A stretch of DNA of 64,000 bases from a virus, in the IMG/VR virus record IMGVR_UViG_3300023184_000037, positions 1-64,000 of that record; one strand, written 5' to 3'. The position numbers were made by a program, and so were the translations under genes. The notes below the pieces were generated by a model, which saw only the letters and a program-made list of their open reading frames with translations, was not told where the DNA came from and ran no database searches. Below are positions 1-64,000 of the stretch, one piece after another. Within the stretch, counting starts at the first letter, position 1. Each line of letters starts with the position of its first letter.

Positions 1-78
1 AGAAACAATATAAAACTAATAAAACAATTAGAGAGTGAGCTTGGTACAACGATCAAGACACATCTTGCTAAACACTAG
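1..78 (+). CDS. 3' end of a CDS entering from the left (partial)
   Basis: Frame 1 is open from base 1 (RNNIKLIKQLESELGTTIKTHLAKH) to TAG at 76-78, 6 nt before the next ATG. Confidence 0.6.
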   Translation, partial: RNNIKLIKQLESELGTTIKTHLAKH

Positions 79-84
79 AAAATT

Positions 85-1269
85 ATGAGTACAGTAGGAG
101 ATTTTAAAGCCCGTTTTGAAGCGGCGGTCAATCAGACCAATACAGATCAAAGAATAAACGAATCAATTGATTCACTTTTAAATGAAGGTAAGGTTAATGC
201 AGATACTATGCAAGGAGAGGTAGACAATCCAGGTTCTCTTCATGGAAATATGGTCTTAATCAATGCACTTTCCGCAACTAAAACAGGAATCGCAGATTAT
301 AAAGAATTTGCAAAAAACTATCCAAATGGAATTCCAACAACATTTATCTTAAATTATTTTGCGTCACTGAATCCTAAAGAATCAGTAGAACTTGCAGGAT
401 ATTTATATTCAGCAACGACACCAACAGACTTAAAAACAAACATGTACTCCAATAGAAATTCAGTACTTGGTAGATTATTTGACCAAAAACCAACAGGACT
501 TGGAAAAGGAGAAGCACTTATTGCATGGTTAATTAGAGGTGCAGTAATTCAAGGTGGTGGAGAGAGTTATGATGTTATCATTAATGGAAAAGACACATTT
601 GAGGTTAAAGATTATAGTAATGGAAATTCAGCAATCCGGGCTGGAGTAAAATCAAAAGTTAGTAACTTTGAATTTTGGAGAGAGATTAGTGATACACTAT
701 CAAGAATCGATAAACTGACAGGATATTCTGCTGGAAAACCTAAATTTGATATTAGCAAATACTTCTCTACTGAAATGACAGCTGCCTCAAATTACTTAAT
801 GGGTAGAAAGGGAACTATCATGTCAGGTGAATGTAATTTAACAGATTTTAAAAATCTTAATAAATTTTACGAAGAGGCCGCTAAAGTTGAAAATAACCTA
901 CAAGGCTATACCAATGTGATATTAAGAGGACCAAATTCGAAACCAATTGAATTAAGTATCGACCTTCTAGACCCAACTCAAGTAACTGGTGATACAATTA
1001 CTTTTAATGTTGCAAAAGGAGACCAAACAGGTACCTATATCTTGGCAGAATTAAAGAGGTTAAAATATGTCAGAAATCCAAAAGACTTACAAGTAGACAT
1101 GCAAAAGGCAGTTGACCAAATTCACGCAGGTCTTACATATATTGTCTTCCGTAAAAATACAATAAACATTACAACTGATTTTGTACCAGCTGCGGTTTCA
1201 ACATCATCTCTATATTTCGTAGAGAGAAGTATTAAAGAGCCTACAATAGACCATAATTTGGATGACTAA
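85..1269 (+). CDS. hypothetical protein, possible PD-(D/E)xK nuclease-fold domain
   Basis: 394 aa ORF; GKGE...GGGESYDV-x7-FEVK resembles the E...D...E-x-K restriction-endonuclease-like motif. Confidence 0.5.
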   Translation: MSTVGDFKARFEAAVNQTNTDQRINESIDSLLNEGKVNADTMQGEVDNPGSLHGNMVLINALSATKTGIADYKEFAKNYPNGIPTTFILNYFASLNPKESVELAGYLYSATTPTDLKTNMYSNRNSVLGRLFDQKPTGLGKGEALIAWLIRGAVIQGGGESYDVIINGKDTFEVKDYSNGNSAIRAGVKSKVSNFEFWREISDTLSRIDKLTGYSAGKPKFDISKYFSTEMTAASNYLMGRKGTIMSGECNLTDFKNLNKFYEEAAKVENNLQGYTNVILRGPNSKPIELSIDLLDPTQVTGDTITFNVAKGDQTGTYILAELKRLKYVRNPKDLQVDMQKAVDQIHAGLTYIVFRKNTINITTDFVPAAVSTSSLYFVERSIKEPTIDHNLDD

Positions 1270-1432
1270 GAAAGAATGGAACAATTACGTTGACACTGGT
1301 TATGTACCTCAAAAATATATAAAAGAGATAGTAACTCGAATCAAGCACAATATGATTCTCGATACTCGACATATACAGGTTTACATGACCCATAGTTCAA
1401 TCATAGAGCTCTACCTAAAAATGGATAAATAG
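1262..1432 (+). CDS. small hypothetical protein (56 aa, MTKKEWNNYVDTGYVP...)
   Basis: Read manually; overlaps the previous stop and fills the gap before 1452. Confidence 0.55.
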   Translation: MTKKEWNNYVDTGYVPQKYIKEIVTRIKHNMILDTRHIQVYMTHSSIIELYLKMDK

Positions 1433-1451
1433 AATAAAATAAAACTAAATC

Positions 1452-2081
1452 ATGAAAAAAATAAAACTATTTGAAGAATTCATCAATGAAGCTTCATACG
1501 TCCCAACTGACTTAAACGATGCAGATGAGTCCAGTCAACTAGACTATATTAAAAGAAATAGTAAATACGAGACAGCGCTTGACAAAATTGAAAACCCATC
1601 AGAAAAGGTTCAACTTGCTGCGGTTAAATCAAATCCACAAGAACTACAATTTATTAAAGATCCATCTGAAAAAGTACAGATAGCCGCAGTAAGTGTAGAT
1701 TCTTATAAGTTTAAAAACACAACAACTCCGATAGATGCCAACTTTGATAATGCAATGCAGTATATTAAAGATCCATCCGAAAGGGTAAAGGTTGCCGCAG
1801 TTTCTAAGTTTGGTTATACGATTAAATATATTGAAAAACCTTCAGAGAGACTAAAAATGATGGCTATTGAAACTGATCCTGTATCGATTAAGTATATGAA
1901 AAATCCATCAGAAGAACTACAAATTGCAGCAGTATCACACCCAAGACCAAACGGTAGTATTATCATTAAACACATTGAGAAACCAACCCCAAAAGTACAA
2001 CTAATTGCAATTCAAAAAAACCCTTACATCCTAAGCGATATTAAGAACCCAACAGATGAGGTTAAGGCCTTAGCAAAATAA
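1452..2081 (+). CDS. repeat protein (I[KE]xPSE.vQlaAV repeats, DUF4116-like) with capsid-targeting-like N-terminus
   Basis: About 7 helical repeats of ~23 aa; starts MKKIKLFEEFINE. Confidence 0.65.
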   Translation: MKKIKLFEEFINEASYVPTDLNDADESSQLDYIKRNSKYETALDKIENPSEKVQLAAVKSNPQELQFIKDPSEKVQIAAVSVDSYKFKNTTTPIDANFDNAMQYIKDPSERVKVAAVSKFGYTIKYIEKPSERLKMMAIETDPVSIKYMKNPSEELQIAAVSHPRPNGSIIIKHIEKPTPKVQLIAIQKNPYILSDIKNPTDEVKALAK

Positions 2082-2093
2082 TAAACAGAAACC

Positions 2094-2327
2094 ATGAAAC
2101 ACATTAAAGTATTTGAAGATTTCAAGGACACCAATCCTGTAAACGAGTCAATGGCATTATCTCAATATTACAGAAACTCTGACAAGGAGGTAAAAGATAT
2201 TGCAAAACAAATAGATGCTATTATCAACACAGCAGATTTTGTAGTACCGTCAAGTAAAGATAAACTATTGGACCTAATCACCGACCTAACAGATGCATAC
2301 CTAGCAGATATGCGTGACGAAGAATAA
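2094..2327 (+). CDS. small hypothetical protein, putative internal head protein
   Basis: Starts MKHIKVFEDF...VNE, like neighbouring ORFs. Confidence 0.6.
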   Translation: MKHIKVFEDFKDTNPVNESMALSQYYRNSDKEVKDIAKQIDAIINTADFVVPSSKDKLLDLITDLTDAYLADMRDEE

Positions 2328-2339
2328 ACCAAGCAAACT

Positions 2340-2534
2340 ATGTGGGTAATAGTAAAAATGATAACACATCATACAGGAGTCCAGTTACCGGTAATCTTGG
2401 TCGACTCCCATTCTGAAATCATGACATTTCAAATCGAGGACGAGGCTCAAAAGATGAGAGAACTTTTTGCAGCCAATTCAGATTCTGGGCATGAATACAT
2501 AGTAAAGAAATACGATACATTAAAAAGAAACTAA
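2340..2534 (+). CDS. hypothetical protein
   Basis: 64 aa ORF tightly packed in the operon. Confidence 0.6.
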   Translation: MWVIVKMITHHTGVQLPVILVDSHSEIMTFQIEDEAQKMRELFAANSDSGHEYIVKKYDTLKRN

Positions 2535-2537
2535 ACT

Positions 2538-2945
2538 ATGAAACCGGTAAAACTATTCGAAGAATTCTTAAATGAGTCCCAAAAGGAGAGCGCTGCCATA
2601 CAAAAGGTAGAAGCACTTCCAAAGGGTTCCATATTTGATGATGCAAAACGAATAGACTCTATCTTCCAAATCAGCAACCGTCCCTGGAGCGAAGTAGTTC
2701 AAGCATGGGAAGAGAATCAGAAACAGGCCAAACCTAAAACTGTAAATCCTAAGGATATACAAATAACCCAAAGGAATATACAATCAAGTAAGGTACAAGA
2801 AATGATACTCCGTAAAGGACCCCTTAAAACAATTAATGTTATAGAATACCCAGAAGGAATGGTAATCCCTGATGGACACCATCGCTTAACAACAGCATGG
2901 GCACTAGGAATCACCAAACTCAAAGTCAACCTTTTAAAAGTCTAA
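2538..2945 (+). CDS. ParB/Srx-like N-terminal domain protein with capsid-targeting-like N-terminus
   Basis: IPDGHHRL motif preceded by a hydrophobic strand; starts MKPVKLFEEFLNE. Confidence 0.7.
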   Translation: MKPVKLFEEFLNESQKESAAIQKVEALPKGSIFDDAKRIDSIFQISNRPWSEVVQAWEENQKQAKPKTVNPKDIQITQRNIQSSKVQEMILRKGPLKTINVIEYPEGMVIPDGHHRLTTAWALGITKLKVNLLKV

Positions 2946-2964
2946 TCCAACCCAAACCCCCTAC

Positions 2965-2992
2965 AGAGGACCCTAACAGGTCCTCTTTTTTT
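2965..2992 (+). terminator. rho-independent terminator
   Basis: AGAGGACC-ctaaca-GGTCCTCT followed by a T run, right after the operon. Confidence 0.85.
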
Positions 2993-2994
2993 AT

Positions 2995-3760
2995 GCCCTA
3001 TCCCCAGGTCCGGCACGTCCGACATCCCCGTCCCCCACAATAAAAAACCGATAGAAATAAAACCATAAAACAAAAACATCCCAGACACCTTATACATCTC
3101 TATATAGATATACAGCATAATAAGGATATAAACCCCCTATAAGGAATCCTACTCCCCCTCCCCATCCCCATACCTCTCTAGTTTTTAAGCCCTCAATGGT
3201 CCCTTACACCCGTACCCGTAGGGACCAATCTCCAGTCAACCAGGTACCCAGGTTCTACCTTTCTTATTAAAATGATATATACCCACACCAAAAGCCCAGT
3301 AGGTCCTTCAATGGTCTCTCAATGTCACCTATAGGCCAAGTCAATGTTGATAATTGGGCCTTAAACCTCTCGTCGAGTTGGGTCACCCTCCGAGGCACTC
3401 CGGACCCTCTTTATACTCCCAGGGACCTCCCAGCGCTACCAAAATCAACCGTGACCATGCCCAGCTCCAGAAACCCCTTGCCCCTGAGGGGAAAGCAATT
3501 CTACCTTGCCCGGCCATTGGTACTACCAGCCGCCCCATCTACCGCTGGCTCAAACCGACCCCCGGTTATTGGTTACCATACAACCGACGCTACCGGTGCC
3601 ACCCGTCCCCCTTGCCCCTGCTGCAAAAACAATCCTGATTGGGCCGGCCAACATTTTTTCATTGGAAATCTGAAACTGCCAGACCCGTAACGCACGAAAT
3701 CCGGGAACACCACACTCCCGGAAGTCGCTATCTAATTAAGGCAGTAGGGTGCCAGCCGTA
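2995..3760. other. GC-rich, C-skewed non-coding block between convergent genes
   Basis: C runs on the + strand, several TCAATG copies, hairpin at 3198-3226; ORFs here have atypical composition. Confidence 0.55.
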
Positions 3761-3762
3761 TA

Positions 3763-4866
3763 TTATAGTTCTACTACTGTCTTTAATTCTTCTGGTACGG
3801 CATCCTTGTCGAAACCGAATAATTTGTCGAAGGCATTACTTTCCCCAGTTAGGGCCTTTCTTTCTTCTGCTAGTACCTCGTCGTTAAATAGGTCTCTTGT
3901 ATATCTCCCTTCGTCGAAGCTAACACCGTCCTGTAATTCGAAATATAGTTTTTTACCGACCTGTCCTGTACGGTTTTTAGAGAATTCCATGAATCTTCTA
4001 CCGCTATTTTCAGAACCGTCCCAGTCCAACATCATCATCGCGGTCGTCATGTGTTTCAGTTTATTAGAACCTACGAAGTTACCACCTTTAGATAATTGCA
4101 GGATAGTTACGAACGTTGTATAGGTTTTTGTCGCATTACCACCTTTGTTATGCTGAGTCATTAGGTCTAGGAACCACTTTTCAGTTTTTGAACGGGTCAT
4201 GTTACATTCCTCCTTGATGGTGTCGTTAACCTCTGTATAAGAGTCTGTTAATACAACGTCCCATCCTTGGTGGAGTACACCTTCTATAATCCCTTTAGGA
4301 CAAGACTCTGTATAGTCAGATAGGAATAGGATAGGTAATTGTCCCCAGTGTGGGAAACGTTTAAGGTAACGGGCCATATCTATCTGGTTCATTTCAGCAG
4401 AGATGAATAGAACACGTTTTCCAGTTGCATGTAATTTACTTAGTAGTTCTAATAGCACTGTAGTTTTACCGACACCTGGAGCTCCAGCAGCCATTATATT
4501 TGTTCCAGGTAGGAAACCACCTTCAGTTGAACAAAACTGGTCGAAGATAGTTCCAGTTGGAAGGCTAGTGAATAGGGAGTCATCGATATTTAAGTCGTCC
4601 AATTTGGTTAATGTAACCTCAACTGGAGCACAAGGGTTAGAGGTTGAACCTAATGTTGAGGTCTGATAATCGTTATTATAGTCCTTATTACTTGTCCATC
4701 GCCCAGTTTCGGTAATGTTGATAACACGGTTTGCGTCTTGGTTGTCAATCCAATCGAATTTAGGGTGAGTTGGGTCAATTAGGATAGTGTTTGATTTGTC
4801 CTTAGTGTTAACTAAGATGATTAATTCTGGAGTTTGTGGGACGATGATGTAAGATTGTCTGTTCAT
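3763..4866 (-). CDS. RadA/Sms-like RecA-family ATPase
   Basis: Walker A GAPGVGKTT, LFISAEM, Walker B VVLTDS, GSNKLKHM, and a KNR motif (FSKNRTG). Confidence 0.8.
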   Translation of the reverse strand: MNRQSYIIVPQTPELIILVNTKDKSNTILIDPTHPKFDWIDNQDANRVINITETGRWTSNKDYNNDYQTSTLGSTSNPCAPVEVTLTKLDDLNIDDSLFTSLPTGTIFDQFCSTEGGFLPGTNIMAAGAPGVGKTTVLLELLSKLHATGKRVLFISAEMNQIDMARYLKRFPHWGQLPILFLSDYTESCPKGIIEGVLHQGWDVVLTDSYTEVNDTIKEECNMTRSKTEKWFLDLMTQHNKGGNATKTYTTFVTILQLSKGGNFVGSNKLKHMTTAMMMLDWDGSENSGRRFMEFSKNRTGQVGKKLYFELQDGVSFDEGRYTRDLFNDEVLAEERKALTGESNAFDKLFGFDKDAVPEELKTVVEL

Positions 4867-4874
4867 AATGTGGT

Positions 4875-4950
4875 GTTTTAATTAGATATGTAAATATAAT
4901 CAATAAGTTTGAAAGGGGAAAACTTTAAGTGTTAAATTTTTGTTAAAGTT
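4875..4950 (-). promoter_or_regulatory. conserved putative early promoter, class A
   Basis: On the minus strand: TTAACA-N5-TTAACA-N29-ATTATATTTACATATCTAATTAAAAC, just upstream of the ATG. Confidence 0.75.
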
Positions 4951-5427
4951 TTATGCAAGTTTTTCTAATTGCATAAGTGCTTTACCCCAGATAGGAGCAA
5001 TTTTCTGAGAAATTCTCTTACCATAAGCAGAGTATGCTATACCTTGGTTCCAAAGGAAATGCTCATAGTCATAACCATATTGTTCTACTGCACCTTCAGC
5101 GATCCAACGTAAGGCAGTAACCTCATCACGGGCACCCATTTGAATGGTATTCTCTATAAGAGCTTGGAAGGCTTTATCAGCTTCGAACTCAGCAGCTAAT
5201 TCCTCTTCACGGTTATCAGCACAAACTTGTTCAAAACGGGCGAAATCAGCCTCCAGTTCCTCAGTTGTTAAGGCATATACATTAATAGTACGAGGACGGA
5301 AACCGTAGGCATCCTTATGGAAATCCGAATATAGGAGAATCATATTCTCTCTGTGAGACAACTCATAATTATGAGCCAATTTAGATTCGATTTCGTTTGC
5401 TTCGGTGATTTGTGATTGTGTCATCAT
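4951..5427 (-). CDS. hypothetical phage protein (YSDFHKDAYGFRPR motif)
   Basis: 158 aa ORF with its own class A promoter. Confidence 0.75.
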   Translation of the reverse strand: MMTQSQITEANEIESKLAHNYELSHRENMILLYSDFHKDAYGFRPRTINVYALTTEELEADFARFEQVCADNREEELAAEFEADKAFQALIENTIQMGARDEVTALRWIAEGAVEQYGYDYEHFLWNQGIAYSAYGKRISQKIAPIWGKALMQLEKLA

Positions 5428-5438
5428 GGTGTTTCTTT

Positions 5439-5512
5439 GTTTTAATTAGATATGTAAATATAATACAATTCCATGAATCCGGAAACTTTAAAGTGTTAAA
5501 TTTATGTTAAAA
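5439..5512 (-). promoter_or_regulatory. conserved putative early promoter, class A
   Basis: Same core and same 29-nt spacing to the TTAACA pair as 4875-4950. Confidence 0.75.
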
Positions 5513-5519
5513 TTTCACA

Positions 5520-5545
5520 TAAAAAAAGGGACCTTTCGGTCCCTT
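5520..5545 (-). terminator. rho-independent terminator
   Basis: Minus strand AAGGGACC-GAAA-GGTCCCTT followed by a T run, downstream of 5566..6702. Confidence 0.85.
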
Positions 5546-5565
5546 GGATAATATCTGTTTGGCTC

Positions 5566-6702
5566 TTAGTTTAATAATGAGCCATTACGTACTAATTCTC
5601 TACCTCCAAAAAGGTCTGGCATAGTATTTTCGTGGTCAAATGATTTTTTACCGAATAGGTTACCAGATTTAACCATTAAACTAGATGCATCGTAATCTTG
5701 CATATTGGTATCGATAATTCCAGCACCATGGGTTGCAAAGTGAGTAACACCATTGATAACATCCCATACAGAAGTATTAGATTTAGCATGTTTCATTTGG
5801 TTACTATTTAAGGATTCGAAACCTGCTTTATAGAATGCATTCATATTTTCAGATAATGGAATCCAGTTATCAGCACGTTCTCCAGCAAACGGTTCAATAA
5901 GGTTATGTGCAAATTGTAATTCGTTTAAGGAAGCAGGAGTGTTATGAGCAGCTCTTACACGGTCAGCAAATCCAGTAGGTGCAAAGTTATTCTTACGTAA
6001 GTTGTTCATATTTTCAAAGAACTTCTCCATAGAACCTTGGTCCAAAGAATTAAGAGTATAAGACTCTTCTGACATAGGAGCAGTTAAACCATTAGTACAC
6101 CATTGACGATTAATATAAGGAAGTACTTGGAAACCGTCTTTAGGACTGTTTTGGAATGTAACTCCTCCAGTAAATACCTCATTTGATAAACCCTGTATTG
6201 CGAAATTTGCATTTGGGTTAAAAGCATTAATAGTTACAATACCAGTTCCTGGGTCTACTGACCAGTTTGTTACGTCCATTCCGTGGTTATCTATGATGTT
6301 TTCAGCAACTCCCATGAATTGTTGATTAGATATACCAAATTGATCTTTCTTAGTGATAGCCACTACCGATTTACTAATAGGGTTAAGTACCAGTGTTACT
6401 TCAGAAAGTTTACCACTATTAGATGCCATTGCATTTTTCATAGTGTTAATAAACTGAGACTTGGCCTCTTTAGTAAAAAGAGATTCGAATTTGGTTGCAA
6501 ATTGGTTTGACATCCCCAATAGACCTAATAGGTTTTTGAATGCGTTTGGAGTCAAATTGATTTTTTGACCGTTATATTCGATAGATTCTCCATCGATTAA
6601 ATTGATATCGCGGAAAGGTACTACTTTACGAAGGTTTTGAGCCTCCAATGTAGCTACTTTACGTTGTTCGATTAATGAGTTAGAAAGAGTTGCAATTGCC
6701 AT
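5566..6702 (-). CDS. DUF932/DUF945-like phage protein
   Basis: NS...INRQWCTNGL and SVWDVINGVT resemble the R-x-x-C-x-N-G and W..yNavT motifs of DUF932. Confidence 0.6.
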   Translation of the reverse strand: MAIATLSNSLIEQRKVATLEAQNLRKVVPFRDINLIDGESIEYNGQKINLTPNAFKNLLGLLGMSNQFATKFESLFTKEAKSQFINTMKNAMASNSGKLSEVTLVLNPISKSVVAITKKDQFGISNQQFMGVAENIIDNHGMDVTNWSVDPGTGIVTINAFNPNANFAIQGLSNEVFTGGVTFQNSPKDGFQVLPYINRQWCTNGLTAPMSEESYTLNSLDQGSMEKFFENMNNLRKNNFAPTGFADRVRAAHNTPASLNELQFAHNLIEPFAGERADNWIPLSENMNAFYKAGFESLNSNQMKHAKSNTSVWDVINGVTHFATHGAGIIDTNMQDYDASSLMVKSGNLFGKKSFDHENTMPDLFGGRELVRNGSLLN

Positions 6703-6719
6703 AGTTATAAGATTTTAGA

Positions 6720-6747
6720 TTTATATATTAATTATTGGTTTTGTTTC
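6720..6747 (-). promoter_or_regulatory. AAAC-N17-TATAAA promoter
   Basis: Exact 17-nt spacing, as in 8 other copies in the window. Confidence 0.65.
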
Positions 6748-6751
6748 AAGA

Positions 6752-6946
6752 TTATTTGTTAACTTTTTCGAATGAGCAGAATAGTAAAAGAGCACCCATA
6801 AGGAAGGTAATCATTGTAGTTGCAAATTCATTAAGAGCACCAGAGAATGGTACGAATTTTTGAGCGATTCCAGTTAATAAGGAATACGTAGCCCCGAACG
6901 CGATTACGGACCCGATAGCTGGAAGGATGTTGATGGTGATTTTCAT
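6752..6946 (-). CDS. small membrane protein (2 predicted TM helices)
   Basis: 64 aa, two hydrophobic stretches, preceded by a class A promoter. Confidence 0.7.
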   Translation of the reverse strand: MKITINILPAIGSVIAFGATYSLLTGIAQKFVPFSGALNEFATTMITFLMGALLLFCSFEKVNK

Positions 6947-6954
6947 AGTTCTTT

Positions 6955-7030
6955 GTTTTAATTAGATATGTAAATATAATCAATAGTTTCAAAACCGGAA
7001 ACAAAAAAGTGTTAAAGTTTTGTTAAAGTT
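6955..7030 (-). promoter_or_regulatory. conserved putative early promoter, class A
   Basis: Core at 6955-6980; TGTTAA boxes at 7010 and 7021. Confidence 0.75.
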
Positions 7031-7163
7031 TCACCTAGTGGCGGCTCTTATTTCTATAAAGCAGGTCGGAGTCTACTCTTCCTCCCCTGGTTTAAAGGAC
7101 CGCCCGTGTCGAATCTTCCGATTCTTGGTGCTATACAGCGCGTTATGTCATTTTGTTATTTTT

Positions 7164-7228
7164 CATATGTAAATATAATACAATTTTTTGATTCCGGAAA
7201 CAGCAGGGCCAAAAAGTTATTAACAATT
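7164..7228 (-). promoter_or_regulatory. conserved putative early promoter, class B
   Basis: Minus strand AATTGTTAATAACTTTTT-N31-ATTATATTTACATATG. Confidence 0.65.
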
Positions 7229-7239
7229 TTCGGATGTAA

Positions 7240-7313
7240 CTTTAACAAAACTTTAACATACTAGATTTTACCGCGTCGCCAATAATGATTATTTTTACAT
7301 ATCTAATTAAAAC
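7240..7313 (+). promoter_or_regulatory. conserved putative early promoter, class A (divergent from 7164-7228)
   Basis: TTAACA at 7242 and 7253; core ATTATTTTTACATATCTAATTAAAAC at 7288. Confidence 0.75.
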
Positions 7314-7321
7314 ACACCATT

Positions 7322-7747
7322 ATGAAAAATCTAGTTAACATTGCCGGAATCAACACAGTAAACATCTTAAGCCGTTACAACATGGGTAAATTTAGAGCCG
7401 TTACCAAATGTAGAGCCGGGTTCATGACTATAGTAGATTGCAGAGACAATGATAATGATTACTACATGACATACCCAGAAGCAATCATTACAGCATATAA
7501 GAAAGGTGCCTTACAAACAGTTGAATTCCAGCCAGAAGGAACTGATATTTGGTTAACAGTATTCGCCCGTAAAGGGAACACTATCGTAGTAATAGATGAA
7601 ACTATCCTTGGTAACCTAACAGTAGGTACTATCAACCAATTATACTCAAATACCAACCTATACAACCAAGCACAATATAGTGCAGTAGGTGCAAAGACTT
7701 GGGCTGATAGAGCATACGTTCCTTACCAAGTCCCAATGGAAGCATAA
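7322..7747 (+). CDS. hypothetical protein
   Basis: 141 aa ORF directly after a class A promoter. Confidence 0.75.
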   Translation: MKNLVNIAGINTVNILSRYNMGKFRAVTKCRAGFMTIVDCRDNDNDYYMTYPEAIITAYKKGALQTVEFQPEGTDIWLTVFARKGNTIVVIDETILGNLTVGTINQLYSNTNLYNQAQYSAVGAKTWADRAYVPYQVPMEA

Positions 7748-7776
7748 TATATAGACTATAACCAAAACCCTATATT

Positions 7777-7917
7777 ATGGACAGAGAATTCGAGATTGCT
7801 CAACTAAACAAGAGGATATTAGAAACAAAATTAAAGGACCCTAATAATTTCATACTAATCCGTAAACTACAAATACAACTAGAAAAACTCTATGAAGGTA
7901 GGTCTTCCGCAACTTAG
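7777..7917 (+). CDS. small hypothetical protein (46 aa, MDREFEIAQLNKRILE...)
   Basis: Read manually; amphipathic helix pattern; fills the intergenic gap. Confidence 0.5.
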   Translation: MDREFEIAQLNKRILETKLKDPNNFILIRKLQIQLEKLYEGRSSAT

Positions 7918-8614
7918 TATAGGACAAAGGGTAGAAGCAGCAAAATCTGATACTCGACCATCCAATACAGATACCTCAACCGTACCAACCGAAATGAACC
8001 CTCAACCAGGGGATTCAACGACAGTACCTATAGATACATCAGGGTTAGATAGTGCCGGCGGTCAAGTACAACAACAATCACAGCAGGGTAATAATGCCAC
8101 ATCCGATAGTGCCAGAAAGACACAAGCTGGGGAGGCATCGGGTATACAATATCCAAAAGAGAGTGTTAATGCATCTGATCAAGCCCCGACAGCACCTTCA
8201 GAAAAGGAACTAGCCCAAACACCTCAACCAAAATCAAAAGGTTTTATGGAATCTTTAATCGATAGCCAAATGAGCAGTATGTTATCTGATAATAGTGGAG
8301 GGGACCATCCAGCACCAGATAGTGATTATGGACATGACAACGGGGACCCTAATGCAAATGTCCATAAACCACCAGTAGCCGAACCTATAAGAAGGGATAA
8401 AATGGACCCTTATAGTAACTCTAATAATAAGGTACCCGAACCTAAGAGATTTCCTATGGACTCTTTTGATAAAGAAAATACAAGGGAACCTTATAAGGCA
8501 CCTGATCAAAACTTAGGACCAGCCTATAAACCAAAAACTGTTAACCAACCTAAGGTAACTAGCCCTAATGTAAAGTTCAACACTCCCAAATTCAACTCTC
8601 CCCGATTCAATTAA
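7892..8614 (+). CDS. low-complexity, probably disordered P/S/Q/D-rich protein
   Basis: 240 aa ORF; C-terminal tail VKFNTPKFNSPRFN. Confidence 0.6.
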   Translation: MKVGLPQLSIGQRVEAAKSDTRPSNTDTSTVPTEMNPQPGDSTTVPIDTSGLDSAGGQVQQQSQQGNNATSDSARKTQAGEASGIQYPKESVNASDQAPTAPSEKELAQTPQPKSKGFMESLIDSQMSSMLSDNSGGDHPAPDSDYGHDNGDPNANVHKPPVAEPIRRDKMDPYSNSNNKVPEPKRFPMDSFDKENTREPYKAPDQNLGPAYKPKTVNQPKVTSPNVKFNTPKFNSPRFN

Positions 8615-8619
8615 CCGGT

Positions 8620-8917
8620 ACAATTGCTCCCGGATCAATGCCCGGCAAGTTGTCCCGGATCAATGTCCCGGATCAATGTACCAGGCAATGTCCAGATCAA
8701 TGCCCGGGATCAATATATTCAATGTATTTCAATGCCCGGCTCAATGTATATCAATGCATTTCAATGAAAATCAATGAATTTCAACACGTTTCAATAATTG
8801 CAATATACCTATAGGCTCAATATTGTTGTATAGGCAATATATTGTTGTACCTGTAGTGTGCCAATCAACAGTTGACACAGGCAATGCAGGTCAATGCAGG
8901 TCAATGCCTGCACAATA
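8620..8917 (+). repeat. array of ~22 (T)CAAT(G) units, partly in exact 10-bp phase
   Basis: CCCGGATCAATG-type units at 8628-8714; TCAA every 10 nt from 8741 to 8791; (G/T)CAATGC x3 at 10-nt spacing at 8881-8907. Confidence 0.85.
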
Positions 8918-10034
8918 TCTACAGTAATATAACATAGGGCACCTGTAGACCCTATAGGACCCTGCAAGCCCTGCACTACCAGTGAGCCCTACAGTCTCAG
9001 CAGTGCCCAGTGACCCTAGGGATCTGCAGCACCAGGAGCCCCCAGGGCGCAATTGCCCGGAAAATACTGGGCCGGGTCTACGATTTTTCAAAGGGCTCTA
9101 GGGGAACAGACCATGACTTCCTAACTAATATTGACCTATAAGAAAATGTGTTTCAAATAAGTGCACTAATTATCTCGGTCCGGGAATATGAGCCTCCGAG
9201 CATTGAGCCCTCCAATGGCTCTCCGATGGTCCTCAAATGGTGCCCAATGGTCCTATCCCGCTCCTCGAAGCGCTCAATGTTGCCCCTACCCAAAAAATTA
9301 CCCGGTTCCGGAGTGGCCAAAAAATACCAATCAGGACCGACAGAACAATAACCGTTACTAGAAACCCAAGGGGACTATAATTAATCAATAAGAGGGTACT
9401 CAATTCCCTATGGTTGGCTCAGATCCACCTGAGGGTACAGTGAAATACTTACAGAACCATGAAACAAGATGGTCCTACGACGGTATAAGAGACGTTCGGG
9501 TCTCAAAGGTGAAAGAGGGGGTGGCTCACCAATCTCTCACCTCTCTGATAGACTCGGAGCCTTAAGGCTCCTAAAAATTTCCAGTAGAAAAAAATAAATT
9601 GACCTCTATCCCATAGTCCCAAAGGGGGCGGGGTGGGGGCGTGCTGTAGGGTTCTACGGGTCTCTGTATATTATAGTATACAGAATGTTGAATTGGTATT
9701 GATATTGTACATTATAGTATACAGAATCATATAGAACCGTTATTAATAGAAGGGGACACACCCACTCTGATACCTTATATAGAGCGGTCAGTACTATGTG
9801 ACGTGTATAGGATGGACTGGTATTGGGAGTGCCTGATAGGCCTCTATAGGGCCGCCCAATGCGGGCTCAATGCACCTCAACTAACCTCAACGGGTCAATC
9901 ATTCTGGTGGATTTTTTTCATTTTTTCGTGATTGAAACCCAAATTTTCCCGCGCCAATAGGAGGGTGCACTTGGGTAGCGGATTGCAGAATAAAAAATTT
10001 TCACTTAACCCAAAGAAACTTCAAGTCTACCCTG

Positions 10035-10061
10035 AAACAAACCCAAAGTTCTCAATATAAA
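10035..10061 (+). promoter_or_regulatory. AAAC-N17-TATAAA promoter
   Basis: Upstream of the Cys-rich protein/clpC pair. Confidence 0.65.
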
Positions 10062-10078
10062 TCTAAAATAAATATACT

Positions 10079-10288
10079 ATGTGGAAAACTAAAGAAACTG
10101 AAGTCAAAGGCCGTAAGGTCGTATCGATGATTTGCCAAAACTCCGAATTGGAAAAGAGTAAATGGGCAGAATACGGGCCTGAAGAGGGACCATGTGAGAA
10201 CTGGACTGTTGTAGGAGCCGAGGCTACCGCATCACTTTGTCCTGAATGTGTTCAACGTTCCGTTAATATTCGTATTCCCAATCAGTAA
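10079..10288 (+). CDS. small Cys-rich, putative zinc-binding protein
   Basis: 69 aa with four Cys (ICQ, PCE, LCPEC). Confidence 0.65.
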   Translation: MWKTKETEVKGRKVVSMICQNSELEKSKWAEYGPEEGPCENWTVVGAEATASLCPECVQRSVNIRIPNQ

Positions 10289-10339
10289 CATGGATCCGCG
10301 CATATTATAATATTACCATAATAAATTAATCTACACAAT

Positions 10340-12310
10340 ATGACCAAGAAGACAAATACTCCTTTTATTGACCAATTCGGGGAGGACTTAACTAAACTAG
10401 CAATGGATGGGAAACTTGACCCTATCATCGGAAGAGAAAAGGAAGTATATAGAATATGCCAAATCCTTTCTCGTAGAAAGAAAAACAACCCAATTATTTT
10501 AGGGGATCCTGGTGTCGGTAAAACTGCCCTGGTTGAAGCAATTGCACAACGAATTGTCGAAAAGAAAGTTGCAATGACTCTTCTTAATAAACGTATAATC
10601 GCCCTGAATATTGCAAATGTGGTAGCAGGTACAAAATACCGTGGAGAATTCGAAGAGCGAATGAAAAACATTGTTGATGAACTTAAAGAAAACCCAGACG
10701 TTATTGTGTTTATTGATGAGATTCACACGATTGTAGGTGCTGGTGGTGTAAGTGGTTCATTAGACGCAAGTAATATCTTAAAGCCGGCATTGGCAAGAGG
10801 ACAAGTACAATGTATTGGTGCCACAACAATCGATGAGTATCGTGAAAATATTGAAACAGATGGGGCTCTTACCCGAAGATTCCAAGAAATCTTTATAGAC
10901 CCACCATCACTTGATGATGCAATTGAAATCTTAGATAGAATCAAACCGAACTACGAAGACTTCCATTCAGTATCATATACACCTGAGGCTATTAAAGCCT
11001 GTGTAATGTTATCTGACCGATATATTACTCAACGAGAATTACCGGACAAAGCAATCGATATTATGGACGAGGCTGGGGCAAAAGTTCACCTAAAAGAGGT
11101 TAAAATTCCGGAGATTATTAAAAAACTTGAAATCGAAGCCGATAGTTTAAAATCTCAAAAATTGAAAGCTGCTGACGCTACTGATTATGAAAAAGCCGGT
11201 AAATTTAGAGACCTTGAAATAGCTAAAAGAGAAGATATAACAAAAAGAACCAAACAATGGGAGGAGACGCTTAGACTAAATAAGAAAGCAGTAACTTATG
11301 AAGATATTGCTGAAGTAATTTCGGAATCTACTGGAATTCCTGTAACAAGAATGACCGATGACGAGAGCAGAATTGTTATTGATATGGAAAATGAATTAAA
11401 ATCTATGATTATAGGACAAGATACTGCGGTTGAAGGTCTATGTAGAGTTATTAAAAGAAGCCGAACTGGAGTAAGTTCATCTAAAAAACCTATTGGTTCA
11501 TTTATGTTTATCGGACCTACTGGAGTTGGTAAAACTGAAACTGTTAAAGCCCTTTCTGAATATTACTTTGGAAGCGAGGATTCTCTAATTAGAATCGACA
11601 TGTCAGAATACCAAGAAAAGTTTAATGTAAGTAGACTTATTGGTTCTCCTCCGGGATACGAAGGACATGAGGATGGTGGACAGTTAACTGAACAAGTTAG
11701 ACGTAAACCATATTCTGTAGTTCTATTTGATGAGGTTGAAAAAGCCCACCCAGATATTTTCAATATATTGTTACAAGTTTTAGATGAGGGACGTTTAACT
11801 GATACTCTTGGTAGAACTGTTGACTTTACAAATACTATCATTATTATGACTAGTAATGTTGGAGCAAAACGAGTTGCAGAATTCGGAGCTGGAATTGGAT
11901 TCTCAAGTTCAAGTTCTACTGCTACCCATAAAATGCAAATGGAAACAGTTATCCGAAAAGAACTTAAAAACAAATTCGCACCGGAATTCTTAAATAGACT
12001 TGACGAAATTGTATTGTTTGACGGACTAAAACAAGAAGATGTTGCTAAAATCGCCGAAATCGAAATCGAAAAGGTAATTGAGAGAATGGCCGAGCAGGAT
12101 TATGTTATTAAAGTTGCAAAAACTGCGATAGTATTTTTAGCAGAGCGTGGATATGATGCCCAATATGGAGCTAGACCTCTTAAAAGAGCAATTCAAACAT
12201 ACGTTGAAGACTTATTAGCAGATTGCATATTATCTAAAGAAGTCGTTAAAGGGAGTAAAACATACACAATATCCCATAAAAAAGGAGATGAGAAACTTTC
12301 TGTTAAATAA
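10340..12310 (+). CDS. clpC: ATP-dependent Clp protease ATP-binding subunit, ClpC type, lacking the N-terminal Clp-repeat domain
   Basis: Two AAA+ modules (GDPGVGKT/FIDEIH and GPTGVGKT/LFDEVEKAH), pore loops KYRG and PGYEG, short UVR-type M-domain (DYEKAGKFRD), ClpP-docking IGF loop. Confidence 0.92.
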   Translation: MTKKTNTPFIDQFGEDLTKLAMDGKLDPIIGREKEVYRICQILSRRKKNNPIILGDPGVGKTALVEAIAQRIVEKKVAMTLLNKRIIALNIANVVAGTKYRGEFEERMKNIVDELKENPDVIVFIDEIHTIVGAGGVSGSLDASNILKPALARGQVQCIGATTIDEYRENIETDGALTRRFQEIFIDPPSLDDAIEILDRIKPNYEDFHSVSYTPEAIKACVMLSDRYITQRELPDKAIDIMDEAGAKVHLKEVKIPEIIKKLEIEADSLKSQKLKAADATDYEKAGKFRDLEIAKREDITKRTKQWEETLRLNKKAVTYEDIAEVISESTGIPVTRMTDDESRIVIDMENELKSMIIGQDTAVEGLCRVIKRSRTGVSSSKKPIGSFMFIGPTGVGKTETVKALSEYYFGSEDSLIRIDMSEYQEKFNVSRLIGSPPGYEGHEDGGQLTEQVRRKPYSVVLFDEVEKAHPDIFNILLQVLDEGRLTDTLGRTVDFTNTIIIMTSNVGAKRVAEFGAGIGFSSSSSTATHKMQMETVIRKELKNKFAPEFLNRLDEIVLFDGLKQEDVAKIAEIEIEKVIERMAEQDYVIKVAKTAIVFLAERGYDAQYGARPLKRAIQTYVEDLLADCILSKEVVKGSKTYTISHKKGDEKLSVK

Positions 12311-12319
12311 TCATATAAT
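12293..12319 (+). promoter_or_regulatory. AAAC-N17-TATAAT promoter
   Basis: Exact spacing; upstream of the thymidylate-synthase-family gene. Confidence 0.65.
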
Positions 12320-12336
12320 ATAATAAAATTATAAAT

Positions 12337-13191
12337 ATGAAAACATTCTCACACCAATTTAAACACATTATTTCGGACATAAAAATTCACGGAGAGGTCT
12401 CTAAACCAAGAGACCTTGAAGTTACTGAATTACTATATGCAGGCTACCAAATTAATCCTAAAGAACCATTTGCTAATTTTACTAGTAGAGAGTTCAATTG
12501 GAAGTATTTTGCTGGTGAATTAGCATGGTACCTAAATAAAGATACTAATATTGATTACATTAATAAGTTTTCTGGATTCTGGAAAAACATAACAAATCCT
12601 GGAACAAACGAAATTAATTCAAATTACGGTTCTCTTCTTTTTGGAGAACAATTACAATGGGTTGTTAACTCTCTTAAAGCAGACAAGAACACTCGACAAG
12701 CAATTGCTTTCTTAAATCAGCCAAAATACCAGTTTGAAGGTAATAAAGATTTTGTATGTACTATGTACTTGAACTTTTCAATCAGGCACAACAAGCTAGA
12801 TATGAAAGTTCAAATGCGTTCTAATGATATATTCTATGGACTTACATTTGATGCTCCATTCTTTGCATTCGTTCACCAACATGTTTATCTTTGGTTAAAA
12901 TCAACCTATCCTGAATTAGAACTTGGAGTATACCATCATTATGCGGATAACATTCATTTTTACGAAAGACATTTTGAACTAGCCGAAAAAATTGTCAATG
13001 AGCCTCTTCATGAAAAACAATACTCAATGGAATTAATCGAACCACTTTTCAATATTGAAAATGGAATGATGCATTTGACTTCTCACGGAATTTCGATGAT
13101 AAATAATATAAATGATACGATAGATAACGTCCTGACTAAAGAAGCATATATTAGCATATTATCAGAATATCTTAATATAAGAGAGCTATGA
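12337..13191 (+). CDS. thymidylate synthase family protein, most like dCMP hydroxymethylase (T4 gp42 type)
   Basis: INSNYG, DFVCT (catalytic Cys), MRSND...GLTFD with Asp where ThyA has Asn, HFYERHF. Confidence 0.8.
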   Translation: MKTFSHQFKHIISDIKIHGEVSKPRDLEVTELLYAGYQINPKEPFANFTSREFNWKYFAGELAWYLNKDTNIDYINKFSGFWKNITNPGTNEINSNYGSLLFGEQLQWVVNSLKADKNTRQAIAFLNQPKYQFEGNKDFVCTMYLNFSIRHNKLDMKVQMRSNDIFYGLTFDAPFFAFVHQHVYLWLKSTYPELELGVYHHYADNIHFYERHFELAEKIVNEPLHEKQYSMELIEPLFNIENGMMHLTSHGISMINNINDTIDNVLTKEAYISILSEYLNIREL

Positions 13192-13493
13192 TTGAGTGCA
13201 TGAAAACCAAGCTAAACATACCGGAATTCTATATAAATCAAGGTGGATTTGATTCAATTACTAGTGACTGCGAATTTCACGACAGAATTGTAGATTTTAT
13301 TGAAACAAATATTGACAAAGAAAATGCAGAAACTTTGCTATGCTATTTTGTACATGAAACCGGAGATATACAATCTGCCGAACTTCCAAAGGGTTCGTAC
13401 AAGCAGTCAATATTAAAAAGCCTAGAATTTTACGTTAAAAACGAAAAGTACGAAAAGTGCAAGCAAATTAAAAACCTATTAAAGAAACTATAA
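13188..13493 (+). CDS. small protein with C-terminal UVR-like motif
   Basis: Ends SLEFYVKNEKYEKCKQIKNLLKKL; stop overlaps the clpP start. Confidence 0.7.
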   Translation: MIECMKTKLNIPEFYINQGGFDSITSDCEFHDRIVDFIETNIDKENAETLLCYFVHETGDIQSAELPKGSYKQSILKSLEFYVKNEKYEKCKQIKNLLKKL

Positions 13494-14179
13494 TGAATCA
13501 CGGGAAAGAATTCGAAAGATACGCAATGTTAGACAAGGGTGTAAGTTCAATGAACATGCACTACTATAAAAAACAAATCGAAAATTCAATGACTCCATAT
13601 ATCTTGGAAGAGAGAGAAATGAGAGCAACTCAATTGGACATTTTTTCGAGATTAATGATGGATAGATTATTATGGGTTGCAGGACCTGTTAATGACAATA
13701 TGTCAACTATAGTCCAAGCTCAATTAATGTTTTTAGATAGCACCGATGACCGAGATATAACAATGCACATTGATAGTCCTGGAGGTTCAGTAAAATCTGG
13801 ACTTTCTATGGTTGACGTTATGGAATGGATTAAATCCGATATTAGAACCGTAAACACTGGTATGGCGGCTTCGATGGGTTCAGTACTATTAGGAGCTGGA
13901 ACTAAAGGTAAAAGAAGTTCACTAAGACATTCAACAACAATGTTGCACCAATCTTCAGGAGGATTCAGTGGAAATATACAAGACGCTGAAATCGACTGGG
14001 CAGAATGGCAAAAAGTTAACAAAGAACTATTTAATTTATTAGGAGCATATTGCGATAAAAAACCAGAACAGGTTATGAAAGACGCGACGAGAGATTTATG
14101 GTTAAACGCAGAAGAGGCGCTTAGTTATGGTATCATCGACGAGATTATTAATCCTGGTAAATTAAAATCTAAAAAATAA
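13493..14179 (+). CDS. clpP: ATP-dependent Clp protease proteolytic subunit
   Basis: DSPGGSV, AASMGS (Ser), MLHQ (His), RDLW (Asp); N-terminus resembles Bacteroidota ClpP. Confidence 0.95.
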   Translation: MNHGKEFERYAMLDKGVSSMNMHYYKKQIENSMTPYILEEREMRATQLDIFSRLMMDRLLWVAGPVNDNMSTIVQAQLMFLDSTDDRDITMHIDSPGGSVKSGLSMVDVMEWIKSDIRTVNTGMAASMGSVLLGAGTKGKRSSLRHSTTMLHQSSGGFSGNIQDAEIDWAEWQKVNKELFNLLGAYCDKKPEQVMKDATRDLWLNAEEALSYGIIDEIINPGKLKSKK

Positions 14180-14377
14180 ATGAGAGTCCATATTTATGTA
14201 CACGCCGAAGAACTTGAATACTTAAACAAAATAATCAAAGGAAAGGTAGAAGCAGGAGAATACAAAGTTACGATATCTCCAATATACTTTAAAGATTCAT
14301 ACTTAATTGATATGCCCTATTCCGATTTTGTAAGATTAAACGATCAAAAAACATTTACTTCATTAATTTCATTATGA
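14180..14377 (+). CDS. hypothetical protein
   Basis: 65 aa, abuts clpP. Confidence 0.65.
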   Translation: MRVHIYVHAEELEYLNKIIKGKVEAGEYKVTISPIYFKDSYLIDMPYSDFVRLNDQKTFTSLISL

Positions 14378-14685
14378 CGAACAGAGAAAAACAAAGAGAA
14401 TTATTTGTTGAATTAATTAACCATCAACTTAAGGACCACGGCGTAACATACGAAGATGTTAAAACAAATCCATCGTGGTACGTGGAATATAAGACTACTC
14501 CAGAGAAGGAAGAGGCATTTATTAAATATGCTGTCGAAAGAATCAGAGAAGTCCTAAAAATTTCAAAAGCTGCCGCTGAAAAGGAGGCAAGTTGGTTTAT
14601 TCTACAATGGGGATTAACTACTATTAACCCTAGAAAAGCTCCAAATAGGGTACAAAGCGAAGTTACTAAAAGAACTAAGTCCTAG
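14374..14685 (+). CDS. hypothetical protein
   Basis: 103 aa, ATGA overlap with the previous gene. Confidence 0.7.
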   Translation: MTNREKQRELFVELINHQLKDHGVTYEDVKTNPSWYVEYKTTPEKEEAFIKYAVERIREVLKISKAAAEKEASWFILQWGLTTINPRKAPNRVQSEVTKRTKS

Positions 14686-14747
14686 ATTATAGTAATATAA
14701 AGCAAAAATGCCTATATAAATTTAATATGTAAAAGATACATATAGGT

Positions 14748-15449
14748 ATGAATGTCTTTGAACCGAATTGGCTAATGGAGCCACCTCATGATTATGAGCT
14801 AAAATATTACAAACTACTTGCAGCAATCGATAAAATTAAAAAAATGATTTCTGCTAATAGTTTGTATTCTGCTATTTTAGAGGTAGAAAATGAGCTTGAA
14901 AAACTCTACAATATCAAGTACGGAAAAGACGAAATTGAAAGTAAAACAAGAATAATTACCGGTATCGATGTTGATACATTGTCCCTAAAATATGAATACC
15001 CGGAAGAGAATGACGGAACTAGTTCTATCTACGATATTTGTGATATCGCAATTGATAAATTAGAAGACTTATACCGAATTATTAGAGATAAATGGAGATT
15101 GGTAGAATCTCAATGCATTATTACCGAAATCCCAGAGAAAAGACATCTTAATACTAAAGGGTACATTTTTTATATTGACCCTGCTAATCAAAAAATCCAC
15201 GTTTATTTTTATGTGGAGCCTTCATCATTTAAAATAAATTGGAGTGAATTTAATTTAAAAAAAGTCGAAGAGTTAGAAAATTCAGTTAAAGAAATTTCTA
15301 CATTTATCGACAAGGCTAAATTAGAAAGTACTTCTTACCGATTTTTTAGATTCGATACTAAATTTAAGACATCAACCCCACCCTACAATGACTGTATGCT
15401 TCCAATTATGAAAAGCATGTTGTTTAACCGGATCAAGCATGGTATCTAA
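14748..15449 (+). CDS. hypothetical protein
   Basis: 233 aa ORF; N-terminal WLMEPPHDYELKYYKLLA. Confidence 0.75.
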   Translation: MNVFEPNWLMEPPHDYELKYYKLLAAIDKIKKMISANSLYSAILEVENELEKLYNIKYGKDEIESKTRIITGIDVDTLSLKYEYPEENDGTSSIYDICDIAIDKLEDLYRIIRDKWRLVESQCIITEIPEKRHLNTKGYIFYIDPANQKIHVYFYVEPSSFKINWSEFNLKKVEELENSVKEISTFIDKAKLESTSYRFFRFDTKFKTSTPPYNDCMLPIMKSMLFNRIKHGI

Positions 15450-15456
15450 AATATAT

Positions 15457-15483
15457 AAACTAATCCTATTTTTTTAATATAAT
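15457..15483 (+). promoter_or_regulatory. AAAC-N17-TATAAT promoter
   Basis: Exact spacing; 4 nt before the ATG of the glycosyltransferase. Confidence 0.65.
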
Positions 15484-15487
15484 TAGT

Positions 15488-17338
15488 ATGAAAATTAGCA
15501 TAATTACCAGAGCGACACGTCTGCATAATTTACAGACTGTTAAAGAATCCGTGTTTAATAATGTTCCAGGCGGTTGCGAAATAATGTGGCACATTGTATT
15601 TGATACTGTCAATCTTAAAGATATCGATGCCGAATTACTATTTAATTTAAAAGATGACTCAACTGCATTTCACTTTGAAAAGGGAGAACCTGGAGGATTA
15701 CTATATCCCCAATGTTCTGAATTAATCTCAAAATTAGGAGAGAGTTGGGTTTACTTTTTAGATGATGATAACATTATGCATAAAGGATTTTATGAATATG
15801 TTTTAAAAACTTCAATATTAAATCCAGACAAAAAAGTCCATGTAGTTTCACAAAATGTTGCAGGAAAAGATTTCACTGGTTTAACTTATAGAAATGCTGC
15901 TCCTGAATTTATAAGGGTAGGAGGAGTAGACTTAGCCCAATTTATTATTAGTACCGAAGTATATAATAAATATGGATATAAATTCTTGCCGGATTATTGC
16001 GCAGATGGAATACTTATTAGTGCAATACATAACGAGCACCCAGAATGGTTTACATTTACCGGAAAAATATTTGCGCACTACAATTACTTACAAAAAAAAT
16101 CTACAGCAAAAGTTCCTAAAGTATTGTATATCGGTACCGACAAGCCTGAATTAAAATCACTTAAAATACTTAACTACGAGGACGATAGTCTTAATGTTAA
16201 ATATTTACAAAATGATTCTAATATTAAATCAATACTTGCCGAATTTCGACCTGATGTTATCATAACAAGAGGAGAATCTTGGCAAAACTTTCCAGAACTT
16301 GCAAGTACTTCACTTCAATTCCGTAGAAAATGGCTAAATATTAAAGAAGATGTTTCAGCAGAAGATGTTGGTCAAACAGCGTATCAATGCGCAATGGAAA
16401 GTTTATTGAACCCTGATGGATTAGAAGATAGTTCAATGATTTCATATTTCACTCCAATATATAATACTGGTGAAAAGCTTTTCAATACCTATCAATCACT
16501 GCTAGATCAGACTTACGACAATTGGGAATGGGTATTAGTAAATGATTCTACCGATGGCGGCAAAACATTAAAAATTGCAGAATCTATTGCGGCAAAAGAC
16601 CCTAGAGTACGTCTATACGATTTTAGAGAAAAAAGCGGTGGAAACATCGGTGAAGTTAAATGGAGATGTTGCACAATGGCAAAAGGATTTATTCTTGCTG
16701 AATTAGACCATGACGATTTATTGGTTCCATGGTGTACTGAAGACCTTTACAAAGCGGCTAAAAAACACCCAGAAGCCGGATTCTTTTTTAATGACACTGT
16801 TGAAGTTGACGAAAACTGGAATTCATTAACCTATGGAGAAGGATTTGCGCTAGGATACGGTAAATACCGAAAAGAAGAGTATGCTGGAAAAACAATGGAC
16901 GTTGCAACTCAACATAATATTAATCCTAAAACAATTAGACATATTGTTGGTGTACCGAATCACGTAAGAGCATGGAGACGTTGTACTTATTTTGAAATTG
17001 GAGGACATAATAGAAATCTTGTAATAGCCGACGATTATGAATTGGTTGTAAGAACTTTTTTGAAAACGATAACCTGTAAAATACCAAAACTGGGATATAT
17101 TCAATTCCTATACAACAATGCAATTGGACAGAATACCCACGATATGGCAAGAGCAGATATTCAAAGAAGGGTAAGAACAATAGGTTACTACTACAACGAA
17201 CAAATTAAAAAACGTTTTGAAGAGTTAGGATTAAAAGATTGGGCTTATGATGAAAATCCATGGGCACCTTTAAATACGGCCTCTAGATATGGAGAAGAGG
17301 AAATGGCAGCAAACATAATATATAACGAAAATGAATAA
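15488..17338 (+). CDS. glycosyltransferase with two GT-A (GT2-like) domains
   Basis: N-terminal ISIITR...YFLDDDN...ADG; C-terminal TPIYN...VLVNDSTD...ELDHDD...ADDYEL. Confidence 0.85.
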   Translation: MKISIITRATRLHNLQTVKESVFNNVPGGCEIMWHIVFDTVNLKDIDAELLFNLKDDSTAFHFEKGEPGGLLYPQCSELISKLGESWVYFLDDDNIMHKGFYEYVLKTSILNPDKKVHVVSQNVAGKDFTGLTYRNAAPEFIRVGGVDLAQFIISTEVYNKYGYKFLPDYCADGILISAIHNEHPEWFTFTGKIFAHYNYLQKKSTAKVPKVLYIGTDKPELKSLKILNYEDDSLNVKYLQNDSNIKSILAEFRPDVIITRGESWQNFPELASTSLQFRRKWLNIKEDVSAEDVGQTAYQCAMESLLNPDGLEDSSMISYFTPIYNTGEKLFNTYQSLLDQTYDNWEWVLVNDSTDGGKTLKIAESIAAKDPRVRLYDFREKSGGNIGEVKWRCCTMAKGFILAELDHDDLLVPWCTEDLYKAAKKHPEAGFFFNDTVEVDENWNSLTYGEGFALGYGKYRKEEYAGKTMDVATQHNINPKTIRHIVGVPNHVRAWRRCTYFEIGGHNRNLVIADDYELVVRTFLKTITCKIPKLGYIQFLYNNAIGQNTHDMARADIQRRVRTIGYYYNEQIKKRFEELGLKDWAYDENPWAPLNTASRYGEEEMAANIIYNENE

Positions 17339-17549
17339 CACTTACGTAAAAATCTGGGTACATAATAGAGAATCTGATTTAATGATGGATTTTTTATTAG
17401 AAAGAGTCGATACCCCACCAAACTACATTATTGACCATCATGAAGTGCCAAAATCTATCACCGGTGGATGGATTGAAATGAGTATCTCTTATGATAGGTA
17501 TCTTATGCTTCGACAATCGCATGACCATGTGGACACTACTCACATGTAA
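17331..17549 (+). CDS. hypothetical protein
   Basis: 72 aa, overlaps the previous stop. Confidence 0.65.
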   Translation: MNNTYVKIWVHNRESDLMMDFLLERVDTPPNYIIDHHEVPKSITGGWIEMSISYDRYLMLRQSHDHVDTTHM

Positions 17550-17574
17550 ACTTTTTTATTTTTTTGTGTATAAT
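17548..17574 (+). promoter_or_regulatory. AAAC-N17-TATAAT promoter
   Basis: Exact spacing. Confidence 0.65.
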
Positions 17575-17580
17575 TAGTAT

Positions 17581-17829
17581 ATGGCAAAAAGTATAAAAGA
17601 ACCTAAAATATATGTAGTTAAACCGAAAGTCGGTGAGAATTACTATTTTAAATTTGCAGGGAGTATCATGTATGGCGAATTAGTTTCCTTAAATGAAGCG
17701 TTAACTAAATTGCATGGAATTCCACATTATTGGATGAATGAAAAATCCGACAAGAGTGCAAAAAAATGCATATATCCGATATCAATTTATAAGATTTTTA
17801 AAGATTTAAACGACTCAAAGAATGTATAA
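17581..17829 (+). CDS. hypothetical protein
   Basis: 82 aa ORF after the promoter. Confidence 0.7.
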   Translation: MAKSIKEPKIYVVKPKVGENYYFKFAGSIMYGELVSLNEALTKLHGIPHYWMNEKSDKSAKKCIYPISIYKIFKDLNDSKNV

Positions 17830-18553
17830 CACTACCGAATTAAAGTCAATGTTATTTATTGACATTGAAACAACTTCAGAATATTCAACGTATGAAGAGT
17901 TTTGTGATAAAAGACCGGGAGCAGTAAAGCACTGGTCAAAAAAGGCAGAACAACACAGAAATACCGAATCACATTTAGAAAAACTTACCGATGCCGAAAT
18001 GTATACTCACATGGCAGCTCTTAGTCCAGAATTTAGCAAGGTTATTGTAATTTCTCTTGGGCAAATTAAATTCCAAGATAACTTTACAACATCAAAAATT
18101 CGTTCATTCTATACCGGAACCGAGAGAGAAATTCTTACAGAGTTTATGGGTACTGCTCAAGCTGTTTTTAATCAAAGCCCTGGCATCCAATTTGCTGGAC
18201 ATAATATTAAGAACTTTGATTTCCCATACTTGATAAAAAGAGCTATTGTAAATGGGGTTTCGATACCTCATCAATTCCATTTACAAAAGAAAAAACCATG
18301 GGAAAACTGTCTTGTAGATACCTATGAAATTTGGAAATTTGCAGGTTGGAATAGTGCATCTCTAGACTTGATTTGCGATACTCTTAATATCCCATCTCCT
18401 AAAACTATAATGGAGGCGAGCAGTACTACTGAAGAGTATTGGAATGGTAATATTGAGAAGATAAAAACATATTGTGAAGGAGACGTTAAAGCAACTATGA
18501 ACGTAATGCTTAAAATAAGTGGAATGGATATGGTTGATGAAGTACCATTTTAA
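17822..18553 (+). CDS. 3'-5' exonuclease, DEDD/PolB-exonuclease-like
   Basis: ExoI FIDIET, ExoII GHNIKNFDFPY, ExoIII YCEGDV. Confidence 0.88.
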   Translation: MYNTTELKSMLFIDIETTSEYSTYEEFCDKRPGAVKHWSKKAEQHRNTESHLEKLTDAEMYTHMAALSPEFSKVIVISLGQIKFQDNFTTSKIRSFYTGTEREILTEFMGTAQAVFNQSPGIQFAGHNIKNFDFPYLIKRAIVNGVSIPHQFHLQKKKPWENCLVDTYEIWKFAGWNSASLDLICDTLNIPSPKTIMEASSTTEEYWNGNIEKIKTYCEGDVKATMNVMLKISGMDMVDEVPF

Positions 18554-18564
18554 ATTTAAAGTAT

Positions 18565-18684
18565 ATGATATCAGGTACAAGTTACACAGAAAATGAATTA
18601 GGAGACCCTCCTAAAAAAGAGGTTAAAAACTCATTTTTTGAACTATTAGAAAAATTGTTTAAAAAATTGTTAATAACTTTTTAG
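18565..18684 (+). CDS. possible 39 aa protein (MISGTSYTENELGD...)
   Basis: Read manually; its end overlaps a promoter box. Confidence 0.35.
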   Translation: MISGTSYTENELGDPPKKEVKNSFFELLEKLFKKLLITF

Positions 18685-18739
18685 CAAAAAGTTTTACCGT
18701 GTCAGGAATTTATATTATATTTACATATCAAATTAAAAC
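18665..18739 (+). promoter_or_regulatory. conserved putative early promoter, class B
   Basis: AATTGTTAATAACTTTTT-N31-ATTATATTTACATATCAAATTAAAAC. Confidence 0.75.
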
Positions 18740-18748
18740 CTTATAATC

Positions 18749-19039
18749 ATGGACGAAAACTTTGACCTTTTTGAAGACCAAGAAAACGAAATCGACACTA
18801 TTAAAAAAGAAGCCGAAATGAATAACATAATGTATGATTTGAAAATCAAACTTGCAAATGAGAATTATGATTCGATAATTTCTAAAGGAGTTGATTTTAA
18901 ATTAATGGAAAAACAAAACATCGAGATTGAACCTGTTGTTAAAATTCTCGGAGATATGTTAGAGCTTTTTGAAGAGCTTGAAGAGTACGAAAAGTGCGCA
19001 AAAATAAATAAAATACTTAAGAAAGCGCCGGTCCTATAA
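18749..19039 (+). CDS. small acidic protein with C-terminal UVR-like motif
   Basis: Ends MLELFEELEEYEKCAKINKILKK. Confidence 0.75.
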   Translation: MDENFDLFEDQENEIDTIKKEAEMNNIMYDLKIKLANENYDSIISKGVDFKLMEKQNIEIEPVVKILGDMLELFEELEEYEKCAKINKILKKAPVL

Positions 19040-19054
19040 GACCGGTTTTTCTTT
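19027..19054 (+). terminator. rho-independent terminator
   Basis: CCGGTC-ctataa-GACCGG followed by TTTTTCTTT. Confidence 0.65.
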
Positions 19055-19085
19055 AATATATAACATACTAATAAAGTATATCAAT

Positions 19086-19298
19086 ATGGACGAGGAAATA
19101 TTAAAGAAGATTGCGGACAGTCTAGAAAGAATCGCAATTTGCATGGAAAATAAACAATTAAGAGAAATTGCAACCTATAGAAAAGGTCAGGCTGCCCTAG
19201 TTGCTGAGAAAAAAGCAGATAATAAAAAGCAGGCAAAATCTCAACCAATTATTCCTATAGTGAAACAAACAGTTAGAGTTAGAAATTCCGGTAAATAA
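19086..19298 (+). CDS. hypothetical coiled-coil/basic protein
   Basis: 70 aa; LKKIADSLERIA heptad pattern. Confidence 0.65.
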   Translation: MDEEILKKIADSLERIAICMENKQLREIATYRKGQAALVAEKKADNKKQAKSQPIIPIVKQTVRVRNSGK

Positions 19299-19304
19299 AC
19301 TCTA

Positions 19305-20126
19305 ATGAATTACTACGAAACTCTTAACGTTTCAAAAGATGCTACTCCAGAAGAAATCAAAAAATCTTATAGGAAGCTTGTAAAAGAGCATCATCCCGAC
19401 AAAACAGGGGGAGACGATTCAAAATTTAAACAAATATCCGAAGCATACGAAACTCTTTCTGACCCTGTCAAAAAAGAGCAATATGATAATAAGTCTAGAG
19501 GATATTCTCCATTTGGTGGCGGATTTCAAGACACCTCAAATCCTTTTGCACATGCTTTTCGAGGATTTGGTGGAGATTTTGCTGACATGTTTAATCAATC
19601 ATTTGGTGGAGAGGCAAGAGGACACGATGTTAGAATTTCGATGAATATTACCCTTGAAGAATCTTACGAAGGTGTCAGAAAATATATCGATGTCGGGACT
19701 GGTGGATTTAATATCAATATACCTCGAGGAATTTATAGTGGAACAAAACTTAAAGTTCCAGGTCGAGGAGCCCCACATCCTGTAAATTCATCTGCACCTC
19801 CTGGTGATATTATTCTGACTATCAATGTTTTACCAGACCCTGAACTTATTGTTAATGGTAGTGACATCTATGTTGAATTAACCCTAAGCTGGATTGACCT
19901 CTTACTTGGTGGAGAATTTGAAGTCCATACCAAACTAAATTCCCTAAAAATTAAAGTTCCTCAAGGTTCTCATGATTCAAAACTCTTGCGTGTTGTTGGA
20001 CAGGGAATGCCAATATATAACGCAGAAGGATTCGGAAATCTTATGGTAAAACTTAGAACACTTCCCGTAAATTTATCCGAATCTGAAATAGAATTACTCA
20101 AAAAAATAAAAAATCAAAATGAGTAG
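19305..20126 (+). CDS. dnaJ: DnaJ-class co-chaperone (class B/CbpA-like, no zinc finger)
   Basis: J domain with HPD, G/F-rich linker, two C-terminal beta domains. Confidence 0.92.
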   Translation: MNYYETLNVSKDATPEEIKKSYRKLVKEHHPDKTGGDDSKFKQISEAYETLSDPVKKEQYDNKSRGYSPFGGGFQDTSNPFAHAFRGFGGDFADMFNQSFGGEARGHDVRISMNITLEESYEGVRKYIDVGTGGFNINIPRGIYSGTKLKVPGRGAPHPVNSSAPPGDIILTINVLPDPELIVNGSDIYVELTLSWIDLLLGGEFEVHTKLNSLKIKVPQGSHDSKLLRVVGQGMPIYNAEGFGNLMVKLRTLPVNLSESEIELLKKIKNQNE

Positions 20127-20373
20127 CATTGAAGAAAGTCCGGAAGAATCTAGAAAATTTATAAAAAAACTACACGAAGCCTCCAAAGAAGACATGATGG
20201 ATGCGATGTACTCCTCTATTATTAATGGCAGAATGGGTGCCTTAAAGTATGATGGAAGTATTAAAGAGAAAATAGAAGGTGTCCAGACGGTTCTTAATTT
20301 TTTTAAAGAGAAAGAAGATTATGAAAAATGCAAAGAACTTAAGAAAATTATCGACGACCTGTCGGTAATATAA
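20119..20373 (+). CDS. small protein with C-terminal UVR-like motif
   Basis: Ends VLNFFKEKEDYEKCKELKKIIDDL; overlaps the dnaJ stop. Confidence 0.75.
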   Translation: MSSIEESPEESRKFIKKLHEASKEDMMDAMYSSIINGRMGALKYDGSIKEKIEGVQTVLNFFKEKEDYEKCKELKKIIDDLSVI

Positions 20374-20466
20374 TATAGTAACCTTTTTAACCCGGATACC
20401 TTTAATCCTACCGGTTAAAATATATATTATATGCGACTTATGTTGCTTTAAAAACATTGCAATGAG

Positions 20467-20724
20467 ATGGGAGATATTACAGGGGAGGAAAGAGATTCTC
20501 TGATGAGGTCCAGCTACTACATACTTACTAGAAATTTCACAAAAACCATCAATAGATTTGTTGTTTATAATGATGGTAGCCACACAATAGACATTCCGCA
20601 CGGAATCGGACAGCGAAGTAAATTCGTAGATGTCCTAATAGAATATTTTGTTGAGTTAGAGGAATATGAAAAATGTGAATCGCTCAAAAAATTAAAAGAA
20701 CTAGTCATGATGACTGGTGATTAA
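20467..20724 (+). CDS. small protein with C-terminal UVR-like motif
   Basis: Ends LIEYFVELEEYEKCESLKKLKEL. Confidence 0.75.
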   Translation: MGDITGEERDSLMRSSYYILTRNFTKTINRFVVYNDGSHTIDIPHGIGQRSKFVDVLIEYFVELEEYEKCESLKKLKELVMMTGD

Positions 20725-20740
20725 ATAAATACAAATTTGT

Positions 20741-21505
20741 ATGCAAAAAAGAACGGTGGAAAGTAAATCAAGATCGACTAAGGCAAAGCCAAAAACTACG
20801 TCTACAGCCGCTAAAAATCCAGTTGGACGTCCTAAAAAAACAGTAGTTAAAGAATTAGATTTAGTCGGAGTTCAATTAAAACCAGGACAATATGATTATT
20901 TTGAAAAAATCAAAAAGAATGAAATAACATTCTGTTCCGGTCCAGCAGGTACTTCAAAAACATTTACTGCATGTTACACTTCACTATGGTTATTAGCGAC
21001 TCAGGCAGTTTCAAAAATTATATTATGTAAACCAATTCAAGAATCCGGAGAGAAACTTGGATTCCTACCTGGAGATATTGCAGACAAGGTCGACCCGTAC
21101 ATGCAATCATATATTTCAAACTTTAAAAAAATAGTAGGTGATGAATTAACAGAAGGACTAATCGCTTCAGGAGCTATCGAATTTAAACCACTAGCGTTTA
21201 TGAGAGGTGATACGTTTGACGATTCGTTCATGATTCTAGATGAAGCCCAAAATGCTTCGTTTAAACAATTAATGTTATTTACGACCCGTATGGGTAAAAA
21301 TTCTAAAGTTCTGGTAACTGGAGACGTTAGTCAATATGATATACCAAAAGCCAGCGCTGGTCTTCCAGGATTCATGCAATTAATGAAGGGAATTAAAGGA
21401 ACTGGAGAACATGTTTTTGAAAATAAAGATATTGTAAGAGCTAAAATACTTCAAGATGTTGTAGACAGATATGACAAATGGAGAGTTGAAAATCCTGAAA
21501 AATAA
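20741..21505 (+). CDS. phoH: PhoH family ATPase
   Basis: GPAGTSKT, GEKLGFLPG, MRGDTF, ILDEAQN, TRMG, GDVSQYD. Confidence 0.93.
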   Translation: MQKRTVESKSRSTKAKPKTTSTAAKNPVGRPKKTVVKELDLVGVQLKPGQYDYFEKIKKNEITFCSGPAGTSKTFTACYTSLWLLATQAVSKIILCKPIQESGEKLGFLPGDIADKVDPYMQSYISNFKKIVGDELTEGLIASGAIEFKPLAFMRGDTFDDSFMILDEAQNASFKQLMLFTTRMGKNSKVLVTGDVSQYDIPKASAGLPGFMQLMKGIKGTGEHVFENKDIVRAKILQDVVDRYDKWRVENPEK

Positions 21506-21506
21506 G

Positions 21507-21533
21507 AAACTATCTGGAATCCATCTATATAAT
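21507..21533 (+). promoter_or_regulatory. AAAC-N17-TATAAT promoter
   Basis: Exact spacing. Confidence 0.65.
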
Positions 21534-21550
21534 ACTTATAAAATATATAG

Positions 21551-22183
21551 ATGGAAACCAGACAAATACTACTTAAGCACTCCTACTCAGGAGACGAATC
21601 AATTATAGAAATTGGTGTTGATGAGGCTGGCCGAGGTTCACTAAGTGGACCTGTTACGGTTGCCGCATGTATAATGCCATTTGGATTTGAAAATCCTCTA
21701 ATCAAAGATTCAAAACTATTAAACGAACAACAGAGAAAAGATGCTCGTCGAATCATTGAGGAAAACGCAATTGCGTATCACATTGAACATATCTCTCCTG
21801 AAGATATTGAAGCAACTAATATCCTAAAAGCAACCTTAATTGGAATGCAAAGATGTTTAGAAGGGGTACAAAAGACAAATCAATTTAACTTTATTTTAGT
21901 CGATGGCGATCAATTCCATGGATTCGAGGGAATTCCATTTGAAACTGTGGTCGGAGGAGACAACAAATACATATCAATCGCGGCGGCCAGTATTCTAGCC
22001 AAAACCGAACGGGATTCTATAATGAAAGATTTGGATATTGAGATCCCTGGATATGGATGGAATTCAAATAAAGGATATGGGACTAAACAACATATTGATG
22101 CAATTAAATCTTTAGGTCCTAGTAAACAACACCGTATGAGTTTCATTTCTCATCTACTAACCGAAACGGGTTCTTTATTTTGA
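21551..22183 (+). CDS. rnhB: ribonuclease HII
   Basis: GVDEAGRG, DSKLL, LVDG, IAAASILAK, NKGYGT, HRMSF. Confidence 0.95.
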   Translation: METRQILLKHSYSGDESIIEIGVDEAGRGSLSGPVTVAACIMPFGFENPLIKDSKLLNEQQRKDARRIIEENAIAYHIEHISPEDIEATNILKATLIGMQRCLEGVQKTNQFNFILVDGDQFHGFEGIPFETVVGGDNKYISIAAASILAKTERDSIMKDLDIEIPGYGWNSNKGYGTKQHIDAIKSLGPSKQHRMSFISHLLTETGSLF

Positions 22184-22524
22184 GGTCGTTAATATATGGA
22201 ATCTTATTGTTCCTATTTGGACAATCATTTATATGGTTCCAAACAAATGGTCAGTTTATGTGGCCATGGTTTAAAAGGAATCCACTTCTAGTTGCAATAA
22301 TTGGAGGTTCTACAATATCATACATTTTTATAGAGGCGACCAGAATGATTGCAGAATATTATGATGGGCAATTATGGCCCGGAAGATTTATTGGATTCAC
22401 AATGGGTATGGTTTCTTTCTCTCTCTTAACCTATTTGATAATGGGAGAATCCTTAAATACCAAAACAATAATTTGTTTAGTGCTTTCATTTGTTATAATT
22501 TGCGTTCAGATATTTTGGAAATAA
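22180..22524 (+). CDS. small integral membrane protein (about 4 TM, SMR/DMT-like)
   Basis: Four hydrophobic segments; GESL before the last helix; TTG start overlapping the rnhB stop. Confidence 0.65.
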   Translation: MRSLIYGILLFLFGQSFIWFQTNGQFMWPWFKRNPLLVAIIGGSTISYIFIEATRMIAEYYDGQLWPGRFIGFTMGMVSFSLLTYLIMGESLNTKTIICLVLSFVIICVQIFWK

Positions 22525-22609
22525 CTTTAACAAAACTTTAACAAAACTTTAACACTCCAGAATTTCGGTTCTGGAGTTTTTTGATTATATTTACATATCT
22601 AATTAAAAC
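22525..22609 (+). promoter_or_regulatory. conserved putative early promoter, class A, with three 11-bp repeats
   Basis: TTAACA at 22527, 22538 and 22549; core at 22584. Confidence 0.8.
22554..22582 (+). terminator. rho-independent terminator nested in the promoter spacer
   Basis: ACTCCAGAAT-TTCG-GTTCTGGAGT followed by a T run. Confidence 0.75.
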
Positions 22610-22620
22610 AAAGAAATATT

Positions 22621-22881
22621 ATGAGTTACACAAATTTTGACAGACACGAATTTATGACCGCAGAAACTAGAACTGAAATCATGGAAATCATTAGAGAACT
22701 TAGAGATAATGACCACTCTAGAAACTTAGAAAACATGATGTACGGTTTATATGATGGATATTTGTATGATAACATTCAAATTGAAGCCCTTCAATTACCT
22801 ACCGAATTAGCATCAAAAGTTATGCGAATCTTCGATATCTGTAACCGTTACCCTAAATACGAACCTCAAACAAATTATTAA
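22621..22881 (+). CDS. hypothetical protein
   Basis: 86 aa ORF after a class A promoter. Confidence 0.75.
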   Translation: MSYTNFDRHEFMTAETRTEIMEIIRELRDNDHSRNLENMMYGLYDGYLYDNIQIEALQLPTELASKVMRIFDICNRYPKYEPQTNY

Positions 22882-22883
22882 TC

Positions 22884-23411
22884 ATGGAAACTTTCGAAAA
22901 AATAGAAGTAGTAAAAAACCTAGTTGCAAAATATCTTAAAGAAAACGGTGTACATGCTGGATTATCTGAAGCGGATTGCCAAAATGACCATATTGTTCAA
23001 ATTGGAACTTCAATCTTATGTACCAGATGGAATGTTGGATATGCAGGCGGTGGATTTGTTCAAGCGGTTGTAGACAATGATTTGCAAAGAGCAATTTCAA
23101 ATGCAGATAGTACAAATGTTCGTGCTCTTAAATTCTACTGTCAATTAATGTATAACGTTGGCATGCCCTATTTTGAGGAACCACTAGGAGAAATGGAACA
23201 ATTCATTAAAGATATTGCTAATGATTATCAATTTGACAAATCTCATCCTGAATACTGTGGATTTTTAAACATAAATCCGTCTGAGCATAGAATGGGTCTC
23301 AGCTTTGTATATCACTATAAAACCCAATTTGTTACCGAATTATTACGTAAATATGGAATCTGGTATGAATCAGTACCTAACTTAGAGGAAGTGGTATTCA
23401 TAAAATTATAA
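22884..23411 (+). CDS. hypothetical protein
   Basis: 175 aa; GGGFVQAVVDNDL..A...AD motif. Confidence 0.75.
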   Translation: METFEKIEVVKNLVAKYLKENGVHAGLSEADCQNDHIVQIGTSILCTRWNVGYAGGGFVQAVVDNDLQRAISNADSTNVRALKFYCQLMYNVGMPYFEEPLGEMEQFIKDIANDYQFDKSHPEYCGFLNINPSEHRMGLSFVYHYKTQFVTELLRKYGIWYESVPNLEEVVFIKL

Positions 23412-23436
23412 ACTTTTAAAATTAACTTAATATAAT
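23410..23436 (+). promoter_or_regulatory. AAAC-N17-TATAAT promoter
   Basis: Exact spacing. Confidence 0.65.
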
Positions 23437-23440
23437 ATGC

Positions 23441-24358
23441 ATGGGAGCTAACTACGGATATTGTTGCATAAATTTGACTCTGGACAAGAGTGGTATTAAA
23501 ATCGGGCGTTCAATGATTAAAAAAACATTTGCTGCGAAAGGTATCAAATATGCTGGAGAACTTGCAGAGGCAAATCTCCGTGACATGATAGAAATTATTA
23601 AATGGAATCATAAGAACGGAATCAAAGTGTACCGTATGTCTTCTAATATGTTTCCATGGATGTCAGAATACGAACTTACTGATTTGCCAAACTGGCCAAC
23701 AATCCAAAATTTACTAAAAGGTGCCGGTACTCTTGCACTAAAATACGGTCAACGTATTGGTTTCCATCCTGGGCAGTTTTGCGTATTGCCTAGCCCAACT
23801 CAAAAAACGGTCGATGCTACTGTAAAAGAACTTGACCAATCTGCATTTATATTAGATACTATGGGCCTTCCGGTAAATCAACTCTATCCGATGAATATCC
23901 ATGTTGGTGGTTCTTATGGTGACAAAGAAGCTGCAATCCTTCGATTCATCGAAAATTTCAAATTGTTATCACCTTCTGCCCAAGCCCGTTTAATCCTAGA
24001 AAATGACGATAAACCTGCGCAATATTCAGTAAGTGACCTTTACCGAATTTATCAAGCAATCGGTACACCTATAACATTTGATTACCATCACCATAGATGT
24101 TACAATGACCCTATGCCGGAAGAGGAAGCAATTCGTTTAGCAGCATCTACATGGCCCAAAGGAATTCGTCAATTGTGTCACTACTCAAGCGCCAAGAAAT
24201 TACATGAAGACCCTACTGCTATTATCAGGGCCCATGCTGATTACCTATACGAATCAATCAATACTTACGGCCTGGAAATAGATATCGAAATAGAGGCCAA
24301 AGCAAAAGAATTGGCTCTCCAAAAATACCAAAAAGAATATATACTCTGTGAAAAATAA
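23441..24358 (+). CDS. uvsE: UV DNA damage endonuclease (UvdE/UvsE)
   Basis: GYCCIN, YRMSS, HPGQF, NIHVGG, LENDDK, FDYHHH, HAD, EAKAKE. Confidence 0.93.
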   Translation: MGANYGYCCINLTLDKSGIKIGRSMIKKTFAAKGIKYAGELAEANLRDMIEIIKWNHKNGIKVYRMSSNMFPWMSEYELTDLPNWPTIQNLLKGAGTLALKYGQRIGFHPGQFCVLPSPTQKTVDATVKELDQSAFILDTMGLPVNQLYPMNIHVGGSYGDKEAAILRFIENFKLLSPSAQARLILENDDKPAQYSVSDLYRIYQAIGTPITFDYHHHRCYNDPMPEEEAIRLAASTWPKGIRQLCHYSSAKKLHEDPTAIIRAHADYLYESINTYGLEIDIEIEAKAKELALQKYQKEYILCEK

Positions 24359-24665
24359 AACGATTGAGTTAGAAAATCTTAAAAAAGAAGCTAACTTATT
24401 TTTAGAGGCTCTTAAAAAGGAAGGCATCGAAACAAAATCAATGTCTAAACTTGTAACTACATGCGTAATAGAACGTAGACCTTTAACAGACGAAGAAGGA
24501 AAGAAGTTTGCTAATCAATTAAAAAATCTGGTTAAAACCTTAGGGCTAGCCACAATAATCCTAATGCCAGGAGGTTCTATAATTTTTATATTGATGCACT
24601 ATTTGAAACTCCGAGACTACTTCCTATCGGAAAGTTTTAGTTATTTAAAAAATAAAGATATATAA
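24348..24665 (+). CDS. small LETM1-like membrane protein
   Basis: LTDEE.KK...QL..LVKT......LMPGGS...LSESF resembles the LETM1 TM/PGG segment; GTG start. Confidence 0.55.
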   Translation: MKNKTIELENLKKEANLFLEALKKEGIETKSMSKLVTTCVIERRPLTDEEGKKFANQLKNLVKTLGLATIILMPGGSIIFILMHYLKLRDYFLSESFSYLKNKDI

Positions 24666-24691
24666 AATCTAAACAAAAATACAAATAAATT

Positions 24692-25174
24692 ATGGCAAGT
24701 ATTAAAAAATTCGACGAATTTGTTTCAGAAATGGACAGAGCCGAGGAAATAGAACAAGACATTGTTGCTAAAGGAACACCTGAAGTTAAATCTGAAGAGG
24801 AAGCAGAAGAGGAAGCAGAAGAGGTTCAAGGAGTATCTGAAGCAGGTGAAGCAATAATTGGAGATGATGCTAAAAAAATCAAAGAGGAAACTAAACCTGT
24901 TGCTGACATGTTAAAAGAATGTTACGAAGCAGTTATTGCAGAAGCTAAAGCGTGGGAAGAAGATGCACATGATGAGCATACTGTAGAAACTTATATGGCT
25001 GAAAATGCATCACTTGTTGCGGGTATGGCGGCTAATTGTGTTAAAGAGATGAAAGAAAACATGGAATCTGAAGCCTATGAAGCATGCTTAAATAAAATGA
25101 GCGAAGCTTTCAGTAAGAAAATTAATGAAAGTAAAGAGGCTACGGCTGCTACTGACGCTGACGATATCAACTAA
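24692..25174 (+). CDS. highly acidic protein, putative internal head/scaffold protein
   Basis: Starts MASIKKFDEFVSE; Glu-rich; GATATATA upstream. Confidence 0.7.
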   Translation: MASIKKFDEFVSEMDRAEEIEQDIVAKGTPEVKSEEEAEEEAEEVQGVSEAGEAIIGDDAKKIKEETKPVADMLKECYEAVIAEAKAWEEDAHDEHTVETYMAENASLVAGMAANCVKEMKENMESEAYEACLNKMSEAFSKKINESKEATAATDADDIN

Positions 25175-25192
25175 TAAATCCGGTTAACCGGT

Positions 25193-25241
25193 AAACTAAA
25201 TAAAAAGTCTATATATAATATAACATATATAGACTTTTTTT
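25193..25241 (+). promoter_or_regulatory. AAAC-N17-TATAAT promoter overlapped by a 15-bp inverted repeat (possible bidirectional terminator)
   Basis: AAAAAGTCTATATAT ... ATATATAGACTTTTT spans the -10 box. Confidence 0.6.
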
Positions 25242-25754
25242 ATGCCAAAAATTCCGACGGAAATAATTTATATGCAAGTTGCATATCAGTTCGCAAAACT
25301 TAGTTACGCTGAACGTAGAAAGGTAGGATGTGTTATTGTAAAAGACAAACAAGTAATTTCGTTTGGTTATAATGGTACTCCTCATGGGTTCGAAAATGAA
25401 TGTGAATGCGAGGTTAAAATGGACTCAGATGCCGGAGCATGGCTAGACCTTGAAACTATCGAAGAACAATGGCCATTTCAAAATTCAGAAGGTAGATACA
25501 AATTGACTACTAAACGTGAAGTTCTGCATGCAGAATCTAACGCAATTATGAAAGTTGCAAAATCGACTATGAGTTGCGAAGGAGCAGATTTATATACTAC
25601 AACATGTCCATGCTTTGATTGTGCAAAACTAATCATACAGGCCGGAATAAAAAAGGTCTACTACACTGAAGATTATAGAGACATGAGTGGCGTTGAACTA
25701 CTTAAAAGAGCAGAAATTAAAGTTGAACAAGTAATAACCTGGAATGAGCATTAA
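25242..25754 (+). CDS. dCMP deaminase
   Basis: KVGCVIV, GYNGTP, HAESNA, PCFDC zinc motif. Confidence 0.92.
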   Translation: MPKIPTEIIYMQVAYQFAKLSYAERRKVGCVIVKDKQVISFGYNGTPHGFENECECEVKMDSDAGAWLDLETIEEQWPFQNSEGRYKLTTKREVLHAESNAIMKVAKSTMSCEGADLYTTTCPCFDCAKLIIQAGIKKVYYTEDYRDMSGVELLKRAEIKVEQVITWNEH

Positions 25755-25944
25755 TAAAATATTTGTTCCGGAAAAAAAGGAACTCAAGCAATTTCTTAAA
25801 AATAACGGCAGCGAATTATTTTATTTGAGATATGTTAAAAAAGCGGATGCCTTAATTGGAAGTTCAAAGTCTATAGACTACATCGATAAATTTATAAATA
25901 AATACAGTAATGAGAATGATTCAGTCTTTTTTGAATTGGACTAG
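25744..25944 (+). CDS. hypothetical protein
   Basis: 66 aa, overlaps the previous stop. Confidence 0.6.
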   Translation: MSINKIFVPEKKELKQFLKNNGSELFYLRYVKKADALIGSSKSIDYIDKFINKYSNENDSVFFELD

Positions 25945-25990
25945 GAAACATTTTTTTAAAAATCAATATAATCATAAAAATACACTAAAA

Positions 25991-26503
25991 ATGGAACTAG
26001 TGAAAGAAGATGTAAGAAAATATCAATGGAGGTCTGGTGATGACTTTGGTAAAATAGTCGAGGTTGAATCAGTCGACGGAGAATTTACAAACTTTACTGA
26101 TGGTAGTAGAATATTTAATAATGTTTTACCGGAATTTCTAGAAGAAATTGTAGATGGGGTAATACCATTTCCAGGAGTTCAGGAACTAAGTTCAATGGCT
26201 CCTGTTGTAAATGTAACTCCAAATGTACAGGAAGTAACTCCTGCTAAACCTAAAGAATCTCCATTAGAACAATTAATTAACAAGCTTTCTAAAAAGAATG
26301 TTGAACCATTTGAAGCTAAAATTAACCTAAACATACCAAATAAAAAAGTATTTGATATGTTAATTGATAACGCTGACGAAGACAGAGAAGAACTAATTAA
26401 AACTATCGCAAAGGTGGCAGTGTCGCAAATTGAGATAGATAAACTACAAGAATATTTAACTGAAGAAGTATCAATTTTTATAAACAATTACTATAATGAC
26501 TAA
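25991..26503 (+). CDS. hypothetical protein (start moved to MELVKED...)
   Basis: The track ORF starts at 25910, but an AAAC-N17-TATAAT promoter at 25946-25972 and the overlap with the previous gene favour the ATG at 25991. Confidence 0.7.
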   Translation: MELVKEDVRKYQWRSGDDFGKIVEVESVDGEFTNFTDGSRIFNNVLPEFLEEIVDGVIPFPGVQELSSMAPVVNVTPNVQEVTPAKPKESPLEQLINKLSKKNVEPFEAKINLNIPNKKVFDMLIDNADEDREELIKTIAKVAVSQIEIDKLQEYLTEEVSIFINNYYND

Positions 26504-26888
26504 AACAGCAACAGTCTCTAGAAGACAAAGAAGAGCTCAATTGAGTGCAATGGGTTATTTAAAAATCAAAAACCAATTAAATCCGCTTTCTGCCCAAGGT
26601 ATTGAATTACGAAATAGCTTAAGAGCAAATTCTAAAGCAGCAAGAGAGGCTTTTGAAAAAAGAATAATGGACCAAATCGAAGAACAATTAGCACAAAGAG
26701 CTGAAAGTTTAAAATCAACTTGGAAAGAAATTGGGTATAATGATGCAGAAATCGAAATGCTAAGTGAGGCATTCTTTACATTATCTGTTAAAAATAAACA
26801 AACTCTTAGAGAAGACAAAAAAGCGGCTAGAAAATTAATGAAGGACGCTAAAGATTCACTAATAGGAAGATTAAATGCAAACAGTTAA
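26496..26888 (+). CDS. hypothetical basic helical protein
   Basis: 130 aa; SRRQRR N-terminus. Confidence 0.7.
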   Translation: MTKTATVSRRQRRAQLSAMGYLKIKNQLNPLSAQGIELRNSLRANSKAAREAFEKRIMDQIEEQLAQRAESLKSTWKEIGYNDAEIEMLSEAFFTLSVKNKQTLREDKKAARKLMKDAKDSLIGRLNANS

Positions 26889-27210
26889 GATAACACTAGC
26901 AGACAACGGTGTTATTAAAACGGTAGTAGATGATAATATTAATGCTGGAGGGGAAAGTTATGAATCAACAGTAGTATATGATTTCTCTGACCAAATTTCC
27001 AAAATTAAATTCATTGAAGACCTTTGCATCGACATAGGTCTTTCTTTTGGTAATTCCAAAAGCAAAAACCAAATCAAAATTATCGAATCGTGGGGAGTTG
27101 ATTACATTCCAAATGAGAAAGATAAAAATGAAAAAATAGAAACTTTAAAATCCGATCTTAAAAGATTATCGGGTGGGAAGTTAACAATTAATGAACAACC
27201 TACAAATTGA
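26875..27210 (+). CDS. hypothetical protein
   Basis: 111 aa, overlapping operon packing. Confidence 0.7.
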   Translation: MQTVKITLADNGVIKTVVDDNINAGGESYESTVVYDFSDQISKIKFIEDLCIDIGLSFGNSKSKNQIKIIESWGVDYIPNEKDKNEKIETLKSDLKRLSGGKLTINEQPTN

Positions 27211-27598
27211 TTGCATTTGGTGTCCATCGCGCAGAGATTTTAATAGGTTTATAAAAGGTACATTAAAAGAGTCGACTAAAATAATAGACTTTTTTAGTAT
27301 TAAAAATAAACTTATAAAAGCTGACCCATACTGTGGGGACCCGAATGACTCAATAATTGGTTTGACTATAATAAACGAGATTACGCGATGCTTACGCTCC
27401 GACACAAAGGACGTAGATCGCGTAATTTATGTTTTTAGAAGTCTCGATTCTGATATTGTAGGTAACTTTAAAACCTTAATTCAAACTAATACTGAAAGAG
27501 AATTCTCTATCTCTTTAATCGTCATCGATAAAAATAAAAAGATTGATGAGAAAATACTCGAACAATTTGACAGTATTGAAATAATACAAAATGATTAG
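27191..27598 (+). CDS. hypothetical protein
   Basis: 135 aa, alternating alpha/beta pattern. Confidence 0.65.
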   Translation: MNNLQIDCIWCPSRRDFNRFIKGTLKESTKIIDFFSIKNKLIKADPYCGDPNDSIIGLTIINEITRCLRSDTKDVDRVIYVFRSLDSDIVGNFKTLIQTNTEREFSISLIVIDKNKKIDEKILEQFDSIEIIQND

Positions 27599-28178
27599 AC
27601 ATAAACTTTTTTCAAAGGGTGAATATATCAATGTTCTAATAACTAATAATAGATACAGTAATATTGTTTTCCCGGTTAAAGCAATAATCCACGATATTGA
27701 GTTTAACGATAAAATGCCGAGGTACCAAATTAGAATTGTTAAGTTTTATGATGACATAGACTTTCTTAAAAGATATATGTTTGATATGAAATTTGACCGA
27801 TCATTCGACGGTGGACATACAATCTTTAGAATTTCTAGAGCAAATGTACCGAACGTAAAAGAACTTCAGAACTATATTGATTCAAAATGGGAAACTTTCT
27901 TAATGGTTGTCGACTCAGTAATGTGTGTTAGAACCTATGATGAACTTAATGAGCTACAGAACAACATCCAAGATTTCTTAGTTGAAAAGTCTATTAGAGA
28001 CCTTTATGAACTTACAACCCGTTCGACCTATTCTAAGGGTAAATATTACTATGAAAGTCGAGGAGTATTTGAGGCTCATATTAAAAAGTTCTTAGATAAA
28101 AGAGCAGGAACTCAAAAGGATTATTTTGATAAATTACTTTATAGACCACTTTCTGTTGACTATGATAATTTAGAATAG
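27591..28178 (+). CDS. hypothetical protein
   Basis: 195 aa, overlapping operon packing. Confidence 0.75.
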   Translation: MIRHKLFSKGEYINVLITNNRYSNIVFPVKAIIHDIEFNDKMPRYQIRIVKFYDDIDFLKRYMFDMKFDRSFDGGHTIFRISRANVPNVKELQNYIDSKWETFLMVVDSVMCVRTYDELNELQNNIQDFLVEKSIRDLYELTTRSTYSKGKYYYESRGVFEAHIKKFLDKRAGTQKDYFDKLLYRPLSVDYDNLE

Positions 28179-28221
28179 CCTGTTTCTGTGATATATACTT
28201 AAACAAATATATTTAATAGGA

Positions 28222-30069
28222 ATGGCTGAAGAAAAGGGCTTTTTTGATAAAGTAAAAGAAAAGGCTGGATCGGCATTTAAAACTACTAAAGATTCCGCAA
28301 TAGGAAAAGGTTTTATTAGCGCCGTTAAAAATGTATCTGGATTAGACCTTGAAAATTTAGATGGGTCAAATCCCGATGGTGTGCATTCCGGTTCAAAAGG
28401 AAAAAAGAAACCGGTTGGAAAGAACAAAAAAACAGCAGACCAAACCCAGGCCAGAGCTGCCGCAACCGATACCCCTTTTACAATATTAGGAGCTGAACCT
28501 GGAAAGTCTAAATACTATAGTGATATTGTCGATTCTGAAATTTATAAGTCGACTCAAGCAGGAACTAAAGACAAAAAGATTACAGTCGGTCCAAGACCGT
28601 ATTCTGCTTTTAATAAATATTCTCTAATTAATTATAGAGGGAATCCACTAGATTCTACTAAAGATGGATTTGTATCTGACGTTAAAGGAAATACAGTTTA
28701 TCAAAAAATAAATATTAAAGACCTTCAAAATCCGACAGTTACTCAAATTATAGAAAGAACCTCAGCTCTTACTGATAATTATGCATATAGATACCAATAT
28801 TCAGATTTTGCTTTAGCGAAATACTACGGCAAAATACCAAACAATATGCTTATTACTCTTCGTAGGTTTTCATACCCTGCTGCTGATGATATTGTAACTC
28901 CACAAGCACTTTCTGCAGATGGAAAAACAATGGAAAAAATTCAGCAACCAGATATTGCTAGAGCCGTAACTTGGCTTGGCGAGGCTCCTGGAAACGTATT
29001 GGGAGAAATAGTAAAATTTTCGAATGGATATTCATGGAAAGATGCAGAATCAACAGTACAAACTTTAAATTCTCAGCAAGGAGCTTCATCCGGAAAATTT
29101 GGTAGTATTGTTGAAGGAAATAAAGTACTTTCCGCAATGGCTAACGCTGGTTCTGGTAGAGATGCAGTTGCTGCTAATGCAAATAAACAAAATGCAGGAT
29201 TTGACTCATTTAGTGCTACATATCCGAACCACGTTTTTGGTCCGATGAATGTTATTAAACAAGTATTAGTTAGAGAACAGGGTCTTAATTTTGAGCAAGA
29301 ATTTAAAATTAAGTTTGAATATGAACTTAGAGCATTTGAAGGAGCCAATCCTAAAATCATGATGCTTGACCAACTTGCAAATATATTGGCATTAACTTAT
29401 AACAATGCTCCTTTCTGGGGAGGTTCTGTTAGATATATTGGAGATGGATCAGTTGCTAAACCTCTAGGTAATTTAAGTAAGCTTCGAGAAGGAGATTATC
29501 TTGGATTTGCCGGAAGTATTGTTGATGATATGGGTAAAATGTTTAAAGGTGCTGGTGCTGGATTTAGTGGAGCAGCTGGAGCATTAATGAATGGAGATGT
29601 TGGAGGCGCATTAGGAGCTCTTAAAGATAATAAGTTCTTAAATAATCTTATTGGTGGAATGGCAATGGACATGTTCAATACTCCACAAGGAGGACAAGCA
29701 GCCGCTTCATTACTTACTGGAGATCCGACAGGAAACTGGCATTTAACAGTAGGAAATCCTCTTAATCCAATAATGGTAATTGGTAACCTATGTATGACCA
29801 ATTGCGAAATTACATTTGAAGGTGGTATGGGAATTCAAGATTTTCCTGAACATATGACTGCAGTTATAACGTTAAAACCAGGTCGACCAAGAGATAAAGC
29901 AGAAATTGAATCAATGTTTAACTCGGGAAGAGGACGTTTTTACGTTCAACCAGATGATGTTGCAGATATTAACAAAACTGTTGATGTTAATGAGTATGGA
30001 AATAAAGACAGAGCGGGTGCTGGTAAAAACACCTTTGTAAATAACTTTAGAAAATTAAGTAACGGATAA
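28222..30069 (+). CDS. putative baseplate/tail-tube-initiator structural protein
   Basis: First gene of the baseplate cluster; C-terminal WHLTVGNP...IGNL...DFPE..TAVITLK suggests a tube-like fold. Confidence 0.5.
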   Translation: MAEEKGFFDKVKEKAGSAFKTTKDSAIGKGFISAVKNVSGLDLENLDGSNPDGVHSGSKGKKKPVGKNKKTADQTQARAAATDTPFTILGAEPGKSKYYSDIVDSEIYKSTQAGTKDKKITVGPRPYSAFNKYSLINYRGNPLDSTKDGFVSDVKGNTVYQKINIKDLQNPTVTQIIERTSALTDNYAYRYQYSDFALAKYYGKIPNNMLITLRRFSYPAADDIVTPQALSADGKTMEKIQQPDIARAVTWLGEAPGNVLGEIVKFSNGYSWKDAESTVQTLNSQQGASSGKFGSIVEGNKVLSAMANAGSGRDAVAANANKQNAGFDSFSATYPNHVFGPMNVIKQVLVREQGLNFEQEFKIKFEYELRAFEGANPKIMMLDQLANILALTYNNAPFWGGSVRYIGDGSVAKPLGNLSKLREGDYLGFAGSIVDDMGKMFKGAGAGFSGAAGALMNGDVGGALGALKDNKFLNNLIGGMAMDMFNTPQGGQAAASLLTGDPTGNWHLTVGNPLNPIMVIGNLCMTNCEITFEGGMGIQDFPEHMTAVITLKPGRPRDKAEIESMFNSGRGRFYVQPDDVADINKTVDVNEYGNKDRAGAGKNTFVNNFRKLSNG

Positions 30070-30560
30070 TGCAGTTTGATACACTAAATAAAAAGAAATT
30101 AGTAGATGGTAGATATAAATTTACCAAACCTACCCTTATATTTATAGAAACTAATGAGACTATAGATGAACATACCGTTACCGAGGATCAGGTTGGTAGA
30201 ATTGATTTAATTTCATTACTATATTATAGAAATGCAAACTACTGCGATTACATATTAAAATGGAATGGTATTTCAAATCCATTTTCTATAAAATTAGGAG
30301 ATGTTTTAAAGATTCCAAACCACAGACAGGCTACCAAGGTTATTAAAGAAATCAAAATCCTAAGTTCAACAAATGAACCTTCGATTAGGGACCAATTTAT
30401 AGATACTAAAAGACTTCCAGTTAAAGACGCGAAAAGAATTGAATATCTACAAAGAAAAGCGGCACAAAAACCAAATGGAGCAAAACAAATACTACCTCCA
30501 AATATCTTAAAAGAGGGAGACACTAATATTAAAATCGGAAACGGACAAATTAGAATTTAA
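30069..30560 (+). CDS. baseplate wedge protein, T4 gp53/LysM-like
   Basis: GRIDLISLLYY...ILKWNGISNPFSIKLGDVLKIP. Confidence 0.75.
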   Translation: MQFDTLNKKKLVDGRYKFTKPTLIFIETNETIDEHTVTEDQVGRIDLISLLYYRNANYCDYILKWNGISNPFSIKLGDVLKIPNHRQATKVIKEIKILSSTNEPSIRDQFIDTKRLPVKDAKRIEYLQRKAAQKPNGAKQILPPNILKEGDTNIKIGNGQIRI

Positions 30561-32677
30561 TGGCATCAATTAACAATCATATTCTTACAATAACAGAACC
30601 CACTATTAAATTAGATGAGGTAGTTTTTGAATCATTCGGTGAGGGAGAGAAAGATGCAACCAAGGCCGAAACTAGTAAGGGTTATTTAATCATGATTTCT
30701 ATTAATGGATATGTTTTTAGCGACAAAGACGTTTTAAATATGACATTGGATTGTAATGGTCCCCTTCCTACTATAGACCTTACGCTTTCTGATAATCAGG
30801 GACTATTTACAATTGATACTTTTCCTAGAGATGGGGATGTTATAAATTTTAGAATGGGTACTCTTGAAAAAACTTCATATAAAGATATTCGAATAGATTT
30901 TGATATTACAAGTGCAGACCAACCTAAACAAAACTCAAATGTTAAAGGAGGAAAGTATAGCTTTTCAGGAAGGATTAAAGTTCCAGGACTATATGCTGAT
31001 GAATGCAAGTCTTATGGTAAAGGTACTTCACTAGAACATCTTGAAGCGATTGCTAATGATTTAAAACTTGGAGTTGCAACCAACATTGATTCGGCTGATG
31101 ATGCATGCACCCTGATTCTACCTTATAATAGTAGATTTGATACATTGGAAGATTTGGTAAAACACTCGTATATTGACGAGGAAAGCTTTCAGGCTTATTG
31201 TATTGACCAATTCTATTATATAAATTATGTAAACTTAAACACTTTATTAGAGTCAGAAGAATCTATCGAAGAGCTTGTTGCTGGATATGACAGAGAATTA
31301 AATGACGTTCCTGGAAACGGGTCTGAGGATGCGGCAAATCAAACTAAAAAACCACTAATACTAACTAATCATAAAAGGGATGCGGGTACTAACCTATTTA
31401 TAGAGGCACAGTCCTTAGCAAATAGCACCGGAGAAAAGGCAAAAAAGAATGGTTATAAAAGAACTCTTCAATTTTTTGAAAATGATTCAGATGAGGGACT
31501 AGTGAGCCATGAAATTGAGCCACTTGCAAGTAAAAAAATGTCAGATATCGAAGAACCTATGAAGGGTCGAAGAGATGAAGATCGATATAAAGGTGAAACC
31601 AAGACTAAATACACTGGTAGAAAAAACGCTGATCCTGAAACATCGCATACCCACTTAAATTACGAATACGCTGCAATAAGTAATGCACAAAACCTGGATG
31701 AGGTTAAAAAAATGTCGCTTGAAGTTTCATTGGCATCTTTTAATCCTGCAATCCATTTGTATCAAAAATTACCGATTGCAATTTATACAAACCAACAAGA
31801 AAAATTAGGTGCAGATAAAGTTATTAAAACTGCTAAAAAAGAAAAGGGATTTGATACTACAGTAGAAGATGATAAATCAACCGTAGATCCTGGAGAATAT
31901 GTACTTGATGAATTCCTATCAGCATACTATGTTGTTGGAGGAATTGAATATACATTTAAAACAGGTTACCCTTCAGTTAAACAAAAATTAAAATTGTTAC
32001 GAAGAGAATGGCCAAGTAGAATTAATAATATTAATCCAGAGACTGTTGCACCTCAACCAACGCCTGCAGCACCTCCTGCAACTCCTCCAGCCCCAGAACC
32101 GGTTCCACCACCACCGGCTCCAGAACCACCAGCAAAACCAGAGTACACTGTTAGCGGTAAAATAGAAAGTAAAATCAAAAATTGGACGGCAAGCGTGGTT
32201 CAAGGAGAATGGAAGGTTACACCAGAAGGTTCTCCAGCCCCTAGCAAAATCAATATTGAATTTAAAGACACAAAAACTAGTGCAATGAATTTACAGCCTG
32301 CTCAAGTTGCAGCAGACGGTAAATGGACTCTAAATATTGCAAAAGAACAAATACCAGTTGGAAAATATAGTGTGACTGCAAAACTAGAAGCCCCTGGTGG
32401 AGAAACAGCAGAAGGTACTTTAGGAAATACTTCAGTTGTTAAATGGACGCCAGATAGCGTTATAAGCGGACCTGATGTTATTAGACTTGGAAATGTATAC
32501 TTTAGAAATGAAGTTAAAAATGGAAAAGAACCGGATACTTTTGTTGGAACATATACTCAAAAAGGAGAAGCAACTGATAATGGAAATACATCTCCAATGT
32601 CTGGAAAAGTAGAAGGAACTAGCTCACAAAAAGTAATTTCAGACACTCAAGCAGCTATGAGGTCAGAAATGTCGTAA
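30560..32677 (+). CDS. putative baseplate hub protein with Pro-rich linker and C-terminal Ig-like extension
   Basis: Position between the gp53-like and gp5-like genes; PAPEP linker; DGKWTL...GKYSVTA. Confidence 0.55.
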   Translation: MASINNHILTITEPTIKLDEVVFESFGEGEKDATKAETSKGYLIMISINGYVFSDKDVLNMTLDCNGPLPTIDLTLSDNQGLFTIDTFPRDGDVINFRMGTLEKTSYKDIRIDFDITSADQPKQNSNVKGGKYSFSGRIKVPGLYADECKSYGKGTSLEHLEAIANDLKLGVATNIDSADDACTLILPYNSRFDTLEDLVKHSYIDEESFQAYCIDQFYYINYVNLNTLLESEESIEELVAGYDRELNDVPGNGSEDAANQTKKPLILTNHKRDAGTNLFIEAQSLANSTGEKAKKNGYKRTLQFFENDSDEGLVSHEIEPLASKKMSDIEEPMKGRRDEDRYKGETKTKYTGRKNADPETSHTHLNYEYAAISNAQNLDEVKKMSLEVSLASFNPAIHLYQKLPIAIYTNQQEKLGADKVIKTAKKEKGFDTTVEDDKSTVDPGEYVLDEFLSAYYVVGGIEYTFKTGYPSVKQKLKLLRREWPSRINNINPETVAPQPTPAAPPATPPAPEPVPPPPAPEPPAKPEYTVSGKIESKIKNWTASVVQGEWKVTPEGSPAPSKINIEFKDTKTSAMNLQPAQVAADGKWTLNIAKEQIPVGKYSVTAKLEAPGGETAEGTLGNTSVVKWTPDSVISGPDVIRLGNVYFRNEVKNGKEPDTFVGTYTQKGEATDNGNTSPMSGKVEGTSSQKVISDTQAAMRSEMS

Positions 32678-32700
32678 TAAATAAAAATAATATATAATAC

Positions 32701-33906
32701 ATGTCAGATTTTAAAACAACAATGGATTTTAGAAAGGGTTCCTATAGGAAATATCCTTACCAAGATCCGACGTATCTTTCTTTCGCGATATTATTTGATT
32801 TTTATGATATAGAAAGTTCACCACTTCTTGCTGGAGGGGCAGAAACTTTCCTAAAAGGATTAGCAGATCAAGACGCTTTTTATGCAGATCGACTTAATGA
32901 CTTACAGAATTTTATAAAAACACTAGGTGAAATTAACAAAGAATTGCCGTGGTTTTGGCAAAGTTTTAAAGGACTTGAGAGATTACAGCAGTACAATCCT
33001 GAAAATGCATATATGGGTGGTGATGATGCCAAGTTTGAAATTGAAACCCTAGAATCTTTAAATCTTACAATCTCAGGTTTAATGCACTTATATAGAAGAG
33101 CAATATTTGATGAGAGAAAATGGACTTATATAATTCCCGCTAATTTAAGAAAATTTAGAATGTGGGTATATGTTACCGAAATTCGATCGATTGCAATTAT
33201 AGAAAATATAAAGGTAAATGGTATTCCTAAAAAACTGGATAAAAGTACAATAACTGGATTCCCAGATAATGTTAAACCTAAAATTGACGTAGAAAATAAA
33301 AACGCAGGTATCTCTGGTACCGAAGGACGTCCTTACTTTTTAATAGGAGCAAAATACTGTGAGTTTGACTTAGCGTCAGGAACAACTATTTTTGCGGATC
33401 TTAATAAGAACCCGGAAATGGCAAAAGAGGCTCTTACTATAAAATATGAAAAACTTGAAAAGGTAGAGGCAAGAGTATTGAATGGAATAGTTAAACAAAG
33501 TTATGCAGAGGGACAATTGTCGCCATCTCCTGACCAAGAAATTTTTGCATCACAAAACAAAACACCTCTTGAATTTGCTAAAGATAAAATCAAAGGTAAA
33601 ATTGATAAAATAAAGGATAGCGCAGTTCAAGACCTTAAGGCACTTGCTGATAAAAAGAAAGCAGAACTACTTCAAAGACTAAAAGACGAAACAATTAATA
33701 GAATTCCTAAATTTGAAAATGTATTTTCAAATGTTGTAAGAAAGGCAGATCAAGCCTCTACAGCGGCATTAAATGACGCGTTAGCAGGTAGAAATATAGG
33801 TGCTGCTATCCAAGCAAATGTATATGGGATCCTACCTGGTACTACAATAGGACAGGGACTTAATAGAGCCGCAATTAATAACTTAGGTAACGTTTATAAT
33901 AAATAA
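32701..33906 (+). CDS. putative tail-tube-like baseplate protein
   Basis: Context within the baseplate cluster; 401 aa. Confidence 0.45.
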   Translation: MSDFKTTMDFRKGSYRKYPYQDPTYLSFAILFDFYDIESSPLLAGGAETFLKGLADQDAFYADRLNDLQNFIKTLGEINKELPWFWQSFKGLERLQQYNPENAYMGGDDAKFEIETLESLNLTISGLMHLYRRAIFDERKWTYIIPANLRKFRMWVYVTEIRSIAIIENIKVNGIPKKLDKSTITGFPDNVKPKIDVENKNAGISGTEGRPYFLIGAKYCEFDLASGTTIFADLNKNPEMAKEALTIKYEKLEKVEARVLNGIVKQSYAEGQLSPSPDQEIFASQNKTPLEFAKDKIKGKIDKIKDSAVQDLKALADKKKAELLQRLKDETINRIPKFENVFSNVVRKADQASTAALNDALAGRNIGAAIQANVYGILPGTTIGQGLNRAAINNLGNVYNK

Positions 33907-34625
33907 TGGCAACAGATACCGAATTAGAAAAGGATAATATTAGAGAAACTCACTGGATTGGTGAGGTTGTTGACAATGCGGATCCTAAAGACTGGGGAAG
34001 ATGTAGAGTTAAAGTATTTGGGAAGTTTGATAAACTACCCAATGATGCAATTCCATGGGCAACTCCAATGAATAGAGACTTTGCAGGTGCACACCATACT
34101 CCAAATGTTGGAACAATTGTTGCAGTTCGTTTTGACAATGGAAATCTTTATCACCCTGAATATTGGTTTCAAATCAATCAAAGTAAAGCACTTAAAGCTG
34201 ACATTCTTGAAAAATCAGGTGCAGCGCATAATGTAGTTTCATTAGTATATGATGAAGTAAGAAATGTTAGAATCTATCACTCACCTGAAGATGGATTGGT
34301 AATTACCCGAGGAACTGGAGCTAAAGAAAGACCATTAATTCAAATTGATGAGAAGGGATATATTAAAATTTCGACTAGTGAAAAAATATTCCTTGATTCT
34401 GGAAATGTATTCTTAAGTAACACTGGAGAGGGAAGTGAAAATGAAGATGAACCTACAGTACGTGGAGTCTCTCTAGAAAAATGGTTAAATAAATTATTGG
34501 ATGATTATAAAGCCCATATTCACCCAACACCAACTGGACCGTCAGGTCCGCCTTCGCCACCGACTCCTTCGACAGTTTCAAGTCTTAAGAGTTCACATAT
34601 CACATATCAGCAAAGGAATAAATAA
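33906..34625 (+). CDS. baseplate central spike, gp5/VgrG-like (OB fold, no lysozyme domain)
   Basis: GEVVDNADP...GRCRVKV...IPWA; V.V.FDNG; C-terminal HIH apex motif. Confidence 0.85.
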   Translation: MATDTELEKDNIRETHWIGEVVDNADPKDWGRCRVKVFGKFDKLPNDAIPWATPMNRDFAGAHHTPNVGTIVAVRFDNGNLYHPEYWFQINQSKALKADILEKSGAAHNVVSLVYDEVRNVRIYHSPEDGLVITRGTGAKERPLIQIDEKGYIKISTSEKIFLDSGNVFLSNTGEGSENEDEPTVRGVSLEKWLNKLLDDYKAHIHPTPTGPSGPPSPPTPSTVSSLKSSHITYQQRNK

Positions 34626-34656
34626 TTGGGATAAATATCCTATAAATTAACTCAAT

Positions 34657-36930
34657 ATGCCTGCACAGTGGCCGATATTTATTAACAACCTTTCTCAAAA
34701 ACTGGCCAGTAGAACTTCTAAAGGGCCGGACGATATTGGTATGTTTGTTGCTAATGAATATTTTAATGCAGTTAAAACTTCACAAACTCCATTTGGAAAT
34801 ATACACAAATCTGGACAGAAAGCAATACTTGAAACTGGATTTAAAAAGGCATTCAATATGCTATTCAAATCTCTTGAACCTCAACTAGAAGATAAATTTG
34901 GAAATCCACCATACGATGATATGTTTGAAAATTTACCTGGTGTAGATTTAAGCGTAAATCCAGACTGTGACTTCCAAGAGTGGACTATTAAAAACAAGGA
35001 AACTATAGACCCATTTGAATTCTATCCCCTGTTTCCTACAACATGTATAATTCCAAAGCCAATAGTCCCACCTACAAATCTATATGGAGATATCGACATA
35101 ACTTCCGAAAATGTTGACTCTCAACCAGAACTACGATATGTTACAATGACGGTTGAAGGTGGTGGTGGAACCTTTCCATACGAATTTACATATTCATTAA
35201 ATGGAGTAATACAACCAACATTGACTTCTGATAGTCAGGGAGTTGTAAAGTTTTTAGCTCCTACTGATGTTGGAAAATGGGATTACACATTTATTAGTGC
35301 AATAGACGCATCTAAAAGAGAAGAGATTAAAAATATAGATAGAAGTGCTTCGATTGAAATTAAAAAAGATCCGAAAGCAATCGATATTAAAGTTGATCCA
35401 CCAAAACCATTTCCTTTAGTAAAGCCGATGACTGAGGCTCAGCAAATTGATGAGCTAGCAAATAGAGTATACTATCAAAATGACGGAACCGAAGAATATC
35501 TTGATTGGGTTGAAAGACTTTCATACCATGGTAAATTTGCGGCTAAAGTAAGCAAAAAAGTTTTAACTCTTTTAGATACTGAAACCAATGAAATAAAAAA
35601 GTCGACTGGAATAGTTGGTATACCGCAGGCAAGTTCTGCCGGGGCTGTTGCTACTAACAACGTTAACTTCTACGATAAGATTAATCTGATTGAAAATACT
35701 ATTAAAAAGGCACAAGACAAACTTGATAAATTAAATAAAGCGGATCCTCCTCCTGTAACTAATAGATTAGGTGATGTAGTTTCAAATAATAATCAATCTA
35801 AACCTAAAGTCGACCCAATTGAAAAGGCATATGCAAAGGTTGAGCTCCTACAAGCAAAAATTTTACTAGAAAAAACGTATATAGCAGCAGCTCAAAGATC
35901 GAATAGTGGTTATATTGATACCTATAGAAATGATAGAATTGAAAGCTTAACTAAGGAACTTTCATTAGAATTACAAATAGTTAATGTTGAAATTCTTAGA
36001 AAAAATCTTAATGAAATTAAAGATGTCAATTCAATTGACTATATAATGGCTAAGATTCGTTTATATCAAAATGAATTAACAATTGCAACATATAAAAAAG
36101 ATGATAGAAAAATAGACTCCTTAAATAGGGAGTTGACGGTGCAAGCTCTTCGAGTTATTAAGCTTAAGAATAAAATTAAAAAAGAGGCGGCTACTAATGA
36201 TCGGCTATTTCAAGAGGAATATGACGACAGACCTGATATTATGCCAACATTTATAACTTCTAATTTTATTTGTATTTTTACGTACGTTAATGGAATTGAT
36301 GACAATCAAAAGAGTGCTCCGGATAAAAATCCTTTAATTGCACTTACAACATCAACATCTAGCTCTGGATATAGTAATAATACATTTGGTAGCACTTGGG
36401 GTAATTCAAAACCAGAAACGTATTCAGAATGGTCCCGAAGAACCGAACCTGGGCGTATAAGAGCAAAGGGGATTAGATATGAACTTGAAAAGGTTAGATA
36501 TAGAGAGTTAAAAATCAGGCATATCAATCAAATTGCCGAAGATAATAAAAAGGCTGGAAACCTATGTGGAGCCGATGATGCTTATTGTGTGATGTCAAAA
36601 TGTATAATTGACTATTGGAAATCTACAGCAGCCCAGCCATTTGCAAAGTCACCGCCAATATTACCTTGTTTAATACCAGATCCTGGAAGTTACATTCCAG
36701 TATATTATGGAGATGAGGCAAAACTAGGTGCAGATTTGAGAAGAGCATGGAATACAGGTAAGCGATTTAAAATGGAGCCAACCTTACAAACTGCAACAAA
36801 AGCAGTTGCGACCGCGGTTGCAGTATCATGCGCAAGGCACTTATTGGACCTTAAGTTTATATATAGTGGAAAGATTCCAGCAGGTACTGGTACCGCCCCG
36901 ATGATAGGATTTTCACCATTGGCCCTATAA
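34657..36930 (+). CDS. putative virion protein with SprB-like motif and coiled coil
   Basis: 757 aa, follows the spike gene; GGGGTFPYEFTYSLNG. Confidence 0.55.
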   Translation: MPAQWPIFINNLSQKLASRTSKGPDDIGMFVANEYFNAVKTSQTPFGNIHKSGQKAILETGFKKAFNMLFKSLEPQLEDKFGNPPYDDMFENLPGVDLSVNPDCDFQEWTIKNKETIDPFEFYPLFPTTCIIPKPIVPPTNLYGDIDITSENVDSQPELRYVTMTVEGGGGTFPYEFTYSLNGVIQPTLTSDSQGVVKFLAPTDVGKWDYTFISAIDASKREEIKNIDRSASIEIKKDPKAIDIKVDPPKPFPLVKPMTEAQQIDELANRVYYQNDGTEEYLDWVERLSYHGKFAAKVSKKVLTLLDTETNEIKKSTGIVGIPQASSAGAVATNNVNFYDKINLIENTIKKAQDKLDKLNKADPPPVTNRLGDVVSNNNQSKPKVDPIEKAYAKVELLQAKILLEKTYIAAAQRSNSGYIDTYRNDRIESLTKELSLELQIVNVEILRKNLNEIKDVNSIDYIMAKIRLYQNELTIATYKKDDRKIDSLNRELTVQALRVIKLKNKIKKEAATNDRLFQEEYDDRPDIMPTFITSNFICIFTYVNGIDDNQKSAPDKNPLIALTTSTSSSGYSNNTFGSTWGNSKPETYSEWSRRTEPGRIRAKGIRYELEKVRYRELKIRHINQIAEDNKKAGNLCGADDAYCVMSKCIIDYWKSTAAQPFAKSPPILPCLIPDPGSYIPVYYGDEAKLGADLRRAWNTGKRFKMEPTLQTATKAVATAVAVSCARHLLDLKFIYSGKIPAGTGTAPMIGFSPLAL

Positions 36931-36970
36931 AACAAATATATAATTTATTAACCTTTTAAAAATAATAACG

Positions 36971-38185
36971 ATGTCACAAGACGTTTTAACAAAACAAACA
37001 GAGAATTCTTTAAACGATATCTCTAACTTCGATTGGGATGCATACGCTGCAGATTGCCCATCTACTCTTAGAAAAATAAACCACCATGTAAAAGCTCCAG
37101 ACGGGGTTAAGGTGTATTCTAGAGAACCTTACGCCCAAGAACTTCTTAATTTAATGGAAAGTCACTGGAGCGAAAACACACAAACGCATACAATAAACGC
37201 CGGAGAAACACATACCGGTAAAGTCTACGCAGTAGACATGGAATGGGCATCTATCGATATTGGATATCGCGAGATGGTATACGTTCAATTGTCAAAAGAA
37301 TCCGCAATTTCAAGAGCGAGATTAGTTCCTGGAACTGAAATATCGGTTGAAATCACGGCAGAAAAAAGTAAAAGTACTCGAGGATTTGTATTGGGTTCTG
37401 TAGAAGCTGGTATTAAAGCCGCTACCCTAAGAGAAATCTTAGCAGCCGCTGAAACTGGAAATACTGCCTATATGGGAACTGTAACAAGTATGATTCCAGG
37501 TGGAGGTTACTTTGTTAACGTACAAGGAGTTGATTGTTTCATGCCGGGATCTCTAGCAGGTATTAATAAACTTGCAGACTTTGGTTCTGTAATTAACACT
37601 CAAATGTACGTAGTACCGATGAGTTACTCTCCTGAAAAAGGAACAGTAATTGTATCTCACCGAAAATATCTTCAAGCGCTTATTCCAAATGCAATTGAAG
37701 ACCTTAGAAATAATCCTGGAGAAACTAAAGAGGGTAACGTTACAGGTTCTACAAAATACGGAGTATTTGTTGAATTTGATGGTTGTTTAACTGGAATGAT
37801 TCATGCAAATGATTTAAACCCAGAAATGGCAAGAAAACATAAGGCTAGAGAAATTAATCCAGGCGATGTTATTGAATTTAAGATTAAAGAGATAATCAAT
37901 AATGATAAAATAACGTTGACTCAATTAGAGCATGTCGAAATTAGCGACCCATGGGCTGATGTTGCGACTAAGTATAAAAGCTTTCCAGTTGAAGTTAAAG
38001 GTACAATAAAATCTGTTAAAGATTATGGAGTATTTGTGGATGTTGGAGATGGTATTGTTGGATTACTTCATGTATCTGAACTTCCTGATAACGTTAAAGT
38101 GGATTCACTTGTTAAGAATGATAATATCACCGTTCAAATTACAAGAATGGACGTTGCAACCCGAAAAGTATTCTTAAAACTATAA
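36971..38185 (+). CDS. rpsA: ribosomal protein S1 homologue (4 S1 domains)
   Basis: Repeated S1 motifs (CFMPGS; KYGVFVEFDGCLTGMIH; DYGVFVDVGDGIVGLLHVSEL); N-terminal FDWDAY. Confidence 0.88.
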   Translation: MSQDVLTKQTENSLNDISNFDWDAYAADCPSTLRKINHHVKAPDGVKVYSREPYAQELLNLMESHWSENTQTHTINAGETHTGKVYAVDMEWASIDIGYREMVYVQLSKESAISRARLVPGTEISVEITAEKSKSTRGFVLGSVEAGIKAATLREILAAAETGNTAYMGTVTSMIPGGGYFVNVQGVDCFMPGSLAGINKLADFGSVINTQMYVVPMSYSPEKGTVIVSHRKYLQALIPNAIEDLRNNPGETKEGNVTGSTKYGVFVEFDGCLTGMIHANDLNPEMARKHKAREINPGDVIEFKIKEIINNDKITLTQLEHVEISDPWADVATKYKSFPVEVKGTIKSVKDYGVFVDVGDGIVGLLHVSELPDNVKVDSLVKNDNITVQITRMDVATRKVFLKL

Positions 38186-38267
38186 TTGTTAATAACTTTT
38201 TGAAAATATTTAAGCCCAGATTTTTTTATCTGGGTTTTTTTGTTTATATTTACATTATAATTAAAAC
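38184..38267 (+). promoter_or_regulatory. putative early promoter, class B variant (spacer 10 nt longer), containing a terminator hairpin at 38215-38241
   Basis: AATTGTTAATAACTTTTT ... CCCAGAT/ATCTGGG + T run ... TTATATTTACATTATAATTAAAAC. Confidence 0.65.
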
Positions 38268-38280
38268 AGATATATAAAGC

Positions 38281-39084
38281 ATGAATAAATTTAAAACATA
38301 CGGACAATTCATTAACGAGTCAAATCAGAATAATATTGTTAATGTTATTTTAGATTCGTTGGAACCTACAATTGTTGAGATGTTAGCTGCAACTGAAAAA
38401 TGGTTTGTTGAGACTTTTAAACAGGAGTTCACCAAGTATGACAGAGAGATGGCTAGAATCAATTTAACCTATGATATGGTTAAATCTATTGAAATGTACA
38501 CATTGCCAACCGATTCACTGTTATCAATGAACGTACGTAAGAGTGTTAAAGGAAATATTCAAATTGATGCTCAAATCCAAAGAGGAGAAGAGACTTACAG
38601 TTTTTCTACCGAGGCTATTTATGCAGGAGGACATAACATCCAAAGACTTCACTATAGATATATTGTTAAGACAAATATTCCAAAAACTGGCGCTAGCGAA
38701 ATCGCTAAAGAATATGCTGAGAAAATTAAGAAAATGTCTAAGCTTGAAAAACTGAATAAAGAAATTGAAAGTTACGAGATTAGAATTAAAAGAACCGAAG
38801 AAAAAATTGAAGTAAATTCAAAATTGAATGACGATGAAATACTGAATGTTTTAAAGTCTGGTAAAGATTGGTACGAATGGCCAACGTGGTCTGAAATTGT
38901 AAAGAGAGATGCTGCTAAGAATTATGACAATGATGAAAACGTATTCAACCAAAAACAAAAAGAAAGCATGGACTTTAAGATAAAATTCTGGAAGGATATG
39001 AATGTTGATTCACAGAGAAAATACCTTGCAGACTATCAAAAAACCGTTAAAAAACTACAAGCAAAACGGGATTCTATTGTATAG
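38281..39084 (+). CDS. hypothetical protein, putative internal head protein
   Basis: Starts MNKFKTYGQFINE, close to the T4 capsid-targeting sequence MKTYQEFIAE. Confidence 0.7.
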   Translation: MNKFKTYGQFINESNQNNIVNVILDSLEPTIVEMLAATEKWFVETFKQEFTKYDREMARINLTYDMVKSIEMYTLPTDSLLSMNVRKSVKGNIQIDAQIQRGEETYSFSTEAIYAGGHNIQRLHYRYIVKTNIPKTGASEIAKEYAEKIKKMSKLEKLNKEIESYEIRIKRTEEKIEVNSKLNDDEILNVLKSGKDWYEWPTWSEIVKRDAAKNYDNDENVFNQKQKESMDFKIKFWKDMNVDSQRKYLADYQKTVKKLQAKRDSIV

Positions 39085-39136
39085 TTATTTTTTAATTGGA
39101 TATATAACCTAACTTAAGTTAATATATCCAAATTGA

Positions 39137-40429
39137 ATGAATAATCTAAATGAATCTAGTATTTTACAGAATGCCCTAGTTGGCGTTGAATTTGAATTTT
39201 ACTCAAATTTCAGTGCGGAAGATACTGCAAAAAAACTTGCAAAATTACTTGGCAAAAAAATTCACGTTGAGGATAAAGCACATAGTGATTTTGAAGTAAC
39301 CAAAGATGAATTTAAAATAGAACCTGATATGTCGGGTGGCGCTAAACTTCTTGAGTTGGTTACTGGAGCCCTTCCATATACCGCAGCCCGATTAATGATA
39401 ATTAATGTTTGTAAGTGGATTGAAGAGAACGGATATACTAACGACAGGTCTTCGATACATTTGAATCTTTCATTTGATAAATCAAAAATTGAAAACAAGT
39501 ATCGTATCTCTAAGATGAACGTTCTTAAATTCATTTTAGATTTTAATGAAGAGCAAGTATTCAAATTCTTCCCTAAAAGAGAAAACTCAGCCTACGCAAA
39601 ATCGATTAAATTTGTACTTCCAAAAGAGGACACTTACTTCTTTGATGGAAAACACATCAATCAACAGAATTTTATTTACCCTGATACAAAATACTACGGG
39701 ATAAATTTTGACAAGAGACATAAAAATTATCTTGAATTCCGATATATTGGAGGAAAGGATTGGGAAAAGAAAACAACTACAATTCTCTACTTAGTTGATC
39801 GTTTCCTACTTCAATTATGGAAATCAACAGAAAACACCGACTTTACGGAATTAAATGCAATTGAATTAAAAAAGATAGTTGCAAACAATCAAAGAATAAT
39901 CGACGCTAGAAGGGACTGGAAAACAATTAAAGATAATTGGAAAAATGTTAAGTTCACTGTTGATATGAAGGATGACCCTAGAGTAGTTGATATGTACTGG
40001 AGTTCAGTTAAAGAAAGAGTGATGAGATTGTTTACCCATGGAGACCTTAGTAAAGGACATATTAATTATGATTCTGACGCTGGTAAAATTCAAGTAAATG
40101 GAGGTCGTCTAGAATATTGTGTTGACCTTAGAGGATATGAATTTGTAAGTTGTTTTTTACGAGGAGAATTTACAGAATGCGATATGTATGGATGCGATGT
40201 TAGTGGTTCAGATATTCATTATTGTAATTTCTATCAATCAACTCAAATTAATAGTTCTAAATTAGATGGTTCTTATGTTCATGGTACCTGCACAGCAAAC
40301 GATTGTTATGTTTATGGAAAAGGAACTTTTAAAGGAACTATGAACGGTGGAATCTTTAGAGAGGGTACTTATGATAAAAAACTTGCTAAATTTAATGATG
40401 TTGAAATTGTTAAATCTAGAACAATATAA
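39137..40429 (+). CDS. putative amidoligase (COOH-NH2 ligase) with C-terminal beta-helix-like repeats
   Basis: GVEFEF, IEPDMS, ELVTG, SIHLNLS, KYYGINF, YLEFRY. Confidence 0.7.
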   Translation: MNNLNESSILQNALVGVEFEFYSNFSAEDTAKKLAKLLGKKIHVEDKAHSDFEVTKDEFKIEPDMSGGAKLLELVTGALPYTAARLMIINVCKWIEENGYTNDRSSIHLNLSFDKSKIENKYRISKMNVLKFILDFNEEQVFKFFPKRENSAYAKSIKFVLPKEDTYFFDGKHINQQNFIYPDTKYYGINFDKRHKNYLEFRYIGGKDWEKKTTTILYLVDRFLLQLWKSTENTDFTELNAIELKKIVANNQRIIDARRDWKTIKDNWKNVKFTVDMKDDPRVVDMYWSSVKERVMRLFTHGDLSKGHINYDSDAGKIQVNGGRLEYCVDLRGYEFVSCFLRGEFTECDMYGCDVSGSDIHYCNFYQSTQINSSKLDGSYVHGTCTANDCYVYGKGTFKGTMNGGIFREGTYDKKLAKFNDVEIVKSRTI

Positions 40430-40444
40430 AAATAAAATAAAAAA

Positions 40445-41275
40445 ATGGGTAATATATTAATAGGTAACCAAGGATATCAAGAACATCCGGAATGGGACAC
40501 AGAATGCTTTAATAATTTTGTAGATGAACTTGCCGCAGATATAACAGGTTCATGCATGATACCGATGAACCTTCCAAAAAGTGAAGTTCAAAACATAGTT
40601 AAAAGAGCAAAGAAATGGTTCTATAAAAATTATGAGTATTCAGTACAAGAAAACTTTTTAGTAATTCCGGCGGAAATGTTCGCATCGGATCATTTTAAAT
40701 ATTCAAGGTCTTTTACGCTACCCGGAATGGACCCTGTAACTGGAGGTGGTGAAATATTTTCAGTATTTGCAGTACTTGAAAGAGGAAACTCTTGGGGTGG
40801 TAGTATGGATATTAACTTTACGCAAGGGGATTTTGCAATCGAAAGAATGTTAATGGGTGGTATTTATGGAGGTTCTAAAACTGGACAAGCTGCAGAAAAT
40901 TTACAATACTACGTAATCAATGAATCATTTTTTGACCTAGCTCGCCAAATTTTTAAGAATCCTTATAGTTTTCATTATAGCCAACTTACACATGAATTAA
41001 AATTCATGGGAGAAACTCCGAAAAAAGATACAATTTTAAAAGTTTACCAAACTATTCCGGAATGCGCTCTATTTGGAGATGAAGCATTTTTTAGATATTG
41101 TTCAGCTAAAATTAAAATCTCTTTAGGACAAAAACTTGGAATATTTGGATTTGCACTTCCTGGAAATATTCAAGTAAATCCAGACCTGATTAAAGGACTT
41201 GGTGAAGAGGAATTATCTTCATTGATTGAAGAAATTAAGAGTGACGAAGGTACCGACTGGATGTTCCATTCTTAA
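40445..41275 (+). CDS. putative neck/head-tail adaptor protein (T4 gp13-like)
   Basis: AKIKISLG...FALPGNIQVN...LGEEEL resembles the gp13 C-terminus. Confidence 0.65.
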   Translation: MGNILIGNQGYQEHPEWDTECFNNFVDELAADITGSCMIPMNLPKSEVQNIVKRAKKWFYKNYEYSVQENFLVIPAEMFASDHFKYSRSFTLPGMDPVTGGGEIFSVFAVLERGNSWGGSMDINFTQGDFAIERMLMGGIYGGSKTGQAAENLQYYVINESFFDLARQIFKNPYSFHYSQLTHELKFMGETPKKDTILKVYQTIPECALFGDEAFFRYCSAKIKISLGQKLGIFGFALPGNIQVNPDLIKGLGEEELSSLIEEIKSDEGTDWMFHS

Positions 41276-41291
41276 ACAAATATATATTATT

Positions 41292-41645
41292 ATGGAATTA
41301 TACATAAAAACATTAGGTGACCCTAACTATGACGAGGATCAGTTACAAATCGATGAAGATATTGCACTGATAATATCCCAAATCGAAACATTGATATTTA
41401 CCGAGAAGGGCGATGTTATGGGAGACCCTGAATTTGGGCTTAACCTTGAAGATTATGTATATTCCTTTATGTACAATGATACAATGTTACAAGGGGTAGT
41501 TCAAAGCGCTATTTCGCGATACATTCCATTAGCCGCAAAAATACCAGTCCATGTTACTGTTGAATTTGCCGAGTTAACCGAAAAAAATATGGTTTTTATA
41601 GATATATCTATTGACTATAAGCATGGAATAACTATCGCTATATAA
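41292..41645 (+). CDS. baseplate wedge protein, gp25/GPW-like (start moved to MELYIKT...)
   Basis: LIFTEKGDVMGDPEFGLNL motif. Confidence 0.82.
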   Translation: MELYIKTLGDPNYDEDQLQIDEDIALIISQIETLIFTEKGDVMGDPEFGLNLEDYVYSFMYNDTMLQGVVQSAISRYIPLAAKIPVHVTVEFAELTEKNMVFIDISIDYKHGITIAI

Positions 41646-41658
41646 AAAAATAAATGAG

Positions 41659-43479
41659 ATGACTGAATTAAAATTTTTATCAAAGGCCAGAATTAAGGCT
41701 ACTGAAATGATCGCCGATACTCGAACATATATTTCAAGAGTATATGGGCGATCAAGCGATTTATTTACAACAGCTTCGCCATATTCTCAGATACTTGAAG
41801 TATTAGCTGAAATTACTAATTTAGTATTCTTTTATATTGAAGATGCTACAGTTGAACAAAATATCCTAACAGCACAGGACCCTGAATCTATATATGGACT
41901 TGCAAGACTTGCAGGCCATGACGCATTTAGAGGTTCATCTGCGATAGGCGAATTAAAAATAAGACTAAATACAAGCGCATTTAATGATATTGAAGGAAGT
42001 ACATTAAATATACCTGCAAATTCAATAATCAAAGCAAGTAAAAACGGTTTAGAATATATCTTAAGAACTAACAATGACCAATTTGTAATTCAAAAAAGTA
42101 ACCCTGATTATATTTATATTCCGGTTATTCAGGGTAAAATTGAAAAACAAACCCTAACCGGGACTGGAGAAAAACTACAATCATTTAACGTAATTGTTAA
42201 AAAGAATACTGATAATGACTCTGTTAGAGTTAGTGTTAATAGTGAATTGTGGAGCAAATATGATTCTCTATACGATATGCAAGTTGGAACCAAAGGATAT
42301 ATGGTTAAAACTGGAATTACCGGAGGTCTAGATATTTATTTTGGTAATGGTTCATTTGGAGAAATTCCACCTATAGGTTCTACAATTGATATTGAATATA
42401 TTGTTTCAGAAGGGAGCAAAGGTAATTTAACAGGTTCTAAAGACCTTAATTTTAAATTTCAAACCGAAGGTTTTGACTCGCTTGGAAATTCATGTAACCT
42501 AAATAAATTATTAGAGGCTTCTTTTACAGTTGCACCTAACATGGGATCAGATCCTGAAAGTATTGAACTTACCAAATTGATTGCACCTCTGCAAAGTCAC
42601 TCATTTGTACTAGCAACTCCTGATAATTACGAGGCATTTCTTTCTAAGTATGGAATGTTTTCATATCTAGATGCGTACAATACTACAAATGATGGGTATA
42701 TTGATGACGATAACGTTATTTACCTATTCATGTTACCGGATACAAAAAGAAAACTGAGCAAAAATAACGACTATTTCAATCTGCACTTGGAGGAATTCTT
42801 TTTCTCAGAAGATGAAAAGAATGCATTCCTTACAACATTGGAAAATTCAGGTCGACAGATGGTAACTACTGAAGTTAAAATAGTAGAACCTAAGGCTCAA
42901 TATTTTAGAATGGACGTTAAGGTAAGATACTTTGAAGGTTATAATAAAGTTAACCTATTTGGGGAAATACGTTCAAAAATATCTGATTACTTAATTAATA
43001 TAACAAGAAGAGACCGTTTACCAAAATCCGATATTATTGCGCTATTAGAAGGTGTTGAAGGTATCGACTCGGTAAATGTACGATTTGTTTCTGAAAAGGA
43101 GGAAACTGCAAGAAGATTAGGTTATTACACTAGTGAAACTGTAACTGTAACTCCATCAACTACAACTCTTGAAGACATCGGAAATGGAAAACAAAAATAC
43201 GTTTTCTTTAAAAGAAACGTTCAAACAACCCTTGTTAATTTTGAACCAAATGCACCACTTCCAGAAAATGTAATTAACTTGGACTCTTTTGGAGATATTC
43301 TATTAGAGAAAGAAGAGGTTGCCCTATTCAGAGGAGGATGGGTAGATCGAGAAGGTGCAATGGTATTAGATGACGCAAAAGTTGGAGAGATGGCAGCACT
43401 ATCTGTTTACTTTGATGAACCTGCCGTACCAAATACTATTTTTAGTAGAGTACAGGCCCAAAATAGAAAAGCAATGTAA
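41659..43479 (+). CDS. baseplate wedge protein, gp6/baseplate-J-like
   Basis: TAQ..SI..LA...G, IYFGNG.FG..P, GSDPES, LATPDNY. Confidence 0.8.
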   Translation: MTELKFLSKARIKATEMIADTRTYISRVYGRSSDLFTTASPYSQILEVLAEITNLVFFYIEDATVEQNILTAQDPESIYGLARLAGHDAFRGSSAIGELKIRLNTSAFNDIEGSTLNIPANSIIKASKNGLEYILRTNNDQFVIQKSNPDYIYIPVIQGKIEKQTLTGTGEKLQSFNVIVKKNTDNDSVRVSVNSELWSKYDSLYDMQVGTKGYMVKTGITGGLDIYFGNGSFGEIPPIGSTIDIEYIVSEGSKGNLTGSKDLNFKFQTEGFDSLGNSCNLNKLLEASFTVAPNMGSDPESIELTKLIAPLQSHSFVLATPDNYEAFLSKYGMFSYLDAYNTTNDGYIDDDNVIYLFMLPDTKRKLSKNNDYFNLHLEEFFFSEDEKNAFLTTLENSGRQMVTTEVKIVEPKAQYFRMDVKVRYFEGYNKVNLFGEIRSKISDYLINITRRDRLPKSDIIALLEGVEGIDSVNVRFVSEKEETARRLGYYTSETVTVTPSTTTLEDIGNGKQKYVFFKRNVQTTLVNFEPNAPLPENVINLDSFGDILLEKEEVALFRGGWVDREGAMVLDDAKVGEMAALSVYFDEPAVPNTIFSRVQAQNRKAM

Positions 43480-43748
43480 TGGCTATTTTAAGTAATTTAT
43501 TTAAAGTTCGTAAAGTAAGGAGTTACGATACTCGACTTTCAGTAATGGATAAAAGATTACATGAAGGTAACGATTATCGAACAAACATATTGAGTAATTC
43601 AATATCGAAATATATACAACGAAATGATACAATGTATGATTTTATTGTGATGATGCAACATGTTGTCGCTGATTGGGTTGATTCTGTAACGTATTTAAAG
43701 GCATACAAATCATATACAATTAGAAAAGACGATAAAAAAGTTAAGTAA
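43479..43748 (+). CDS. small baseplate-associated protein
   Basis: 89 aa, coupled to the gp6-like gene. Confidence 0.6.
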   Translation: MAILSNLFKVRKVRSYDTRLSVMDKRLHEGNDYRTNILSNSISKYIQRNDTMYDFIVMMQHVVADWVDSVTYLKAYKSYTIRKDDKKVK

Positions 43749-43750
43749 GA

Positions 43751-46738
43751 ATGGCAAATCAAAATTTAAGATTTTTTGATAGTGAATCAAATGACCTAAA
43801 CCTTCTATATAATTCAGATACGAATATATGGGAGGGAGTTTGTTATTTACCGAAAGTATCGACTGGACTATACGAAACTCTAACAATATACATATTAGAA
43901 CAGGTTGAAGGTGAGCTGGGAGGCGACAAGTTTATTACACCAATTGAAAGTAGCAATTCTGGCGGTTCCGGATCTAAGTTTAAATTCAAGTTTTTTAGTG
44001 GTTATGAATTTAGTGAAGACATATTTATGTACAGTGCTAAAAATAATAATGGAGTTCTTGAAATTCAAAAAGATGAGGTACAAATCCATAAAATATTAAC
44101 TCCAAATCAAGCAAATGTAGTAGGTACAAATGCCAATGGTTTTAAAATAATTGGTAGTAATGTTCCAATGATTCCTGTTAAGTGCAATGTTGCGCTTATG
44201 AGTGAGGAAGATAATTATCATACCAGAATTCTTGACATTTATGAATATACTAGTGGAGAACAAGATGGGCCAGAAGTATTAATTGCAAGCATTAGAATAT
44301 ATGGAGAAACAGAATCTGAAGACGAAAGACTTGGGGTTCTACTATCAAATATGGGAATGTCCCTATCTGAGGAAGAGTATATTATACTTAAAGATTCAAA
44401 CATTTTGGAGATGTCTCCAGACTGGATTTTAATGAATCAAAAGAGAAAGGAACTCTTGCTAGAGGCATCTCAAATACAACCATTTGTCGGTACGTATAAA
44501 GCCCTTCTAAATGCAATTGATTTTTACGGTTACAATAAAATAACAATCAAAGAATATTGGTTGAATATTAATGAACAGGCAGAAAACTTTGGAAAACTGC
44601 AAGCAATTGCACTTCCAAATCAAGACGCTGTTGGATTTCTTGCAAATAAAAATCAAGGAAACCAGTTGCCAAGTTCTAATTTAAAAAAGACTAGCAGATT
44701 TTCTCTTGTATACAGATTAAATGAAGCAGACGGAAATGTTGATGAATGGGATATCCCCACTGTAGTTGAATCGACTGATTACAGTCCAGATGAGGTACTT
44801 ATAAAACTATATGGACTTAAGAATAAATTACAAGAAAAGTACCTACCTCTCCAGGCTAAAATCGTAGATATTACAGGAGAAGGTGATTATTTTGCACAAT
44901 TTAATTTAAACGTTTGGAACAATCAGCACTTTATTAAAGACCAAACTGCTGGACAGAAGGTTGACTTTAGTAGATACCCAAAGGAGAGACAATTATATAT
45001 TGAAGACCTTAGAAAGGTTGATTATAGATTAACTGGAATTAACCAAGACTTTTCTGCTCTTGGTGTTAATACTAGAGAGGCGATAGCTAATTCTATTATA
45101 AATTTCTATGATGAATATTATTTTGATGAGCTGTCAAGCTTCAACACTCTTACTGGAATTCCAGTTGGATGTCCTATTGTTTTAAATGCGGACTCATTTA
45201 TTGGAAGTTGGGATTCTGCAGAATTTACATGGTTAGACGCTGGTAAAGATTATGTAGGTGGTGCAGTTGGATATAACTTTTTTGATGATTTTCCTCCACC
45301 CCCAACTGGATATCCCACAACTGGAGTTAGACCTAATACAATATGCCTTGGACCAACATGCCCGATACCAGTACCTATAGGAACTGTACCAGTAGGAACA
45401 GCGCCAACGGTAAACTTTACATATTGGGATTATTTGCATGCAAATGAACAATACATTTTATGTACATGGGATAATTGGTGGAGACAAGGTATATATGAAT
45501 TAGAATGGACAATACTTGGGCCTAGAGGTTATTCAAAATCTTTTAGAGGACCTGTTGGATTCTACGATATTACTGGAACATTCCGCCCACGATATCAACA
45601 ATTTCCTGTAGTACTTCCATATGCTGGAACATACTCTGTTGAATTGTCTATATTTGACCTTTATAATGTTCGAAGTTCTTATAGAAAGCCTGACTATTTT
45701 GAAGTTAAAAACAAAAATGTTGAAGTTTACGGAATATTCCAAAGAATGTTACCACAATTAAATTGGAACGAGTACAAGTACGATTACGATGTTGCAGGTA
45801 GTGACTGGGATTGGGCTAGAGAGAATACAATCGATGTTGATAGTGTTATCGCAACATATTATTTAACGTTAGACCGGGCCAACTATGTTCACGACGAAGA
45901 GAATGGTGTAGAGTTTTCTACAGTGCGAAGATATGTTGACCCAAATACGGTGACAGGATTTAATGAAACTGCAGGACCATATCAGTGGAGAGCCTTAAGA
46001 ACTCAATTATGGGAAGATGGCGAAGAAGTTAACTGGGACATGATGAGAGTTGGAGCAGATATTAACTCATCGTTTAAGATAGATTTAAGACAATCTGGAG
46101 GTTATAATAATGGTTATGAGTTTTATATAACTCAATATGATGTAAATTCAAACTTATTAATTACCGATTCTTATGAAATACAATCCCCATATCCAATTGA
46201 CGATAATGATTTAGCAGCATGGAGCGCTATTGCAAATGAACTTTCTCAATTAGATCCGGTAGCGCATCCAATCTTGACCAAATTTAATTACAATCCAATC
46301 TTGATCGATACCAATAATAATGGAACTGAAGATACTTGCGAATACATATTGGTAGTTGGTGAAGAACCTTCTAGAACCCATGATTATTTTAGTGTTGGAT
46401 TTAACAATGTAGCGGGTGGAGAAGTAGTTGCAGGATCTGAACTTCATTTTGAAAGTTACAATCCAAATTATCATGACATTTGCGTCATCGATAGTCACAT
46501 GAATGTTAAGCGATTAAATCATGTTACATTTTCATACGATACTACTAATATGCCAGGAATCGTTAAACAAGAGTGGACTCTTAAAAATAATAACGAGAAT
46601 GTAAATGATATATATTATAGTAATACATGGCTGACATACCTATTCAAACACAAAGGTGATTACACTGTTGAATTAGAACTGACCGACGTGAATGGAAATA
46701 AAAACAAAATAAATAAAAATATATTAAAAATCATTTAA
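43751..46738 (+). CDS. large baseplate wedge protein (gp7-like) with PKD-like domains
   Basis: VGTYKAL...IKEYW motif; GTYSVEL and GDYTVELELTD PKD-like strands. Confidence 0.6.
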   Translation: MANQNLRFFDSESNDLNLLYNSDTNIWEGVCYLPKVSTGLYETLTIYILEQVEGELGGDKFITPIESSNSGGSGSKFKFKFFSGYEFSEDIFMYSAKNNNGVLEIQKDEVQIHKILTPNQANVVGTNANGFKIIGSNVPMIPVKCNVALMSEEDNYHTRILDIYEYTSGEQDGPEVLIASIRIYGETESEDERLGVLLSNMGMSLSEEEYIILKDSNILEMSPDWILMNQKRKELLLEASQIQPFVGTYKALLNAIDFYGYNKITIKEYWLNINEQAENFGKLQAIALPNQDAVGFLANKNQGNQLPSSNLKKTSRFSLVYRLNEADGNVDEWDIPTVVESTDYSPDEVLIKLYGLKNKLQEKYLPLQAKIVDITGEGDYFAQFNLNVWNNQHFIKDQTAGQKVDFSRYPKERQLYIEDLRKVDYRLTGINQDFSALGVNTREAIANSIINFYDEYYFDELSSFNTLTGIPVGCPIVLNADSFIGSWDSAEFTWLDAGKDYVGGAVGYNFFDDFPPPPTGYPTTGVRPNTICLGPTCPIPVPIGTVPVGTAPTVNFTYWDYLHANEQYILCTWDNWWRQGIYELEWTILGPRGYSKSFRGPVGFYDITGTFRPRYQQFPVVLPYAGTYSVELSIFDLYNVRSSYRKPDYFEVKNKNVEVYGIFQRMLPQLNWNEYKYDYDVAGSDWDWARENTIDVDSVIATYYLTLDRANYVHDEENGVEFSTVRRYVDPNTVTGFNETAGPYQWRALRTQLWEDGEEVNWDMMRVGADINSSFKIDLRQSGGYNNGYEFYITQYDVNSNLLITDSYEIQSPYPIDDNDLAAWSAIANELSQLDPVAHPILTKFNYNPILIDTNNNGTEDTCEYILVVGEEPSRTHDYFSVGFNNVAGGEVVAGSELHFESYNPNYHDICVIDSHMNVKRLNHVTFSYDTTNMPGIVKQEWTLKNNNENVNDIYYSNTWLTYLFKHKGDYTVELELTDVNGNKNKINKNILKII

Positions 46739-46739
46739 A

Positions 46740-47345
46740 ATGGCAAGTATAACAACAATCCTAGGAACCGACAGTGTTTCTTCATCTAGAATCGTAATTA
46801 ATAATAATTTTGCAGCTCTTAATCAAGATTTAGCAGACATTCAATCATTCTTAAATACGACAAATCAAACACTTACATTAACTGGACAAATTCAAGGTGG
46901 TACACTAAGAGTTAATAATGGTTCTATCGATCTTTTTAAAGTTGATGCGAATGAAGTTAATGTTAATTTACCGATCAAGTTAAATCAAAATACTTATATT
47001 GAGAAAGGATTAATGCATAACGTATACTACAATGCAATTAATTTACCTGCTGCTAATGCGTATGCGTATACTACTTACGTTTTAGATGCAACTAACGTAT
47101 TTTGGGCAAGTACACAATTATTGAATGCTGCTGAAGATGGCCAAGAGGTTACATTTATTGCAAATGGAGGAACTCAACCAATTAAATTTAACCAAAGTAA
47201 TATACTAGGAATTGTACAGCCTGTTCAAATATTAACAGGAGGTTCATTGACACTAAGATATATTGCTAGCATCAGTAAATTTGTTATAGTATCTGCGTTC
47301 AGATGTACAATACAGGGATTTGACTCTATTGTTGATTTAATATAA
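46740..47345 (+). CDS. virion structural protein
   Basis: SRIVINNNF N-terminal motif like gp9/gp10-type anchors; beta-rich. Confidence 0.55.
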   Translation: MASITTILGTDSVSSSRIVINNNFAALNQDLADIQSFLNTTNQTLTLTGQIQGGTLRVNNGSIDLFKVDANEVNVNLPIKLNQNTYIEKGLMHNVYYNAINLPAANAYAYTTYVLDATNVFWASTQLLNAAEDGQEVTFIANGGTQPIKFNQSNILGIVQPVQILTGGSLTLRYIASISKFVIVSAFRCTIQGFDSIVDLI

Positions 47346-47365
47346 ATATAAACCTAATTGCGTAA

Positions 47366-49312
47366 ATGGCAACACCATTAATAAGAATACCCCAAGAACA
47401 GGGAGGTACATTGTATGCATTTTCAAGTGCTGCTCGAGATTTAACAAGGGCTTACTATAATCCCGATATAAATTTTGAGTACTCTAAATTTGCATTGATA
47501 GATATCCCAGTGGTATCAGCACCTTCTCCGGGTAGCGGAGAAAACTTTATACAATTTGACAATTTATATGAAGGTGGATCCCTTCCTCCTGGTGGACAAG
47601 CGCCATCATATACTCCTGATGGAAATGCAAATGTTGATTTTGCACAGACTCTACAGAACTATGCACTTAATTTTGAGAATTTTGTACTAACTGACGACGA
47701 TTTTGATAATGCAATCTATTCTACAGATGCAGAAAAAATATTGTTTAAATGGTTACATCATTTAGGAGCTTTTGAGGTTAAAGCCGCAAATTCTCAACAA
47801 GTTGTTAGTGGATATTCTAGAGCTATTGAAAATGAAGAGACTACCGACACTGGTAATAATTATTCTAGAGTTGTAAAATATGTTGGAAATATCGACGTTT
47901 CAAATGATAAAAATTATCAAGGAAACACTTACAATGAAATATTTGTAAATGTTCCATCTTCAGTAGGTTATACTCCTGAGATATTATTTAAGTCTACTCC
48001 TTATAATACAACTGCAACTGCGTACCAACCTGATAGTGAAATTAATGGAAGAAGCGGACAAACGCATCCTGATGCTTTTTTAGATTTATATTCTTTAGCA
48101 GATCAGGACAACGGTAAGATTAATTTAGACCCAGTAAACTTATATAACTATGGTATTGAATGGAATACTTCAGTATATGCTAAAATTGCAAACGATCCAC
48201 AGGTTCATAACTTTTTAGATTATTCTAAAAGAGGAGGAGACTTTAGATTTAACGCAATACTAGTTTATTATGACCTATATTCAAAATCAAATATTGCCAA
48301 TAAGTCTACTAATCTTTATGGTATATTAATATTAGATAACTTCAAGGACGATCCAATTAATAATGGATGGTATATACCTGAACTGACTAAATATAAACCA
48401 AATGACGTTACTGGACTTAATGGTAATGCATTTGCCCTTAAATTAAATGTAAAATTTAACTCTTCTCTGGATAATGTAGGTGTTGAACTAAATATTAACG
48501 ACTACTCTACATTTTCGATGGATATTTTCTTGGACACGACAACTGCCCTTGAAAATGCTGCTAAACTATTAGTTGATGCTGCAAATTCTTATGGTGCAAT
48601 TGCTGAAAGAGTAGCCTACTTAGAAAATTTAGTTGCATCTAGTACTTCAACTGATTATTCTACTAAGATTACAGCATTAGAAGCTGCTGTTGAAAGTGCA
48701 TCTTTAAATTATGCATCTTCAACTTCAATTCTGGATATGATTACTTCGGTAAATAAGAGGTTAAATCAAATGATTAGCGGGGTTATTCCTACCGAAATTC
48801 AATACAACACAAATGTACTTGGAGCTGGAGATGGAATAAAAATCGACAAGTCAAATCCTAGCATGATTAAAATAGTTAATGACAATAATGGTTATACATT
48901 AAATGCTGTTTTTAATTATGACTACATATCGGGAACTTCAGGTTCTCTAATTGCTCCAAGTAATTTATTTAACTTAAATCTTACTGCATCTACCGGCTTA
49001 ATTACTAGAATTAAACCATTTGAAAATCTAATTAGAATAAACACTAATACGGGTACAATGACCGGAGACTTGAATATATACTTAGATGACAGTATTAATA
49101 CTTGGAAAAATGGGCAAACTGTTAAGTTTTCTTTTAGAAATCAATTGCCAAATTTAGGAAGTTACAAAATAAATATATACACTGACAAAAATAACGGTTA
49201 CGTGTTAAAATCTTCTATACTTAGCGGTGATTTATTAAGCCAAAAACCTTACTTTGAATTAATATGTATAGATGAAATAAACAAGACATTTGAACTTGAA
49301 ATAATAAGATAA
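47366..49312 (+). CDS. virion structural protein
   Basis: 648 aa in the structural cluster; central coiled coil. Confidence 0.55.
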   Translation: MATPLIRIPQEQGGTLYAFSSAARDLTRAYYNPDINFEYSKFALIDIPVVSAPSPGSGENFIQFDNLYEGGSLPPGGQAPSYTPDGNANVDFAQTLQNYALNFENFVLTDDDFDNAIYSTDAEKILFKWLHHLGAFEVKAANSQQVVSGYSRAIENEETTDTGNNYSRVVKYVGNIDVSNDKNYQGNTYNEIFVNVPSSVGYTPEILFKSTPYNTTATAYQPDSEINGRSGQTHPDAFLDLYSLADQDNGKINLDPVNLYNYGIEWNTSVYAKIANDPQVHNFLDYSKRGGDFRFNAILVYYDLYSKSNIANKSTNLYGILILDNFKDDPINNGWYIPELTKYKPNDVTGLNGNAFALKLNVKFNSSLDNVGVELNINDYSTFSMDIFLDTTTALENAAKLLVDAANSYGAIAERVAYLENLVASSTSTDYSTKITALEAAVESASLNYASSTSILDMITSVNKRLNQMISGVIPTEIQYNTNVLGAGDGIKIDKSNPSMIKIVNDNNGYTLNAVFNYDYISGTSGSLIAPSNLFNLNLTASTGLITRIKPFENLIRINTNTGTMTGDLNIYLDDSINTWKNGQTVKFSFRNQLPNLGSYKINIYTDKNNGYVLKSSILSGDLLSQKPYFELICIDEINKTFELEIIR

Positions 49313-49313
49313 T

Positions 49314-52300
49314 ATGAGCGCTAGCAATTCAATATCACATTTACTTGAACAGTTTCTTGAGTTAAACACTAACTCATTAGAAACTTTTAAAAGAATTAAT
49401 GAAGCTATAACTACTGACAAGGAAACTGTCAGTATTGACCTTTTTAATAGTAAGACTAATAAGATGGAAACTATTCAAATACCTGCTTTTGGGTACTTGA
49501 AGAGAGAAATTGATCGTTTGAATGGCAACATAAGTTCTATTAGTGGGCTTGAAGGTTCTAATGCAAATGTAAGATTAAAGGACGGTACTTTTAGAACTAT
49601 CCATACTTCAAGATTAAAAGGACCATCTCCTTCTATTACAACTCTTGCATCTCCTACCCAGTTTTCAACTAAGTTAAATGATTTCTTTGAAAACTTTTTA
49701 AATCCCCTACTTACAATTAATTTAGATGTAAGTGGACAAATTCCTGTAGAAACTGAAAAGGTATATGTTGAACGTTACATATTTAATGAAAATGACCTAG
49801 CGTCAGTTACTGCTTTTGATGAACTTTATAGAGGTGGTAGTGAAATTGTATATGCTGATTTTAAAAATCAATTAACAGTTAATAACTTTGTTCACTATTT
49901 AGATTCTCAAGTTATTGATATGCCAATTAGAAAAATTCAATACACTGGATTTTTTGATGTGGTTAAAATTGACAATGCACAAAAAACTGTTGCTATTGAC
50001 GGAACAACTCAAACTAAAACCGTTAAATTATTTACGCTTAACAAGTTAACTTTTACTGATTCAACTAAAGCCCTAAAAGATACTGAAACCCTAAAAACTG
50101 GAGATTCTCTTATTGTAAACTCTGGTAGTTATAGAACAAGATACCAAATCCTTTCTATAGATGGTTCTACTTCTCAAGTTGAACTACTATTACTTGAAGG
50201 TTCGGAACCTATTAAACTTGGAGTTGACCAACTTGGAATTTACAAATCAGTAGATACTGATTTGAATATTGAAATCAATGTTGCATTTAACGAAAGACAG
50301 GTTATTTTTGTTAAACCAATCGATCCTATTTCTAAAATACCTGCTGAGAATTTTTCACCAGGGGTTGGATTCTATTCTAATAGTTTAGAAATGAACGACG
50401 AGGCTGGTAATAAAATGACCCTAGCCGAATATTATAAAAATGAAGTTGCAGATTTTGGACAATTCCTTAAATCGCTAAAGGTAGATTACATTCCACCTGC
50501 AGCATCTGGAATTAAGCCAACACCTCCAGTTATTAATGTTGAAAACTTTAAAGTTGTTCAAATTAATAAGCACTTAACAGACAATACGACAACCGATAAA
50601 ATTAAACAATTAAAGTCTGATAAATCATCGACAGAGCAATCATTAAAACAACTTGACGAATCGATTAAACAGAAAAAATCTTTAATTAATACTAAGAAGT
50701 TTGCCTCTCAAGCGGAGAGCGATACTCATAAAAATGAATTAAGTTCACTTGTTTCTCAAAGAGAATCTGAGTCAAAACTTTTCTCATCTGTTGTTAGCGA
50801 AATTAAATCTTCAGCGGAATCTGCAGATTTACAAACAGCCGCTCCAAAATATAAAGTTAGAGGATTCTGGTCAGTTCCAGAGCCGAAAACAGTTGGAAAT
50901 CAAGTATCGCAAGAAGTCGTACAATTTAAAATTAGATATCGTTACGTTTCTACTTCAGGGAAAACTTCAAATGTTGACCAATTAAAATTTGTCGATGCAA
51001 CAAACCAAACTGAGAAAACAGCTGCTTTTTCAAATTGGGTAGAAGTTCTTGGACCTGTTAGAAAGAGAGCAATGAATGCCAAAGGAAAATATGGTTGGAT
51101 TCTTGAGAGCGAAGAGGATGCTAATGCAGTAAACTTTAACTCTTTCGATATATCAATTAACCCAGGAGAGGTTGTTGAATTTATGATTAAGTCAATTTCA
51201 GAAGCTGGATTCCCTGCGAATCCTATAGAATCTGACTGGTCTCCAATTCAAAAAATAGAATTTCCACAAGGTCAGATTAATACCGACAGTTTAGGAAATG
51301 TTATTAAAGCAAATGAACTTGACCTATTAAAAGTACAAATCCAACAGGACTTAGAATCTGCAGGTGTATTTAAACACGTTGGAGAATCTTTTACAGTTGG
51401 AAGTCAAACTTTTGCGCATAGTGCTAACACAATATCTTCTGGATTTATTACTGATAACCAGGCTCCGATCACTGTTTATGAAAAGTTATTAGCTCTTCAA
51501 AACGAGATTCTAAGCTTAAGAGCCTTTATTGAAAAAACTTCTGGAGAATTACTTGTAAGAATTATTGATGAAAACGGAAACGTTACACCAGTAACAAACC
51601 ATTCAACTGTACAGTTGTTTGCGGGTTATTATAGTCAAGAAATTCCTGCAGTTAATGGAAAAGGTGCAATTGTAACTAAAAACTTTAAAATTGAACTATC
51701 AAACACTAAAGCGACAGACCTTGAGTTAATATCAAGAATTGTAGGAGATACTACGCAACCTGCTGCAGTTTCTTCAATGAATACGCGATTTGGATTATAC
51801 AAACCGCCAACTGCTTCAGTTCCAAATCCAGTAGATCCGGTTTATGGAAGTGATACATACTACACTATAGAAGGTAAATATGATTTAGTTCCAGTTGTTT
51901 ATCAAAATATTAGTAATGTGAATGAAGACTATATTAATAGCGGACCAGATCAGTCTTCTCAGTTAAAGGGACAATTTATCTACTCTAGATTTAGAAATAT
52001 TGCAAATGACGATAATTTATATGTAATTAATGAAGGTGTTGATGGAGACGGTGATATTAATACTGCACTACCTAGTACCGACGCTGGTATAAATACCGCT
52101 TATGATAAATATGAGTATGGAATTTCGTACAATCTTACTGGTATTCCTCCTGCTGACCCAGTAACTGGATTTAAAAACTTTGCAAGTGCTGTTGAAGTAC
52201 CATTTACAACTACAACAACTAGTCCAAATGATTTTGTTTGGGCTGGAAGTTATACAGGAGGAACGATAACAGCGCCTAGTGGTGCTCCTAAGAAAGTTGC

Positions 52301-53039
52301 AATTGGAATATCTGGAGTAACTTATTCTCAGTATTCTAATGGTATTTATTTACACGTTGACCATCCTCTTCTACAGAGTTTTAATACTCTTAAGAATATT
52401 GTAAGTGATGGAATGGTTGGAATGCCTAAAACTGCCCCTTTAAGAGCAACTGATGCGCATGGTAAAAAACAAACTCCATTTAGAATAATTGAAAGTATAA
52501 GTACTAATACACCTACTCCAAATACTCTAGGTTTAAGAGGAACTGCTAAGGCTGGATTCTCACCAGAAGACCAATACTTATTAGGTGGTCGATCATGCGG
52601 ATCTTTCCTTTATATTTCTCCACTAAATACTAATTCGTTAGTAGTAGATGCTTCTAATAAAAGTGGTAAAAAAATGATTCCTGGAGGAAGTGCTAATGCT
52701 ATAACAGTAGATTTGGTTTTCCAATATCGTATGACTGATTATTATGGACCTAAAGCTTCCGGAACCGGTAGAATTGGAGGAGTATTAGACAACACATTCA
52801 CAAATTTAAGTTATGCTAAAAAAATCGGAATAGATATTATCGATTTTGGAGGTAATGATTTTAAATTTGATGTAGAAGTTACTGCTAAATACGCTGCTGA
52901 AGGTAGAAATATTAACAATGTGACTAGTACAATGTTAACTAGATACAGAACAAACTGGCAACCAGGAAGAGGAAGACGTAGATTTTTATCTGATAATTTC
53001 ATGAATCTTTCATTTCCAGATATTAATCAGTACTACTAA
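49314..53039 (+). CDS. large virion structural protein
   Basis: 1241 aa; coiled coil plus FN3-like beta segments. Confidence 0.55.
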   Translation: MSASNSISHLLEQFLELNTNSLETFKRINEAITTDKETVSIDLFNSKTNKMETIQIPAFGYLKREIDRLNGNISSISGLEGSNANVRLKDGTFRTIHTSRLKGPSPSITTLASPTQFSTKLNDFFENFLNPLLTINLDVSGQIPVETEKVYVERYIFNENDLASVTAFDELYRGGSEIVYADFKNQLTVNNFVHYLDSQVIDMPIRKIQYTGFFDVVKIDNAQKTVAIDGTTQTKTVKLFTLNKLTFTDSTKALKDTETLKTGDSLIVNSGSYRTRYQILSIDGSTSQVELLLLEGSEPIKLGVDQLGIYKSVDTDLNIEINVAFNERQVIFVKPIDPISKIPAENFSPGVGFYSNSLEMNDEAGNKMTLAEYYKNEVADFGQFLKSLKVDYIPPAASGIKPTPPVINVENFKVVQINKHLTDNTTTDKIKQLKSDKSSTEQSLKQLDESIKQKKSLINTKKFASQAESDTHKNELSSLVSQRESESKLFSSVVSEIKSSAESADLQTAAPKYKVRGFWSVPEPKTVGNQVSQEVVQFKIRYRYVSTSGKTSNVDQLKFVDATNQTEKTAAFSNWVEVLGPVRKRAMNAKGKYGWILESEEDANAVNFNSFDISINPGEVVEFMIKSISEAGFPANPIESDWSPIQKIEFPQGQINTDSLGNVIKANELDLLKVQIQQDLESAGVFKHVGESFTVGSQTFAHSANTISSGFITDNQAPITVYEKLLALQNEILSLRAFIEKTSGELLVRIIDENGNVTPVTNHSTVQLFAGYYSQEIPAVNGKGAIVTKNFKIELSNTKATDLELISRIVGDTTQPAAVSSMNTRFGLYKPPTASVPNPVDPVYGSDTYYTIEGKYDLVPVVYQNISNVNEDYINSGPDQSSQLKGQFIYSRFRNIANDDNLYVINEGVDGDGDINTALPSTDAGINTAYDKYEYGISYNLTGIPPADPVTGFKNFASAVEVPFTTTTTSPNDFVWAGSYTGGTITAPSGAPKKVAIGISGVTYSQYSNGIYLHVDHPLLQSFNTLKNIVSDGMVGMPKTAPLRATDAHGKKQTPFRIIESISTNTPTPNTLGLRGTAKAGFSPEDQYLLGGRSCGSFLYISPLNTNSLVVDASNKSGKKMIPGGSANAITVDLVFQYRMTDYYGPKASGTGRIGGVLDNTFTNLSYAKKIGIDIIDFGGNDFKFDVEVTAKYAAEGRNINNVTSTMLTRYRTNWQPGRGRRRFLSDNFMNLSFPDINQYY

Positions 53040-53105
53040 GAACTCTACCTCTTATATTGTTCCATAATCTGGGATATATAATATAAATAAAAAGAGGTGT
53101 CCTAA

Positions 53106-56100
53106 ATGGCTACAATTAATACTAGCGCTGTAAACAATTCAATAGATAATAAATCTTTTGCACTATTAAGAACAAACCCAAAGTTAACAAGTAATTCAAA
53201 GTTACTTGTTAACTCAAATGGTGACTTATTCTTAAGTTCTTTTAGAGCAAATAAAGAACTTTCTAAAGTTGAGTATCAAAAATATGAGATTAAATCTTCA
53301 GGGATTTATTCGATTGACATTGCTAATTTTTATAAAAAGTTACCATTAACTCAAAGATACGAAACACTTAGAGCTTCTTCGGATACTACTCTATATTCTG
53401 ATTATGAATTTCAATATGAGGATCAGTATCAATACGGCGCAATTCAAAACACTACTAAACTATATGACGAGCAGTACAAGATATTTGCTCCAATTTGGCT
53501 TGAAAAACAAGTACCTACTAAATTCGTAATTTATAGAATTGAGGATGCTGATTATAAGAATGACTATACGGAAGATACCGTCGGACAAAATTCTAGAATT
53601 TTAGAGCTTCTTAAAAATGCAACAATTATTAAAACATTTGACTTAGGAAAGTCTTCAAAAATTGGAGAGTACTTAAATACTCACATTAATGATAAACGAT
53701 TTCCAAATGCAATGCTTACCATAAATTTTAAGGAGAGCTCTCAATCTACGTTTAACGGTATTGATATTGTCAATGGTGGTTTTGCTACTAAAACCGAACA
53801 ATTAGACAGAGATTATATTCAAGTCGACTATCCTGAAATTTTTAACAATCAAACTATTACAAATGGTTTTGAAAGAAATGGAATAGTTTCGGCTAATATA
53901 ATTAATTTAGAATTCCTATTTGATGATTATACTGCAGAAAACTATAAAATCTACAGGTACTTTGGTATTTATGCAGATGATATTGATGAAGGAAACTTTG
54001 GAGCGTCTGGATTGGATAAATATGGAAACTTAACCGTTAAGTATGATACTTATAAAACATTTTATGATTTATCTCAATTTCCAATACTTGATATTGATAT
54101 GTTTCCTGGAAGTAATCAATTTCAAATTCCTACTCTACAGTATGTTAAAGATCGATCAGGTACCTTTTATAATATAAAAGATTCATCAACTATATTAATT
54201 CATCCTGAAAATGTCGGGCTTTCTATACCTGCAGTGTGGTCTTATAAACTCTTAATCTCAAAAAATGGTAAGGAAGAGGATTCTTTTATTGGATTTGCTA
54301 AAAATGGTAAAAAAATTACGGCAGATTTAAAGAAACCAAGTCCTAAAGGATTTCTTAAAGTTACGGTAAAAGATGTTCCAAGTCCTAATGATAGAATATT
54401 TATTGGAGATAGAACAGAACTTGAAATTTCACAATACAATCTAGGAGACTATTTAGTTATTGCGGATCCAACTCTTCCTGTTGCTAGAGCCAATGGAAAT
54501 AGGTTCTCAACGCAGGGAAGTCTTCAACAAATAGCAATTGCTCTTGCAGCTGCAATTAACAATGGAGAAATCATAACTTATAAAACAAAGGTTGTTGATA
54601 CTTCTATAATTATAGAAGAGATAGTTGCCGGAAATAAGAGAAGACAAACTGCTTTTGGAATTTATACGCTTAACTTGGTTGATTGGATAGAAGTTAACAA
54701 TGGCGAATATAATGATATTGGATTAAATGCATATATTCCTAATGATTGGAATATATGGACTACAATTGCCGGATCTTCAGAAGGTCAGGCTGTTCTTGTT
54801 AAATCTTCTGAAATTGGAAACGTCCAAGTTGGAGAATATTTAAGACAAAAAGATTCTAATACATTTGTTAGAATTATAGAGATTGACCAAGACCCGTTTG
54901 AAACTGATTACTACAGAGTTATTATAGATAAGTCTACAAAACTTTCAAATGACAGAGTATATGAAGTCTATGATGAATATAAAACAGTGCATGGCCGTTT
55001 TGCTGCATATGATTTTAAAGATTTTGATTTTGATTTTTACTCAACTAGAAACTCAGAGCTAGGAGATTTAATTTATGATAAAATAAGAAATCCTGCGTAT
55101 ACTGGTGAAATTGGTGCTCCCCCTCATGGATTGGACCCATTTAACCCACAGGAGCTTGGGTTAGGACCTACTGTTGGACCACCAGTACCTGAATTTATTG
55201 ATGTGTCGGGACTGTCTACATTCTATGCCGGTCTTAGAGATATTCTTTCGGCTGAAACTTCAAAAACCGTTACAAAAACTGAACTTTTAAACGAATACGA
55301 TCGACTTAAAGAAAATACTCTTAAGGAAACTGCTCTTTTAAGTAGAGTGATTCCTACTATTTGCAAGTATGAACTTAAGAACGCTTCAAATGCTAGAAAC
55401 CTACCATATATTTTAAATGCAAATGAAGCATTTGGTGATGACAATTTATCTCCAAATATAGAATTAGATTCAAATAGAAATGTCGAATACTTAAATATGG
55501 AGCATTTCCATCTTAATACAATTCCAAATTGTGCTTTAGGTAGTAGAAAAGATTTTAATAATTATCTAGATTTTGCGGCAGACGTCGATCCAATTGATGG
55601 AAAAAGAGGATTAACAGTTAACAAATTAATAGATACCAATTTTAACTACTTTGATAAACATTTTAATTGGACTGGATATTTTGACCAATTAGCATTTATT
55701 AATGGTGCTTATGGTGGATGGTTTAATAATAAAACTAAAAAACTTTGGTCTAAATTTGATGCAGGTAATTTTGAGAAGAGTTCATCAACAGTGTTTAGAG
55801 GACTTCGATATGTTTTCCAAAAGCGAAAAGAAAGAGACAGTGAGGTGCCAACTGAATTTTTAAAAGGAATAGACATTAGTGATTATAAGTTTGGAGCATA
55901 TCTTTCTTATAATATTGTTTATGATCTGGACAACGGTGTTATTCCTTCAAATTCAATAGTATTTAACTGTGTTAAAAATGACAAGTTTAAATTCATATGT
56001 GTTAACATAGAATTAAATGTTATTGAAAATGCAGTAGAACCAATTGATATGAATAGGTATTTGTTATATACATTGAAGGACTTATTAAAACCAAACGGAG

Positions 56101-57728
56101 ATATTATAAATACTAGAATTCCGTTTCGTATTGATTTTGCAGCTGCATCTACATTAACTACCGGACAAGACGAGCCTTTTATTATTAATGCGCATGATTT
56201 TGCAATAAATGATGGAACTGCTAAATTTACAGAGTTTATTAAAAGAGATTCTTATGGAGAATATTCGTGGATCTTTTTTGATTTATTAGGAGATACCTGG
56301 GCATTTAAAGTGGTTGATGTTATTGATGACACTTCAATTTTAGTAAGTGGATGGGCATGGCAATTTGACTTAAATCCAGCACCTATTCCACCAGCAGCTT
56401 TTGCTCCACCTGCGCCATTGCCAAGTGGAAATAGATTAGACCCAGTACAACTTTCTTTAGTTATAAATACAGGTCCTTTTTATTATTCACAAGGAGGAGC
56501 CAATGAATTTGCAAATTTATTAGATTCAATCAGCGCTTATAAATATTCTAAAAGATTTAATTCTTTTGGGCAGGTAAACTACATTACAATTAATGAAGAT
56601 GGAACAAGGGTTGATAATGATTTTGTTCTTTCCGTGGAATCTGGTGTTGATGTTGTTAAACCTTCAGTTATTGAACCAAAGTCAGATCCTGATCGACCTA
56701 AAGCGTATAGATTATCTTCAAATCAAATTGGAAATATAATTCAAGATAGAGAAGATGGAGGATATGCGACAATTTTGAGACGAATGAATGGAGATTATAA
56801 CCCTATTTTTAATGATATTGTAACATTTTTTGATACTGATTCAGAGAAAAAAATAGTTCAACCGTCAGATACTGCATTAGTGACATATAATAAATTAAAT
56901 GGTCAGGGAATTGCTTTTGATTCTTTTAAAAATAATAGAACTGATTATGGTTTTATAAAAAACTATTTTTATCATAAAGTTAATGAGCAAGACTCTAAGA
57001 ATATATTAAAACTTTCTCAAACTTCTGATAAATTACCGTTATACCCATTGATCGGAGAGATTGCAATTGATAAAAAAGACATCAATGTTTTTAAATCTAA
57101 GTATTCGAATGATTATTTTACAAGAGCCCTAAGTGCTGGAGAATCTGAAACAACTAATGGAACCTTAAGTCCAGTAGAAAAGAAAACTTTCTTGAACTCA
57201 ACAATCATGAAGGTCAGAGATACGTATGACATAACTAAGTTTGATAGTACCCAGGAGGCTTCAATTGAAGCACTAGATAAAATAAGATTTGCACAGTCTA
57301 ATAAAACGGCTATACATTGGATTGATGAAGATTCTCAAGTTATTGCAGATTTTTATTTACCAACCGCAATCCTAAATGAATTGACTGAAGATGGAATTGA
57401 GCAAGAGTTTGGAAGATATGTTAACCCTTCTACTTCTTATGGGGACAAATCATCGATAAAAGATGACCTTCAAGTATATTCAAATGCAAATATATCTCCT
57501 CGTTTTATTATTGATGCGATTAAGTTATATGGAATTGAAGGTAAAAGTTTAGAAACTGGATTTGTCTCAGTTACTGAAACATCCCAGTTGACCGCTGGTA
57601 ATTACAGAGAGTTAACTAATTTTAACATTCAAAGTTATCAAAATGATGGTTTGAGTTTTAGACTAATATATAATAAACAGGGTAAATACTCATACAACTT
57701 TAAAGTACACGTTAAAATACAAGCATAA
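53106..57728 (+). CDS. very large virion structural protein
   Basis: 1540 aa, between baseplate and fibre genes. Confidence 0.55.
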   Translation: MATINTSAVNNSIDNKSFALLRTNPKLTSNSKLLVNSNGDLFLSSFRANKELSKVEYQKYEIKSSGIYSIDIANFYKKLPLTQRYETLRASSDTTLYSDYEFQYEDQYQYGAIQNTTKLYDEQYKIFAPIWLEKQVPTKFVIYRIEDADYKNDYTEDTVGQNSRILELLKNATIIKTFDLGKSSKIGEYLNTHINDKRFPNAMLTINFKESSQSTFNGIDIVNGGFATKTEQLDRDYIQVDYPEIFNNQTITNGFERNGIVSANIINLEFLFDDYTAENYKIYRYFGIYADDIDEGNFGASGLDKYGNLTVKYDTYKTFYDLSQFPILDIDMFPGSNQFQIPTLQYVKDRSGTFYNIKDSSTILIHPENVGLSIPAVWSYKLLISKNGKEEDSFIGFAKNGKKITADLKKPSPKGFLKVTVKDVPSPNDRIFIGDRTELEISQYNLGDYLVIADPTLPVARANGNRFSTQGSLQQIAIALAAAINNGEIITYKTKVVDTSIIIEEIVAGNKRRQTAFGIYTLNLVDWIEVNNGEYNDIGLNAYIPNDWNIWTTIAGSSEGQAVLVKSSEIGNVQVGEYLRQKDSNTFVRIIEIDQDPFETDYYRVIIDKSTKLSNDRVYEVYDEYKTVHGRFAAYDFKDFDFDFYSTRNSELGDLIYDKIRNPAYTGEIGAPPHGLDPFNPQELGLGPTVGPPVPEFIDVSGLSTFYAGLRDILSAETSKTVTKTELLNEYDRLKENTLKETALLSRVIPTICKYELKNASNARNLPYILNANEAFGDDNLSPNIELDSNRNVEYLNMEHFHLNTIPNCALGSRKDFNNYLDFAADVDPIDGKRGLTVNKLIDTNFNYFDKHFNWTGYFDQLAFINGAYGGWFNNKTKKLWSKFDAGNFEKSSSTVFRGLRYVFQKRKERDSEVPTEFLKGIDISDYKFGAYLSYNIVYDLDNGVIPSNSIVFNCVKNDKFKFICVNIELNVIENAVEPIDMNRYLLYTLKDLLKPNGDIINTRIPFRIDFAAASTLTTGQDEPFIINAHDFAINDGTAKFTEFIKRDSYGEYSWIFFDLLGDTWAFKVVDVIDDTSILVSGWAWQFDLNPAPIPPAAFAPPAPLPSGNRLDPVQLSLVINTGPFYYSQGGANEFANLLDSISAYKYSKRFNSFGQVNYITINEDGTRVDNDFVLSVESGVDVVKPSVIEPKSDPDRPKAYRLSSNQIGNIIQDREDGGYATILRRMNGDYNPIFNDIVTFFDTDSEKKIVQPSDTALVTYNKLNGQGIAFDSFKNNRTDYGFIKNYFYHKVNEQDSKNILKLSQTSDKLPLYPLIGEIAIDKKDINVFKSKYSNDYFTRALSAGESETTNGTLSPVEKKTFLNSTIMKVRDTYDITKFDSTQEASIEALDKIRFAQSNKTAIHWIDEDSQVIADFYLPTAILNELTEDGIEQEFGRYVNPSTSYGDKSSIKDDLQVYSNANISPRFIIDAIKLYGIEGKSLETGFVSVTETSQLTAGNYRELTNFNIQSYQNDGLSFRLIYNKQGKYSYNFKVHVKIQA

Positions 57729-57731
57729 TTA

Positions 57732-60101
57732 ATGGCTATTAATATAAAAGAACTTTTTGTAACCGACCTGAATCCAAACAGTAGCTTCTGGTGGTCTAGA
57801 GACAAGGTCGATAAGATTAATTATAATTTCGACCAGCTTTCAAATGGAGGAACACCAGGACCTCAGGGTACTATTGGGGTAGATGGTGGGTTTGGTCCTG
57901 TCGGTACTCAAGGTTATCAAGGATTTAAAGGTCCTCAAGGTTTTCAAGGGTTTCAAGGAGCAGAGAGTTTAAATGACTGGGTTCTTTTCCCTGAAGCGGA
58001 TGGTTTACCAGGATATTTATACCCTAGAAAAAACCCCGTAACTCTTAGTCAGGTCGTACCGGTTGCGTTAAGAATCGGGTACATAAACAATCCTTCATTA
58101 GACAGTGAATATGGAATTGGAGCTAGTGCTTTAGATTCTCCTTCTCAAGTTGTAAAAGTTCATGTTAATGGGTGGTCTAACTTAAGAGTTGAGGAAAACA
58201 ATAATGTAAATGGTTATAATTTTAGTTTTAGAAAATCTTTAGTGGGCAATAAACCGGTATTTACAATTTTTCCGGGTATTACTGATTCTAGATTTAAAAT
58301 TATTTGGACAGCTAAAACTACAGTTTTTAAGACAGGTATTACCTCATTTGTAGATGCTATTAAAATTACAGATTCTCAAATTACTATTAATACAGGAGGT
58401 TCTACCGGGCCTGAATTCACCCTAAGTAATAACTCTGGAAATATTACAAAATCTGAAAATCAATTTAGATTTACACCAAATGCTGCTATCGATAAAGTTC
58501 TTGTATCGACTGATGGATTTGGAAACGTTGAATGGAAAGATGTTAAAGAAGTTTTTGGTACATTTCCAATTGGTTCAATAATTTCGATTAGACCTTCTGA
58601 TTTTGTTACAGCTAATTTTTGGTTAGATGACTCAATTTCTGCAACTTTAGGTTCTCCATTAAATAATATTTATGGTCGAGGAAAGCTTGGAACTGATTAT
58701 GAAGGATGGTACCTTTGTAATGGAGAGACATGGGAAACGGAGCAAGGGTTTAACCAAACGCTAACCCCAAACCTAAACAATTTTACATATACAATAGATG
58801 CAAATGGGGATGCTCAATATGCAGTTACTTCGTTAGGAGCTGATGCAACACCAATAATTCTTGGAGGATATGACATGAGAATCACTGCGATTCCTAATTC
58901 TGCCGGAGTATATGATGTAGGTTATACAACATCATTCTCCAATAATGACACTTCTCCCGGAAATAATACTATTAATATGGGTATTTCAGGTTCACATTAT
59001 ACAAGTCGAATGATTCATATAGTCTATTTAGGATTAACAAACCTAAAATGGACAAATTCTGGAAGCAATATAATAGTTCCGCCACCTACTACTAATACAA
59101 TAACGTTAACGGCACCTTTACCTTCAAGCACTCTATGTAGTTCTCCGGTAACAACTAATTATAGTTGGACTGGAAATAATGATTGGAACACTTTTGCAAT
59201 TCCTTCAACTTATAAATTATTTAATTTTGGAACAACTACTTATGCGCCTTCTGGATGGTATATTAATGCAGATGGTTATCCAATTAATTGGAATAGTGTG
59301 TCTGGTTCATTTATAAGTAGAGGAATTACTTGTCCACCACAGCCAACGTATACTCCAAATCTTAGATATAGTCTATTAGTAGATGACTTAAATGGACCAT
59401 TGCCTAGTACGGGCGGTGGAGATATTTATCTTGATATGAGCAACCCTACGGGTCTTGTAACATCCCTAGATCAGGCAACAAGTTTATCCTGGTCTGATGA
59501 CCAAACCACATATCCGACAGGTACTCTAGCAGATGCGGGTTGGTATCGAGATATTAATACAGGAGTTAGAAGATACTGGAATGGAATCGGTCAATTTGAA
59601 GGAGCATCATTTACTCAAGATTGGGTTAACAGAGTTTATTTTAATTTTGGAGGTAACGGAGGTGTTATCGACGATCCAGGTTATAACAATGCAAGTTCTA
59701 CAGGTGGTTCACTTGGAACACCAGTATGCAGTGTACCACAGACAAAGCATGTAACCTATGTCGCAGGAGATGCAATTTTAGTTACCCCGGTAGTTGGGCA
59801 ATCACAAAATATTAGAGATTACCAAAATAATCTTGGGGTTTATGTAACCGGTTCGTATCCTGGAACGGCTTTTGGAACTGCTCTATATGTTCCACTTGCA
59901 TGGGAAGTACCTTTGTATGATTTTCTTAATCAAGATATTGCAAACACTCCGCCTCTAATAAATGTGGCAGATCAGTATAAACCTGGTTCAACTACCCTAA
60001 AATATAGTAAAGTATATCTAGATAATGATTATTGGGCTAGTATAACACAAACTGCTGGTTTAACGCATGGTAAAATAGGTACTACTCTAGGAAGTTGCTA
60101 G
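57732..60101 (+). CDS. tail fibre protein with collagen-like repeat and collar domain
   Basis: KINYNFDQL, (Gxy)n GFQG repeats, FPIGSI...GWYLCNG...PNL. Confidence 0.8.
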   Translation: MAINIKELFVTDLNPNSSFWWSRDKVDKINYNFDQLSNGGTPGPQGTIGVDGGFGPVGTQGYQGFKGPQGFQGFQGAESLNDWVLFPEADGLPGYLYPRKNPVTLSQVVPVALRIGYINNPSLDSEYGIGASALDSPSQVVKVHVNGWSNLRVEENNNVNGYNFSFRKSLVGNKPVFTIFPGITDSRFKIIWTAKTTVFKTGITSFVDAIKITDSQITINTGGSTGPEFTLSNNSGNITKSENQFRFTPNAAIDKVLVSTDGFGNVEWKDVKEVFGTFPIGSIISIRPSDFVTANFWLDDSISATLGSPLNNIYGRGKLGTDYEGWYLCNGETWETEQGFNQTLTPNLNNFTYTIDANGDAQYAVTSLGADATPIILGGYDMRITAIPNSAGVYDVGYTTSFSNNDTSPGNNTINMGISGSHYTSRMIHIVYLGLTNLKWTNSGSNIIVPPPTTNTITLTAPLPSSTLCSSPVTTNYSWTGNNDWNTFAIPSTYKLFNFGTTTYAPSGWYINADGYPINWNSVSGSFISRGITCPPQPTYTPNLRYSLLVDDLNGPLPSTGGGDIYLDMSNPTGLVTSLDQATSLSWSDDQTTYPTGTLADAGWYRDINTGVRRYWNGIGQFEGASFTQDWVNRVYFNFGGNGGVIDDPGYNNASSTGGSLGTPVCSVPQTKHVTYVAGDAILVTPVVGQSQNIRDYQNNLGVYVTGSYPGTAFGTALYVPLAWEVPLYDFLNQDIANTPPLINVADQYKPGSTTLKYSKVYLDNDYWASITQTAGLTHGKIGTTLGSC

Positions 60102-60128
60102 TCAGAATTAAAATAATATATAGTCTAT

Positions 60129-61529
60129 ATGACAATTAACCTAAAACAGATAAGAGTATTTGATACTGATAATATCAAACTTGACAAAATTAATTATAAT
60201 TTTGATCAGTTAGTTGTCAATGGTGGAGGTCCTAAAGGTTACAATGGACCTGATGGAAATACAGGACCTCAAGGATTTCAAGGAGTTCAGGGATATCAAG
60301 GACCTCGAGGAGTTCAAGGTGTTCAAGGACCAAGTGCATCTTCGGCTACTACATATTGGGATGCTGTTCCCCAAGATTTAAGCTCAACAGGATTTGCAGC
60401 TACCCTGTTTTCAAAACATCCGGATGCTGCTGATATATTAGCATCATATGCAACTGCAATACCAATCATCCCCGCGGTTGTTGGGTCTGGTTATGTGCTT
60501 GGAGATAATGGGTATCAAGGTCAACAATCAAATACAAGTGGTTTACCAAAATATCAATGGGTTGTTAATCGAAGACGAGATAAAGTTGATAGTAATATAA
60601 GGTTCACTAGCATTGATGTTATAGGTAATGCATTTGATATTACGATGGATAATTATAATCCAGTATCTGCATCTACAACATACAGACTAAACCTAGGTTT
60701 TATTGAAAATAATTTAAAAAATACCCAATTAAACCTAATTTCTAAAGAACATGTAATTACAAGCGCAACTACTGGTCTACCTCTACTAGGAGTATCGACA
60801 TCTGGAGGAGAAATTAATGTAGATTCACTTTTTAAAAGTAAGGTAACTTTTAATCAAAAACTGAAAATATCTGATAATTCACCTGCACTAAATAAAATAG
60901 TAACTGCCGTTGATAATACGGGACTTGTAACCTATAAAACAACGGATGATCTGGGCGGTAGTGTTAAAATTGGTACTACAATTTCTATATTGCCTTCAAT
61001 ATTTAGCAATCCTGCAAATTTTATCGATTATCAATCAATAGACACTTCGACTAATCCTAATGTACCGATACAAATAAAAATAGGAGCAGGTATTGGAGAT
61101 TATGCAGGTTGGTATGTATGTAATGGGCAAGAATGGAAAGACGGTGGTGCGGTTGCATTTACAGTTCCAGACCTTAATTCATATTCTTTTCAAATAGTAA
61201 GAAATACAATTTCAACAGATCCAAATAAACAAGGTAATGTTAATGTGATTAATGATGAAGTTCAAATACTAGGAGGAGCAGGTATTAACGTAAATGCTAA
61301 TCAAGTTGGAACAGTTACTGCGCAATATGATGTCGGTACTCAAGGGTATTCGGTAGATACGGATCTTGTATCAAATCCTGGTGGAAATGTGTTTAAAATT
61401 AAAAAACTACCTCAAATAATTTATTTAGGGGCTAATAATCTGTACTGGTCGCAACCAGGAACTGGTCAATTAATAGCGGGTGATTTTAATGCATCTGACT
61501 TTAACATTGCAGATTTTAACGCATCTTAA
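60129..61529 (+). CDS. tail fibre protein with collagen-like repeat and collar domain
   Basis: Paralog of 57732: KINYNFDQL, GxQG repeats, GWYVCNG...VPDL. Confidence 0.8.
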   Translation: MTINLKQIRVFDTDNIKLDKINYNFDQLVVNGGGPKGYNGPDGNTGPQGFQGVQGYQGPRGVQGVQGPSASSATTYWDAVPQDLSSTGFAATLFSKHPDAADILASYATAIPIIPAVVGSGYVLGDNGYQGQQSNTSGLPKYQWVVNRRRDKVDSNIRFTSIDVIGNAFDITMDNYNPVSASTTYRLNLGFIENNLKNTQLNLISKEHVITSATTGLPLLGVSTSGGEINVDSLFKSKVTFNQKLKISDNSPALNKIVTAVDNTGLVTYKTTDDLGGSVKIGTTISILPSIFSNPANFIDYQSIDTSTNPNVPIQIKIGAGIGDYAGWYVCNGQEWKDGGAVAFTVPDLNSYSFQIVRNTISTDPNKQGNVNVINDEVQILGGAGINVNANQVGTVTAQYDVGTQGYSVDTDLVSNPGGNVFKIKKLPQIIYLGANNLYWSQPGTGQLIAGDFNASDFNIADFNAS

Positions 61530-61554
61530 TAATTAAAAATAAAAATATAAAAAC

Positions 61555-62217
61555 ATGGCAACATACACTTCAGTAAATAACCTAATTCAAACTTTATTGG
61601 GAACTGGAACTGATATTACAGCGGTTGAATTACAAACGGTTCAACAAGAGCTATTAAATTATACAAGGGACCAATGGTTAACCGGAGATATAAAAGAAAT
61701 CGATTGTAATGACGCATATATTGCAGCTAATTTTGAAACATCAGGACCTACAAAAGGACGTGGAATAGTAGGAGGAGAAAGAGAGGGATGGGCAATATGT
61801 AATGGTTTAAATGGAACAAAAAACCGAACAGGTTTAGTTTCTGTAGCTTATGGTACTATAGCTCCTACAATAGGCTCAAACGCATATCCAAGTATGGAAA
61901 GTTCTTTATCACCCGGATCACCTAATTATGGAGGTAATAAAAACGCAGTGTTAATTGCACATAAGCATGATTCTGTTGTATTTGGACCAGGTGCTAGCAA
62001 TAAAACATTATGTAATACTTCTGGAACTGGAACAACTCAACCAGCCGGAACGTATCACATGAACACAACTACTCAAAACAATACAGCTCCAGCAAACCAA
62101 ACATCTACAAAAGGAATAACATCAGTTGGTAATATATTTAATGACGATCCAAACCAGACTGGTCTTAATGCAAATATGCAACCCTACATAGTTACTCTGT
62201 TTATCCAAAAATTATAA
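61555..62217 (+). CDS. short tail-fibre/collar domain protein
   Basis: GWAICNG, HKH, C-terminal NMQPYIVTLFIQKL. Confidence 0.75.
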   Translation: MATYTSVNNLIQTLLGTGTDITAVELQTVQQELLNYTRDQWLTGDIKEIDCNDAYIAANFETSGPTKGRGIVGGEREGWAICNGLNGTKNRTGLVSVAYGTIAPTIGSNAYPSMESSLSPGSPNYGGNKNAVLIAHKHDSVVFGPGASNKTLCNTSGTGTTQPAGTYHMNTTTQNNTAPANQTSTKGITSVGNIFNDDPNQTGLNANMQPYIVTLFIQKL

Positions 62218-62266
62218 TAGGTATACTCTCTAAAAATTAGAATATATAATCTAAATATAGATAGGT

Positions 62267-64000
62267 ATGCCAATTACTCTTAAACATATAAACCACACGG
62301 ATTCTGCTTCAATTAAACTGGCTAAAGTTAATTATAACTTTGACCAGTTGGTTGCAAATGGAGGTGGACCTATGGGACCTCAAGGTGCCCTTGGACAGAC
62401 AGGACCTCAAGGTACTACTGGACAGATGGGATTCCAAGGACCTATTGGAGATGAAGGATTTCAAGGACCTGATGGTCCTGCTACTGGTAACTTTTGGAAT
62501 AAATTGCCGGCTTCTACAATTGATGTTGAAACACTGAATCCAATCTCTAATGCGGTAGACCAGTTTGCACCCGTTGTAAATATTGGTTATATTGACCAAG
62601 ACCCTGAATATGGAGCAACCGCAAAATTACCACTAGTAGGAGGAAAAACACCCTTTCAATGGAGAATTAATAGAAGATCGAATGCATCTAACAATTTAAC
62701 ATTTTTAAATTCAGAATCGGCAATTTCCGGAAATGCATATAATTTTAGACTAGAAAGCATAGGAAATGCTGCGCACATGTCGATGGGATTTCTTCAATAC
62801 ACAGATTCATATAGTGAATATACTGCAGGTACTACAAGTTTTAGAGGTTCTATTACATCAACTGAAAGTTTTACGATCAACGATACTGTAGCTACATTTT
62901 ATAAAGATACTGTATTTGATTCTCCAGCGGTTATCAAAGAAAATTTAATTATTCAAGATTCAACTGCGGGTACTGATAAAATTGCAATCTCTAGCAATAA
63001 TAATGGATTGGTAAAGTTTAAAAGCGTACAAGAACTTGGAGGTACAGTTCCATTTGGTACTATTGTTTCAATATTACCTTCAATATTTGCAGATAACACT
63101 AAGTTTATTAATACTGAAACAATAAATCAAGGAGATACAAGTCCAATTAATATAACAGCAGGTAAAGGAGTAGGAAATTATGAAGGATGGTATCTTTGTA
63201 ATGGACAACAATGGACGGACGGTGTAATGACCGGACCTGCTCTTGTAAATTACAATGTTCCAATGCTTGGAAATTTTAACTATAATATACAAGATAATAA
63301 TCTATCGACAAATCCATTTAGTCAGGGATCCGCAGTTTCTTCAAATTTTAGAACCCATATTACGGGAGGTTCAGATATAGGAATGGATGTTAATTTAGTG
63401 TCTGGTTTATCTTATACGGTTACTTCAACTGTTAGTACTTCAACTGTTCAAGTAGGTCCTAGTACTACTGGAACAACATATAAACTTAAACAACTGCCTC
63501 AAATAATTTATTTAGGTAGAAACGATTTATATTGGCAACAGCCTGGAACAAATCAAAATCCACCTGTACCATTAACAATATTATTAGACGACGCAAATAA
63601 TGGAGCTAATAAATTAAATCCAGATCCGTATCCGGTTGCTACTATAACTAACCGACCTGCAGGAGCTTCTTATTCTTTTGGAACATCGGTCACTGCTCCT
63701 GCTGGTTATTATTGGTCTACTGCGCCAAGTATTGGATCGATTACTGGATTACCGGGATATATGACAATCACAGGAATAACCTTGGGTTCTGGAACATATC
63801 CAAATATTATAATGATTATGTTTAGTATAAGTTCACATCCATCGTCTATAGCAAATGTAACTTTAGGTATTAATACAAGTACACTAACTACTTTGGCTAC
63901 GGTGCCAATAACACTTATAAGACATGATAATAGTTATGGTACCAGCCCTACTCAATATTATACATGTTCAACTCCAAGCACAACTGTTGTAAATTATAAT
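62267..64000 (+). CDS. tail fibre protein with collagen-like repeat (partial, runs off the window)
   Basis: Read manually: MPITLKHINHTDSASIKLAKVNYNFDQLVANGGGPMGPQG...; GWYLCNG near 63186; absent from the track because it has no stop in the window. Confidence 0.85.
   Translation, partial: MPITLKHINHTDSASIKLAKVNYNFDQLVANGGGPMGPQGALGQTGPQGTTGQMGFQGPIGDEGFQGPDGPATGNFWNKLPASTIDVETLNPISNAVDQFAPVVNIGYIDQDPEYGATAKLPLVGGKTPFQWRINRRSNASNNLTFLNSESAISGNAYNFRLESIGNAAHMSMGFLQYTDSYSEYTAGTTSFRGSITSTESFTINDTVATFYKDTVFDSPAVIKENLIIQDSTAGTDKIAISSNNNGLVKFKSVQELGGTVPFGTIVSILPSIFADNTKFINTETINQGDTSPINITAGKGVGNYEGWYLCNGQQWTDGVMTGPALVNYNVPMLGNFNYNIQDNNLSTNPFSQGSAVSSNFRTHITGGSDIGMDVNLVSGLSYTVTSTVSTSTVQVGPSTTGTTYKLKQLPQIIYLGRNDLYWQQPGTNQNPPVPLTILLDDANNGANKLNPDPYPVATITNRPAGASYSFGTSVTAPAGYYWSTAPSIGSITGLPGYMTITGITLGSGTYPNIIMIMFSISSHPSSIANVTLGINTSTLTTLATVPITLIRHDNSYGTSPTQYYTCSTPSTTVVNYN

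What the first reader, a model, noticed from the sequence alone, without database searches (positions are those of the whole stretch)
10079..20724. Phage ClpCP without an N-domain plus four stand-alone UVR-motif proteins: candidate modular adaptor system for targeted proteolysis
Seen: ClpC (10340) begins directly at the AAA1 entry (TPFIDQFGEDLT), so it lacks the ~150 aa N-domain. It keeps the UVR-type M-domain (KAADATDYEKAGKFRD) and the IGF loop. ClpP is intact. Four small ORFs (13188, 18749, 20119, 20467) have dissimilar N-termini but end in the same helix-hairpin motif, L..(F/Y)...E.YEKC..(I/L)...(L/I). One is translationally coupled to clpP and one to dnaJ. Established: ClpC N-domains are the normal docking site for adaptors and substrates (MecA, pArg); UVR motifs form head-to-head coiled coils and occur in ClpC partners such as McsA and plastid ClpF. 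Inference: the phage replaces the N-domain with trans-acting 'UVR tag + variable substrate-binding head' modules that steer its own ClpCP, or the host's, to chosen proteins. The copy at 18749 has an early-type promoter, which would allow temporal programming.
Basis: partly seen in the sequence, partly recalled or inferred. Interest (0 to 1): 0.9.

Follow-up and report, generated by a model that had tools for sequence, protein, structure and literature searches.

The report
Phage hairpin proteins beside headless ClpC
A large lake-water phage carries a ClpC unfolding motor that naturally lacks its regulatory head, a ClpP protease, a DnaJ co-chaperone and four small proteins from a very large, undescribed, virus-only family marked by a cysteine-bearing UVR-like hairpin. 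Gene order ties only one of the four to the protease, so the "private adaptor set" idea is attractive but mostly unsupported.

Summary
ClpC (10340-12310) starts at the position matching residue 155 of Bacillus and Staphylococcus ClpC and has no Clp_N. It keeps the UVR-type M-domain, the IGF loop and both AAA modules. ClpP is intact. Four small ORFs end in E-x-YEKC.

The tails are not Pfam UVR motifs. They are a twilight-zone, Cys-bearing relative of UVR that always aligns in the same register. Type 1 folds as one compact domain and type 3 as a three-helix bundle, so neither is a "head plus tag".

The family is very large: 476 clusters at 50% identity, with no Pfam or PHROG family of its own. 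In the 41 family-bearing viral records tested it is mostly uncoupled from clpC. Only 4 of the 41 carry a Clp ATPase, and four near-complete genomes carry none. Conversely, 47 records with an N-less ClpC from the sister clade lack the family, although 3 of 5 checked have a canonical tandem-UVR gene beside ClpC.

Within this clade each paralogue keeps its own neighbour: type 1 clpP, type 3 dnaJ, type 4 phoH. Type 1 is therefore a testable candidate ClpCP regulator, and the function of the family as a whole is open. No binding is shown. The scan has noted the same family before on other genomes.

The parts
10079..10288 (+). 69-aa ORF with Cys at 19, 39, 54 and 57 (C-x-x-C at the end). It lies directly upstream of clpC. 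Function unknown.
   Evidence: ORF. Homologues with the same I-C-x-N-S and L-C-x-x-C-V-Q-R patterns occur in L002 (adjacent to clpC) and in L004, where two genes separate it from clpC. Only a sub-threshold zinc-ribbon Pfam hit. Not shown to belong to the system.
10340..12310 (+). ClpC-type class I Hsp100 unfoldase lacking the N-domain. It has two AAA modules, a short UVR-type M-domain (tip 'DYEKAG') and an IGF loop.
12337..13191 (+). Thymidylate-synthase-family enzyme. It is conserved between clpC and the type 1 gene.
   Evidence: Pfam Thymidylat_synt 5.6e-21 and phrog_160 4.9e-41. Synteny in 12 loci.
13188..13493 (+). Type 1 hairpin protein (101 aa). It overlaps the thyA stop and the clpP start.
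   Evidence: AF2 model: pLDDT 85.6, pTM 0.78; strand 13-16, helix 27-41, strands 50-56 and 61-65, helices 68-84 and 88-100. The order thyA, type 1, clpP is kept in all 12 relatives with ClpC identity of 68% or more and in a type-1-like representative about 35% identical to type 1, in L178.
13493..14179 (+). ClpP peptidase with the Ser-His-Asp triad and an N-terminal extension of about 30 residues.
18693..18747 (+). Two overlapping sigma-70-like promoter matches in the 195-nt gap before the type 2 gene.
   Evidence: (11/12 and 9/12 matches). The total number of such matches in the block is no more than chance (55 found against 51.5 expected).
18749..19039 (+). Type 2 hairpin protein (96 aa, pI 4.4). 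It looks monocistronic, and a terminator-like hairpin follows at 19027-19046.
   Evidence: Its orthologue lies beside Hsp20 in G002 and beside DnaK in G004.
19305..20126 (+). Class B J-domain protein: J domain plus DnaJ_C, with no zinc-finger domain detected.
20119..20373 (+). Type 3 hairpin protein (84 aa). Its start overlaps the end of dnaJ.
   Evidence: AF2 model: three helices at 8-35, 48-64 and 68-83; pLDDT 75. The dnaJ overlap is kept in G002-G004 and in the distant L192, where DnaJ is 35% identical. It is the most UVR-like type.
20467..20724 (+). Type 4 hairpin protein (85 aa), 16 nt upstream of phoH.
   Evidence: A type-4-like gene lies directly upstream of phoH in the distant L211, L235 and L288, where PhoH is 37% identical.
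20741..21505 (+). PhoH-like ATPase.
   Evidence: Pfam PhoH 4.5e-61.

Best explanation
Shown:
- The four small genes are paralogues of a very large, virus-only, undescribed family of small acidic proteins.
- The conserved core of the family is a C-terminal helix-turn-helix whose tip carries a nearly invariant E-x-Y-E-x-C.
- This is a cysteine-bearing, twilight-zone cousin of the UVR hairpin.
- Type 1 models as a compact single domain and type 3 as a three-helix bundle.
- The genes sit in one block of a T4-like, probably Bacteroidota-infecting lake phage, together with an N-domain-less ClpC, ClpP, a class B DnaJ and PhoH.

Inferred:
- The invariant hairpin tip is a docking surface for another protein. 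Each orthologous lineage has specialised on a different partner.
- Only type 1, which is kept between clpC/thyA and clpP, is a credible regulator of the phage ClpCP.
- Type 1 would most plausibly work by presenting a copy of the ClpC M-domain tip (aromatic-E-K-small residue). That could compete with the M-domain to M-domain contacts that keep a ClpC without its N-domain inactive.

The family as a whole is not a dedicated adaptor set built to replace the missing N-domain.
For: Family and fold:
- 556 close homologues, each type conserved over its full length.
- 476 clusters at 50% identity, all small, with the motif at the C-terminus.
- Across 145 representatives Cys is 100% conserved and E, Y, E are 97-99% conserved, while the hydrophobic core positions are only 50-79% conserved. 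Median pI is 4.85.
- Confident AF2 models.
- The only structural neighbours are viral clusters, at TM 0.70-0.75.

Likeness to UVR.

ClpC context:
- The ClpC tip residue F436 aligns with the Tyr of 'DYEKAG', and nearly all N-less phage ClpCs have Tyr there.
- In S. aureus, delta-N ClpC is proteolytically inactive unless the M-M contact is broken by F436A (PMC12583610).

Gene order:
- thyA, type 1, clpP is kept in 12 loci and in L178.
- dnaJ with type 3, and type 4 with phoH, are kept in distant phages.

Uncoupling from clpC.

A second lineage pairs an N-less ClpC with a canonical tandem-UVR gene.
Against: - No interaction has been shown for any member.
- Conserved adjacency could simply reflect general synteny of related phages and local tandem duplication. 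Overlapping start and stop codons are common throughout this compact genome.
- The resemblance to UVR is below significance for three of the four types, and for the family profile (5% probability).
- A comparison with the ClpC family profile itself gave nothing significant.
- An invariant Cys is unusual for a purely docking surface and may point to metal binding or redox chemistry instead.
- Most family members sit in contexts with no chaperone or protease.
Confidence: 0.45

Rival explanations
1. All four proteins are trans-acting adaptors made of a UVR tag plus a variable substrate-binding head. They replace the missing N-domain and steer the phage's (or the host's) ClpCP to chosen substrates, with temporal programming.
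For: - N-less ClpC together with ClpP and four UVR-like paralogues within 10 kb.
- The tip motif matches the ClpC M-domain tip.
- delta-N ClpC needs release of M-M contacts to become active.
- A sister clade pairs N-less ClpC with a tandem-UVR gene.
- Type 2 has its own promoter-like site and terminator.
Against: - The family is common in records and near-complete phage genomes without any Clp ATPase and in contexts without Clp nearby.
- 47 records with an N-less ClpC lack the family, one of them a complete 321-kb genome.
- Three of the four paralogues track dnaJ, phoH, or DnaK/Hsp20 rather than clpC.
- Type 1 and type 3 model as single domains, not head plus tag.
- PF02151 does not match the tails.
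Confidence: 0.1
2. Host-directed early proteins. The hairpin tip mimics a UVR or coiled-coil tip in order to bind host proteins that use such contacts (host ClpC or ClpB M-domains, UvrB/UvrC, McsA-like proteins), or other host targets. This would serve take-over or counter-defence, and the position near phage chaperone genes would be an accident of duplication and synteny.
For: - The family is virus-only, acidic and small, with multiple copies per genome in some phages.
- It occurs in many phages that have no clpC, dnaJ or phoH.
- Neighbours are diverse: a sigma-like gene, terminase, amidase.
- A sigma-70-like promoter site lies in front of type 2.
Against: - The pairs dnaJ/type 3, type 4/phoH and type 1/clpP are kept across deep divergence, which argues for links to the phage's own genes.
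- No host target has been identified, and the host is known only by inference.
Confidence: 0.22
3. Cysteine-dependent chemistry. The invariant E-x-x-E-x-C at the hairpin tip is a metal-binding or redox site, possibly completed across a dimer. The proteins would then be small metallo- or redox cofactors or sensors rather than docking modules.
For: Cys is 100% conserved in 145 representatives that differ by more than 50% from each other, and no Ala, Ser or Gly replaces it. The flanking Glu residues are 98-99% conserved. Most members have only this one Cys.
Against: One Cys and two Glu per chain is a poor metal site on its own. No similarity to a known metal or redox fold was found. The same position in UVR is a small packing residue.
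Confidence: 0.1

Closest known systems
UVR motif (Pfam PF02151): UvrB C-terminus, UvrC, ClpC M-domain, McsA
   Same: Both are helix-turn-helix hairpins of about 35 residues with an aromatic-Glu-x-small signature at the turn. All profile comparisons align in the same register. A minority of family representatives and of related Atlas clusters match PF02151.
   Different: The first Ala is replaced by an invariant Cys, the second Ala is variable, and the Arg-Asp pair is mostly missing. The four proteins do not match the Pfam model. In type 1 the hairpin is packed into a larger compact domain.
ClpC-ClpP with adaptors MecA or McsA/McsB (Bacillus, Staphylococcus), and engineered delta-N ClpC (Jenne et al. 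2025, PMC12583610)
   Same: The phage ClpC aligns end to end with Sa and Bs ClpC from residue 155 onward. It keeps the M-domain tip aromatic and the IGF loop, and it is encoded with ClpP. It is a natural counterpart of the delta-N construct.
   Different: There is no N-domain, so neither MecA-type nor phospho-arginine docking is possible. No MecA, ClpS or McsA/B homologue was detected. Whether any partner protein activates it is unknown.
[quoted passage not shown]
   Same: It is a precedent for a small phage protein that binds ClpC and redirects ClpCP activity.
   Different: Gp53 is a 25-kDa protein that acts on the host's full-length ClpC. No sequence relation to Gp53 was tested or seen here, and here the phage brings its own N-less ClpC.
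Tandem-UVR small proteins beside N-less ClpC in other lake jumbo phages
   Same: A small virus-encoded UVR-type protein lies within about 1.3 kb of an N-less ClpC, in 3 of 5 records.
   Different: Those proteins carry two canonical PF02151 motifs, are transcribed divergently from clpC, and do not match the Cys-bearing family.
CbpA-CbpM (a class B J-protein with its co-transcribed small modulator, E. coli). This comparison is recalled from general knowledge.
   Same: A class B DnaJ is followed by an overlapping gene of about 85-100 codons (type 3). The pair is kept in distant phages.
   Different: Type 3 gave no Pfam match at the gathering threshold, only three unrelated hits at E 0.03-0.08, none to CbpM's family. 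No binding is shown.
'Moraphages', large aquatic T4-like phages of Bacteroidota (PMC12619734)
   Same: The gene content is shared: a ClpA/ClpC-type ATPase and PhoH as core genes, DnaJ commonly, DnaK and Hsp20 in some, and a freshwater origin.
   Different: Membership was not tested phylogenetically here. The paper mentions neither the missing N-domain nor the hairpin family.

Membership tests
UVR motif (PF02151) | Match to the Pfam model at or above the gathering score (21.5 bits) | tested here: not met
   None of the four proteins hits at E <= 1. In the whole-contig search only the ClpC M-domain matches, at 26.1 bits. Among 145 family representatives, 5 match at E <= 1, best 3.4e-4.
UVR motif (PF02151) | Profile-profile similarity to a diverse UVR profile (UvrB, UvrC, ClpC and other UVR-bearing genes from 5 bacterial genomes, plus phage ClpCs) | tested here: inconclusive
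   The register is the same in all six comparisons. Type 3: 49% probability, P = 1.8e-4 over 35 columns. Type 3 with distant relatives: 19%. The other three types 0.6-1.8%, and the whole-family profile 5.4%.
UVR motif (PF02151) | Signature (F/Y)-E-x-A-A-x-L-R-D | tested here: not met
   Y-E-x-C is invariant, but the next position is variable. The R-D positions are mostly K followed by a variable residue.
UVR motif (PF02151) | Antiparallel two-helix hairpin | tested here: met
   AF2 gives helices 68-84 and 88-100 in type 1 and helices 48-64 and 68-83 in type 3. These are predictions only.
ClpC (class I Hsp100 that works with ClpP) | Two AAA+ modules, a short coiled-coil M-domain with a UVR motif, and a ClpP-binding IGF loop | tested here: met
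   Pfam AAA, AAA_lid_9, AAA_2, ClpB_D2-small and UVR. The best solved relatives are Sa and Bs ClpC at about 1e-218. 'GIGF' is present in the sequence.
ClpC (class I Hsp100 that works with ClpP) | N-terminal Clp_N repeat domain | tested here: not met
   No Clp_N in the protein or anywhere in the contig. The alignment starts at residue 155 of ClpC. About 65 of the 80 best viral ClpC relatives are likewise 635-705 aa long, two of them cut at a locus end.
ClpP | CLP_protease fold with the Ser-His-Asp triad | tested here: met
Known Clp adaptors (ClpS, MecA, McsA/McsB) | Sequence homology of any of the four small proteins, or of any gene in the contig, to these adaptors | tested here: not met
   The four proteins give no Pfam hit to these families at E <= 1. 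PF02617 (ClpS) is absent from the contig. Fold searches list none of them, which is inconclusive for fold.
Clp adaptor in the functional sense | Binds the unfoldase and changes its activity or substrate choice | not testable with these tools
   This needs biochemistry.
Class B J-domain protein | J domain and DnaJ C-terminal domains without the Cys-rich zinc-finger domain | tested here: met
   Pfam gives DnaJ at 1e-23 and DnaJ_C at 2.2e-29, and nothing else.
Moraphage lineage (PMC12619734) | Phylogenetic placement by TerL, MCP and core orthologous groups | not tested
   Only shared gene content and habitat were noted.

The most novel reading that the evidence does not exclude
The Cys-bearing hairpin is a mimic of the Hsp100 M-domain tip. 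By capping the Tyr-bearing tip of the phage's N-less ClpC it would dissolve the M-M locked resting state and switch the protease on. The divergent bodies of the paralogues would bring different clients or machines (ClpP, DnaJ/DnaK-bound proteins, PhoH) to that unfoldase. That would be a phage-encoded, modular, N-domain-independent way to control a Clp protease, with relatives in smaller phages aimed at host Hsp100 proteins.
Probability: 0.12. Interest if true: 0.85.

Novelty: new variant of a known kind. Interest (0 to 1): 0.5.

Why it matters
- ClpC is normally held inactive by its N-domain and M-domain and is activated through the N-domain. Natural N-less ClpCs are common in large phages, which raises the question of how such a motor is controlled.
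- Work on delta-N ClpC (PMC12583610) predicts that it needs something to break the M-domain contacts. A virus-only family that copies the M-domain tip motif is an obvious candidate to test.
- The family itself has hundreds of clusters, an invariant cysteine, and no Pfam or PHROG family of its own. It is one of the larger unannotated small-protein families in aquatic phages, so finding its partner would annotate thousands of genes.
- The negative result also matters. Co-occurrence does not support a dedicated four-part adaptor system.

Tried and rejected
- Complex prediction of DnaJ (alignment A6) with type 3 (A5): no answer, score 0.01 against a mark of 0.32, controls not run. This counts neither for nor against binding.
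- A profile of type 1 against PDB sequences gave no hit at E <= 10.
- Foldseek against the PDB gave nothing at E <= 0.001; the best was PipX at E 0.7.
- VIA-align against 48,161 chains gave only generic three-helix and TPR-like matches at Z <= 6.5, within the stated background.
- hhalign of each type, and of the whole family, against the viral ClpC family profile: for two of the four types the best local alignment fell on the ClpC UVR motif, but E was 0.2-0.55 throughout, which is not significant.
- A home-made ClpC M-domain HMM gave only marginal hits to type 3 relatives.
- Ten hand-picked 'RD'-containing family members did not hit PF02151.
- The search for related loci with the 145-sequence alignment failed because no stretch was conserved enough. 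A first DNA pattern was too degenerate.
- No tRNA, tmRNA or Rfam family was found in 8000-10400.
- Bacterial ClpC relatives are all about 45-55% identical across many phyla, so they give no clue to the host.
- No ClpC-tip to type-1-tip covariation was visible in 12 pairs.
- Contigs from RNA libraries of three studies cover relatives of clpP, dnaJ, type 2 and type 4 at 85-98% likeness. Contigs cannot show transcription, and these libraries may contain DNA.
It was redone from the files.

Full report
**What is in the window.** The window is the first 64 kb of a 145-kb IMG/VR viral contig with 34% G+C. CheckV rates it about 46% complete. The source run is a lake-water metagenome.

Other notes of this scan describe T4-type replication and virion genes on the same contig. 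I did not check those notes.

The gene content resembles the recently described 'moraphages'. It includes a ClpA/ClpC-type ATPase, PhoH and DnaJ, with DnaK and Hsp20 in relatives. Moraphages are large aquatic T4-like phages predicted to infect Flavobacteriia (PMC12619734). I did not test membership phylogenetically.

- ClpC (10340-12310, 656 aa) has both AAA modules, the AAA lid, the D2-small domain and a weak UVR match at residues 268-297, but no Clp_N.
- The PHROG ClpC-type profile aligns only from its position 168.
- The best solved relatives, S. aureus and B. subtilis ClpC (E about 1e-218), align from their residue 155-157.
- Clp_N and ClpS are absent from the whole contig.
- 'GIGF' is present in the sequence.
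- ClpP (13493-14179) has the Ser, His and Asp of the triad aligned with a solved ClpP, plus an N-terminal extension of about 30 residues.
- The four small ORFs (13188, 18749, 20119, 20467) share invariant E, Y, E, K and C. They are the only ORFs of this kind in the 145 kb.
- The overlaps thyA/13188, 13188/clpP and dnaJ/20119 are real.

**The N-less ClpC is not special to this phage.** About 65 of the 80 best ClpC relatives in IMG/VR are 635-705 aa long and begin at the same point, two of them cut at a locus end. About 15 are 818-897 aa long and have an N-terminal region.

**The small proteins form a real and very large family.**

- A word-indexed search with the four-sequence alignment found 556 proteins. 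In the 120 listed, each of the four types is conserved over its whole length, and 119 of the 120 keep the Y-E-[KRS]-C signature.
- An exhaustive profile search of 1.84 billion cluster representatives found 476 clusters at E <= 0.001. All are small, with the motif at the C-terminus.
- Over 145 representatives the Cys is 100% conserved and the Glu, Tyr and Glu are 97-99% conserved. The hydrophobic positions of the two helices are only 50-79% conserved. Median pI is 4.85.
- The most conserved residues therefore sit at the hairpin turn. I read this as a functional site rather than a mere scaffold, which is an inference.
- Of the 145 representatives, two match a PHROG of unknown function and no PHROG covers the family. 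Pfam has no family for it.
- The string EEYEKC does not occur in the searched literature.

**Is it a UVR motif?** Not by the Pfam test.

- None of the four proteins hits PF02151 at E <= 1. The same model finds the ClpC M-domain.
- UVR is nevertheless the only named family that keeps appearing. It hits 5 of 145 representatives, best 3.4e-4.
- The structural neighbours of type 1 and the feature neighbours of types 3 and 4 in the ESM Atlas are virus-only clusters. In one or two of these clusters, 13-17% of members carry PF02151.
- I built a UVR profile from 14 UVR motifs of five bacterial genomes plus 121 short ClpC M-domain segments from viral and bacterial loci. Against it, all six query profiles align in the same register, with Y-E-K-C on (F/Y)-E-K-A.
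- Type 3 reaches 49% probability (P = 1.8e-4, 35 columns). The other types and the whole family stay below 6%.
- My verdict is a Cys-bearing, twilight-zone cousin of UVR. This is plausible but not proven.

**Fold.**

- With a 21-sequence alignment, type 1 gives a confident model: pLDDT 85.6, pTM 0.78. It has a short strand, a helix at 27-41, a beta-hairpin at 50-65, and the two tail helices at 68-84 and 88-100.
- Type 3 gives three helices at pLDDT 75.
- The tail is therefore part of a compact three-helix core, not a free tag on an independent head.
- Profile comparisons among the four types align only the last 29-57 columns, so the N-terminal parts have diverged strongly.
- PDB searches give only generic helical matches.

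**Gene order.**

- In all 12 loci whose ClpC is at least 68% identical, the order is clpC, thyA-like, type 1, clpP, with two or three small ORFs and a 230-aa ORF downstream.
- A type-1-like family representative about 35% identical to type 1 is again preceded by an N-less ClpC and a thyA-like gene and followed by a 228-aa, ClpP-sized gene that has no Pfam hit on record.
- Whole-record searches show 3-4 family members in each of four related contigs, and one in a fifth, 41%-complete contig.
- These members lie in a second conserved array: exonuclease, (Hsp20 in one phage, DnaK in another), type 2, a 60-70-aa ORF, dnaJ, type 3 overlapping dnaJ, type 4, phoH, rnhB.
- The dnaJ/type 3 overlap recurs in a distant contig whose DnaJ is 35% identical and whose neighbours are rearranged.
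- A type-4-like gene lies directly before phoH (37% identical) in contigs that also carry GroEL and GroES.
- So each orthologous type has its own faithful neighbour, and only type 1 is tied to the protease.

Of these, 119 encode family members.
- About 100 of them have no ClpC, ClpP, DnaJ, DnaK, Hsp20 or PhoH homologue in the fetched flanks.
- The commonest context (about 45-56 loci) is: family gene, a 64-aa ORF, a 261-aa phrog_5889 protein, a small membrane protein, and a sigma-70-region-2-like protein. Others lie next to a terminase or an amidase.
- Of 41 whole records that carry the family, only 4 have a Clp/Hsp100 AAA_2 domain.
- Of the five records that are at least 97% complete, four (59, 65, 94 and 120 kb) have none. 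The one that does is a 508-kb record flagged as a provirus.
- In the other direction, none of 42 fragmentary records with an N-less ClpC at about 52% identity has a family member. Neither do five further records, including a complete 321-kb genome with terminal repeats.
- The family and the N-less ClpC are therefore separable in both directions. This argues against an obligate adaptor-motor pair.

**What keeps the idea alive for type 1.**

- The UVR aromatic that aligns with the family's invariant Tyr is F436 of ClpC, the tip residue of the M-domain. In the phage ClpC it is Tyr ('DYEKAG'). Nearly all N-less phage ClpCs have Tyr there, whereas about two-thirds of the full-length ones have Phe and the rest Tyr.
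- Jenne et al. 2025 show that S. aureus delta-N ClpC has raised ATPase activity but no proteolytic activity unless the M-M contact is also abolished by F436A. The double mutant degrades ssrA-tagged GFP as well as MecA-activated wild type does (PMC12583610).
- A natural N-less ClpC that keeps its tip aromatic may therefore still need something to release M-M contacts. A small protein displaying a copy of that tip is a reasonable candidate. This is an inference.
- In the sister clade, 3 of 5 records have a 127-149-codon ORF with two canonical UVR motifs, transcribed divergently about 1-1.3 kb from the N-less clpC. That is a second, independent pairing of a headless ClpC with a UVR-type small protein. 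It is also optional.

**What was not obtained.** It returned no verdict. No binding evidence exists for any member. RNA-library contigs that cover relatives of several of these genes cannot show transcription.

**Promoter claim.** The top sigma-70-like match of the 12-kb block lies in the gap before type 2, but its -10 box ends 2 nt before the ATG. A weaker match 27 nt upstream fits better. A terminator-like hairpin follows the gene. The total count of promoter-like sites is at chance level.

**Verdict.**

- The label 'UVR-motif proteins' is acceptable only as 'UVR-like'.
- The 'modular adaptor system for a headless ClpCP' is not supported as a system. The family is a general, very large phage family. 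Three of the four copies follow other genes. The motor occurs widely without the family.
- Type 1 remains a concrete, testable candidate regulator of the phage ClpCP.
- Earlier follow-ups of this scan on other genomes (e1-5635144, e1-5366184, e1-5619485) reached much the same reading. I reached mine from my own tests before I saw them.

Noticed in passing
window 8615-10078: A stretch of about 1.46 kb upstream of the Cys-ORF and clpC has no credible ORF. The 2-kb composition window that holds it (8001-10000) has 44.5% G+C against about 34% elsewhere. No tRNA, tmRNA or Rfam family was found. It is about 69% identical to the matching stretch of the sister contig L002, whose ClpC protein is 95% identical.
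   Followed up: partly
window 10079-10288: A 69-aa ORF with four Cys residues (the last two as C-x-x-C) is conserved in L002 and L004. In L004 it is separated from clpC by a LOG-like gene and an RNaseH_like (PF04308) gene. It may be a small zinc-ribbon protein.
   Followed up: partly
window 13493-13590 (ClpP N-terminus): The phage ClpP has an N-terminal extension of about 30 residues that solved ClpPs lack. It is conserved across the clade ('EFERYA...'). It could be a propeptide or a gating or partner-binding element.
   Followed up: no
loci L002-L081, ClpC M-domain tip: Nearly all N-less phage ClpCs carry Tyr at the position of ClpC F436 (mostly Q-N-Y-E-Q-A). About two-thirds of the full-length ClpCs in the same hit list carry Phe there, and the rest carry Tyr.
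   Followed up: partly
records G007 (120930-121127), G008 (157957-158160), G009 (51245-51445): In the sister clade of N-less ClpC phages, a 127-149-codon ORF with two canonical PF02151 motifs lies about 1-1.3 kb from clpC and is transcribed divergently. It is absent from G006 and G010.
   Followed up: partly
L097 (G004) and L096 (G002): In related phages the type 2 orthologue lies directly beside a DnaK/Hsp70 gene (G004) or a small heat-shock protein gene (G002). The window's own 145-kb contig has no HSP70.
   Followed up: partly
L211, L235, L288: A different phage lineage carries GroEL and GroES homologues within about 6 kb of a family gene that sits directly upstream of phoH.
   Followed up: no
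L252, L256, L262, L286 and about 45-56 further loci: The commonest context of the family in IMG/VR is: a longer (140-150 aa) family member, a 64-aa ORF, a 261-aa phrog_5889 protein with an HD-like 'HDLGK' motif, a 90-aa membrane protein, and a 236-aa protein with a weak Sigma70_r2 match.
   Followed up: partly
window 12337-13191: The thymidylate-synthase-family gene between clpC and type 1 matches Pfam Thymidylat_synt only moderately (5.6e-21). Another note on this genome proposes DNA hypermodification, so this gene may be a pyrimidine hydroxymethylase rather than ThyA.
   Followed up: no
window 14180-15449: Three ORFs downstream of clpP (65, 103 and 233 aa) are kept in the same order across the clade and have no Pfam or PHROG match. 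They are as tightly linked to clpP as type 1 is.
   Followed up: partly
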